Positions 1-64,000 of a stretch of DNA of 64,000 nucleotides are shown piece by piece (positions within the stretch are counted from its first letter, which is position 1; each line of letters begins with the position of its first letter). Source of the stretch: Hypanus sabinus (lineage: Eukaryota); assembly GCF_030144855.1 (NCBI RefSeq), contig NC_082719.1, positions 7,502,001-7,566,000 on the forward strand, given 5' to 3'. The notes under the pieces were generated by a model. It worked only from the letters and a program-made list of their open reading frames with translations, ran no database searches and was not told where the DNA came from. The position numbers were made by a program, and so were the translations under genes.

Positions 1-287
1 CTGAGTGTTAGCTTGTCTCTCTGGCCACTTCAACAATATAAATTCAAATTCAACACTTCTTCTTATGAGATCAGTGCTCTGGCACAAAAACACTAACTAT
101 TTTTCTTACCACAACTATTGCTTAACCTGCTGAAGGTTTCCAGCACTTTGTTTTTTTTAAAAAACAAATTTCTAGAACCTGCAGTTTTCATTTGCTTTCT
201 GACAGAGGTGCAATGTACAATTGACTCATTACTGTCTTTGATCTTTTGAATGAATGGCTAGCAATTTCCAGCAATTCCTATTACTAC

Positions 288-861
288 TTACATAACCATA
301 TAACAATTACAGCACGGAAACAGGCTATCTTGGCCCTTCTAGTCCGTGCTGAACGCTTACTCTCACATAGTCCCACTGACCCACACTCAGCCCATAACTC
401 TCCATTCCTTTTCTATCCATATACCTATCCAATTTTTTAAAAATGACAATACCAAACCTGCCTCTACCACTTCTACCGGAAGCTCGTTCCACGCAGTTAC
501 CATTCTCTGAGTAAAGAAATTTCCCCTCGTGTTACCGTTAAACTTTTGCCCCCTAACTCTCAACTCATGTCCTCTTGTTTGAATCTCCCCTACTCTTAAT
601 GGAAAAAAGTCAACTCTATCTATCCCCCTCATAATTTTAAATACCTCTATCAAGTCCCCCCTCAACCTTCTAAGCTCCAAAGAGTAAAGACCTAACTTGT
701 TCAATCTTTTCTTGTAACTTAGGTGCTGAAACTCAGGTAAGACTCTAGTAAATCTTCTCTGTACTCTCTCTATTTTGTTGACATCTTTCCTATAATTCGG
801 TGACCAGAACTGTACACAATACTACAAATTCAGCCTTACCAATGCCTTGACAAATTTAGAT
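288..861 (-). mobile_element. 5'-truncated CR1 LINE (also 11263-11836 and 22236-22809; absent upstream of copy C)
   Basis: ORF2 C-terminus LGLYSLELRRLRGDLIEVFKIMRG...TRGH...FFTQRMVTAWNELP. The empty site is visible at about 32786. Confidence 0.92.
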
Positions 862-1779
862 TTCTGTGGAAATCTAAATCTTTGTGATGGGCAGCGATTT
901 TAACAGCGTCTTTAGTTCACTTGCACTGTAACTATTAAGTTGCTAGGTTGTGCAATACCCAACAATCCTGTAGATGGAGTAAGATCGCAATACATCTGGT
1001 CAAAACCAGATAGTCTGATCCTTGACAGTTTCCGAGTTTGTTGCCCAAGTACTTACAGTCATATCCACCTAACTCATGTGTCTGACCATTGCCTCCTACT
1101 GGCTGACTATTAACTCCAGGAAGATCAGAAAGATGGAATAGAGGTTTGGAAGCTGAATGTGAAACTGGTGATACAGAAAACATTAAGGAACGATGAAGGA
1201 TTATGCAGCTTAACAAACCATGAAACCCTCCAACCATACCTCCAATTAATTTGATTACGTAAAAGTCCAAAGTATATTTATTATCAAAGTATGTGTACTT
1301 CATATAACCTTGAGATTCATCTCCTTACAGGCAGCTACAAAACAAAGAAACCCAATAGAACCCATTAAAACAGAAGAAAACTGTCAAACACACAATGTGC
1401 AGAGAGAAATAAAAGCAAATTGTGCAAACAATAAAAGTAAGCAAATAGCATTCAGAACTAAAGTTCATCAAACCAGGCATCATTGCATCTGAATCAAAGT
1501 GCATTACTTACAGATCACAGCCTCAGTTCAGCCCAGAGATGAGTAAACCTCTGGCCCCGACACCCTGACCATTTCAATCTGGCCCAGAAGTGAAATCGTC
1601 CAAACCTTTTGTCGTTCTTTGCCGTTGGTCTGGGGCCCTGCCACATCCATACAGTCTCATGCCCGAGCCCCACTCCCTCAATTCAGCTCATACCTGACCT
1701 TTCGAATCTGGCTCAAAATATAAATTGATCAAACCTCAGGTCTTGAGGAACATAGATTTCTTGTGCAACAGCTGGAGCA

Positions 1780-2450
1780 CCAAAATAATGATGAGAGTTT
1801 GAATGCTTGCTTCTTCGCACTGAAGTGTACTGGCTGTCAAAAGGGTGCCGCTTAAAATGTTTCTTTGATCTTTTAGACTCTGTGATTGAATCTTTGCTCA
1901 AAGCCATCAAGAGCTTCAGAAACAAGATTGAACTTCTATGTGGAGATGTGGCACACCTAGGCGATCCACATGACAAAATGACCATTCTAGATATGAAACT
2001 GCAGGGTGAGAGTATCAATTTAATCCTGACAAAAAGTGCAGTGTCCACTTTTATAAGAAAATTGGAAATATATAAGCAAGCCATTGGGAGAAGAATGTTC
2101 TCACAGTTCCCCTGCATGAAAAGTATGGCACTCTCTTTCACAGATGGTGATTTGCAAGAGTACTGCTTACGCCTGTAGTCACTGAAGAAGGATTTTCAGA
2201 ATTGATTCAAGGATTTGAACAATCTGGAAATTCCGGACTGAGTAAATTGGAGAAAAGCCAAACTGCTCTTCATTGCATTTCCATCTTTCTACCTTGTTAA
2301 AAGAGGGTTCAGTGCAGTGAACCAGACACTCACCAAAAACAGAAACCATTTGGACTTTGTTACGCTAGGTGACTTGAAGCTTTTGCTGTCATAGCTTGAG
2401 CAGATATTTCAACTCTTGCTAAAAACCATCAAGCTCAAGGATCACATTGA
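1780..2450 (+). mobile_element. hAT-Charlie/Buster-type transposase fragment (also 12755-13425, 23728-24398 and about 33465-34053)
   Basis: LLLRTEVYWLSKG motif and degraded C-terminal dimerisation region (LLFIAFPSFYLVKRGFSAV...GDLKLLL...HQAQGSH), with in-frame stops. Confidence 0.8.
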
Positions 2451-2477
2451 TATCGAAGCTGCTGTACAGTTCTGTTG

Positions 2478-3422
2478 TACTTCCAGCATCTCCAACAGGA
2501 TCCCCCCAATACCAGGCATATCTTTCCCTTCCCTACCTCACCCCCTCCCTACTTTCTGCTTTCTAAAGTGGTTACTCATTATGCAACTCACTTGACAATC
2601 CATCCCTCCCCACTGATCTCCCTCCTTGCATTTACCCTTGCAAGTGGAACAAGTGCTACACATGCCCCTACACCTCCTTCCTCAACACCATTCAGGGCCC
2701 CAAACATTCCTTCCAGGTGAGGCGACACTTCACCTGTGAGTCGGCTGGTGTGGTATACTGCGTCCGGTGCTCCCGGTGTGGCCCTCTATATATTGCTGAG
2801 ACCCGATGCAGACTGGGATACCGTTTTGTTGAACACCTACGCTCTGTCCGCCAGAGAAAGCAGGATCTCCCAGTGGCCACACATTTTAATTCCACGTCCC
2901 ATTCCCATTCTGATATGTCTATCCATGGCCTCCTCTACTGTCAAGATGAAGCCACACTCCGGTTATAGAAACGAGACCTTATATTCCGTCTGTGTAGCCT
3001 CCAACCTGATGTCATGAACTTTGATTTCTCTAACTTCCATTAATGCCCCTCCTCCCCTTCTTACACCATCCCTAACTTTTCTCTCTCTCTTTCCCTCTCA
3101 CAATAACTCGTTGCCTGTTCTCCATCTTCCTCTGGTGTCTCCTCCCCCTTTCTTTCTTCAAAGGCCTTCCATCCTATGATACTCCCCTTCTCCGGCCTTG
3201 TATCCCTATTTCCAATCAACTTTCCAGCTCTTAGCTTCATCCCTCCCTCTCCTGTCTTCTCCTATCATTTTGGGTCTCCCTCCTACTCTCCCACTTTCAA
3301 ATCTCTTACTATTTCTTTTTTCTATTCGTCCTGACAAAGGGTCTCGACCCGAAACGTCAACTGTACTTCTTCCTATCGATGCTGCCTGGCCTGCTGCGTT
3401 CCACCACCATTTTGTGTGTGTT
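2478..3422 (+). mobile_element. Penelope-like element 3' part (GIY-YIG), chimeric across the array junction (also 13453-14397 and 24426-25370)
   Basis: FTCESAGVVYCVRCSRCGPLYIAETRCRLGYRFVEHLRSV...PVATHFN is a GIY-YIG endonuclease. It is followed by a pyrimidine-rich 3' region and a terminal motif with a degenerate hammerhead core at about 3327-3363. Confidence 0.88.
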
Positions 3423-3599
3423 TCCCAAAGGGAATGTTGCTTTTAAATAATCAAGAGCTTATATTCATGTCAAATTAATTTATTCTAATGTGACAAACTG
3501 CAATTACTTTGAGGTTTTTGATATTAACCGATCTCAGATGACCAGTGCTCAAAGTAATTGATTATGAAGTATTTCTACTGTAGAATGAGAAAACCACAG

Positions 3600-3880
3600 T
3601 ACAAAAAGTATTTACGTTTTTAGTGTCATTTGTTCAATACGTATGATAGTGTAAACACTTATTTTTAACCTTAACACCATTGCCGTTCATGTGCCTGCCC
3701 CCCTCCCCCCCCCCCCCCCAGTTAATACACACTTCCAATATTCAATATTTCAATATCTGGTAGTGAAAGGACACTAGACTGTGTTTCTTCCCCATAAAAC
3801 CTAATCATTGGCTGCACCAAGCTTCAGTACATCCTTCAGCATGTACTCCAGTAGCCTGGAATGTCCCAGTCAGCATCTCA
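3600..3880 (-). mobile_element. Tx1-like LINE 3' end (also at +10973 and +21947; related piece about 54360-54640)
   Basis: Minus strand reads LGHSRLLEYMLKDVLKLGAAN..VLWGRNTV*, a typical Tx1 ORF2 C-terminus, followed by a G-rich 3' UTR. Confidence 0.65.
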
Positions 3881-4127
3881 CTGTCCAGGCTTCCAACAGA
3901 GTGCACGTGTTGATGTTGAATGAAGTTCTTGTCCTTAGACGTTGAGAGTTCTTAACCATGCTGAACCAAGCAGCTGGGCCCAACCCCCCTCTCTCTCTCT
4001 CTCAGTGTTTTAATTTCTCTAGTCCGTCCAAGTTTCACATAACTTGTTACCCTTTACATCCCGTAGGTTTACTTAATGTATTGTTGTTTATCCCATTAAG
4101 TAGTGTTGGTGTCTGTCTCAATCATTA

Positions 4128-4324
4128 GAATCTCTGCAGATTCTGGAAATCCAGGCAGCACACACAAAATGCTGGAGGAACTCAGCAGACAGGCAACATC
4201 TATGGAAAAGAGTAAACAGTCAACATTTCAGGCAGAGAACTTGCAAATACTGGAAATGTCAACTGTTTACTCTTTATAGATGCTGCCTGGCCTGCTGAGT
4301 TCCTCCAGCAGTTTGTGTGTGCTG
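4128..4324. mobile_element. Palindromic non-autonomous element made of two inverted Penelope-like 3' termini (also 15101-15297 and 26075-26271)
   Basis: Arms cagcacacacaaaatgctggaggaactcagcag… and …ctgctgagttcctccagcagtttgtgtgtgctg match the PLE terminus at about 3360-3422. Confidence 0.75.
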
Positions 4325-4489
4325 GTGTCTATCTGCCTATTTCATGAGTAAATGTGTCATCTTTATCTTGGTACCATTCACCCATTGGCATCGGGTCAAT
4401 CCGTCTTTTACACTGTCTCTATGACTTTGTCCTGTTTCCATTGTATGGATTTTACCACAAAGATACTGGTCTATATTTTGTACTTATTT

Positions 4490-4733
4490 TTTGATATACA
4501 GTGTGGAGTCGATCCTTCTGGGTCTCTAGGGTGTGCTGCTTAGCATCCCCCAGATTTAATCCTAGCCTAATCAGGGGGCAATTTACAATGACCAACTTAC
4601 CTACCAACTGGTATGTCTTTGGACTATTAGATTAAACCAGAGAAATGGGAGGAAACCTGTGAGGTCACAGGGAGAACATACAAACTTCTTACAGGCTGTG
4701 GCTGCTGGTGCTAACTACTATGCTAGCATGCCA
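4490..4733 (-). mobile_element. V-SINE/HE1-like SINE, degraded (also at +10973 and +21947)
   Basis: Homologous to the SINE at 8462-8692 (gatttaa.cctagccta.tca..g.caatttacaatga). Confidence 0.7.
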
Positions 4734-5854
4734 TCCCGCAAAAGTATCCTATGAAGTTGAGACACACAAGGACCACTATCTTTGTCAACAGATCCAGGTC
4801 CTCCTCTGCATCTTGCACTTCAATATGCCCTGTGCATAAGAACATGCAAAAGTGGAGCAGAACCAGACAAGATTCTTACTAAACTTTTATTGCAATTATC
4901 TTCATGTCACTTGATTTCCTTATTGCTCAGGCATCAGAATTTGGGTTTAACAGATGATTGAGCTTCCACATTTATCCAGGGATTGAAAATTCTGAGGATT
5001 ACTCACCCCACAGCCTTGTGAAGAAATTTCTCCTCATCTAAATTATGTATAGTTTATCCTTTATTTGGGGATGTATCCACTTGTTATATTCTCCACAAAA
5101 GGGGAAACAGCCTCCCTCGCTCCATATCCTTTATTTGGGATGTTACCAATTCTTATACACTCAACAGGGAAAATAGCCTCCTTGGCTCCAGTCTTATAGG
5201 AATGCTGTGAGCTTTAATGGGATATTATTTTACTTTTCTTAATTCCAGAGAATACATGATGAGTTTACTCATTTTATCTACTTGCATTTACAGCATCCAC
5301 GTGACCTGATTGTGGATGATCATGGTGTCACTATAATTTCTGTGGACTTGCTTCCCATCCGCACCTTCAGCAACTCTGCTTCATATTTCCACACTGATGG
5401 CTATTTCTCTCTCTCCTTTTTGAAGTTTAAGTTCAAAGAGTTTTGCTTGAATCCTGTTTTGCTAACAGCACACATTATTGAAGCCATAGCACGTGATCTA
5501 AAATATCTGAAAATCTCATGTTTTAGCATACGTGCTTTCTGGTCACTGGTTGCAGTTGTTTAATTTGCAACTCTTAGAACTTTTGAAGACACTTTGTTAA
5601 AATATTTCAAAATTTTCACAACATTCTTGTAAGGAGACTCATATTACAAAGTTAATAAATTCACAGATGATCCGGATGTCCCTAGCTCATGTGATAGTAA
5701 TATTAAACCTCCTTTCTGCTTTCGGGTCCCCGATTATACTGTTCATGCTCAAGAATATCTCAACTTACTTGGCCACAGGGTAAATCATTGAGGCTTCTGA
5801 TACTTCTCAGGTTAATCACCATTGTCCACTGCCTATCATTAATGTTACTGTAAT

Positions 5855-5930
5855 CAGGAGTTGCAAACGTTTCTTATGCCACAGACTCCTACTATTAACT
5901 GAGGTGTCTGTGGCCCCCAGGTTGGGAACT
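5855..5930. mobile_element. Small hAT-like MITE remnant
   Basis: caggagttgcaaacg…ggttgggaac resembles imperfect CAGGGGTTCCCAACC-type TIRs; degraded. Confidence 0.4.
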
Positions 5931-6059
5931 GAAAATCCACCTCACAAACTTTGCGTTCTGTTTGTGTCCTGCTACTTCCCCAAGCAGCAACAACCTATAT
6001 TGGTCTTTACACTGAGGATCTGTACATTACATTACTGGTCAGTAGAGTGATTGACAAGA

Positions 6060-6090
6060 ACAGAGCTTCAGAATAAAAGACTTTATTGAG
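6060..6090 (-). terminator. Candidate distal polyadenylation site of the chemokine gene (also about 17033-17063 and 28007-28037)
   Basis: AATAAA on the minus strand at 6087-6082, followed by T/GT-rich sequence and preceded by AT-rich TGTA-containing sequence. An alternative ATTAAA lies at 7246-7241. Confidence 0.45.
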
Positions 6091-6831
6091 TGTAGACAAC
6101 TAAGAACAGTGCATGGTTTGTCAAAGCATCAACATTTATATCAACTGTTACACTGGTTTTGAAGATACACATACACTCACATTCTACATTCATAGTGGTA
6201 ACATAACCCAGGTATATGTGTAAGGACTTGTAATGATACATACAAAAGTTGAATGAAATATTGAAAAAAAAAGAGCAGTTACTGCAATTGTACATTAACA
6301 CAGTCTAATTAATAAATGCACCTTCAACTATTTAAACTATAAAATCTGGTTACAAAATAATTTGTCATATGGTTTCTAATAGTGTAACAATTTATCAGGT
6401 GCTACCTTCCATTCAGGACATGGAAGAATGGGCTAGAAATTTACGATTCAGGCGATTTTAATAATAAACCTGATCATTGATGATCAATTCATGTTTGTGA
6501 AAGATGATGTGGGTTTTGCATGCTAGTACAGGTTGAGCCTAAAAGAGGGACTGTGCATTTTCCCTTCTGGGTAGGCCCCAAGTTAAGTGTTTTTCCTTGT
6601 CTCCATTTCCCTCCAAAATGCTTCTGCTTTTGTTTTCAGAGAAGTTAGCTGCTCTTTATGTGTTCCTGAAGCTATACCCACTCACCTCATGTCCAACTGA
6701 TCATCATCACCTTTTCAAATCAGACTACCCCACACAGCAACAAAATACATCCCTTCTGGCTTCCTCCAGCAGTGACACAATGCTCTTTCTGTTGTATGGC
6801 TTCTGGTAGTTGGGGCTGAGGGGGAGGGATG

Positions 6832-7048
6832 TGTGGTGAACTACGTATACCTGTCTGGACACGCCCTCTGCTGACTGCTCCTGTGGCTCCTCCCACAGAC
6901 CCCTGGATAAAGGCGATCAAGGCCTGAGCCCGGCCTCTCAGTCTCCAGGATGTAGTATGGTGGTCACTCACTGTTTGTTCCTTCTTCCAGTCAATAAGAG
7001 CCAATATCTTGCCTTCACGTCTCAGAGTGAGTTATTGATGGTGCATCA
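6832..7048 (+). mobile_element. Solo LTR, 217 bp (also 17805-18021 and 28779-28995)
   Basis: TG…CA ends, 5-bp TSD GGATG (6827-6831 and 7049-7053), TATA-like GATAAA at 6906, polyA-like AATAAG/AATAAA at 6993. Confidence 0.82.
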
Positions 7049-7594
7049 GGATGGAGATATTTGAGGTGCCCCAACAGAAAGTAAACACATTTGCCCCTCC
7101 CATAAACGGAGACACTTTAACTCACTGTTTTTAAGAAGCCCGTCATGTTCTAGCCCAATGCATTGAATTCATGTTATCATTGTATCCAATTACATTATAA
7201 ACCTTAACATCTAGTAGTCAAACACTGGTTACTGTTCAAATTTAATAGCTTAAAACATGCATCTTCAAACATTCCATCGATTTAACTCTATTGAAGAAAT
7301 AATTGTTTGATATTTATCAACAATAAAAAATAAAATTCCATTGCATTTCTACACTTGTATCATTGTAAATTATTGACAAACATATATTGGTATATTAATA
7401 TTTATGGCTCAGGTGCTACATAGAGGAGATAAAGACAATGAACAAATGACAAAGATTTGTGAGGATTTCATACATTTCTATGTATGTAGTCAATAGACAA
7501 ACAGAACATTTCAGCTATGGACAGGACTATTACGATGTGCTTTAATGACAATTGTTTGGCTCATTACTCTGCTTTTTGCAAGGGACACTTTGTT

Positions 7595-10500
7595 TCATTC
7601 GGCCAATGGACTTGCTGCAGTGGTTGGCAGAGACGCTTCATTGCTTTTCTTTCTAGGAAATACCAGAACGAAAGATAAAGTGAGTTTGAAACATTAGTTT
7701 GGTTCTAATTGAAATTTACCAGATACCTATTGATTCCTGCTGGGAGATCAGACTTTAAAGAATTCACTTGGGTGGACATAGAAGATTCAATACTTTATCA
7801 GTATTATCACAATGGCTTATTCTTCAGACGACCGAAATAAAAATAAATTATTTGATCATTTTCAGAAGGCAACTTGCCAAGTGCAAGTAGGCTGCTGTGT
7901 TTTCCATGTAACATCCTTGATAACACAAAGCCTGCAAAGTCTTTTGAAATATTTTCATTGAGAGGAAAAAGACCAAGTACTCTGAACTGGCAACCGAAGC
8001 TGCTCAGAATGGCTGGAAGACCAAGATTTTCCCTGTAGAAGTGGGATGTAGGGGATTCGTAGCTACATCTATTGAAGAAGGTGGGGGTGAGGGGTGTCTC
8101 CCTCCAACAAGCAGTCAAGTCCTTGTCAAACGCAGCAGAGGAAAGCAGCAATTGGATTTGGATTAAAAGGAAAGAGAACAACTGGGCTGCAAGATGAAGA
8201 CAGGAGGGTACGGAAATGAGGGGGGTGTATCTGGGACGCCTGGTAGTACCGTTGAGCCCTCTGGAGTCGTCGTGGGCTTATCAATGAAATGTCAAAGAAG
8301 GAGGGTGCCCACCAGATGACCCCGACGACGTAGCTACCCTCCTCGTCACCACTCCAAGCCACTGCCAACATCGAGAGGGCCGACTTTATCATTGGGATTG
8401 AAACATCAAGTCCTAGTAGCTCTACTGATCTTCTAATATTTCAATATTTTGAAATATTTATTTATTGAAATACAGTGCAGAATAGGCCCTCCTGGCTGGT
8501 CGAGTCACAGCACCCAGCCATCTCCCGATTTAACCCTAGCCTAGTCACAGGACAATTTACAATGATCAATGAACCTACCAATGGTCTGTGGGAGGAAACC
8601 CATGCAGACACGGGGAGATTGTACAAACTCCTTACAGGCAGTGGCGGGAATTGAACCCGGATCACCTGTACTGTAAATTGTTGTTCTAATGTCCTGAAAG
8701 ACATTCTATAATTCTATGTATTTTTCTCACATTAATAATGTGCTTAATTGAACTTAAGTAGTGCATTATGCACGTGTAGATAACTGGTCTTGCATGCAAA
8801 TAAAATTCAGATGATACAAGACAAAGTGAATAACTTTGCTAAAACGAACAGGGTTTACCTTTCAGTCAAGATATTAATAACTTTTTTGACCCATTCGGTT
8901 TCAGGATTCACACAGACCTTTGCACCTGTCTTCAGGGTAATTCTGTGATGCACAATGAGAAAATGTTTTGGTTAAAATAAAGAAGATATGGCACTGTTTC
9001 CTGTAAATGAGTTTTCTTTCATAATTTATATGAACAGTGGTTTAAAATATACATTGAACAAAAGACAGCCAATAAATGAATACATTCAATGGCAATTTCA
9101 GAAAGAAGGGCCATTATGCAAACAGATGTAAAATTCTGATAAATTACAGACATACCTTAGACAGCTGAAAGATTTGTTGTTTTAAAATACTGAATGAAAA
9201 TAGATCATGTTAAGGACAAACTTAGATATTAGAATATATTCTGATATGTTTATATCAACATTTCCGCACACTTACTGAGTAAGGAGTCGACATAAATGTG
9301 TGATTTCAATCGTATCAGTGTGAGAAGCTTACTTAAGATAATGTAAAATGTATTAATCCACCTGCTAATTCTGCAAAAATCAAACAAACTATAGTTTTTC
9401 AGACTTGTGCACTTAAATTCTTAGATTCACTATAGGAGGCTGAAATTTGTACTTACACAATCTCCACCTTTCTGCAGTGGGGACCCTGAGGAAAGATCTC
9501 GATATGTTGAAACTTTTTGGGATGAATGAGATGAGATGTAGTTTTCACACATCTGCATCTTGTGATTTTTTGACTGGTTGCACACAATCCTTTTATGAAA
9601 GGAAAAGAAAAAGAAGGGTCTACAATTGTGCCAAGGAAATTAAAAGTAGCTGAAAAAAATTGCTGACATGTTGCAAACTGCTTCCTTGAATAATACAACA
9701 TAGAAAATTCAGTTTTAGATGCAGTTTTCCTAATTCCCATACTGTTCCAAAATCTTATGCAGTTACTAAATGTATATAATGGCCTACTTATTATTAATAT
9801 GCACAATCCTTCCCCGATTTACCTGCAAATAAAAGGGAAAAATACATGCCTTCCTGCTGCATTCTGTAAAGGTAAGAATCATAACTTTGAGTATCTGCCG
9901 TTGACATAAACCTTGTCTACTAACGGAAAAGATTTGCAAACCAGGTCTCAGTACTTCATTGAATTGGTTGCTATCCTGTTTTGGGCACAAGCTCGATACA
10001 GAGTGGACTCTGAATAAGAGAAAGTCTTTGAATAATTTGGAACTGTAGATGAAAATATATGGTAACAACATGATAAATTATCAGTGGTGATTGCTTCTCA
10101 CTTCAGTCTAGATTACCAGCTTGATTGGATCCAATCTTATCTACAATGACTCATCTCAAGGCTTTATAATTGGCCACTGAAACTCCCCGAGAAGGTCAGC
10201 TATTTTAATTCTTTATAATCAGAGTAGTGCCAACATAGATTAATTTTATTGGATGTTTAAGGTATAATGGATTTTATTTCATATATGAGACAGAAAATGA
10301 GAAGTTGATACAAACTATTTGTCTCATATATGAGACAGTAATCTTCTGTACTCACTTACCTTTTAAATGAGAAGTTGATGCAAACTATTTCTATGAAAGT
10401 ATTCAAACAGTATATGGCACAATCATATACTTCTCAAATATTTACAATGATCATTCACACTTACTTTGCAGTAGTAACATAAACATGTATCTTGCTCCAG

Positions 10501-10635
10501 AAACAATTAAGTCCATCGTGAATCATAATTGCCAATCTTCCAGTTTTAATTTAAACTGCATGGCTAGTACTTACCATGAGCAGCTAGGCAAACTACAGCT
10601 ACCGCCACCAACAAAAACGTGGTCTGAGTCTTCAT
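7595..10635 (-). CDS. cxcl8-like: CXC chemokine, CXCL8/IL-8-like, ELR-negative, copy A (4 exons, 111 aa)
   Basis: Hand-spliced exons 10635-10575, 9589-9457, 8942-8859 and 7652-7595 (61+133+84+58 = 336 nt). All introns are GT-AG, phases 1/2/2 as in vertebrate CXC chemokine genes. Protein: MKTQTTFLLVAVAVVCLAAHGLCATSQKITRCRCVKTTSHLIHPKKFQHIEIFPQGPHCRKVEIVITLKTGAKVCVNPETEWVKKVINILTERKKSNEASLPTTAASPLAE. It has a signal peptide, CRC, HPK, GPHC and CVNP..WV motifs. Orthology to CXCL8 proper is not established. Confidence 0.93.
7958..8425 (+). mobile_element. 5'-truncated HERO/R2-group non-LTR retrotransposon (restriction-like endonuclease C-terminus and 3' UTR) in chemokine intron 3 (also 18931-19398 and 29905-30372)
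   Basis: ERKKTKYSELATEAAQNGWKTKIFPVEVGCRGFVATS, then a frameshift, then LLKKVGVRGVSLQQAVKSLSNAAEESSNWIWIKRKENNWAAR* (stop at 8195-8197). These match the K..KY and PVEVGCRG REL motifs. Confidence 0.8.
8462..8692 (-). mobile_element. tRNA-derived V-SINE/HE1-like SINE in chemokine intron 3 (also at +10973 and +21947)
   Basis: B-box GGTTCAATTCC, then the core ...ctccccgtgtctgcatgggtttcctcc, and an A-rich tail. Confidence 0.8.
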
Positions 10636-10699
10636 CGTCAGCAAGTCTGTATGACTTTTGTTCTTCAGTCAGCAGCTGGCAACCTTCAGAGTGTCTTGG

Positions 10700-10760
10700 T
10701 TTGGCATATCAGACTTGTATTTATCTGCAAGTACAAAGGAAGTTATGACATCAGAGAAAA
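10700..10760 (-). promoter_or_regulatory. Proximal promoter of chemokine copy A (same sequence upstream of copies B and C)
   Basis: TATA-like GATAAATA (10725-10718) about 85 nt upstream of the ATG. ETS core AAAGGAAGT at 10735-10743. CRE/AP-1-like TGACATCA at 10746-10753. Confidence 0.55.
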
Positions 10761-13700
10761 AAACATGACATAAACATAATTGTTCAAGCACTTTTGTCTT
10801 GAATCATTTCTTCCAAAACAATAAAAGGATGAAGGATGAACTTTCTCCATTTATTTACACCTGATTTTAGAAATAGTTACTGTAGTTATAGATAATCTCT
10901 AAACAATTATTTCTTGGTTTCCAGTATCTCTGTGCATAAAGCAATATGCTGGTGCAACTTTCCTCATTCTGGCCACTGAGTGTTAGCTTGTCTCTCTGGC
11001 CACTTCAACAATATAAATTCAAATTCAACACTTCTTCTTATGAGATCAGTGCTCTGGCACAAAAACACTAACTATTTTTCTTACCACAACTATTGCTTAA
11101 CCTGCTGAAGGTTTCCAGCACTTTGTTTTTTTTAAAAAACAAATTTCTAGAACCTGCAGTTTTCATTTGCTTTCTGACAGAGGTGCAATGTACAATTGAC
11201 TCATTACTGTCTTTGATCTTTTGAATGAATGGCTAGCAATTTCCAGCAATTCCTATTACTACTTACATAACCATATAACAATTACAGCACGGAAACAGGC
11301 TATCTTGGCCCTTCTAGTCCGTGCTGAACGCTTACTCTCACATAGTCCCACTGACCCACACTCAGCCCATAACTCTCCATTCCTTTTCTATCCATATACC
11401 TATCCAATTTTTTAAAAATGACAATACCAAACCTGCCTCTACCACTTCTACCGGAAGCTCGTTCCACGCAGTTACCATTCTCTGAGTAAAGAAATTTCCC
11501 CTCGTGTTACCGTTAAACTTTTGCCCCCTAACTCTCAACTCATGTCCTCTTGTTTGAATCTCCCCTACTCTTAATGGAAAAAAGTCAACTCTATCTATCC
11601 CCCTCATAATTTTAAATACCTCTATCAAGTCCCCCCTCAACCTTCTAAGCTCCAAAGAGTAAAGACCTAACTTGTTCAATCTTTTCTTGTAACTTAGGTG
11701 CTGAAACTCAGGTAAGACTCTAGTAAATCTTCTCTGTACTCTCTCTATTTTGTTGACATCTTTCCTATAATTCGGTGACCAGAACTGTACACAATACTAC
11801 AAATTCAGCCTTACCAATGCCTTGACAAATTTAGATTTCTGTGGAAATCTAAATCTTTGTGATGGGCAGCGATTTTAACAGCGTCTTTAGTTCACTTGCA
11901 CTGTAACTATTAAGTTGCTAGGTTGTGCAATACCCAACAATCCTGTAGATGGAGTAAGATCGCAATACATCTGGTCAAAACCAGATAGTCTGATCCTTGA
12001 CAGTTTCCGAGTTTGTTGCCCAAGTACTTACAGTCATATCCACCTAACTCATGTGTCTGACCATTGCCTCCTACTGGCTGACTATTAACTCCAGGAAGAT
12101 CAGAAAGATGGAATAGAGGTTTGGAAGCTGAATGTGAAACTGGTGATACAGAAAACATTAAGGAACGATGAAGGATTATGCAGCTTAACAAACCATGAAA
12201 CCCTCCAACCATACCTCCAATTAATTTGATTACGTAAAAGTCCAAAGTATATTTATTATCAAAGTATGTGTACTTCATATAACCTTGAGATTCATCTCCT
12301 TACAGGCAGCTACAAAACAAAGAAACCCAATAGAACCCATTAAAACAGAAGAAAACTGTCAAACACACAATGTGCAGAGAGAAATAAAAGCAAATTGTGC
12401 AAACAATAAAAGTAAGCAAATAGCATTCAGAACTAAAGTTCATCAAACCAGGCATCATTGCATCTGAATCAAAGTGCATTACTTACAGATCACAGCCTCA
12501 GTTCAGCCCAGAGATGAGTAAACCTCTGGCCCCGACACCCTGACCATTTCAATCTGGCCCAGAAGTGAAATCGTCCAAACCTTTTGTCGTTCTTTGCCGT
12601 TGGTCTGGGGCCCTGCCACATCCATACAGTCTCATGCCCGAGCCCCACTCCCTCAATTCAGCTCATACCTGACCTTTCGAATCTGGCTCAAAATATAAAT
12701 TGATCAAACCTCAGGTCTTGAGGAACATAGATTTCTTGTGCAACAGCTGGAGCACCAAAATAATGATGAGAGTTTGAATGCTTGCTTCTTCGCACTGAAG
12801 TGTACTGGCTGTCAAAAGGGTGCCGCTTAAAATGTTTCTTTGATCTTTTAGACTCTGTGATTGAATCTTTGCTCAAAGCCATCAAGAGCTTCAGAAACAA
12901 GATTGAACTTCTATGTGGAGATGTGGCACACCTAGGCGATCCACATGACAAAATGACCATTCTAGATATGAAACTGCAGGGTGAGAGTATCAATTTAATC
13001 CTGACAAAAAGTGCAGTGTCCACTTTTATAAGAAAATTGGAAATATATAAGCAAGCCATTGGGAGAAGAATGTTCTCACAGTTCCCCTGCATGAAAAGTA
13101 TGGCACTCTCTTTCACAGATGGTGATTTGCAAGAGTACTGCTTACGCCTGTAGTCACTGAAGAAGGATTTTCAGAATTGATTCAAGGATTTGAACAATCT
13201 GGAAATTCCGGACTGAGTAAATTGGAGAAAAGCCAAACTGCTCTTCATTGCATTTCCATCTTTCTACCTTGTTAAAAGAGGGTTCAGTGCAGTGAACCAG
13301 ACACTCACCAAAAACAGAAACCATTTGGACTTTGTTACGCTAGGTGACTTGAAGCTTTTGCTGTCATAGCTTGAGCAGATATTTCAACTCTTGCTAAAAA
13401 CCATCAAGCTCAAGGATCACATTGATATCGAAGCTGCTGTACAGTTCTGTTGTACTTCCAGCATCTCCAACAGGATCCCCCCAATACCAGGCATATCTTT
13501 CCCTTCCCTACCTCACCCCCTCCCTACTTTCTGCTTTCTAAAGTGGTTACTCATTATGCAACTCACTTGACAATCCATCCCTCCCCACTGATCTCCCTCC
13601 TTGCATTTACCCTTGCAAGTGGAACAAGTGCTACACATGCCCCTACACCTCCTTCCTCAACACCATTCAGGGCCCCAAACATTCCTTCCAGGTGAGGCGA

Positions 13701-16700
13701 CACTTCACCTGTGAGTCGGCTGGTGTGGTATACTGCGTCCGGTGCTCCCGGTGTGGCCCTCTATATATTGCTGAGACCCGATGCAGACTGGGATACCGTT
13801 TTGTTGAACACCTACGCTCTGTCCGCCAGAGAAAGCAGGATCTCCCAGTGGCCACACATTTTAATTCCACGTCCCATTCCCATTCTGATATGTCTATCCA
13901 TGGCCTCCTCTACTGTCAAGATGAAGCCACACTCCGGTTATAGAAACGAGACCTTATATTCCGTCTGTGTAGCCTCCAACCTGATGTCATGAACTTTGAT
14001 TTCTCTAACTTCCATTAATGCCCCTCCTCCCCTTCTTACACCATCCCTAACTTTTCTCTCTCTCTTTCCCTCTCACAATAACTCGTTGCCTGTTCTCCAT
14101 CTTCCTCTGGTGTCTCCTCCCCCTTTCTTTCTTCAAAGGCCTTCCATCCTATGATACTCCCCTTCTCCGGCCTTGTATCCCTATTTCCAATCAACTTTCC
14201 AGCTCTTAGCTTCATCCCTCCCTCTCCTGTCTTCTCCTATCATTTTGGGTCTCCCTCCTACTCTCCCACTTTCAAATCTCTTACTATTTCTTTTTTCTAT
14301 TCGTCCTGACAAAGGGTCTCGACCCGAAACGTCAACTGTACTTCTTCCTATCGATGCTGCCTGGCCTGCTGCGTTCCACCACCATTTTGTGTGTGTTTCC
14401 CAAAGGGAATGTTGCTTTTAAATAATCAAGAGCTTATATTCATGTCAAATTAATTTATTCTAATGTGACAAACTGCAATTACTTTGAGGTTTTTGATATT
14501 AACCGATCTCAGATGACCAGTGCTCAAAGTAATTGATTATGAAGTATTTCTACTGTAGAATGAGAAAACCACAGTACAAAAAGTATTTACGTTTTTAGTG
14601 TCATTTGTTCAATACGTATGATAGTGTAAACACTTATTTTTAACCTTAACACCATTGCCATTCATGTGCCTGCCCCCCTCCCCCCCCCCCCCAGTTAATA
14701 CACACTTCCAATATTCAATATTTCAATATCTGGTAGTGAAAGGACACTAGACTGTGTTTCTTCCCCATAAAACCTAATCATTGGCTGCACCAAGCTTCAG
14801 TACATCCTTCAGCATGTACTCCAGTAGCCTGGAATGTCCCAGTCAGCATCTCACTGTCCAGGCTTCCAACAGAGTGCACGTGTTGATGTTGAATGAAGTT
14901 CTTGTCCTTAGACGTTGAGAGTTCTTAACCATGCTGAACCAAGCAGCTGGGCCCAACCCCCCTCTCTCTCTCTCTCAGTGTTTTAATTTCTCTAGTCCGT
15001 CCAAGTTTCACATAACTTGTTACCCTTTACATCCCGTAGGTTTACTTAATGTATTGTTGTTTATCCCATTAAGTAGTGTTGGTGTCTGTCTCAATCATTA
15101 GAATCTCTGCAGATTCTGGAAATCCAGGCAGCACACACAAAATGCTGGAGGAACTCAGCAGACAGGCAACATCTATGGAAAAGAGTAAACAGTCAACATT
15201 TCAGGCAGAGAACTTGCAAATACTGGAAATGTCAACTGTTTACTCTTTATAGATGCTGCCTGGCCTGCTGAGTTCCTCCAGCAGTTTGTGTGTGCTGGTG
15301 TCTATCTGCCTATTTCATGAGTAAATGTGTCATCTTTATCTTGGTACCATTCACCCATTGGCATCGGGTCAATCCGTCTTTTACACTGTCTCTATGACTT
15401 TGTCCTGTTTCCATTGTATGGATTTTACCACAAAGATACTGGTCTATATTTTGTACTTATTTTTTGATATACAGTGTGGAGTCGATCCTTCTGGGTCTCT
15501 AGGGTGTGCTGCTTAGCATCCCCCAGATTTAATCCTAGCCTAATCAGGGGGCAATTTACAATGACCAACTTACCTACCAACTGGTATGTCTTTGGACTAT
15601 TAGATTAAACCAGAGAAATGGGAGGAAACCTGTGAGGTCACAGGGAGAACATACAAACTTCTTACAGGCTGTGGCTGCTGGTGCTAACTACTATGCTAGC
15701 ATGCCATCCCGCAAAAGTATCCTATGAAGTTGAGACACACAAGGACCACTATCTTTGTCAACAGATCCAGGTCCTCCTCTGCATCTTGCACTTCAATATG
15801 CCCTGTGCATAAGAACATGCAAAAGTGGAGCAGAACCAGACAAGATTCTTACTAAACTTTTATTGCAATTATCTTCATGTCACTTGATTTCCTTATTGCT
15901 CAGGCATCAGAATTTGGGTTTAACAGATGATTGAGCTTCCACATTTATCCAGGGATTGAAAATTCTGAGGATTACTCACCCCACAGCCTTGTGAAGAAAT
16001 TTCTCCTCATCTAAATTATGTATAGTTTATCCTTTATTTGGGGATGTATCCACTTGTTATATTCTCCACAAAAGGGGAAACAGCCTCCCTCGCTCCATAT
16101 CCTTTATTTGGGATGTTACCAATTCTTATACACTCAACAGGGAAAATAGCCTCCTTGGCTCCAGTCTTATAGGAATGCTGTGAGCTTTAATGGGATATTA
16201 TTTTACTTTTCTTAATTCCAGAGAATACATGATGAGTTTACTCATTTTATCTACTTGCATTTACAGCATCCACGTGACCTGATTGTGGATGATCATGGTG
16301 TCACTATAATTTCTGTGGACTTGCTTCCCATCCGCACCTTCAGCAACTCTGCTTCATATTTCCACACTGATGGCTATTTCTCTCTCTCCTTTTTGAAGTT
16401 TAAGTTCAAAGAGTTTTGCTTGAATCCTGTTTTGCTAACAGCACACATTATTGAAGCCATAGCACGTGATCTAAAATATCTGAAAATCTCATGTTTTAGC
16501 ATACGTGCTTTCTGGTCACTGGTTGCAGTTGTTTAATTTGCAACTCTTAGAACTTTTGAAGACACTTTGTTAAAATATTTCAAAATTTTCACAACATTCT
16601 TGTAAGGAGACTCATATTACAAAGTTAATAAATTCACAGATGATCCGGATGTCCCTAGCTCATGTGATAGTAATATTAAACCTCCTTTCTGCTTTCGGGT

Positions 16701-18567
16701 CCCCGATTATACTGTTCATGCTCAAGAATATCTCAACTTACTTGGCCACAGGGTAAATCATTGAGGCTTCTGATACTTCTCAGGTTAATCACCATTGTCC
16801 ACTGCCTATCATTAATGTTACTGTAATCAGGAGTTGCAAACGTTTCTTATGCCACAGACTCCTACTATTAACTGAGGTGTCTGTGGCCCCCAGGTTGGGA
16901 ACTGAAAATCCACCTCACAAACTTTGCGTTCTGTTTGTGTCCTGCTACTTCCCCAAGCAGCAACAACCTATATTGGTCTTTACACTGAGGATCTGTACAT
17001 TACATTACTGGTCAGTAGAGTGATTGACAAGAACAGAGCTTCAGAATAAAAGACTTTATTGAGTGTAGACAACTAAGAACAGTGCATGGTTTGTCAAAGC
17101 ATCAACATTTATATCAACTGTTACACTGGTTTTGAAGATACACATACACTCACATTCTACATTCATAGTGGTAACATAACCCAGGTATATGTGTAAGGAC
17201 TTGTAATGATACATACAAAAGTTGAATGAAATATTGAAAAAAAAAGAGCAGTTACTGCAATTGTACATTAACACAGTCTAATTAATAAATGCACCTTCAA
17301 CTATTTAAACTATAAAATCTGGTTACAAAATAATTTGTCATATGGTTTCTAATAGTGTAACAATTTATCAGGTGCTACCTTCCATTCAGGACATGGAAGA
17401 ATGGGCTAGAAATTTACGATTCAGGCGATTTTAATAATAAACCTGATCATTGATGATCAATTCATGTTTGTGAAAGATGATGTGGGTTTTGCATGCTAGT
17501 ACAGGTTGAGCCTAAAAGAGGGACTGTGCATTTTCCCTTCTGGGTAGGCCCCAAGTTAAGTGTTTTTCCTTGTCTCCATTTCCCTCCAAAATGCTTCTGC
17601 TTTTGTTTTCAGAGAAGTTAGCTGCTCTTTATGTGTTCCTGAAGCTATACCCACTCACCTCATGTCCAACTGATCATCATCACCTTTTCAAATCAGACTA
17701 CCCCACACAGCAACAAAATACATCCCTTCTGGCTTCCTCCAGCAGTGACACAATGCTCTTTCTGTTGTATGGCTTCTGGTAGTTGGGGCTGAGGGGGAGG
17801 GATGTGTGGTGAACTACGTATACCTGTCTGGACACGCCCTCTGCTGACTGCTCCTGTGGCTCCTCCCACAGACCCCTGGATAAAGGCGATCAAGGCCTGA
17901 GCCCGGCCTCTCAGTCTCCAGGATGTAGTATGGTGGTCACTCACTGTTTGTTCCTTCTTCCAGTCAATAAAAGCCAATATCTTGCCTTCACGTCTCAGAG
18001 TGAGTTATTGATGGTGCATCAGGATGGAGATATTTGAGGTGCCCCAACAGAAAGTAAACACATTTGCCCCTCCCATAAACGGAGACACTTTAACTCACTG
18101 TTTTTAAGAAGCCCGTCATGTTCTAGCCCAATGCATTGAATTCATGTTATCATTGTATCCAATTACATTATAAACCTTAACATCTAGTAGTCAAACACTG
18201 GTTACTGTTCAAATTTAATAGCTTAAAACATGCATCTTCAAACATTCCATCGATTTAACTCTATTGAAGAAATAATTGTTTGATATTTATCAACAATAAA
18301 AAATAAAATTCCATTGCATTTCTACACTTGTATCATTGTAAATTATTGACAAACATATATTGGTATATTAATATTTATGGCTCAGGTGCTACATAGAGGA
18401 GATAAAGACAATGAACAAATGACAAAGATTTGTGAGGATTTCATACATTTCTATGTATGTAGTCAATAGACAAACAGAACATTTCAGCTATGGACAGGAC
18501 TATTACGATGTGCTTTAATGACAATTGTTTGGCTCATTACTCTGCTTTTTGCAAGGGACACTTTGTT

Positions 18568-21500
18568 TCATTCGGCCAATGGACTTGCTGCAGTGGTTGG
18601 CAGAGACGCTTCATTGCTTTTCTTTCTAGGAAATACCAGAACGAAAGATAAAGTGAGTTTGAAACATTAGTTTGGTTCTAATTGAAATTTACCAGATACC
18701 TATTGATTCCTGCTGGGAGATCAGACTTTAAAGAATTCACTTGGGTGGACATAGAAGATTCAATACTTTATCAGTATTATCACAATGGCTTATTCTTCAG
18801 ACGACCGAAATAAAAATAAATTATTTGATCATTTTCAGAAGGCAACTTGCCAAGTGCAAGTAGGCTGCTGTGTTTTCCATGTAACATCCTTGATAACACA
18901 AAGCCTGCAAAGTCTTTTGAAATATTTTCATTGAGAGGAAAAAGACCAAGTACTCTGAACTGGCAACCAAAGCTGCTCAGAATGGCTGGAAGACCAAGAT
19001 TTTCCCTGTAGAAGTGGGATGTAGGGGATTCGTAGCTACATCTATTGAAGAAGGTGGGGGTGAGGGGTGTCTCCCTCCAACAAGCAGTCAAGTCCTTGTC
19101 AAACGCAGCAGAGGAAAGCAGCAATTGGATTTGGATTAAAAGGAAAGAGAACAACTGGGCTGCAAGATGAAGACAGGAGGGTACGGAAATGAGGGGGGTG
19201 TATCTGGGACGCCTGGTAGTACCGTTGAGCCCTCTGGAGTCGTCGTGGGCTTATCAATGAAATGTCAAAGAAGGAGGGTGCCCACCAGATGACCCCGACG
19301 ACGTAGCTACCCTCCTCGTCACCACTCCAAGCCACTGCCAACATCGAGAGGGCCGACTTTATCATTGGGATTGAAACATCAAGTCCTAGTAGCTCTACTG
19401 ATCTTCTAATATTTCAATATTTTGAAATATTTATTTATTGAAATACAGTGCAGAATAGGCCCTCCTGGCTGGTCGAGTCACAGCACCCAGCCATCTCCCG
19501 ATTTAACCCTAGCCTAGTCACAGGACAATTTACAATGATCAATGAACCTACCAATGGTCTGTGGGAGGAAACCCATGCAGACACGGGGAGATTGTACAAA
19601 CTCCTTACAGGCAGTGGCGGGAATTGAACCCGGATCACCTGTACTGTAAATTGTTGTTCTAATGTCCTGAAAGACATTCTATAATTCTATGTATTTTTCT
19701 CACATTAATAATGTGCTTAATTGAACTTAAGTAGTGCATTATGCACGTGTAGATAACTGGTCTTGCATGCAAATAAAATTCAGATGATACAAGACAAAGT
19801 GAATAATTTTGCTAAAACGAACAGGATTTACCTTTCAGTCAAGATATTAATAACTTTTTTGACCCATTCGGTTTCAGGATTCACACAGACCTTTGCACCT
19901 GTCTTCAGGGTAATTCTGTGATGCACAATGAGAAAATGTTTTGGTTAAAATAAAGAAGATATGGCACTGTTTCCTGTAAATGAGTTTTCTTTCATAATTT
20001 ATATGAACAGTGGTTTAAAATATACATTGAACAAAAGACAGCCAATAAATGAATACATTCAATGGCAATTTCAGAAAGAAGGGCCATTATGCAAACAGAT
20101 GTAAAATTCTGATAAATTACAGACATACCTTAGACAGCTGAAAGATTTGTTGTTTTAAAATACTGAATGAAAATAGATCATGTTAAGGACAAACTTAGAT
20201 ATTAGAATATATTCTGATATGTTTATATCAACATTTCCGCACACTTACTGAGTAAGGAGTCGACATAAATGTGTGATTTCAATCGTATCAGTGTGAGAAG
20301 CTTACTTAAGATAATGTAAAATGTATTAATCCACCTGCTAATTCTGCAAAAATCAAACAAACTATAGTTTTTCAGACTTGTGCACTTAAATTCTTAGATT
20401 CACTATAGGAGGCTGAAATTTGTACTTACACAATCTCCACCTTTCTGCAGTGGGGACCCTGAGGAAAGATCTCGATATGTTGAAACTTTTTGGGATGAAT
20501 GAGATGAGATGTAGTTTTCACACATCTGCATCTTGTGATTTTTTGACCGGTTGCACACAATCCTTTTACGAAAGGAAAAGAAAAAGAAGGGTCTACAATT
20601 GTGCCAAGGAAATTAAAAGTAGCTGAAAAAAATTGCTGACATGTTGCAAACTGCTTCCTTGAATAATACAACATAGAAAATTCAGTTTTAGATGCAGTTT
20701 TCCTAATTCCCATACTGTTCCAAAATCTTATGCAGTTACTAAATGTATATAATGGCCTACTTATTATTAATATGCACAATCCTTCCCCGATTTACCTGCA
20801 AATAAAAGGGAAAAATACATGCCTTCCTGCTGCATTCTGTAAAGGTAAGAATCATAACTTTGAGTATCTGCCGTTGACATAAACCTTGTCTACTAACGGA
20901 AAAGATTTGCAAACCAGGTCTCAGTACTTCATTGAATTGGTTGCTATCCTGTTTTGGGCACAAGCTCGATACAGAGTGGACTCTGAATAAGAGAAAGTCT
21001 TTGAATAATTTGGAACTGTAGATGAAAATATATGGTAACAACATGATAAATTATCAGTGGTGATTGCTTCTCACTTCAGTCTAGATTACCAGCTTGATTG
21101 GATCCAATCTTATCTACAATGACACATCTCAAGGCTTTATAATTGGCCACTGAAACTCCCCGAAAAGGTCAGCTATTTTAATTCTTTATAATCAGAGTAG
21201 TGCCAACATAGATTAATTTTATTGGATGTTTAAGGTATAATGGATTTTATTTCATATATGAGACAGAAAATGAGAAGTTGATACAAACTATTTGTCTCAT
21301 ATATGAGACAGTAATCTTCTGTACTCACTTACCTTTTAAATGAGAAGTTGATGCAAACTATTTCTATGAAAGTATTCAAACAGTATATGGCACAATCATA
21401 TACTTCTCAAATATTTACAATGATCATTCACACTTACTTTGCAGTAGTAACATAAACATGTATCTTGCTCCAGAAACAATTAAGTCCATCGTGAATCATA

Positions 21501-21608
21501 ATTGCCAATCTTCCAGTTTTAATTTAAACTGCATGGCTAGTACTTACCATGAGCAGCTAGGCAAACTACAGCTACCGCCACCAACAAAAACGTGGTCTGA
21601 GTCTTCAT
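18568..21608 (-). CDS. cxcl8-like: CXC chemokine, CXCL8/IL-8-like, copy B (S26G variant)
   Basis: Exons 21608-21548, 20562-20430, 19915-19832 and 18625-18568 with the same splice sites as copy A. The change at 20548 turns AGT into GGT (S26G), also visible in the ORF track as GLCATGQKITRCRC. Confidence 0.93.
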
Positions 21609-24600
21609 CGTCAGCAAGTCTGTATGACTTTTGTTCTTCAGTCAGCAGCTGGCAACCTTCAGAGTGTCTTGGTTTGGCATATCAGACTTGTATTTATCTG
21701 CAAGTACAAAGGAAGTTATGACATCAGAGAAAAAAACATGACATAAACATAATTGTTCAAGCACTTTTGTCTTGAATCATTTCTTCCAAAACAATAAAAG
21801 GATGAAGGATGAACTTTCTCCATTTATTTACACCTGATTTTAGAAATAGTTACTGTAGTTATAGATAATCTCTAAACAATTATTTCTTGGTTTCCAGTAT
21901 CTCTGTGCATAAAGCAATATGCTGGTGCAACTTTCCTCATTCTGGCCACTGAGTGTTAGCTTGTCTCTCTGGCCACTTCAACAATATAAATTCAAATTCA
22001 ACACTTCTTCTTATGAGATCAGTGCTCTGGCACAAAAACACTAACTATTTTTCTTACCACAACTATTGCTTAACCTGCTGAAGGTTTCCAGCACTTTGTT
22101 TTTTTTAAAAAACAAATTTCTAGAACCTGCAGTTTTCATTTGCTTTCTGACAGAGGTGCAATGTACAATTGACTCATTACTGTCTTTGATCTTTTGAATG
22201 AATGGCTAGCAATTTCCAGCAATTCCTATTACTACTTACATAACCATATAACAATTACAGCACGGAAACAGGCTATCTTGGCCCTTCTAGTCCGTGCTGA
22301 ACGCTTACTCTCACATAGTCCCACTGACCCACACTCAGCCCATAACTCTCCATTCCTTTTCTATCCATATACCTATCCAATTTTTTAAAAATGACAATAC
22401 CAAACCTGCCTCTACCACTTCTACCGGAAGCTCGTTCCACGCAGTTACCATTCTCTGAGTAAAGAAATTTCCCCTCGTGTTACCGTTAAACTTTTGCCCC
22501 CTAACTCTCAACTCATGTCCTCTTGTTTGAATCTCCCCTACTCTTAATGGAAAAAAGTCAACTCTATCTATCCCCCTCATAATTTTAAATACCTCTATCA
22601 AGTCCCCCCTCAACCTTCTAAGCTCCAAAGAGTAAAGACCTAACTTGTTCAATCTTTTCTTGTAACTTAGGTGCTGAAACTCAGGTAAGACTCTAGTAAA
22701 TCTTCTCTGTACTCTCTCTATTTTGTTGACATCTTTCCTATAATTCGGTGACCAGAACTGTACACAATACTACAAATTCAGCCTTACCAATGCCTTGACA
22801 AATTTAGATTTCTGTGGAAATCTAAATCTTTGTGATGGGCAGCGATTTTAACAGCGTCTTTAGTTCACTTGCACTGTAACTATTAAGTTGCTAGGTTGTG
22901 CAATACCCAACAATCCTGTAGATGGAGTAAGATCGCAATACATCTGGTCAAAACCAGATAGTCTGATCCTTGACAGTTTCCGAGTTTGTTGCCCAAGTAC
23001 TTACAGTCATATCCACCTAACTCATGTGTCTGACCATTGCCTCCTACTGGCTGACTATTAACTCCAGGAAGATCAGAAAGATGGAATAGAGGTTTGGAAG
23101 CTGAATGTGAAACTGGTGATACAGAAAACATTAAGGAACGATGAAGGATTATGCAGCTTAACAAACCATGAAACCCTCCAACCATACCTCCAATTAATTT
23201 GATTACGTAAAAGTCCAAAGTATATTTATTATCAAAGTATGTGTACTTCATATAACCTTGAGATTCATCTCCTTACAGGCAGCTACAAAACAAAGAAACC
23301 CAATAGAACCCATTAAAACAGAAGAAAACTGTCAAACACACAATGTGCAGAGAGAAATAAAAGCAAATTGTGCAAACAATAAAAGTAAGCAAATAGCATT
23401 CAGAACTAAAGTTCATCAAACCAGGCATCATTGCATCTGAATCAAAGTGCATTACTTACAGATCACAGCCTCAGTTCAGCCCAGAGATGAGTAAACCTCT
23501 GGCCCCGACACCCTGACCATTTCAATCTGGCCCAGAAGTGAAATCGTCCAAACCTTTTGTCGTTCTTTGCCGTTGGTCTGGGGCCCTGCCACATCCATAC
23601 AGTCTCATGCCCGAGCCCCACTCCCTCAATTCAGCTCATACCTGACCTTTCGAATCTGGCTCAAAATATAAATTGATCAAACCTCAGGTCTTGAGGAACA
23701 TAGATTTCTTGTGCAACAGCTGGAGCACCAAAATAATGATGAGAGTTTGAATGCTTGCTTCTTCGCACTGAAGTGTACTGGCTGTCAAAAGGGTGCCGCT
23801 TAAAATGTTTCTTTGATCTTTTAGACTCTGTGATTGAATCTTTGCTCAAAGCCATCAAGAGCTTCAGAAACAAGATTGAACTTCTATGTGGAGATGTGGC
23901 ACACCTAGGCGATCCACATGACAAAATGACCATTCTAGATATGAAACTGCAGGGTGAGAGTATCAATTTAATCCTGACAAAAAGTGCAGTGTCCACTTTT
24001 ATAAGAAAATTGGAAATATATAAGCAAGCCATTGGGAGAAGAATGTTCTCACAGTTCCCCTGCATGAAAAGTATGGCACTCTCTTTCACAGATGGTGATT
24101 TGCAAGAGTACTGCTTACGCCTGTAGTCACTGAAGAAGGATTTTCAGAATTGATTCAAGGATTTGAACAATCTGGAAATTCCGGACTGAGTAAATTGGAG
24201 AAAAGCCAAACTGCTCTTCATTGCATTTCCATCTTTCTACCTTGTTAAAAGAGGGTTCAGTGCAGTGAACCAGACACTCACCAAAAACAGAAACCATTTG
24301 GACTTTGTTACGCTAGGTGACTTGAAGCTTTTGCTGTCATAGCTTGAGCAGATATTTCAACTCTTGCTAAAAACCATCAAGCTCAAGGATCACATTGATA
24401 TCGAAGCTGCTGTACAGTTCTGTTGTACTTCCAGCATCTCCAACAGGATCCCCCCAATACCAGGCATATCTTTCCCTTCCCTACCTCACCCCCTCCCTAC
24501 TTTCTGCTTTCTAAAGTGGTTACTCATTATGCAACTCACTTGACAATCCATCCCTCCCCACTGATCTCCCTCCTTGCATTTACCCTTGCAAGTGGAACAA

Positions 24601-27600
24601 GTGCTACACATGCCCCTACACCTCCTTCCTCAACACCATTCAGGGCCCCAAACATTCCTTCCAGGTGAGGCGACACTTCACCTGTGAGTCGGCTGGTGTG
24701 GTATACTGCGTCCGGTGCTCCCGGTGTGGCCCTCTATATATTGCTGAGACCCGATGCAGACTGGGATACCGTTTTGTTGAACACCTACGCTCTGTCCGCC
24801 AGAGAAAGCAGGATCTCCCAGTGGCCACACATTTTAATTCCACGTCCCATTCCCATTCTGATATGTCTATCCATGGCCTCCTCTACTGTCAAGATGAAGC
24901 CACACTCCGGTTATAGAAACGAGACCTTATATTCCGTCTGTGTAGCCTCCAACCTGATGTCATGAACTTTGATTTCTCTAACTTCCATTAATGCCCCTCC
25001 TCCCCTTCTTACACCATCCCTAACTTTTCTCTCTCTCTTTCCCTCTCACAATAACTCGTTGCCTGTTCTCCATCTTCCTCTGGTGTCTCCTCCCCCTTTC
25101 TTTCTTCAAAGGCCTTCCATCCTATGATACTCCCCTTCTCCGGCCTTGTATCCCTATTTCCAATCAACTTTCCAGCTCTTAGCTTCATCCCTCCCTCTCC
25201 TGTCTTCTCCTATCATTTTGGGTCTCCCTCCTACTCTCCCACTTTCAAATCTCTTACTATTTCTTTTTTCTATTCGTCCTGACAAAGGGTCTCGACCCGA
25301 AACGTCAACTGTACTTCTTCCTATCGATGCTGCCTGGCCTGCTGCGTTCCACCACCATTTTGTGTGTGTTTCCCAAAGGGAATGTTGCTTTTAAATAATC
25401 AAGAGCTTATATTCATGTCAAATTAATTTATTCTAATGTGACAAACTGCAATTACTTTGAGGTTTTTGATATTAACCGATCTCAGATGACCAGTGCTCAA
25501 AGTAATTGATTATGAAGTATTTCTACTGTAGAATGAGAAAACCACAGTACAAAAAGTATTTACGTTTTTAGTGTCATTTGTTCAATACGTATGATAGTGT
25601 AAACACTTATTTTTAACCTTAACACCATTGCCATTCATGTGCCTGCCCCCCTCCCCCCCCCCCCCCAGTTAATACACACTTCCAATATTCAATATTTCAA
25701 TATCTGGTAGTGAAAGGACACTAGACTGTGTTTCTTCCCCATAAAACCTAATCATTGGCTGCACCAAGCTTCAGTACATCCTTCAGCATGTACTCCAGTA
25801 GCCTGGAATGTCCCAGTCAGCATCTCACTGTCCAGGCTTCCAACAGAGTGCACGTGTTGATGTTGAATGAAGTTCTTGTCCTTAGACGTTGAGAGTTCTT
25901 AACCATGCTGAACCAAGCAGCTGGGCCCAACCCCCCTCTCTCTCTCTCTCAGTGTTTTAATTTCTCTAGTCCGTCCAAGTTTCACATAACTTGTTACCCT
26001 TTACATCCCGTAGGTTTACTTAATGTATTGTTGTTTATCCCATTAAGTAGTGTTGGTGTCTGTCTCAATCATTAGAATCTCTGCAGATTCTGGAAATCCA
26101 GGCAGCACACACAAAATGCTGGAGGAACTCAGCAGACAGGCAACATCTATGGAAAAGAGTAAACAGTCAACATTTCAGGCAGAGAACTTGCAAATACTGG
26201 AAATGTCAACTGTTTACTCTTTATAGATGCTGCCTGGCCTGCTGAGTTCCTCCAGCAGTTTGTGTGTGCTGGTGTCTATCTGCCTATTTCATGAGTAAAT
26301 GTGTCATCTTTATCTTGGTACCATTCACCCATTGGCATCGGGTCAATCCGTCTTTTACACTGTCTCTATGACTTTGTCCTGTTTCCATTGTATGGATTTT
26401 ACCACAAAGATACTGGTCTATATTTTGTACTTATTTTTTGATATACAGTGTGGAGTCGATCCTTCTGGGTCTCTAGGGTGTGCTGCTTAGCATCCCCCAG
26501 ATTTAATCCTAGCCTAATCAGGGGGCAATTTACAATGACCAACTTACCTACCAACTGGTATGTCTTTGGACTATTAGATTAAACCAGAGAAATGGGAGGA
26601 AACCTGTGAGGTCACAGGGAGAACATACAAACTTCTTACAGGCTGTGGCTGCTGGTGCTAACTACTATGCTAGCATGCCATCCCGCAAAAGTATCCTATG
26701 AAGTTGAGACACACAAGGACCACTATCTTTGTCAACAGATCCAGGTCCTCCTCTGCATCTTGCACTTCAATATGCCCTGTGCATAAGAACATGCAAAAGT
26801 GGAGCAGAACCAGACAAGATTCTTACTAAACTTTTATTGCAATTATCTTCATGTCACTTGATTTCCTTATTGCTCAGGCATCAGAATTTGGGTTTAACAG
26901 ATGATTGAGCTTCCACATTTATCCAGGGATTGAAAATTCTGAGGATTACTCACCCCACAGCCTTGTGAAGAAATTTCTCCTCATCTAAATTATGTATAGT
27001 TTATCCTTTATTTGGGGATGTATCCACTTGTTATATTCTCCACAAAAGGGGAAACAGCCTCCCTCGCTCCATATCCTTTATTTGGGATGTTACCAATTCT
27101 TATACACTCAACAGGGAAAATAGCCTCCTTGGCTCCAGTCTTATAGGAATGCTGTGAGCTTTAATGGGATATTATTTTACTTTTCTTAATTCCAGAGAAT
27201 ACATGATGAGTTTACTCATTTTATCTACTTGCATTTACAGCATCCACGTGACCTGATTGTGGATGATCATGGTGTCACTATAATTTCTGTGGACTTGCTT
27301 CCCATCCGCACCTTCAGCAACTCTGCTTCATATTTCCACACTGATGGCTATTTCTCTCTCTCCTTTTTGAAGTTTAAGTTCAAAGAGTTTTGCTTGAATC
27401 CTGTTTTGCTAACAGCACACATTATTGAAGCCATAGCACGTGATCTAAAATATCTGAAAATCTCATGTTTTAGCATACGTGCTTTCTGGTCACTGGTTGC
27501 AGTTGTTTAATTTGCAACTCTTAGAACTTTTGAAGACACTTTGTTAAAATATTTCAAAATTTTCACAACATTCTTGTAAGGAGACTCATATTACAAAGTT

Positions 27601-29541
27601 AATAAATTCACAGATGATCCGGATGTCCCTAGCTCATGTGATAGTAATATTAAACCTCCTTTCTGCTTTCGGGTCCCCGATTATACTGTTCATGCTCAAG
27701 AATATCTCAACTTACTTGGCCACAGGGTAAATCATTGAGGCTTCTGATACTTCTCAGGTTAATCACCATTGTCCACTGCCTATCATTAATGTTACTGTAA
27801 TCAGGAGTTGCAAACGTTTCTTATGCCACAGACTCCTACTATTAACTGAGGTGTCTGTGGCCCCCAGGTTGGGAACTGAAAATCCACCTCACAAACTTTG
27901 CGTTCTGTTTGTGTCCTGCTACTTCCCCAAGCAGCAACAACCTATATTGGTCTTTACACTGAGGATCTGTACATTACATTACTGGTCAGTAGAGTGATTG
28001 ACAAGAACAGAGCTTCAGAATAAAAGACTTTATTGAGTGTAGACAACTAAGAACAGTGCATGGTTTGTCAAAGCATCAACATTTATATCAACTGTTACAC
28101 TGGTTTTGAAGATACACATACACTCACATTCTACATTCATAGTGGTAACATAACCCAGGTATATGTGTAAGGACTTGTAATGATACATACAAAAGTTGAA
28201 TGAAATATTGAAAAAAAAAGAGCAGTTACTGCAATTGTACATTAACACAGTCTAATTAATAAATGCACCTTCAACTATTTAAACTATAAAATCTGGTTAC
28301 AAAATAATTTGTCATATGGTTTCTAATAGTGTAACAATTTATCAGGTGCTACCTTCCATTCAGGACATGGAAGAATGGGCTAGAAATTTACGATTCAGGC
28401 GATTTTAATAATAAACCTGATCATTGATGATCAATTCATGTTTGTGAAAGATGATGTGGGTTTTGCATGCTAGTACAGGTTGAGCCTAAAAGAGGGACTG
28501 TGCATTTTCCCTTCTGGGTAGGCCCCAAGTTAAGTGTTTTTCCTTGTCTCCATTTCCCTCCAAAATGCTTCTGCTTTTGTTTTCAGAGAAGTTAGCTGCT
28601 CTTTATGTGTTCCTGAAGCTATACCCACTCACCTCATGTCCAACTGATCATCATCACCTTTTCAAATCAGACTACCCCACACAGCAACAAAATACATCCC
28701 TTCTGGCTTCCTCCAGCAGTGACACAATGCTCTTTCTGTTGTATGGCTTCTGGTAGTTGGGGCTGAGGGGGAGGGATGTGTGGTGAACTACGTATACCTG
28801 TCTGGACACGCCCTCTGCTGACTGCTCCTGTGGCTCCTCCCACAGACCCCTGGATAAAGGCGATCAAGGCCTGAGCCCGGCCTCTCAGTCTCCAGGATGT
28901 AGTATGGTGGTCACTCACTGTTTGTTCCTTCTTCCAGTCAATAAGAGCCAATATCTTGCCTTCACGTCTCAGAGTGAGTTATTGATGGTGCATCAGGATG
29001 GAGATATTTGAGGTGCCCCAACAGAAAGTAAACACATTTGCCCCTCCCATAAACGGAGACACTTTAACTCACTGTTTTTAAGAAGCCCGTCATGTTCTAG
29101 CCCAATGCATTGAATTCATGTTATCATTGTATCCAATTACATTATAAACCTTAACATCTAGTAGTCAAACACTGGTTACTGTTCAAATTTAATAGCTTAA
29201 AACATGCATCTTCAAACATTCCATCGATTTAACTCTATTGAAGAAATAATTGTTTGATATTTATCAACAATAAAAAATAAAATTCCATTGCATTTCTACA
29301 CTTGTATCATTGTAAATTATTGACAAACATATATTGGTATATTAATATTTATGGCTCAGGTGCTACATAGAGGAGATAAAGACAATGAACAAATGACAAA
29401 GATTTGTGAGGATTTCATACATTTCTATGTATGTAGTCAATAGACAAACAGAACATTTCAGCTATGGACAGGACTATTACGATGTGCTTTAATGACAATT
29501 GTTTGGCTCATTACTCTGCTTTTTGCAAGGGACACTTTGTT

Positions 29542-32156
29542 TCATTCGGCCAATGGACTTGCTGCAGTGGTTGGCAGAGACGCTTCATTGCTTTTCTTTC
29601 TAGGAAATACCAGAACGAAAGATAAAGTGAGTTTGAAACATTAGTTTGGTTCTAATTGAAATTTACCAGATACCTATTGATTCCTGCTGGGAGATCAGAC
29701 TTTAAAGAATTCACTTGGGTGGACATAGAAGATTCAATACTTTATCAGTATTATCACAATGGCTTATTCTTCAGACGACCGAAATAAAAATAAATTATTT
29801 GATCATTTTCAGAAGGCAACTTGCCAAGTGCAAGTAGGCTGCTGTGTTTTCCATGTAACATCCTTGATAACACAAAGCCTGCAAAGTCTTTTGAAATATT
29901 TTCATTGAGAGGAAAAAGACCAAGTACTCTGAACTGGCAACCGAAGCTGCTCAGAATGGCTGGAAGACCAAGATTTTCCCTGTAGAAGTGGGATGTAGGG
30001 GATTCGTAGCTACATCTATTGAAGAAGGTGGGGGTGAGGGGTGTCTCCCTCCAACAAGCAGTCAAGTCCTTGTCAAACGCAGCAGAGGAAAGCAGCAATT
30101 GGATTTGGATTAAAAGGAAAGAGAACAACTGGGCTGCAAGATGAAGACAGGAGGGTACGGAAATGAGGGGGGTGTATCTGGGACGCCTGGTAGTACCGTT
30201 GAGCCCTCTGGAGTCGTCGTGGGCTTATCAATGAAATGTCAAAGAAGGAGGGTGCCCACCAGATGACCCCGACGACGTAGCTACCCTCCTCGTCACCACT
30301 CCAAGCCACTGCCAACATCGAGAGGGCCGACTTTATCATTGGGATTGAAACATCAAGTCCTAGTAGCTCTACTGATCTTCTAATATTTCAATATTTTGAA
30401 ATATTTATTTATTGAAATACAGTGCAGAATAGGCCCTCCTGGCTGGTCGAGTCACAGCACCCAGCCATCTCCCGATTTAACCCTAGCCTAGTCACAGGAC
30501 AATTTACAATGATCAATGAACCTACCAATGGTCTGTGGGAGGAAACCCATGCAGACACGGGGAGATTGTACAAACTCCTTACAGGCAGTGGCGGGAATTG
30601 AACCCGGATCACCTGTACTGTAAATTGTTGTTCTAATGTCCTGAAAGACATTCTATAATTCTATGTATTTTTCTCACATTAATAATGTGCTTAATTGAAC
30701 TTAAGTAGTGCATTATGCACGTGTAGATAACTGGTCTTGCATGCAAATAAAATTCAGATGATACAAGACAAAGTGAATAATTTTGCTAAAACGAACAGGA
30801 TTTACCTTTCAGTCAAGATATTAATAACTTTTTTGACCCATTCGGTTTCAGGATTCACACAGACCTTTGCACCTGTCTTCAGGGTAATTCTGTGATGCAC
30901 AATGAGAAAATGTTTTGGTTAAAATAAAGAAGATATGGCACTGTTTCCTGTAAATGAGTTTTCTTTCATAATTTATATGAACAGTGGTTTAAAATATACA
31001 TTGAACAAAAGACAGCCAATAAATGAATACATTCAACGGCAATTTCAGAAAGAAGGGCTATTATGCAAACAGATGTAAAATTCTGATAAATTACAGACAT
31101 ACCTTAGACAGCTGAAAGATTTGTTGTTTTAAAATACTGAATGAAAATAGATCATGTTAAGGACAAACTTAGATATTAGAATATATTCTGATATGTTTAT
31201 ATCAACATTTCCGCACACTTACTGAGTAAGGAGTCGACATAAATGTGTGATTTCAATCGTATCAGTGTGAGAAGCTTACTTAAGATAATGTAAAATGTAT
31301 TAATCCACCTGCTAATTCTGCAAAAATCAAACAAACTATAGTTTTTCAGACTTGTGCACTTAAATTCTTAGATTCACTATAGGAGGCTGAAATTTGTACT
31401 TACACAATCTCCACCTTTCTGCAGTGGGGACCCTGAGGAAAGATCTCGATATGTTGAAACTTTTTGGGATGAATGAGATGAGATGTAGTTTTCACACATC
31501 TGCATCTTGTGATTTTTTGACTGGTTGCACACAATCCTTTTATGAAAGGAAAAGAAAAAGAAGGGTCTACAATTGTGCCAAGGAAATTAAAAGTAGCTGA
31601 AAAAAATTGCTGACATGTTGCAAACTGCTTCCTTGAATAATACAACGTAGAAAATTCAGTTTTAGATGCAGTTTTCCTAATTCCCATACTGTTCCAAAAT
31701 CTTATGCAGTTACTAAATGTATATAATGGCCTACTTATTATTAATATGCACAATCCTTCCCCAATTTATCCACAAATAAAAGGGAAAATGCACGTCTTCC
31801 TGCTGCTTTCTATAAAGGTAAGAAGCATAACTTTGAGTATCTGCCATTGACAGAAACCTTGTCTGCTAACAGAAAATATTTGCAAAACAAATTAGTATTT
31901 CATTGAATTGATTGCTATCCTGTTTTGGGCAACAGCTCGATACAGAGTGGACTCTGAATAAGATAAAGTCTTTGAATAATATTTACAATGATCATTCGCA
32001 TAAACATGCATCTTGCTCCAGAAACAATTAAATCCATTGTGAATCATAATTGTCAATTTTCCAGTTTTAATTTAAACTGCATGGCTAGTACTTACCATGA
32101 GCAGCTAGGTAAACTACAGCTACCGCCACCAACAAAAACGTGGTCTGAGTCTTCAT
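29542..32156 (-). CDS. cxcl8-like: CXC chemokine, CXCL8/IL-8-like, copy C (C16Y variant, shorter intron 1)
   Basis: Exons 32156-32096, 31536-31404, 30889-30806 and 29599-29542 with intact splice sites. The change at 32110 turns TGC into TAC in the signal peptide. Intron 1 lacks about 0.4 kb present in copies A and B. Confidence 0.92.
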
Positions 32157-34063
32157 CGTCAGCAAGTCTGTATGACTTTTGTTCTTCAGTCAGCAGCTGG
32201 CAACCTTCAGAGTGTCTTGGTTTGGCATATCAGACTTGTATTTATCTGCAAGTACAAAGGAAGTTATGACATCAGAGAAAAAAACATGACATAAACATAA
32301 TTGTTCAAGCACTTTTGTCTTGAATCATTTCTTCCAAAACAATAAAAGGATGAAGGATGAACTTTCTCCATTTATTTACACCTGATTTTAGAAATAGTTA
32401 CTGTAGTTATAGATAATCTCTAAACAATTATTTCTTGGTTTCCAGTATCTCTGTGCATAAAGCAATATGCTGGTGCAACTTTCCTCATTCTGGCCACTGA
32501 GTGTTAGCTTGTCTGTCTGGCCACTTCAACAATATAAATTCAAATTCAACACTTCTTCTTATGAGATCAGTGCTCTGGCACATAAACACTAACTATTCTT
32601 CTTACCATAACTGCTGCTTAATCTGCTGAAGGTTTCCAGCAATTTGTTATTTTTTTTAAAAAACAGATTTGTAGAACCTGCTTTTTTTATTTGCCTTCTG
32701 ACAGAGATGCAATGTACATTTGACTCATTACTGCCTTTAATCTGTAGAATGAATGGCTAGCAAATTCCAGCAATTCTTTTTACTACATTCTGTGGAAATC
32801 TAAATCTTTGTGATGGGCAGCGATTTTAACAGCGTCTTTAATTCACTTGCACTGTATCTATTAAGTTGCTAGGTTGTGCAATACCCAACAATCCTGTAGA
32901 TGGAGTAAGATCGCAATACATCTGGTCAAAACCAGATAGTCTGATCCTTGACAGTTTCCGATTTTGTTGCCCAAGAACTTACAGTCATATCCACCTAACT
33001 CATGTCTCTGACCATTGCCTCCTACTGGCTGACTATTAACTCCAGGAAGATCAGAAAGATGGAATAGAGGTTTGGAAGCTGAATGTGAAACTGGTGATAC
33101 AGAAAACATTAAGGAACGATGAAGGATTATGCAGCTTAACAAACCATGAAACCCTCCAACCATACCTCCAATTAATTTGATTACGTAAAAGTCCAAAGTA
33201 TATTTATTATCAAAGTATGTGTACTTCATATAACCTTGAGATTCATCTCCTTACAGGCAGCTACAAAACAAAGAAACCCAATAGAACCCATTAAAACAGA
33301 AGAAAACTGTCAAACACACAATGTGCAGAGAGAAATAAAAGCAAATTGTGCAAACAATAAAAGTAATCAACTAGCATTCAGAACTAAAGTTCATGAAACC
33401 AGGCATCACTGCGTCTGAATCAAAGTGTGTTACTTACAGATCACCGCCTCAGTTTAGCGCAGATATGGACCTGCAGGGTGAGAATATCAATTTAATCCTG
33501 GCAAGAAGTGCAGTGTCCACTTTTATTGGAAAATTGGAAATATGTAAGCAAGCCATTGGTAGAAGAATGTTCTCACAGTTCCCCTGCATGAAAAGTATGG
33601 CACTTTTGGTACAAATGGTGATTTGCAAGAGTACTGCTTACACTTGCAGACACTGAAGGATATTCTGAATCAATTTAAGGACCTGAACAGTCAAAAAAAT
33701 ACCGAACTGAGTAATTAACTCATTTGTTTGCAAGTGGATGGAGGAATAGGAAGAGAGCTTGCAAAAAGAAATTATTGAAATTCAGAATTGCTTTTCAAAA
33801 ATGTCTCTTTTTGTGCTCAGTGTAGCTACACTGTCATATGAAGTTTCCCGGTCTTTGGAGAAAAGCCAAACTGCTCTTCATTGCATTTCCATCTTTCTAC
33901 CTTGTTAAAAGAGGGTTCAGTGCAGTGAACCAGACACTCACCAAAAACAGAAACCATTTGGACTTTGTTACGCCAGGTGACTTGAAGCTTTTGCTGTCAT
34001 AGCTTGAGCAGATATTTCAACTCTTGCTAAAAACCATCAAGCTCAAGGATCACAGTTCTGTTG

Positions 34064-34980
34064 TACTTCCAGCATCTCCAACAGGATCCCCCCAATACCA
34101 GGCATATCTTTCCCTTCCCCACCTCACCCCCTCCCTACTTTCTGCTTTCTAAAGTGGTTACTCATTATGCAACTCACTTGACAATTCATCCCTCCCCACT
34201 GATCTCCCTCCTTGCATTTACCCTTGCAAGTGGAACAAGCGCTACACTTGCCCCTACACCTCCTTCCTCAACACCATTCAGGGCCCCAAACATTCCTTCC
34301 AGGTGAGGCGACACTTCACCTGTGAGTCTGTTGTTGTCATACACCGTGTCCAGTGCGGCCTCCTGCATATAGATGAGGCCTGATGAGGGTTAGAAGATGG
34401 CCTCGCTGAGCACCTACACTCCATCTGCTGGATCTCCCAGTGGCCTCCCACCTCCCATTTCCATTTTGACATGTCAGTCCATGGCCTCCTCGGCTGTCAC
34501 CAGGCAGCCACACTTAGGATGGAGGATCAACACCATCTATTCTGTCTTGGTAGCCTGCACCCTGGTGGCATGAAAAGCAATTTGTCGAACTAATGCTTCC
34601 CTTTCACCATTCCCCATTCTCATTTTGCTCTCTTACCTTTTTCCTTACCTGCCCATCACCTCCCTCTGGTGCTCCTCTCCCCTTTTTCTTTCTTCCATGG
34701 ACTTCTGTCTTCTGCTATCAGATGCCCTTTCTCCAGCACTTTTATCTGTTTCACCAATCGACTTCCCAGCTCTTCACTTCACCCCCTTTCCTGGTCTCAC
34801 CTGTCACCTTGTATGCTCTTCCTCCACTCCCCTTCTCATCTTTTTTCTCCAATACTCCTGAAGGGTCTTGGACCAAAACACCGATGGTTTACTCTTTTCC
34901 ATAGATGCTGCTGGCCTGCTGAGATCGTCCAGCATTTTGTGTGGGATGCTTAGATTTCCAGCGTCTGCAGGTTTTCTCTC
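34064..34980 (+). mobile_element. Older Penelope-like element; parental donor of the 5' half of the junction chimeras
   Basis: Near-identical to 2478-2742 up to 34328, then continues as a different, more degraded copy of the same family. Confidence 0.85.
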
Positions 34981-35003
34981 ATTTTGGGCTCTGAGGTTTA
35001 TTG

Positions 35004-35116
35004 CATTTACATTCCTACTCTCTCATCAGAATCAGGTTTATCATCACATTTACATTCCTACTCTCTCATCAGAATCAGGTTTATCATCACATTTACATTC
35101 CTACTCTCTCATCAGA
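35004..35116. repeat. 43-bp tandem repeat (about 2.6 copies) at a Rex1 3' junction
   Basis: Unit catttacattcctactctctcatcagaatcaggtttatcatca starts at 35004, 35047 and 35090. Confidence 0.85.
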
Positions 35117-35124
35117 GGAAGACA

Positions 35125-36428
35125 TCAGAATCAGAACCAGAATCAGAATCAGGTTTATCATCACCGGCATGTGACGTGAAATTTGCTAACTTAGCAACAG
35201 CAGTTCAATGCAATACATAATACAGCAGAGAGAGAAAAAATAAATAAAATAAAAATAATAATAATAAATAAACAAGTAAATCTATTACATACATTGAATA
35301 GATTAAAAAGTGCAAAAACAGAAATACTGTGTATTAAAAAAAGTGAGGTAGTGTCCAAAGCTTCAATGTCCATTTAGGAATCGGATGGCAGAGGGGAAGA
35401 AGCTGTTCCTGAATCGCTGAGTGTGTGTCTTCAGGTTTCTGTACCTCCTGTCTGATGGTAACAGTGAGAAAAGGGCATGCCCTGGATGCTGGAGGTCCTT
35501 AATAATGGATGCTGCCTTTCTGAGACTCCGCTCCCGAAAGATGTCATGGATACTTTGTAGGTTAGTACCCAAGATGGAGCTGACTAGATTTACAACCCTC
35601 TGCAGCTTCTTTCAGTCCTGTGCAGAAGCCCCTCCATACCAGACAGTGATGCAGCCTGTCAGAACGCTCTCCACGGTACAGCTATAGAATTTTTTGATTG
35701 TATTTGTTGACATGCCAAATCTCTTCAAACTCCCAATAAAGTATAGCCACTGTCTTGCCTTCAGTATTTTGGGACCAGGTCAGATCCTCAGAGATCTTGA
35801 CACCGAGGAATTTGAAGCTGCTCACTCTGTCCACTTCTGATCCCTCTACGAGGATTGGTATGTGTTTCTTCATCTTACACTTCCTGAAGAACACAATCAG
35901 CTCTTTCGTCTTACTGATGTTCAGTGCCAGGTTGTTGCTGTGGTACCACTCCATTAGTTGGCATATCTCACTCCTGTACGCCCTCTCGTCACCATCTGAG
36001 TTTCTACCAACAATGGTTGTATCGTCAGCAAATCTATAGATGGTATTTGAGCTATGCCTAGCCACACAGACATGTGCATATAGAGAGTAGAGCAGTGGGC
36101 TAAGCACACACCCCTGAGGTGCATCAGTGTTGATCGTCAGCGAGGAGGAGATGTTATCACCAATCCACACAGACTGTGGTCTTCTGATTAGGAAGATGGG
36201 GATCCAATTGCAGAGGGTAGTACAGAGGCCCAGATTCTGCAACTTCTCAATCAAGATTGTGGGAATGATGATATTAAATGCTGAGCTATAGTCGATGAAC
36301 AGCATCCTGACGTAGGTGTTTGTGTTGTCTAGGTGGTCTAAAGCCGCATGGAGAACCATTGAGACTTTATCTGCTGTTAACCTAATGTGGCGATAGGCAA
36401 ATTGCAATAGGTCCAGGTCCTTGCTGAC
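35125..36428 (-). mobile_element. Rex1/Babar LINE, 5'-truncated (RT and 3' UTR with (TCTGAT)n tail)
   Basis: QFAYR..STAD-like motif, [49 protein letters not shown]. Confidence 0.93.
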
Positions 36429-37044
36429 CGGGCCCCATTGTTAAGAGATTCCCAGATAAGATTATTAATTGAAGCACAGTGGTCATCGTGGTGGATGTGA
36501 GAAAACATGTCCATCGCCTCAGCTTGCTCTGAGGGCATGGTGCAAGCTCATAGTTACCAAGCAGAGTGCTTGTGGCGTTGCCTTTCCTTTTCACTTATGA
36601 ATGCTGAAGCAGACAACTCAAGGACAGTGCTGCATTTAGAAGCTGATCAGTAAGATTCAAGATAGTCATTCTTCAGAACACAAGTGCAAAGAAGAACAAA
36701 ATGATACCTTGACTATGCACATCTGGCCTGCACTAATCCATAACCTTTGCTGTGCAGTTTCACCTCCCACTGTGGGTTGCTCCACCAAAATTCTCATGTG
36801 TGTCTTCCATCCATTTTGATCTTATGTTCTGTACCCAGTACTGGAGTAGCCCTATTCTCTGTCCTGTCAGTGAGGCAAGCTCTTCCCGCGCTGCACCCAC
36901 ACCCTTGTTGCTCAACTCCTGATATGGATTACAATAGCTATTTGCAAAATGTATGCCTGGAAGGTCTTCAGGCCACTGTGGATACAAGATCTGTGGAGTC
37001 CACACTGAGTATGGTCCATCAATATGTTCTGCCTAAAATAAGTG

Positions 37045-37300
37045 AGGTGGTTAGCACAACGCTTCACAATAGAGGTGGCCCACCGCTGCCTGTAAGGTGT
37101 TTGTACGTTCTCCCCACGGCCGCATGGGTTTCCTCCAGCTGCTCTGGTTTCTTCCCACAGAGCAAAGACTTACCAGTTGGTAGGTTAATTGGTCAGTGTA
37201 AATTGTCCATTGATTAGGCTGGGGTTACGATAAGGGATTGTTGGGTGGCACAGCTTGAGGGGCTGGAAGGGCTTAGTCAGTTCTGTATCTCAATAAAATT
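37045..37300 (+). mobile_element. V-SINE/HE1-like SINE
   Basis: Same family as 8462-8692, in the opposite orientation. Confidence 0.7.
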
Positions 37301-37614
37301 AATAGAAATCCAGAAAGCTGTTTTAAAATGTCAGTGTTCTTTGGAATCTGGCCATTGCCAGTAAGGCCAGTATTTTTGTTCATTCTTAACTCACCTTGAA
37401 ATGTTGATAAATTATCTTCCTGCTGTCCTGCTGGTAAAAATGCTCCCATGTTGCTAACAGGGACTGAGTTACTGGAATTAAGTACCAAAAAGAATCAGCC
37501 ACATATTTCTGAGTCAGAATATTGTGATCTGAAGGGGGTGGGGTGGGGAGAAAATCGGCTGGTACTGTTGGTCAGTGTTTACCAGATGCTCCAGTCTTCT
37601 CTTTAATAGTAAAA

Positions 37615-38310
37615 AAAAAACACAAACTGCTGAAAGAGCTCAAAAGGTCAGGCAGCATCTGTGGAGGGGAATGGACAGTCAATGTTTCTGGGCAAGACAC
37701 TTCACCTGGACTGAAGACCATTGATTTGGACTAGTCGAGGGAGAATGAATCTAGCTGGGTAGTTGGGAGCATGAAGGAACATAGTAGGAGGTTGTTACTC
37801 AAATTGGAACATCCAGTGTTGATGACATTGAGTTATTGGCTAGCCAAGCATAATACAAGTTCATTTTTTACTTCTACCTTACATCTGGCCTCATCATGGC
37901 AGTGGAGGAAGCTGAGAATAGACTGGTCAGCTTGGGAGTGCAAAGAAGAGTTCAAATGACATGCAACCAGAAAAACTCAAGGTGGACATTGTGGACATGC
38001 TGCTGGGCCTCTGCAGAACGGTCATGTAGTTTACACATAGTTTCACCAATGCAATAGATACCACATTGTGAACACTGGGCAGGCTGCATGAAAACCTCCT
38101 TCCAGCAGGTTGTATTATGGTCCTGATACCAGCACCTCCAGTCTCATGGATCTATGTTTCATTTCTATAGTGGTCAGAGCACACATGCACTACAGAAGGT
38201 TACCTAGTCTGTGCTTGATCTTGTCAATGTAGAGGAGGCCACATCATGAGCACCGAATGCAACAGAGCAGGCTGGAGGAGATGCACACGAATCTCTGCTT
38301 TACTTGGATG
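37615..38310 (-). mobile_element. Degraded Penelope-like fragments
   Basis: Terminal motif cacaaactgctgaaagagctc…gcagcatctgtgg and degenerate GIY-YIG-region similarity. Confidence 0.5.
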
Positions 38311-39352
38311 ATTTGATGAGAGGGCAGCATAAAGATGGGTGCTTTGTGTGCATCAAGGGAAGTGGGTGTGAAAGCACCTTACATGATGATACCGTCAGCC
38401 AGTTTGAAACTGTCTAATTTAGCATCTAGTCCAAATACTTTCAGGTAGGGTTGCTAGTTGAGTTAGATCATCAGGGGGTTATCAGACTTGGTGTGAATGC
38501 ATAGTATTCAGTAGCTCCAAGGATTGAACTGACAGAAGGGAAATACATAACATTAATTCAGAACCAAACCATTAAACTATTCAAAATTAATCAACCTTGT
38601 AAAATATTTTGAAAAATTAATTAAAAGTAGTTCTAAAGATTAAAGAGATTTTAAAAATAAAAGCACATATACCATATCATTTTAAATAAATTCCAGTAAT
38701 GGAAAAAAGTCCATAGATCTTATTAGAATAATACAAAATATCAAACGAAAAAGTTGCTTGCTTCAAAACAATTTAAGGATGATCATTATTAAGCAATAGT
38801 CAATTTAGTTTATATATGACATTGATGACAGTAATTACAGCAAGAAATTGATGATCTATCTAAAATATTGATAAATAAGAGTGAGATATGGTATTGTTCT
38901 TGTAATACCCTTCTACATGTGCATTTGAGATAGAAGGCCAAATGAAAAAAAAAAAATCACGTCAGTCATCTTGGTGACTCTGTACATTTTGCTCTTAAAT
39001 GAATAAATAGTCAGCAAATTCAGCGAGTCAGGATGAAACAAAACTTGGAAAGACAGGTGTCAGATCAGGGACAGTTCACAAGCACAGGAGGCACCGGCTT
39101 TCAGACCATTTCAATAATGGAAGAACTGCTTTCACAGAATTCATAGAACACGGCTCAAGAATTTGAGATACTGGATAAAGATCACTCTTACATAATTCAT
39201 GTGATTAAAAAGTAAATTAATAAACAAAAAATTGTATTGTTCAGCTCACATTTCTTGATGTATGAGCCAGTGATTCAGTTTATGGAAAATAGTAATAGGA
39301 ACTGCTTTACAGCCTCCTTGTAACACATGCTATTTGTCGGTGGGACTGACAC

Positions 39353-39589
39353 ACCACCACTTGGGCTTATAAGGCGAAAGCTGGGATATCAAGGTAGGAG
39401 AGATGGTGGAGGGTTGTAGAAACCAATGCCCAGTGGTGTATTTGTCAGTGGGATATCCTGACTGACTCACCTGATTAACCTTTGATCAGACCTAGCAACT
39501 GACCACCACTTGGGTTTATAAGGCGAAAGCTGGGATATCAAGGTAGGAGAGATGGTGGAGTGTTGTAGAAACCAATGCCCAGTGGTGTA
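39353..39589. repeat. 88-bp direct repeat x2 (39353-39440 and 39502-39589), each copy with short terminal inverted repeats
   Basis: Two mismatches between copies; ends caccacttggg / cccagtggtg. Confidence 0.85.
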
Positions 39590-39619
39590 CCATGCAGATT
39601 GCTGCTGGTCCCTTAAAGA

Positions 39620-41120
39620 TCATAAACACTAGCAATTTTAATAGGAATGTAGGAGGTATGAGTTGTATGTCTGCAGATGACACAAAAATTAGCAGCTCTG
39701 TTGAGTATGCAGGGAGTAGTCATAGGGTTCAGTACAATATTGATCAGCCGATCAATGGGTAGAGCAGTGGGAGAAAGAATCCAATCCCGATAAGTGCAAA
39801 GTGATTCATTTTGGACTGTCCAAAATGGTAGGACATACACCATGAGCATTTATGTTCTGGTGAGTTTTGAGGAACTAAGGGACCTTAGGTTTCACCTCTA
39901 ATGATCTCCAAAGGTGGGAGCACAGGTAGATATGATGACGAGGAAGAGGAAAATTTACAAAATGCTGGCCTTTATTAGCTAGGACGTGGTGGTACAAACT
40001 TATAAGATATCAGTCTGGCCACAACTAGGGTGTTGTGTGCAGTTCCAGCTGCCACATGTTATTATACTGAAAAAGCAATTTAGCTGATGATGTGTGGGAC
40101 AGAATGCTTCAGTTATGAGGAGGTACGGGGTAGACTGGCTTTGCTTTTCATTGAAGTGTAGGGGGCTGAGGGGCTACATTGTCATGGTATACAAACTAAG
40201 AGAGGTGTTGTTAAGGTTGAAAGTAAGATACCTTTCCCTGTAACAGAAATCTGTAAAACTCGAGTGAATAGATTTAAAGTGAGGAGTAGAATGATCCAAC
40301 TTGATTTTTAAAAAATAAAAACAAAGGGCAAATGCGATCTGGAATGCATTGTGCAAGCTACAGACCAAGTACTGGCAGATCGATACGATTGTGGGAATGA
40401 AAATGATGGTGATGGGTGGGCTAGAGCCCTGTTTCTGCACTGTTTTACAGTAGCATAGCTGTGGATGTAGTATTCGTGGTGGGGGAGGACTAAGAATGCA
40501 AGGGAAAAAGTTTAAACATTCAAAGTTATAGAATTTGAGATGTTGAAGTTGTACAAGAAATTGGTGAGTCCTAATTTGGAGTATCGTGAGCAGTTTTGGT
40601 CACCTACCGACAGGAAAGATGTAAATAAGGTTGAAAGAATACAGAGAAAATTGTCAAGGACATTGCCCGGACTGGGGACCTGAGTTACAAGGAAAGATTA
40701 AATAGGTTAGAACTGTAATTCCTTGGAATGTGGAATATCGAAGGGAGATTTGATAGAGGTATACAAAATTATGAGGGGTATTGACAGGCTTAAAGCCAGC
40801 AGGCTTTTTCCACTGATGTTGGTTGGGACAACTAGAGGTCATGGGTCAAGGCTGAGAGTGAAAAGTTCAAGGGGCACATGTTGGAAAACCTCTTCACTCA
40901 TAAGGTTGCGAAGTTGTGGTACAAGCCGACAGTGCAAGTGGAACATGCATGCTCAATTTCAGCATTGAAGAGAAGTTTGGATCGGTGCATGGATGGTAGG
41001 GGTATGGAGGGCTATGGTCCAATGATACAGGTGGATGGGAGTAGGCAGTTTAAACAGTTTGGCACAGACTAGATGGTCTGAAGGGCCTGTTTTGATGCTG
41101 TATTTTTCTATAACTCTAAG
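39620..41120 (+). mobile_element. Two CR1 LINE 3' fragments (about 39620-40450 old; about 40535-41120 younger)
   Basis: ADDTK motif near 39672; KGDLIEVYKIMRGIDR and TRGH motifs near 40740-40845. Confidence 0.82.
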
Positions 41121-43902
41121 AGTAATACTTAATAATTAGTACACTATTTACCTCTAAAGTACTACAAATTAAGTTTCAGTACTTATTTTTAAAGAATCAA
41201 AACCAAAACACGAAATTAGAAGCAACCTGACTACTTTCATTTTACATCAAAACAAAACCTATCATCTCATCCAATTGTTGTGAAACAAATGCATATGTAA
41301 TCTACTGTTACGTACCCCGTAACTGGGTGTCTGACCAGCAGAGAAAGAAGAATCCATTGGAGTCTGGTGGTACCAAACTAAAGGTGTTTATTAGTAAACT
41401 ACACAATACAATATCAAAAATGCAAATATACATATAAAACAAGTTAGCAGTAATAAACCTAAAAGTGTAGGAATAATAATAATCAATAATAAACAGGCTC
41501 TATCGATGTCTAGGGGTAAATGAATTGTCATGGGAAAGTATAGAGTTCAGTTCATAAATGCTGAGGTGGTTATGGTTGTTATGTTGAAATCGTTGGGGAG
41601 AGAGAGAGAGAGAGCGAGCAAGATGTAACAGCAACAGCTGCGGCAGGCAAACCTTTTGTGGCTTTCTTAATCCATCGTGTCGTTGTGGCCATTCAGTTAT
41701 GACCCCTCTGGTCTTCAGCTAGACCGTTCTTCTGTGGTGGACTCGTCACCCAGGCATGAGTGGACACACACGCAAGTCCCCACTGGCCCTGCTGTAACAC
41801 GGTGAGCTTTACTGGCCGATCTCCTGGTTCGGTCTCCGAAACCCCCACCTTTCTGTGGGTTCCCAACCCTCAGTCAGTGTCCACTGGTGTGTCTGAAGGG
41901 TGTTTCTCCAGACCTGTATTTTATCCCCACTCACGGGGTCTCAGCTATCCATCAACTCTCAATGACTGTGTCCATCAAATTAGGCCACTTCTGCTATCTC
42001 CTGAGGAATGTTAATGAGCAAAGTAAAGTCCTTGTAGTGGAAGGTAAATAATCCAGGAAGAGTCAAAATACAGTAAATCAACAGTCTCTCTCCCCCTCTT
42101 ATCTGTAGCAAATGTTCTTGCCTGGGCTTTATCTCTCGCTCTTATGAGCAGCATAGCAATAGTAATAGTTCGTAGTTCTCAGGAGGGGGGTTGGGAATGG
42201 TTAACTCTGCACCCCATTGACCATCACTCATAACACCCCCATCCTTCTGGAAATTTTCACCAGAGTGAAAATTAACTGATAAAGCATATTACTGAATTAC
42301 AGAGCTTAACAAAATACAGAAGTGGTCTTAACTACAGGAATAATACAGATACACTTTCAAATTAACATCTGGATAAACAATCAGCAATTACATTGTCACT
42401 TCCCTTTACATGCTGTATTTTAATATCGAATTCCTGTAACAACAGACTCCAACTTAATAACTTCCTATTTTTATTTTTCATGTTAGCCAAAAATACCAAG
42501 GGATTGTGTTCTTAGCTTAGGTGCATATTACAAAGTGTGAACCAATACATGTGTGATTATACTGTGGTACATTACAGAAGTTTGTGCAAATACTAATCTC
42601 TATTTAACTTTTAAACTTAACATTCAATCTTCCATGATGCTGTCTTTCTTATTCACATGCTTTGTTCAAAAATAAAATCAAATTCCTGCAAAACCAGATC
42701 CTGTTATTCAAAGTGGCATTTGGTCAACCTTTGTCCCTCTTCCACTTAACTCTCAGGTGTTTAGCTTGCTCACCAGTGTGGAATAGGCCTTCACAGACTC
42801 ATTTCACAGGAGATATCTTATCACCAATGTTTTCCAAACTAAGCTCATTTGCTGAACTTCCACACCACTCATTAATTTTAAGCAGGTCATTAATTTTATC
42901 TTCAGGATTTTTATTTCTATTGGTTTCCTGTTTAACATCTGCAGGTGATCCCTCTTGATCAAAACAACGCTTCAAGTTCTGCCTCTCCAAATCACATCCT
43001 TGAACAACATCACCAAGTTGTTAATCCTTAAATTCCAAAACAAACTGTAATTGACTCACAGGCACCTTGTTAACAAGCCACTGTTTAGTTAACGGTCCCT
43101 TCACTTTTGTCAACAGTTCTGACACCAAACTTGACTTTAAATTTTCTTTATTCAAAAGTTTAGGAACAATACTTTCCCCTTTCCTTTCAATAATATTCAC
43201 ATCACCAGCTTTCATCTCATTAGTAACTTTTAACACAAATGACTGAGAATTTTCACTTTCTCCCGGTGCCCTTTCTTCACTGAACCAAGTCTATCTGACC
43301 CAAAAGGATTGCATTCCTTTTCAACTAAATCAGATACCTCAGACTTTTCCTGAGCTTCAACACTAGGTTCAGTACCCTGTGACTCCACATCCTTCACATC
43401 CTGAACACAAGCCAACGGGACATCTGCCTCTCCTAGGCTTTCAATCGCAGTCCCCTTTTCAAATTCTAAGTTCCCCTGATCCTCCCAGTTACTCTCTGGG
43501 CTACTCCCATTCGGAGTAAACTCAACCTTGCGGGTTAAAACAACCTCGTCTGCTAACCCAGCAGACTCCCTCAAGGTAGCGGCATCCTTTTCATCTAGGA
43601 CTGCCCTTACATCATCAGGAACACACTTGAATTCCTCAACTGAAAACAGCTCTGTCAAGCCAGACAGATCATCCGTGTCCAACCCTGGACCTTCTAACTG
43701 CCTCATGTTTCTCATCTTTACTCTGTGCCTCCATAACCTCCTTCCTCACTCCTAAGTGTCCACCTAGGTGTATCTTGTGAGCCAAGTACAAAACTTCATC
43801 CCGATAAACCTTTGGAACCGCCCAGTCCTCATCCACTGGCACCGTGGTTGGCCTCCACTTCCTCATTAACACTCCCTCCTACAGTATCCCCCTGGTTCCT
43901 TA

Positions 43903-44904
43903 TCAATCTACTTCAGAAAGAGCTGATTCTTTCAATGCCACAAGCTCTTCATCATGACTCTGTTCCTTTATAAAGTCCCTCCTTGCTAGTGGTAGATCTA
44001 CCTCCTCTCCTTTACTCTCCTTAAACCCACTATCCTCCATTTTACCATTCTCTAACCCCTTCTGATACAGGGTCGGTAAAAATGTCTCCGCTAAATCAAC
44101 ACTGGACTCATTTAAACTGTCTCCTTTCTCATCCAAGTACACCTTCATACTCTCAGGGACACAACTTTTAAATTGCTCCTTCAGTATTAACTGTAATAGC
44201 TTATCATAATCTCCAACAACCCCGTCTGAGGTGCACCAACGCTCACAATACATTTGCTTTTCACAGGCAAACTCTAAATACATGTGGTTCCACGGCTTTC
44301 TCAAGTTCTGGAATTTCTGCCAGTATGCCTCTGGCATCAACTCATAACTCCTTTTTACTTCCTCGTAATCCTTAGACTCATCCATGGACAATGCCGAATA
44401 CGCTTGCTGAGCCTTCCCCCTAAGTACGCTCTGTAACAGAACAGCCCATTTCCCCTTGGGCCAGTTCTGATTCACAGCCACTTTCTCAAAATGAAGGAAG
44501 AACTTATCGACATCCATCTCCTCGAATGGAGGTACCAACTGGATCTCCTGACCAATCTTGAACCCCTCATTTGGGTCTGCAACCCGGTCTCTTCTCTGCG
44601 ATGCCTTTAACCTCTCCATTTCCAGTGCAAACTGCCTCTCTTTCTTTCTGTCCTCCCTCTGCCTATCATCTTCTTCTCTCTGCCTTGCAGCTTCTATCTC
44701 CTTTATCTGGAGTATTTGGAGCTCATGCTCCCTTTCCTCCTCCTCTGCAACCAACCTTAATCTTTCTATCTGTATCTGAAGCTCACCCTCGACTGGTTTT
44801 TTCTCAGGGAACAGGTCCAGTACATCCGACGTGAACACACCCTTGGATACGTAATGCACAGCTATTGCTCTCTGTATATCCACCTTGCTCATCAATGATT
44901 TCAC
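43903..44904 (-). pseudogene. Gag (SCAN-like capsid) of the Gmr1-like element, fused in frame to a pre-integrase linker
   Basis: LVPPFEEMDVDKFFLHFEKVA…WAVLLQSVLRGKAQQAYSAL…YELMPEAYWQKFQNL…LILKEQFKSCVPESMKVYLDEK. Confidence 0.8.
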
Positions 44905-45095
44905 TGTGGAGAGATTTAATCATTTTGCAACGCTCACCAATTCCACCTTCCTGGTATCCTCTAATGCCCCCGAAGTCGGGTCTTTAAAAAATTTGTCAAT
45001 TTCCATCTCTGCTGGTTTCCGTCTGGCTATCTACACAACCAGATCAGATAAGGGACTTTTATCCCGATTCACTGGCCCCGCAATTTGGTAATCAA

Positions 45096-45113
45096 ATCCT
45101 GGACGAGCCCCCA
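45096..45113 (-). other. Primer binding site complementary to tRNA-Pro
   Basis: TGGGGGCTCGTCCAGGAT, one mismatch from the canonical tRNA-Pro PBS TGGGGGCTCGTCCGGGAT, 3 nt from the 5' LTR. Confidence 0.88.
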
Positions 45114-46040
45114 ATTTGTTAGTACCGCATAACTGGGTGTCTGACCAGCAGAGGAAGAAGAATTCGTTGGAGTCTGGTGGTACCAAACTAAAGGTGTTTA
45201 TTAGTAAACTACACAATACAATATCAAAAATGCAAATATACATATAAAACAAGTTAGCAGTAATAAACCTAAAAGTGTAGGAATAATAATAATCAATAAT
45301 AAACAGGCTCTATCGATGTCTAGGGGTAAATGAATTGTCATGGGAAAGTATAGAGTTCAGTTCATAAATGCTGAGGTGGTTATGGTTGTTATGTTGAAAT
45401 CGTTGGGGAGAGAGAGAGAGAGAGAGAGAGCAAGATGTAACAGCAACAGCTGCGGCAGGCAAACCTTTTGTGGCTTTCTTAATCCATCGTGTCGTTGTGG
45501 CCATTCAGTTATGACCCCTCTGGACCGTTCTTCTGTGGTGGACTCATCACCCAGGCATGAGTGGACACACACGCAAGTCCCCACTGGCCCTGCTGTAAGA
45601 CTGTGAGCTTCACTGACTGATCACCTGGTTCAGTCTTCGGAATCCCCACCTTTCTGTGGGTTCCCAACCCTCAGTCAGTGTCCACTGGTGTGTCTGAAGG
45701 GTGTCTCTCCAGACCTGTATTTTATCCCCACTCACGGGGTCTCAGCTAACCATTAACTCTGAATGACCGTGTCCATCAAATCAGGCCACTCCTGCTATCT
45801 CCTGAGGAATGTTAACGAGCAAAGTAAAGTCCTTGTAGTGGAAGGTAAATAATCTGGGAAGAGTCAAAATACAGTAAATCAACAGTCTCTGTCCCCCTCT
45901 TATCTGTATCAAATGTTCTTGCCTGGGCTTTATCTCTCTCTCTCTTATGAGCAGCATAGCAACAACAATAGTTCGTAGTTCTCAGGAGGGGGGTTGGGAA
46001 TGGTTAACTCTGCACCCAATTGTTCATCACTCATAACACT

Positions 46041-46262
46041 ACACACACAAAATGCTGGTGGAACACAGCAGGCCAGTCAGCATCTATAGGAAGAAGTACA
46101 GTCGACGTTTCAGGCCGAGACCCTTTGTTAGTCCTGATGAAGGGTCTTGGCCCGAAATGTCGATTGTACTTCTTCCTATAGATGCTGCCTGGCCTGCTGC
46201 ATTCCACCAGCATTTTGTGTGTGTTGCTTGAATTTCCAGCATCTGCAGATTTCCTCGTGTTT
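46041..46262. mobile_element. Palindromic Penelope-terminus element containing hammerhead ribozyme motifs
   Basis: About 90-bp inverted arms at 46041-46130 and 46135-46224, with CTGATGA…GAAA cores at the centre. Confidence 0.8.
46130..46166 (+). ncRNA. Minimal type-I hammerhead ribozyme motif (Penelope-associated)
   Basis: AGTC-CTGATGA-A-GGG(TCTTGG)CCC-GAAA-T-GTC-GATT. Conserved core, stem I AGUC/GAUU, stem II GGG/CCC and a loopless stem III that would need dimerisation. Confidence 0.6.
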
Positions 46263-46582
46263 GCTTATGTAACCTTATGTTTTGCATAACTATTGGGGAA
46301 GTTACATATTCCTGCATACTTCCAATTTCCGTTATGATTATCCATGATGTGTGGAAGATAACTTGGCCTTTATGGTGGATTTATAGACTTCCAAATACTG
46401 GACATTATTTAGCACCACAATATGAATAGCATAATGCTGACAAAGGCTTGGTTTAAATTCATCTTCTAAACCTAGCTGATTAAAATAATATTTAATGCGT
46501 TATTTCACGACTAATGGCCCAAAAGCCGGGCAGAAATTTTTAAAAAATGCAGCGTGTCCGCAAACAAAATTTGTGGATTGTT

Positions 46583-46604
46583 TTGCGCAAGTTGTTTATT
46601 GCAA
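46583..46604. promoter_or_regulatory. C/EBP site pair in CpG-retaining unique sequence
   Basis: Perfect TTGCGCAA at 46583-46590 and TTATTGCAA at 46596-46604. Confidence 0.4.
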
Positions 46605-47140
46605 CCCGGAGAGAAAAATATCTGCGAAACATACACACAAAAAAGTTCTATTTAAATTTCCTATTTACAGTGGAGTTCAATTTGCAACTCAATATGAAAA
46701 TTCTTAAACCAGATTACAGGAGAGTTTGCTTAAAATTATAAGATTGAAGTGGTGCTCTGAATTGATAATAGTTGGATTGTTAAATTTAGGGTAATGGGAA
46801 GAGAAATTTCTTGGGTTCCACATTAGTTACTCATTTTTCACAGACTATTTCAGACCTGAATGATGTTAGGCCAAAAGGCTGGCTAGCTAAATGTTTAATC
46901 ATCATGTAAGTATTAGGAGTGTGACAGGACCAATCATGAACTATATGTAGATAATGTACTATGGAAACTGAAGAACTTGCAGGTATTATATTGAATACAG
47001 TAAATGAGCTGATGTGCAACATCCTCAGGATTATGTATGTAAAATCATACAAACAGGCAAGAGGAAGATCCAACTATAACAGTGTTACAGGAGGCAAGAT
47101 GTTGCTGGGCCTTCTGATCACTGCAGTATGAAAATCAGAT

Positions 47141-47393
47141 GGTTTCACTTTCCAAGTCCTTCATTGCCATTCCCTGATACTCCCAGCTGAATACAAAAGG
47201 AAACGTATCATGTCTGAGAAGCACTTAGGAGCAGTAAATAGATAAATTGATTTGCTGTTGTCGCATGTACTAAGGTCGCATCTGGAATTTCCAGTTGGCG
47301 GACGATTTCCCTCCACGCCGCTCTGATATATAGGGAAATCATATACATGGCAAGTTACAGCTGTGGTTTGCCTTTGCCTTCTGCCAGGTGAGT
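47141..47393 (+). promoter_or_regulatory. Putative interferon/NF-kB-inducible promoter with a short first exon
   Basis: ISRE GGTTTCACTTTCC at 47141-47153; kB TGGAATTTCC at 47283-47292; kB half-sites at 47304-47311 and 47333-47340; TATATA at 47327-47332; consensus donor CAG|GTGAGT at 47387/47388; locally CpG-rich. Confidence 0.6.
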
Positions 47394-47407
47394 TTTTTTT
47401 ATATATC

Positions 47408-47518
47408 ACCAGCTCTTAACCCAGCATAGATGGAGACTGTGCACGGGAGCCGGCCAGATTTGAACTTGGGACCTCTGACCCCAAAGTCCAGCGTTGATGT
47501 CACTGTGCTACCAGCTGG
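47408..47518 (-). mobile_element. tRNA-derived SINE head fragment
   Basis: Minus strand tggtagcacagtg…aagttcaaatct gives degenerate A and B boxes. Confidence 0.5.
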
Positions 47519-47519
47519 A

Positions 47520-50500
47520 AACACAATGGTATAGAGTGAAAAGCATGAATACAAATCATTTCATTATGCAACGGAACATTGAGGTAAAACAACAGCAGAA
47601 TGAACATAGAGGTGTAATAGTTATAGAGAAAGTGCATTGCAGGTAGATAATAGGGAGCAAGATTGATTGTGAGGAAGATAGTGAGGTCAAGTGTCTGCCT
47701 TATTTTACTAGGAAATTATTCAGTAGCCTTTGAACAGTGTGATGGAAAGCTGTCCTGGAGCCTAGGGGCGTGTACATTCAGATCTTTGTATCTTTTGCCT
47801 GATGGTAGAGCAGAAAAGAGAAAATGTCTAGGGTGGGTGGGATCTGTGACTACTTTATCAGGCTGTGAGAAGTATAGACAGAGTGCACAGAGGGGAGGCT
47901 AGTTAATGTGATGTGTTGAGCTATGTCCATGACTCTCTGTCGTTTTATAGGAACATGGGCAAAATAGTTGCCATACCAATCTGTGATGGATCTGGATGGG
48001 ACGCTCTCTACGGTGCATCGATAAAAACTAATGAGGGCCAAAGGGGTCATGCCAAATTTCCTTAGACTCCTGAGCAAGTAGAGGCGTTTGTGGCTTACTT
48101 GGTTGTGGCATCCACATGGTTGGATGAGGGTGGGATATTAGTGATGTTCACTCCTAGGAGCCTGAAGCTCTCAACCCCTTTGAGCTTAGCATTGCTGATG
48201 TTAACAGGAATATGTGGACTGTCTCTAGCAATCCCACCCTCTCCCCCACCCCCCGCAACTTCCTGACGTCAATGATCCATTCTTTTATTCTGCTGACAAA
48301 CAGGTTGGAAAGGTTATTGTTATGACACCATTCTGGCAGGCCTCCATCTCCCTTCCTGTACTCTGACTCTATATCATTATTTAAGGTATGGCCAACTTCA
48401 AAGTTTAAAGTTCAAAATAAATTTATATCAACCTACATCCATCTCACTACACACAACTCTGAGAATCACTTCCTTGTGGGCGTACTCAATAAATCCAAGA
48501 ACCACAATAGAATCAACAAAAGACCACACCCAACAGGGCAGGCGAACAACCAATGTGTAAATACAAAAGAGAATAAATGCTGAGAATGAGATGAAGAATC
48601 CCCCAGTCCATAGGTTGCGGGAGGAGTTCAGAGATGGCACAAGTGAGCTTGAGTGAGGTTATCCTCACTGCTTCAAGAGCCTGATGGTTGAGGGGTAATA
48701 ACTGTTCCCGAAACTGGTGGTGAAGTTCCTGTACTTTCTTCCTGATGGCAGCAGTGAGAAGAGAGCATGGCCTAGATGGTGGAGTGCGATATGATGGATG
48801 CAGGAAAGCAGCAACAGCAGTTGTATGATCTGCAAACCTGTAAACAGAAATAGAGCAGAATATGACTGTGCATTCCTGAGTGTACAGGGAGCTGAACAGG
48901 GGGCTAATACACAGCCTTGTGTGGCATTTGTGATGAGGATAGGTGTTTCGAGCATTTTGGTCCCATTCTTCAGATTATGGGAAGGCATGAATTCAAAGAT
49001 AATTTAAAAAGGAATGTGAGAATTCCAGGTCTAGGAGTTTGGTGATTGGAGTTATAGTATTGAAAGCAGAGCAGCTGTCAATAAACAATAGTTTGATGTG
49101 ACACGAGTGTATCTGCAGATGCTGGAAATAAATAAAAACATAAAATGCTGGCAGAACTCAGCAGGCCAGACAGCATCTATGGGAGGAGGTAGTGACAACG
49201 TTTCAGGCCGAAACCCTTCATCAGGAGAGAAGTAACATGGGATGGTTGAGGGGGGGGGGGAATAAGAAGTGGGGGGAGGGATGAAGTAGAGAGCTGGGAA
49301 GTGATAGGCTGAAGGGAAATGGGCTAGGGGGTAGGTGGAGAATTATGGGAAATAAAAGAGAAAGAAAGGTAGGGCTGGGGGGAGATTATAGTGAGTGGGG
49401 GGAAGAGAGAGAAAGAGAACCAGACTAAAATTATAGACAAGGATGGGGTAAGTAGGGGCAGGGGTATCAACGGAGGTCTGTGAGTTGAATGTTCATGCTG
49501 GCAGGTAGGAGGCTACCTAGGCGGGAGATAAGGTATTGCTCCATCGACCTGCGTGTGGCCTCATCTTGACAGTAGAGGCGGCCATGGACAGACATGGGGC
49601 TTAAAGGGGCTTCCCTTCATCCACTATCAACTCTGCTCTCCATCGCATCTCCCGTATTTCACATAACTGCCCTCACCCCATCCCCCTGCCAGCCCACCAG
49701 GGATAGAGTCCCCCTGGTCCTCACCTATCACCCTACCAGCCTACAGATCCAACGTATAATCCTCCGTAACTTCTGCCACCTCCTATGGGATCCCACCACC
49801 AGACATCTTCCCCTCCTCCCCCCTCGGCTTTCCGCAGGGATCGCTCCCTACGCGACTCCCTTATCCATTCATCCCCCCCCATCCCTCCCCACCGACCTCC
49901 TTTTGGGCACTCATTCCTGCAAACGGAAGAAGTGCTTCACCTGCCCCCACACTTCTTCCCTCTCCACCATCCCAGGCCCCCCGACAGTCCTTTCAGGAGA
50001 GGCACCACTTCACCTGCGAGTCAACTGGGGTGATATACTGTATCCGGTGCTCCCGATGTGGCCATTTATACATTGGGGAGACCCGCCGCAGATTGGGAGA
50101 CCGTTTCGCCGAACTCCGGCGCTCAGTCCTCCAGCAGTGGCGGGATCTCCCTGTGGCCACACACTTCAATTCCACAGACCCCTCCCACTCCGATATGTCT
50201 GTCCATGGCCTCCTCTACCGTCAAGATGAGGCCACACGCAGGTCGATGGAGCAATACCTTATCTCCTGCCTAGGTAGCCTCCTACCTGGGTAGCATGAAC
50301 ATTCAACTCACAGACCTCCATTGATACCCCTGCCCCCACCTTACCCCATCCCTATCTATAATTTTAGTCTGGTTCTCTTTCTCTTTCTTTTCCCCCCCAC
50401 TATAATCTCCACCTTCCCCCAGCCCATTTCCCTCCAGCCTATCACTTCCCAGCTCTCTACTTCATCCCTCCCCCCACTTCTTATCCCCCCTCGACCACCC

Positions 50501-50900
50501 CATGTTACTTCACTCCTGATGAAGGGTTTCGGCCTGAAACGGCGTCTCTACCTCCTCCCATAGAGGCTGTCTGGCCTGCTGAGTTCTGCCAGCATTTTGT
50601 GTTTTTAATAGTTTGATGTAGTTGTCCTTACTGTCCCAATGATCCAGAGGCACGTAGGGCCAGGGAGATGTGTCTGCTGTAGATTTGTTTCAGTCATAGG
50701 CAAATAGCGGTGGATTTTGGTTGTCTGGGAGGCTAGGGTTGATGCATGCCAAGACCAGTCTCATGATAGTGGATGTCAAAGGCACCAGGTTGTGGTCTTT
50801 AAGGCATTTTCCTTAGGTACCAGGAGGATAGTGGTCTTTGTAAAGCATCTGGGAACTTCATATTGAAGAAGGGAGCAGTTAAAATGTCTGCATATACCAC
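47520..50900 (-). mobile_element. Nested, degraded Rex1/Babar fragments (interrupted by the Penelope-like element at 49100-50606)
   Basis: LRSLRKFGMTP..LISFYRCTVES, ATQGCVL and HLGHALFSLLPSGRKYR motifs. Confidence 0.75.
49100..50606 (+). mobile_element. Penelope-like element (Neptune-type Zn linker and GIY-YIG) with an inverted 5' terminal repeat
   Basis: 13-bp TSD AATAGTTTGATGT (49087-49099 and 50607-50619). Inverted repeat about 49133-49595 versus about 50193-50606. RDRVPLVLTYHP, CKRKKCFTC and VIYCIRC…YIGET motifs. Confidence 0.92.
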
Positions 50901-52379
50901 CAACTGCAGGATCTAATGGACCCAAGGGGTGCTCAAGTCACCATAAGGACAATTCTCACCAAGGTAAGGCAAGAAAGGAATAGTAGGGTTTGTTCTTTGA
51001 CTTACTACCTTGTAAGGAAGCTTAAAAAGTAGAAGAAATTATACAAATCTGAAGTTTTGGTGGATGGAACATGAGTGGCTGAAAAATTTTGTTGGCCTTT
51101 CTCAAGCCATGGAAACACAGGTTCTGATGACATCATCAAGAGGAGTCTGTTCTTTGAGTAATACCTACCAAACCCTGGAGGAACTCAGGCAGCATCTAGA
51201 GAAATGAATAAACAATCAACATTTTGTGCCGAGATCCTTCTTCAAGATTGTTCATTTCTTTCCATAGAAGCTGTGTGACCTGCGCAGCTCCTCCAGCATT
51301 TTACATGGATTCCTGTGGATTTCTATCATCTGTAGAATATCTTATTTTATCTCTGCTCTTTGACACTGGCACATAGTGAACTGATATTAGGAACGTTAAG
51401 GAGGGAAAGCACCATGATAATCTCAACAACACGAATGTGATAGTTCCAATAGTAGAGAAGGGTTAATGTCAAGCTTTGGTTATTAAAATTCCATGTGTGA
51501 AATTTCACTGATCATCTTTTCTCACTGTGGAATGGCAATGTTTTAAAAAATTATTATTTCCCTCAATGGTTTGAATGAATACAAAACCAAGAGTCTAATC
51601 TCGTATAAATACAAAGGCAATTTGCCCCTTGCAAGTGTTGCACTACTGCAATCAGTTTTCTGTTTTAAGACAAACTTACATTTGCAGTGTCTTGTTGCAA
51701 AAAATTTTTTTGTTAATAGGTCTTACCAGCTGTGCATGATAGCTGTGACTTTTTTGAACTTACTGGAAATTGTTCAACTCATCTTGACGGTATTTACCAC
51801 AATGAAGCCACATACCACAAGTCTTAGAATATGAAAGCAGTTGTTTAAATATAAGCCACTGTATCCACAAGGAGTACATTTGGGGGTAGGTGGTTAAAAG
51901 ATACATATCAAAACCAGATGGCGAGCTCTGAGCGAGAAAGTTATTTCGCTCATTATCAGGAACCACAGTCCAGAGAATAAGTGAAGATTTTGAGACTGAA
52001 GTCATTGCAAGATTTGGTTCTACCATTTCCATTCATGGGCTGTTGTATTGACTGTTTTGATTCCAATTGGCATTTGATGACCTTTGGTGCTGTATATTTG
52101 TAATGTAGGTCAAATCAGATATCAAAATGTGAAGGCTGATAGCATGCACGTAGCCAATCACCGCTCTTCAGAGAAGGCAGATATTGACATTAATCAGAAT
52201 GTAATCCAGACTTGGGACCAGAGCTACTGTTTTAGAACTCAGGATTCCAACATCTAACTCTGGTTAGCACTGTAAGAAATCAAGAATACAAGACAATAGG
52301 AGCAATATATCATCATGGTCACAGAGTTTGGCACACAGTTGCTGATGAAAAGGTCAACCATGGTGTTCTCGTCAGGAAC

Positions 52380-54345
52380 CATGTATGGACCATTCCCTAC
52401 TGAAGTCCAGGTCTGCAGTGTTGAAATTGGATGACCCAGATCTGTACAGGAAATTGAGGCATGAGGGTGTCAAGAAACAGTACCAGTCTGAAATAAAGGT
52501 CCAGACAAGCTGTCAGTTGTGGGAAGACATAAGTGCTTTAACAGAATATAAAATGAAATCAGGCAGCATTGCTGAAAACAGCGCATCCTCCCCGATGAGC
52601 TCAATGCATCCTATGCCCATTCTGACCAGAAGGGTAGTGAAATGACACCACCCACCTCAACAGTGCTCCTGTACCTATACTCAGACTTGAGGCCAGTCTA
52701 TGGAAAGCAACTGGCACAGATGAAGTCCCTGGCTATGTTCTCAGATCCTGCACAGAAAAGATGGCTGGGTTTGACATATTGCAGACATTTTTAACCTCTC
52801 CCTGGTTCAGTTTGATTTCACTTGCTTTACAAAGTCCACTATTATCGTGGTGGACAAGTAACATGCCTTAATGATTACCGCCTGGTGGCTCTGACATCCA
52901 CCATTGAGTTGTTGAAGAGGCTGGTTGTGGCACATATCAACTTCAGCATCCCTGACAACCTCGAACCACTGTAATTCACTTTCTGCTGAAACAGTTCTGC
53001 CGTGGTTGATAACACCTTCACCACAATTACCCTCAACACTGGTATCTTTCAAGGCTGTGTCCTCAGTCTCTTCTTTAGTCCCTGTATTCTCGCGACTGTG
53101 TGGCCAGATTCTGCCCTAATTCTAACTACAAGTTTGCAAATGATATCATTATAGTGGGCCAAATCTCAAATACCAATGAGACAGAACTTAAGTGATATAG
53201 AGAACCTAGTGACATGGGTGGCCTTGATAATAATAATCTTTCCCCTCAGCAAAATGTCACCAAAACAAATTGTTAGTTTCAGGAAGTGGGGTGAAGCACA
53301 CATGGTGTTGAGGTGAGGGTAAAGTTCAAGTTTAGTTGTCATTCAAGCATACATATTTATAAAGTCAAATGAAACAGTGTTCCTCTGGGACTCAGATTGA
53401 AAACAGAACCAGCAGGCACACACAGCACATAATTACAATAGCAGAAAAACACAGTCACAAAAAAATATATATAGCCCAATTCTTTGAGTGTCCTGGCCTG
53501 TACATTGACAGTGCACAGGATGCTGTCCTGGAGCCATATTTTTGCAAGAACAAGTACGAAGCAGTTCCTTATCAAGTGTTGGTGCAGATCAGCTTGTCTT
53601 CCACTGAGTGAACTCTAGAGAGCAGCACTGTTTGGAGGAGCCAGTGCCCAACCTAGCATGGAATCCAGAATAACCAGAGGCCCCTGCTCTCTCCCACACC
53701 GGCTCTGGTGTCTCCTCTCCTCGGCGGATGCAACAGGTGACACCCTGGCATGAGTTTCAAGTTTCTCAGTGTTCAGTATATCTCTCCAGTAACCTGTCCT
53801 GGATACCAGGCCAAGAAAGCATAACAGCACCTCCAATTCCTCAGGAGCGGAAGGAAATTCAGCATGTCCCCTCGCCAGTTTCTCTAGATGCACCATAGAA
53901 GACATCGACTCCAGATGCTCACAGCTGGTATGACAACTGCTTTGCACAAGACTGTAAGAAATTGCAGAAGTTCTGGACACAGGTCAGTCCATAACAAAAT
54001 CCAGGTTCCCAGCCATCGACATACTTCTTGCTGCCTCGTAGGGCAGCCAGCATAATCAAGTTTCACAACATAGGTCAGTTACAATAAACCTGATTTGGAT
54101 TCCAATTCGGATTCTAACCAGAGACCCCACCCATCCCTGCCATTCTCTGTTCTCCCCCCTCTCATCAGGCAGAAGATAAAAAAGCTTGAAAGTACACACC
54201 ACAAAGCTCAAGGGAAGCTTTGATCCCACTGTTACCAGAATTTTCATATCATGAACTCTTGACCCACGATCCGTTTTGCTGTGGACTTTCACTTTATTGT
54301 CTATTTGCACCACACTTGCTCTGCAACTGTAAGATTCTGTATTCT
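52380..54345 (+). mobile_element. Degraded Rex1/Babar LINE with a nested insertion
   Basis: Fragments of RT (QGCVL, FAND) and a 3' region resembling the other Rex1 copies. Confidence 0.65.
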
Positions 54346-55348
54346 GTGATTGTTTTTCTCATCTTTATTCCAAAAATAAAATTTATATGTAATAAAATAT
54401 ATATGCAAAAGGAAAAAGCAGTGCAAAACCTTTTACAGTCTTAGTTTTGTTTGGTCAATACATTTAGTAGTTAACACTATTGATCATTGCACCATTGCCA
54501 CTCATATAGACCCCCCCCCGGGGCGATACCGCCTTTAGTTCTTTGAGGGGCTTCCCCCCAACTCAGTCACTTCATGTGGTCTTTCCCCACAGAGTCTCCT
54601 CGTTGGCTGCACCAAGCTTCAGTGCATCCTTCAGCTTTCCCCTTTGTAATGCTTCCACACATTTATGATTTGAAATGATAGGCGTGCAGAAAAGGGTTTT
54701 CCACTGTATTTTGCTATGTGACAAGAATAAATCAATTTCCAATATTCAAGGAGTTAACTGCATCTGTTCCTGTTCTAACGCCTCCTAATACAGTGTCCAT
54801 TAATTCTCTCCTACTCTTTCTTGATTACTTATTAAATGGGGACCAATTCCTCGAAAAAGACTTAAGATGGCATTGTTAAATGGCGACTCTTTGTATGCAG
54901 TCCTGATGGAAATCATCAAATATTCCCGTTTGGGACTACTACAGCTGAAATCCACAGTCACAGCTATGGGTACCTCAGTAAGCAGCATTGTTTAAAGACA
55001 TTTAAAAATTATTGATACTCAAAATCCATGAACCCCGAACGGCAGTCTTGGGTCGCAAATGTAGTTCCCCTTTAAGAAAACAGAAGCAAAGAAAGCACAC
55101 TAGTACAATCGAAATGCACTCCCAACTATCCTTCTGTTGAATGTGCAATCTCTGGTTAACATGATTGAAGACCTCAGAGCAAGATTGCAGTACCAGTGGT
55201 GTGTATTTGCTTTATGGTAACATGACTTGCACTCATCACTTTGGATGCCGTGCTGCAGTCCGAAGGCTTCACCATTTTCTGCACAGACAGGACAGGTCAG
55301 TCTTTTAAAGGTAGAGGAGGTGGAGTATACTTTATGATTAATTCATCA

Positions 55349-56104
55349 TAAAGTATATAATATTAATGGTAAGACTCTTGGCTGTGTGGAGGATCAGAGG
55401 GATCTTGGGGTCCGAGTCAATAGGACACTCAAAGCTGCTGCGCAGGTTGACTCTGTGGTTAAGAAGGCATACGGTGCATTGGCCTTCATCAATCGTGGGA
55501 TTGAGTTCAAGAGCAGAGAGGTAATGTTGCAGCTATATAGGACCCTGGTCAGACCCCACTTGCAGTACTGTGCTCAGTTCTGGTCATCTCACTACAGGAA
55601 GGAGGTGGAAACTATAGAAAGGGTGCAGAGGAAATTTTAAAGGATGTTGACTGGATTGGGGAGCATGCCTTATGAAAATAGGTTGAATGAACTTGGCCTT
55701 TTCTCCTTGGAGCGAGGGAGGATGAGGGGGTAACCTGATAGAGGTGTATAAGGTGATGAGAGGCATTGATTGTGTGGATAGTCAGAGGCTTTTTCCCAGG
55801 ACTGAAATGGCTAGCACAAGAGGGCATAGTTTTAACGTGCTTAGAAGTAGGTACAGAAGGAATGTCAGGGGCAAGTTTTTAAAAAAAATTATACACAGAG
55901 AGTGATGAGTGTGTAGAATTGGCTGCCAGTGACTGTGGTGGAGGTGGATACGATAGGGTCTTTTAAGAGGCACTGTATAGATAGATGGAGCTTAGAAAAA
56001 TAGAGGGCTGTGGGTAACCTTAGATAATTTTTAAAGCAAGAACATGTTCAGCACAGCTTTGTGGGCCGAAGGGCCTGTATTGTGCTGTAGGTTTTCCATG
56101 TTTC
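55349..56104 (+). mobile_element. 5'-truncated CR1 LINE
   Basis: QRDLGVRV…KKAYGALAFINRGIEFKSREVMLQLYRTLVRPHLQYCAQFWS and the CR1 3' UTR. Confidence 0.92.
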
Positions 56105-56539
56105 TATCTTGGTGCAGGAGATACATAGTGCACTAAGGGGTAGATCTGTGGCATTCAAGAATGTTGGTTCAGAACTATACAAGAGGTTCGCGTACAACCT
56201 ACAGATGGCTATTGTAAAACATTTCCAATTGAAGTTAGAGACAGAATCAGACGTACACCAGAAAGGGTTTGCATATCATTACTTCTTACAAAGCAAGACC
56301 TAACATTATGAATGGCTGTGATGCTTCATTCCCAGATGAACTCCATGCCTTTTATGCATGTTTTGAAAGGGAGAACAAGACTACACCTGTGTGAATCCCT
56401 GCAACATTGTTGATCCTGTGATCACTGTCTCAGAGGTTGGTGTCAGAACATCTTTCAAGAGGGTGTATCCTCACAAGGTTTTAGGCCCTAAAGATGTACT
56501 TGGTAAGACACTGAAAGCCTGTGCCAATAATCCTTTGGG

Positions 56540-56931
56540 CAGTGGCGGCGCTGAGATAGCACCAGCAGAAATTCCAATAGCACCACCAAGAAATGAACTG
56601 AAATTTGACATACAAATTGCAGCTGCTTTCTCTGTATGGTTTTGAATACAGCTTGTTTCTCCTGTCGATCTAGTGAAACAGTGCTCCCAATTACCGTAGC
56701 ACCCACGCAGCAATAAAGTTATAAGCTCTGCAGGTCTAAGGTCAGATCCACTCTACACTTCTGCTTATTCGTTCGTTGTCAATGTCTTGCTGTTGCTGTC
56801 CTCACTCAGATCAGTTAAGCTGAGCTGACATCACTTCAGGTGGTGATGTCACTCATGTGAGAGATTGATGGTATACATACATTGTGCAGGATCCAGGTGC
56901 AGATCCGTGGTCTCGTGAGACTAACGGAACG

Positions 56932-56985
<54 letters not shown>

Positions 56986-58200
56986 AAAAATGGATCGATT
57001 TTTAGTGAGTAAACAGCCTCATCCAGAGGAATCAGTGGTGTCTCAGCCTGAGCCTGTCTAATTGAAAGTGACATGCAGAAAGAAGCAAGTGGGGATGAGG
57101 ACGACGGCAGTTCATCGAAGGAGTGTGAGGGCAAAGTAGAGGAACAAGAAATGGAGGGGTGTTCGGAAGAGAACGTGGATGAAGCTGCTCTTAGTGCTAG
57201 TGGGAATACTGTTAGTGATGTTAGCCAGCAGCCTGAGGAAGGACCCCGTCGGCCAGCATTGTAAAAGTACCCTTCGCAACAGTTTGGCAATCAGCAAAGG
57301 AGTTTTATTCGTGGCTGGTTTGACCTGTACTCCTGGCTGGAGTATTCAATCACGAAAGACACTACGTTCTGCTTCGCATGCAGACATTTCCTGTGTGGAG
57401 GTCACGGGTTCCAATTCCAAGTCTACCTTCACTGTCACCGGTTACCGCAACTGGCGGAAAGCTACAACAGCTTTCAAAACCCATCATGTAAGTGCAGCTC
57501 ATAAGTTTGCTATGGAGACATGGGCCAAATTCAGATTGAGAAAACAAGATGGTTCAAGATTGGGAAATATGCTTGATAAAGGACATGCAAAGATTGCCCA
57601 AGAAAATCATGAGTATAATATTACATATTCCACTATTAAGGCTACTGGTTTTGCTTAGACTTCCAAGCGATGATTCTGTTAATCAGTTTTAAATTCAGTA
57701 GCCGAATTAATTCAGGTATTGCATGGTCAGAGTACAATTTGTCCATCTCCCGGTAAAGCCTTGCATCTGTTGTTTACCTTATTTGGCTTTAAGAACAGTA
57801 TACCTTTTGGAATTGTCTGTCTATGTAATGGGAACAGCAGTGGACATTGTGGGTTAGTGTTGTTTTTCTGTTGAAAAGCACACATTTGACACTGATTGCG
57901 GGACTGGGGCGTGATTCATGTTGTGCGCTGTGGGTCGGATGCTCTGTCGGTTTGTTTGTTTATGCTCTGTGTTGTCTCCGATGCTGTTGACACTGTCACA
58001 GTTCACTTCTACATTAGCTCTATCAATTACTGTTGCTTGTGAATCAACAGAGGCACATAATGCTTGAAACTGACTTTTGAACGCCACAAGTCTGGCCTTG
58101 TGAATAGATATTACCACATAATACATGCCTCAGCACCATCACTGAATAATTCATCCCCACTGTAGCACCAGCATGAAAAAAATCTCTGGCGCCACCAGTG
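56540..58200 (+). mobile_element. hAT (Tip100/ZMYM1-like) DNA transposon, internally deleted
   Basis: 8-bp TSD CCTTTGGG (56532-56539 and 58201-58208), imperfect TIRs CAGTGGCGGCGC / CACTGGTGGCGC, and a TTF-type Zn finger RSFIRGWFDLYSWLEYSITKDTTFCFACRHF…TFTVTGYRNWRKA…HHVSAAH. Confidence 0.9.
56933..56982. repeat. (CA)n microsatellite
   Basis: About 25 pure units inside the hAT element. Confidence 0.95.
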
Positions 58201-58345
58201 CCTTTGGGGGTGGTCAAGGACATCTTAAGTCTCTTACTGCTGCAGTCAAAGGTTCCCACCTGCTTCAAAAGGACAAAATCCATACCAGTACCCAGGAAGA
58301 GCAGGGTGAGCTGCCTCAATGACTATCACCCAATTGCACTCACAT

Positions 58346-59481
58346 AGAAACACAGAAAACCTACAGCACAATACAGGCCCTTCAGCCCACAATGCTGTGC
58401 CCAACATGTCCTTACTTTAGAAATTACCTAGGGTTACCCATAGTCCTCTATTTTTCTAAGCTCCATGTACCTGTCCAGGAGTTTCTTAAAAGACCCTATC
58501 ATATCTATCTCCACCACTGTTGCCGGCAGCCCATTCCACACACTCACCACTCTGCATAAAAAAACTTAACCCCGACATATCCTCTGTACCTTCTTCCAGG
58601 CACCTGAAAACTGTGCCCTCTTGTGCTAGCCATTTCAGCCCTGGGAAAAAGCCCCTGACTATCCACACGATCAATGCCTCTCAACATCTTGTACACCTCT
58701 ATCAGGTCACATCTCATCCTCCGTCGCTCCAAGGAGAAAAGACCAACTTCACTCAACGTATTCTCATAAGGCATGATCCCCAATCCAGGCAACATCCTGC
58801 TAAATCTGCTCTACACCCTTTTCTATGGTGTCCACATCCTTCCTGTAGTGAGGCAACCAGAACAGAGCACCGTACTCCAAGTGGGGTCTGACCAGGGTCT
58901 GATATAGTTGCAACATTACCTCTCGGCTTCTAATCTCAGTCCCACAATTGATAAAGGCCAATGCACTATACATCTTCTCAACCACAGAGTCAACTTCAGT
59001 AGCAGCTTTGAGTGTCCTACGGCCTCAGACCCCAAGAACTCTCTGATCCTCCACACTGCCAAGAGTCTTACTATTAATTCTATATTCTGTCATCATATTT
59101 GACCTACCAAAATGAACCACTTCACACTTATCTGGGTTGAAATCCATCTGCCACTTCTCAGCCCAGTTTTGCATCCTATCAATGTCCCACTGTAACCTCT
59201 GACACCCCTCTATACTATCCACAACACCCCCGACCTTTGTGTCATCACTATTACTAACCCATCCCTCCACTTCCTCATCCAGGTCATTTATAATCATCAC
59301 AAAGAGTAGGGGTCCCAGAACAGATCCCTGAGGCACTCCACTGGTAACCGACCTCCATGCAGAATATGACTCGTCTACAACCACTCTTTGCCTTCTGTGT
59401 GCAAGCCAGTTCAGGATCCACAAAGCAATGTCCCCTTGCATCCCATGCCTCCAGACGTTCTCAATAAGCTTTCCATGGGGT
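58346..59481 (-). mobile_element. 5'-truncated CR1 LINE
   Basis: WILNWLAHRRQRVVV…SGVPQGSVLGPLLF..DDTK. Flanked by an ACAT duplication within the Rex1 host. Confidence 0.92.
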
Positions 59482-59929
59482 ACATCTATTGTGATGAAGT
59501 GCTTTCAGAAATTGTTATGGTAAGAATCATCTCCTGCCTAAGCAAGGACCTGGATCCACTGCAATTTGCCTATTGCCACATTAGGTCTACAGCAGATGCA
59601 ATCTCACTGGCTCTCCACTTGGCCTTGGATAATAGCAATACCCACAGTACATCAGGTTGTTTTGTTGATTACATTGCAGTCGTCAACACCATCATAACCC
59701 CAGTTTTAATGAACAACCTCCAAAACAAGCAACATTGAAAGTTAGTCCCCAGATAGTCAACCTGGAAACAGCCCATTTGATGAAACTGGTGCATGACCAG
59801 CAAGGTGCCCCATCCAAACTAACTTTATTTGTCAGTGTTGGGTATAACTTGCTAAAATTTCCAAATCTATGTACCTGTTCAACTTCTTTTACAAGTTGCT
59901 ATTGTACATCATCACCCTATACATCTCAA

Positions 59930-61085
59930 TCTCCTATGCTCCATGGAGTACCATTATAACCTGTCCAAACTTCTCCTTAAACTCAGTCCCTTGAGTTCTG
60001 GCAGTACCTTTGTCACCCTCTTCTGCACTCTTTCCAGTTTAATAACATCTTTCTTATAGCAGGGGAATCAAAACTGAATACAACACTCCAAATGCAACCA
60101 GTGTGCTGTACAGTCATACCAACTTTGATATTCCGTGCCCTAACTTATGAAGACCAGCATGCTAAAAGCCTTCTTCACCACCCTGTTTGCTTTTTAGTGA
60201 GCTATATACTTGTACTCCAGGGTCTCTCTGTTTTGCAACACTACCCAGGACCCTGCTGTTCACTGCCACTCCACCTGTGTTTGACTTTCCAAAGTACAAC
60301 ACCTCCAATTTGAAGTCCATTTGCCACTCTTCAGCTCAGTGACTCAGCTGATCAAGGCACCCCCTTAACTTTCTTCATTGTCTACTATACCACCTATTTT
60401 AGTGTTATCTGCAAACTTACTGACCATGCCTTGTACATTCTTGTACAATATCTTGATATTGATGACAAACAACAATGGGCCCAGCAACAACTCCTGAGGC
60501 GCATTTTTAGTTACAGGCCTTGAGCCCAAGAAACAACTTCTATCATCATATTCCTATTGGCTTGCTTTCTACCAACAAGCCAATCGTGTATCCAATTAAC
60601 TTAGGAGACGTTTAGGACTTTGAAAAACAGCCTTCTCTCACATTTCTCTCTATCTGACCACAAGACCCAAGAAAGGATTACAAGGACTGCTGAGAGGATT
60701 ATCGTGATCTCTCTTCCACTCACAGATCTTTATCCAGAGTGCTGCACACAAAGGACTTCTTCATATTGTCAGTGACCCCTCCCATCCATCTTCGGGTACT
60801 GCAAGTCTGTCTTTGCTGTTGCTTTGCTGCACGCTTGAGTGATCGGTGGGGGGTGCTGATGCCTTTTTTTTTTGCTGGTGTGGGGGGGGGGGATCATTGC
60901 TTGCTGCTACTTACGCGCGGGAGGGAGCTGGGGGGGGGGACTTCGGGGTCCTAACATTTAACTGTCGTTCATTCTTTGGGGGCACTCCTCTGTTTTGGTG
61001 GATGGTTGCGAAGGAAAAGCATTTCAGGATGTATATTGTATACATTTCTCTGACATTAAATGCATCTTTGAAACCCTTGAAGCAA
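59930..61085. mobile_element. Degraded CR1 (minus, about 59930-60600) and Rex1 3' end (plus, about 60600-61085)
   Basis: FADNTK-like motif on the minus strand near 60410; Rex1-type tail tgacattaaatg…tttgaaacccttgaa. Confidence 0.6.
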
Positions 61086-61949
61086 TGGAGGAGTCTAGCT
61101 GGCCACATCCAATGATGCTGGACATTTGCTCAGTAAGTGTCCAGCATCTTCTCTTATCTTGCTGTCCCAAAACGCGTAGGAACTGGAGTAGTCTCACAGT
61201 CTCAGCGCCAAGGAGAGCAGGGTAAAATTTTGCAGAGCAGAATCAGCTCGACCCTTGCCTCTGGTCCTGGCACCTTGCATTTTCAATCCTCCTGGCTGTC
61301 CCCACAGACTCAGATTCGGATATTGCACATTTCTTAATAACTAGGGATTTTATCCATTTGAATACCAGTTAAAACAATAATATCTCACCAAGGCAGACAC
61401 ATGTATGTGGACTTGCTAAATACAGCATTATCATTACACTGGCAGCTCTACTGTGGAACCATTTCAAACACCTTTTTGAAATCTATATGCTCAGCTTCGG
61501 TTTAGGAGGCTGGATTCCTTTAGCTAAAGGATGTTTAAAAAGAGCTTGAGGGTGTGCTCTCATGTGTGTAGGTAGCACCACTTTTGACTGGTGAGGGCAT
61601 AACCGAGGTTAAACATGGCCTCTGCAGAACATAAAGCCTGATTGTTAAGAAGGATAGCTAGATGAGCTTCAAAAGCTCCCAAATCAGAGAAGGGAACCCA
61701 GAGGTCTTGATGGATGGATTGGAGAGAGGCCACGTTCAAGACCAAGGCAAACTTGCCTTGTTGTAGAAGGCATGATAGAAGGTGGCAAACAGAATTCGTG
61801 CCATATACTTGCTCATGAAGCACGTAGCATGCTTGTCAGTGAAGAAAAGTGCTGAGTAAAGACAGTTCTGTGGAAAGAAACTTTAAGATCAAGGCTGCAA
61901 ATAGAAAAAAGTAAGCCACAGCCAAACAATATCACATACATATATATCA

Positions 61950-63538
61950 CATATAAAAAGCATTCACCTCCCCCCCCACCCTCAGATTGAATCCCACCCT
62001 TTTTTAACACTGATCCGCAGAAAAAGACTCAAAGTGAAAACAGATCTCTACAAAGTGAACTAAATTAATTACAAATGTAAAACACAAAATAATTGATTAC
62101 ATAATTACTCACCCCTTTCAAGCTTTAGTAGATGTACCTTTGGCAGCATTTACAGCCTTGAGTCTGTGTGGATGGGTCTCTTTATTAGCTTTGTACACCT
62201 GGACAGTGCAATTTTTCCCTATTCTTTTTTACAAAGCTGCTCAAGCTCAGTCAAATTGCAAAGGGGATCATGAGTGAACAGCCAATTTCACGTCAGCCAC
62301 AAATTCTCAACTGGATTGACGTCAGGACTCTGACTTGGCCACTCCTGTTTGTAAGCCATTCCTGTGTAGCTTTGGCTTTAAGCTTGGGGTTCATTTTCTT
62401 GCTGGAAAATAAAACTTCTCGCAAGTTGCAGTTCTCTTGCAGACTGCATCAGATTTTCCTCCAGGATTTACCCTCTACCTTCACAAGCCTTCCAGGTCCT
62501 GCTGCAGTGAAGCACCCCACAGCATGATGCAGCCACCACCACGCTTCACTGTAGGGATGGTGTGTTTTTGATGATAGACCATAAGATATAGGAGCAGAAG
62601 TTGGCCATTCAACCCATCGAGTCTACTCTGCCATTCAATGTGTGATGCTGGGCTTACACCAAATATATCACTTAATCTGATGGCCAAAAAGCTCAAGTTG
62701 AGTTTCACCAGATAATAGAACCTTCTCCCAGCTGACTTCAGAATCTCCCACATGCCTGCTGGGAAACTCTAGCCGAGATTTCATGTGAGTTTTTCTCAAC
62801 AGTGGTTTTCTCTTTGCCACTCTCCCATAAAGCTGTGGCTGGTGAAGCACCCGGGCAGCAGTTGTTGTATGCGCAGTCTCTCCCATCTCAGCCACTGAAG
62901 CCTGTAACTCCTTCAGAGTCATCATGGGTCTCTTGGTGGCCTCCCTCACTTGTCTCCTTCTTGCACAGTCACTCAGATTTTGAGGACGGCCTACTCTAGG
63001 CAGATTTACAGCTGTGCCATATTCTTCCCATTTCTCAATGATTGACTTAACTGTACTCCACAGGATATTCAGTGACTTGGAAATTTTCTGACTTGTGCTT
63101 TTCAATAACCTTTTTGTGGAGTTGCTTGGTGTGTTCTTTTGCATTCATGGTGTAGTTTTTGCCAGGATACTGACTCACCAGCAGTTGGACCTTCCAGACA
63201 CAGGTGTATTTTACTACAATCAATTGAAACTCCAGGACTGCCACAGGTGATCTCCGTTTAACTAATTATGTGACTTCTAAAACCAATTGGCTGCACCAGT
63301 GATGATTTGGTGTGTCATGTTAAAGGGGGAGAATACTTATGCCATCGATTATTTTGTGATTTATATTTGTAATTAATTTAGATATCTTTGTAGAGATCTG
63401 TTTTCACTTTGATATGAGAGAGTCTCTTTATGCTGATCAGTGTCAAAAAAGCCAAATTAAATTCACTGTGCTTCAATGTTGTAAAACAATAAAACATGAA
63501 AACTTCCAAGGAGAAGAGAATACTTTTTATAGGCACTG
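61950..63538 (-). mobile_element. Tc1/mariner transposon, degraded
   Basis: TIR CAGTGCCTATAAAAAGTATTC with flanking TA at 63539-63540; transposase KISKSLNI..STVKSII…GRPQ…KRKPLLRK..KSRLEF…KVLLSGET and PTVKRGGGCIMLWG. Confidence 0.9.
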
Positions 63539-64000
63539 TATACTGCAAAATATTGAACACATTGCTCTTCAGGTAATTATATATTCAAAGGACAGTATTA
63601 TTAGTGAAAGCAAGCTTTAGTTGAACAGGCATCTAAGGCTTTCAGTTGTGAAAGGATCTGCTTAGATCATGAACTCTGCAATGCCCATTGCTTCAACTGT
63701 AAGATAGGTGGATCATATGAGCATTTTATGCAAAGCCTATTAGGAAGGACTGTTAATAGATTACTTTAGGTCAACAAGCAGGCTATTGTTTCATTTGTGA
63801 ACTGGTATGCAGGAACATCTCCTTCTGTTGCAAGGAACTTTACAGATACAGTAATGTTATTGTATGCAGTAAAGTATGATGTACCCAGCCTTTACTGCAC
63901 ACCACTGTTATTCAATATCTCTTTCTGATTATAGAAGGGCTTCCGAAGATTGCCCTTAGGAAGCTGCAGGAAGTACACCACTCATGCAAGGCCATCCATT

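Follow-up and report, generated by a model that had tools for sequence, protein, structure and literature searches.

Two Penelope-like element copies meet at the right edge of a tandem array of IL-8-like chemokine genes in the Atlantic stingray, Hypanus sabinus

Tandem duplication and deletion by unequal exchange between repeats are textbook events for Alu and L1 elements. In many vertebrates chemokine gene families grow through tandem duplication, although how the first copy arose can seldom be traced. When Alu recombination mediates a deletion, one chimeric repeat is left behind, with recombination windows of 20 bp on average and conserved hotspots (PMC2041999). Canonical EN+ Penelope-like elements (PLEs) are laid out as a reverse transcriptase (RT) followed by a C-terminal GIY-YIG endonuclease; a CX2-5CxxC linker marks the Neptune-type PLEs, and two cysteines of a CCHH zinc finger lie between GIY and YIG (PMC8557442). 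Among the papers listed that mention both PLEs and non-allelic homologous recombination, none deals with such an event as far as titles and the opening lines of abstracts tell, and one of them presents PLEs only as active 5′-truncated insertions.

The DNA analysed here, a 64-kb stretch of the Hypanus sabinus genome (the window), holds the right end of a tandem array of interleukin-8 (IL-8)-like chemokine genes; the left end of the array lies outside the window. As in Alu-Alu and L1-L1 non-allelic homologous recombination, repeats in direct orientation stand at the unit edge, and the hybrid is colinear and in register. Unlike those duplications, the repeat is a PLE whose two copies today share only about 70% identity, the terminal repeat is no unaltered parent, and the left parent would lie outside the window. 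The locus likewise resembles an Alu-mediated deletion in having a single chimeric repeat whose parts differ in age and flanks, whereas the chimeric candidate described here stands at the end of a tandem gene array and is known in its post-recombination state alone (compare PMC2041999). With respect to concerted evolution of tandem gene arrays, internal units that are 99.8% identical and a less homogenised end unit are the usual pattern, from which this array shows no unusual departure.

A young array of IL-8-like chemokine genes

Self-comparison of the window demonstrated an array with a period of 10,975 bp, positions 1-21009 being 99.79% identical to positions 10976-31980. Three units follow one another head to tail (2743-13717, 13718-24690 and 24691-34328), and the end of one further unit occupies positions 1-2742 to their left. 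No unit-like sequence was found by self-comparison to the right of position 34945 within the window. The IL-8-like gene found in every unit is intact, has four exons and reads on the minus strand; the array of these genes is young.

The gene copies were located by tblastn with P0003 and P0004. Gene copy 1 extends from 7598 to 10635 (exons 10573-10635, 9456-9590, 8858-8941 and 7598-7654), gene copy 2 from 18571 to 21608, corresponding to XP_059844480, and gene copy 3 from 29545 to 32156, corresponding to XP_059844481, all on the minus strand. The gene product matched the Pfam IL8 family (E = 4e-16), and exon 2 of the array gene was 100% identical to that of the interleukin-8-like protein XP_059844481. 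Exon 1 of gene copy 3 carries the variant Y16, as in the annotated XP_059844481.

The protein cluster contained only three H. sabinus proteins, two of which are window copies 2 and 3, and the third is XP_059844479. Gene copy 1 is intact and encodes Cys16 together with Ser26, a combination absent from all three of these proteins, and the gene neighbourhood tables have no called gene at its position; for both reasons copy 1 seems to be absent from the public annotation. The third protein, XP_059844479, is 93 amino acids long, is identical to the first 93 residues of XP_059844480 and ends where exon 3 does; no gene is called within 10 kb of it. Its residue combination is that of none of the window copies, and its gene is therefore located outside the window. 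XP_059844479 may represent the leftmost copy of the array, lacking exon 4, to the left of the window.

In its final 2.3 kb (31999-34328) the array consists of an older form of the upstream region of the unit, interrupted by gaps, with identities to the units of 96.3%, 97.6% and 87.7% in successive tracts. The tract at 33461-33714, for example, is 87.7% identical to 12964-13220, and its neighbouring tracts reach 97.6% and 98.9%. Since the tract identities differ, the terminal unit is a patchwork of differently aged tracts; in terms of concerted evolution, identity within this mosaic terminal tract ranges over 87.7-98.9%. The array closes with an island: a stretch of 474 bp on the plus strand (33855-34328) is 98.9% identical to the internal units. 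Its left border is a 140-bp segment specific to the terminal unit (33715-33854), with the 87.7% tract beyond, and on the right it stops exactly at the switch between PLE copies described below. The island looks like a recent patch of conversion or unequal exchange in a concertedly evolving array.

Three segments of the units are missing from the terminal tract: 10037-10477 (441 bp), 11263-11836 (574 bp) and 12517-12963 (447 bp). These unit-only segments and the 140-bp terminal segment are indels dated between an old duplication and a recent amplification. Pfam gave no match for the open frames at 12782-13153 (plus strand) and 11362-11679 (minus strand, inside the 574-bp segment), which by appearance had been taken for transposon remnants. 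The first duplication is old because Hemitrygon akajei has a tandem pair of chemokine genes spaced 11,619 bp apart and the contigs of related organisms contain at least two diverged copies of the sequence at 3423-4151.

Additional repeats were observed in and beside the array. Two very abundant repeats lie within the unit, with contig depths summed in four related organisms of 1.2-4.6 million at 4124-4325 and about 0.04-0.45 million at 4528-4700. In the relatives' contigs, many joints connect position 3422, where the PLE ends, with about 4155-4162, and the sequence near 4155 may accordingly be a further fragment resembling a PLE tail. Directly after the terminal PLE tail, a perfect 43-bp tandem repeat of 2.6 copies (35004-35116) is followed by ATCAGA repeats; the 43-bp repeat looks like another interspersed element adjoining the right flank of the array. 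The right flank also has two direct copies of a repeat of about 930 bp that are 94% identical (41306-42236 and 45117-46039), and an inverted pair of about 760 bp, 84% identical (55355-56116 and 58335-59085). The last 98 bp of the PLE tail at the unit junctions match another PLE tail at 46128-46225, and a fold-back of about 184 bp (46041-46224) is 88% self-complementary, with an arm 89% identical to the PLE tail at 3325-3422.

An in-register switch between two PLE copies

A four-way alignment was made of the repeats at the unit junctions and at the array end. The junction element, a 5′-truncated PLE on the plus strand, occupies 2478-3422, with identical copies at 13453-14397 and 24426-25370. 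The terminal element, on the same strand, consists of two parts. Its 5′ part (34064-34328) is the same copy by descent as 2478-2742, with 4 mismatches in 265 bp, and its 3′ part (34329-34945) is a different, older PLE copy, colinear with 2743-3422 at 70% identity.

The identification of the repeat as a PLE in the initial annotation was confirmed. The open stretch at 2567-2965 (133 codons) gave 3,565 protein matches at E ≤ 0.001, and the long matches (816-927 amino acids) align through their last 120 or so residues. When seven of the long matches were scanned, RVT_1 was found in the middle of six and GIY-YIG at the C-terminus of six. The alignment demonstrated a C-KWNK-C-YT-C linker upstream, followed by VVY-C-VR-C-SRC-GPL-YIA-ET, with R, EH and HFN conserved downstream, and the columns of the linker and GIY-YIG motifs are nearly invariant across 12 aligned sequences. 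For the PLE copies of the window itself, the Pfam GIY-YIG score was below the cut-off, with E = 0.019 at 49760-50290, and the junction copy gave no match. Homology to an independent PLE copy of the window (49766-50335, plus strand) starts at 2479, indicating that the junction element is 5′-truncated at about 2478. Judged by their sequence, the junction and terminal repeats are dead, 5′-truncated PLE fragments that span the zinc-finger linker and the GIY-YIG part and run on into the 3′ tail. They share with canonical EN+ PLEs, Neptune-like by the linker, the C-terminal alignment, the 5′ truncation and membership of a very abundant family; unlike a canonical EN+ PLE, the junction fragment has no RT, carries one stop and has YIA in place of YIG.

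Rfam hammerhead models gave no match at the gathering threshold across the window, and over 2400-3500 none even when E values up to 1 were allowed. The Rfam models may fail to detect minimal PLE hammerheads. A hammerhead ribozyme motif was reported in the terminal repeat of PLEs (PMC4209133), and the motif is not universal among PLEs (PMC8557442).

Junction and terminal elements match up to 2742 and 34328, respectively, and then part abruptly, as the initial annotation had proposed. The comparison of 2247-2742 with the terminal element yielded 469 matches, 5 mismatches and one gap of 22 bp (98.9% identity), whereas that of 2743-3422 yielded 425 matches, 182 mismatches and 83 gap columns (70.0% identity; Fisher p = 1.9e-44). 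In windows of 50 bases, identity falls at the switch from 0.96-1.00 to 0.46-0.82, and the last 80 bp before it do not differ between the junction and terminal elements. The 22-mer that ends at the switch is present exactly at 2721-2742, 13696-13717, 24669-24690 and 34307-34328, and shuffled sequences gave 0 matches. The gap of 22 bp corresponds to 2450-2471, just upstream of the PLE 5′ end, a segment that all junction copies have and the terminal copy lacks; its absence there is probably a deletion.

The proposal that the sequence switches colinearly to another copy of the same family was also upheld. The switch lies after the codons ending in HFTCES and immediately before the GIY motif, at the 3′ end of the most conserved block of the PLE family. 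The DNA continues across it without a gap, and the alignment is likewise gap-free against full-length PLE proteins (12 sequences aligned), so that the two halves are colinear on the PLE family and do not form a nested insertion. Past the switch, colinearity runs on until the PLE stops, at 3422 in the junction element and about 34945 in the terminal one, and the right flanks that follow are unrelated. Because a base-exact register is kept between copies that are only about 70% identical, the exchange was guided by homology: at the right boundary of the array, two distinct PLE copies lying in direct orientation were joined by it. Chance and nested insertion, considered as other origins of the join, were ruled out by the in-register join on DNA and on the 12 aligned PLE proteins. 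A search for target-site duplications found no common word of at least 7 bp between the flanks of either element or in the cross-pairings.

Read contigs of the best-matching related organisms, which are about 4% diverged and share a fraction of 0.24-0.39 of the words, break at the repeat. Among the contig pieces of the relatives that were listed, none bridges 2742. Runs of three related organisms each have about 200 contigs of the family whose match stops at 2742, with divergent sequence following, and the loose end at 2742 in these contigs is a family-wide signal. The joint from the PLE to the unit at 3422 was found in contigs of four related organisms.

Segments of different age in the two elements

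The age of each segment was assessed against P0008 and P0009, two PLE copies that lie elsewhere in this genome, on different chromosomes, and against the independent copy at 49766-50335, which served as the outside reference and has a CpG observed/expected ratio (o/e) of 0.52 and 0.60 in its halves. Both elements have in common an old-looking distal 5′ segment (2478-2600) and a proximal 5′ block (2601-2742) that reaches from the CX4CxxC linker to HFTCES, is 98.6% identical to 34187-34328 and has the switch at its 3′ end. Beyond the switch, the GIY-YIG coding part of the junction 3′ half (2743-3040) is young, with a CpG o/e of 0.62, one stop and no frameshift; the non-coding tail (3041-3422) is colinear with 34591-34945 and ends at the PLE 3′ end. 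All of these segments read on the plus strand.

The terminal 3′ part has decayed, with deletions of 9, 10 and 11 bp, two stops and a CpG o/e of 0.23. Private changes in the 3′ region numbered 52 in the terminal and 16 in the junction element (p = 1e-5), and the junction 3′ half, with its single stop and no frameshift, is thus the better preserved, as had been claimed. Amino-acid identity to P0009 was 80-82% for the shared 5′ part, 80% for the junction 3′ part and 48% for the terminal 3′ part; the corresponding values for P0008 were 76-80%, 68% and 52%. The 5′ and 3′ parts of the terminal element therefore differ in identity (Fisher p = 0.0005 for P0009 and 0.009 for P0008), and the two halves of the junction element show no difference in protein identity. 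Over codons 13-58 (2603-2740), the amino-acid distance was 0.13-0.15 to P0009 and 0.20-0.22 to P0008. Among 2,415 pairs of family proteins, the distances of the junction element to P0009 and P0008 were typical, and those of the terminal element lay above the 95th percentile. In branch length, the shared block and the junction 3′ half were equal at 0.22, and the terminal 3′ half reached 0.61.

DNA distances to the independent copy separated the distal from the proximal part of the shared half: 0.34 for 2478-2600, 0.23 for 2601-2742, 0.23 for the junction 3′ half and 0.37 for the terminal 3′ half. The contrasts were significant at p = 0.007 (proximal versus terminal 3′) and p = 0.03 (distal versus junction 3′), and reached p = 0.06 for distal versus proximal; being drawn from short segments and one DNA reference, they are of moderate significance. 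CpG content differed between the halves of the junction element, with an o/e of 0.08 (one CpG) in the shared 5′ half and 0.56 in the junction 3′ half, compared to 0.23 in the terminal 3′ half. At the level of the junction 3′ half, 6.9 CpGs would be expected in the shared 5′ half (P = 0.008), while at the level of the terminal 3′ half the chance of at most one CpG is P = 0.23. The claim that the junction element is a hybrid was supported by this contrast between its 5′ and 3′ halves. The terminal element had also been considered as the sole chimera on the basis of protein identity and branch lengths, a view undone by the CpG-depleted shared 5′ half.

The distal segment (2478-2600) has a CpG o/e of 0, and TG/CA-type changes have removed every one of the five CpG sites present in the independent copy; the segment also has one stop, one frameshift and indels compared to the independent copy and P0009. 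The motif SAFRRD.SLRDSL.H, kept in P0008, P0009 and the independent copy, was destroyed there by CpG loss. The distal segment is a CpG-rich variable linker, and faster decay alone may account for its appearance. In the proximal block, the single CpG leans weakly to an old age (P = 0.055), whereas the substitutions indicate a young one.

The contigs of related organisms agree with a segment boundary near 2600. The proximal block (2601-2742) has a family depth of about 1 million at ≥90% likeness in the relatives, contigs at single-copy depth cover 2455-2562 and 2455-2620, and family depth jumps about 70-fold from the bin 2508-2608 to the bin 2609-2709. In two related organisms, contigs start at 2455, inside the 22-bp segment.

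Neither of the two single-switch models fits these data, which therefore point to a three-part mosaic: a putatively old 2478-2600, a young-looking 2601-2742, and then a segment that appears young in the junction element or old in the terminal element. Because the block before it resembles the young junction 3′ half, the visible switch at 2742/34328 is probably not the simple founding crossover. The initial annotation required the terminal element to be an intact parent of one age, which did not hold: the 142 bp before the switch are junction-like and the 3′ half is much older.

Origin of the array

We give a probability of about one in two to the reading that, in a dasyatid stingray, the ancestral IL-8-like gene was a single copy with a PLE on either side, the two differing in age, and that an unequal exchange between them founded the array, later blurred by conversion; the left boundary lies outside the window. 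According to this reading, an old PLE to the right of the gene and a younger PLE to its left would have recombined unequally to give the first duplication, with the true crossover at about 2600-2742. The 3′ half of the younger copy together with its right flank would then have become the start of every unit, and the old copy would have stayed at the right edge. The copies would have diverged by a few per cent, followed by recent amplification and homogenisation that included the terminal island, when the unit version would have replaced the final 474 bp of the terminal unit, stopping where the conserved block ends and similarity drops away. The switch would be sharp at 2742/34328 because copying stopped at that block end, and the 142 bp before it would be young in the terminal element too because of the conversion. 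We infer the founding exchange, the position of the true crossover and the conversion step; the PLE identity, the array, the sharp colinear switch, the differing ages of the segments and the homogenised island are shown by the data.

The heterogeneity of the junction element favours this origin by PLE exchange, its CpG o/e of 0.08 versus 0.56 standing beside 0.5-0.6 in both halves of the independent copy. So does the likeness of the old parts, the distal 5′ segment and the terminal 3′ half, in distance (0.34 and 0.37) and CpG o/e (0 and 0.23). Conversion is independently visible as the 98.9% island ending at the switch, and exchanges in conserved blocks of diverged repeats, within short windows of identity, are known for Alu (PMC2041999). 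On the other side, the younger left-hand parental PLE would sit outside the window, and two events, a crossover and a conversion, are needed. The age contrasts come from short segments and one DNA reference (p = 0.03 and 0.06), the signals of the proximal block are mixed, its substitutions being young and its single CpG not (P = 0.055), and the distal linker may simply decay faster. The copies are now about 70% identical, which is poor for classical homologous recombination, and there are no target-site duplications for either pairing. XP_059844479 hints at a leftmost gene copy without exon 4, which would not be so in a full leftmost unit.

A secondary trimming of the array is the main alternative, less likely than the founding reading, in which the PLE of the last unit joined an unrelated older PLE further right and a deletion removed the original right end of the array. 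The terminal element would then be the recombinant, and the junction elements would be ordinary parts of the unit, silent on how the array arose. As a trimming predicts, the sequence leading up to the switch has the age of the junction element and the terminal 3′ half is much older, and both the placement of the two elements among the 2,415 family pairs and the branch lengths of 0.22, 0.22 and 0.61 fit it; Alu-type deletions leave exactly one chimeric repeat (PMC2041999), and the 93-residue XP_059844479 hints at a left boundary away from a PLE. However, the junction element is itself inhomogeneous, its distal 5′ segment being old-looking and CpG-free, so that it is not a plain single insertion. 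Trimming also leaves the origin of the array unexplained, adds a separate deletion, and has to derive the distal 5′ segment and the terminal 3′ half from two old PLE pieces that are unrelated to each other. A single crossover exactly at 2742, between an intact right PLE (34064-34945) and a left PLE with no later change, would explain most simply why the junction repeat is a hybrid with the terminal repeat as its 5′ half, and the CpG depletion of that half agrees with the level of the terminal 3′ half (P = 0.23) but departs from that of the junction 3′ half (P = 0.008). It is nevertheless improbable: 2601-2742 should then be as decayed as the terminal 3′ half, whereas its distance is 0.23 compared to 0.37 (p = 0.007), amino-acid identity to P0009 falls from 80% in the shared 5′ part to 48% in the terminal 3′ part (p = 0.0005), and the proximal block is within 10% of a very abundant family in the relatives. 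Least credible of all is that no such genomic exchange took place. Units of 11 kb at 99.8% identity are hard to assemble, and the 80 bp before the switch are identical in both elements, as a false assembly join in the PLE block would have it, yet the terminal tract has its own substitutions and indels and the exon 1 variant Y16 of the annotated XP_059844481. An ectopic conversion from a distant PLE, the other form of this explanation, would have left the flank unchanged, yet the right flanks of the two elements differ.

The initial annotation had proposed that a crossover between two PLEs seeded the array. A homology-guided PLE exchange at the right edge stands and may have founded the array, so that the proposal is supported in part. 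The principle of repeat-mediated exchange is already established, and the array edge adds an example rather than a new concept. What the edge keeps is a readable recombination joint inside an abundant retrotransposon family of cartilaginous fish. Should the array go back to this exchange, an immune gene duplication mediated by PLEs would be on record, and PLEs, which are very abundant in ray genomes, would be recombination substrates as Alu and L1 are in primates.
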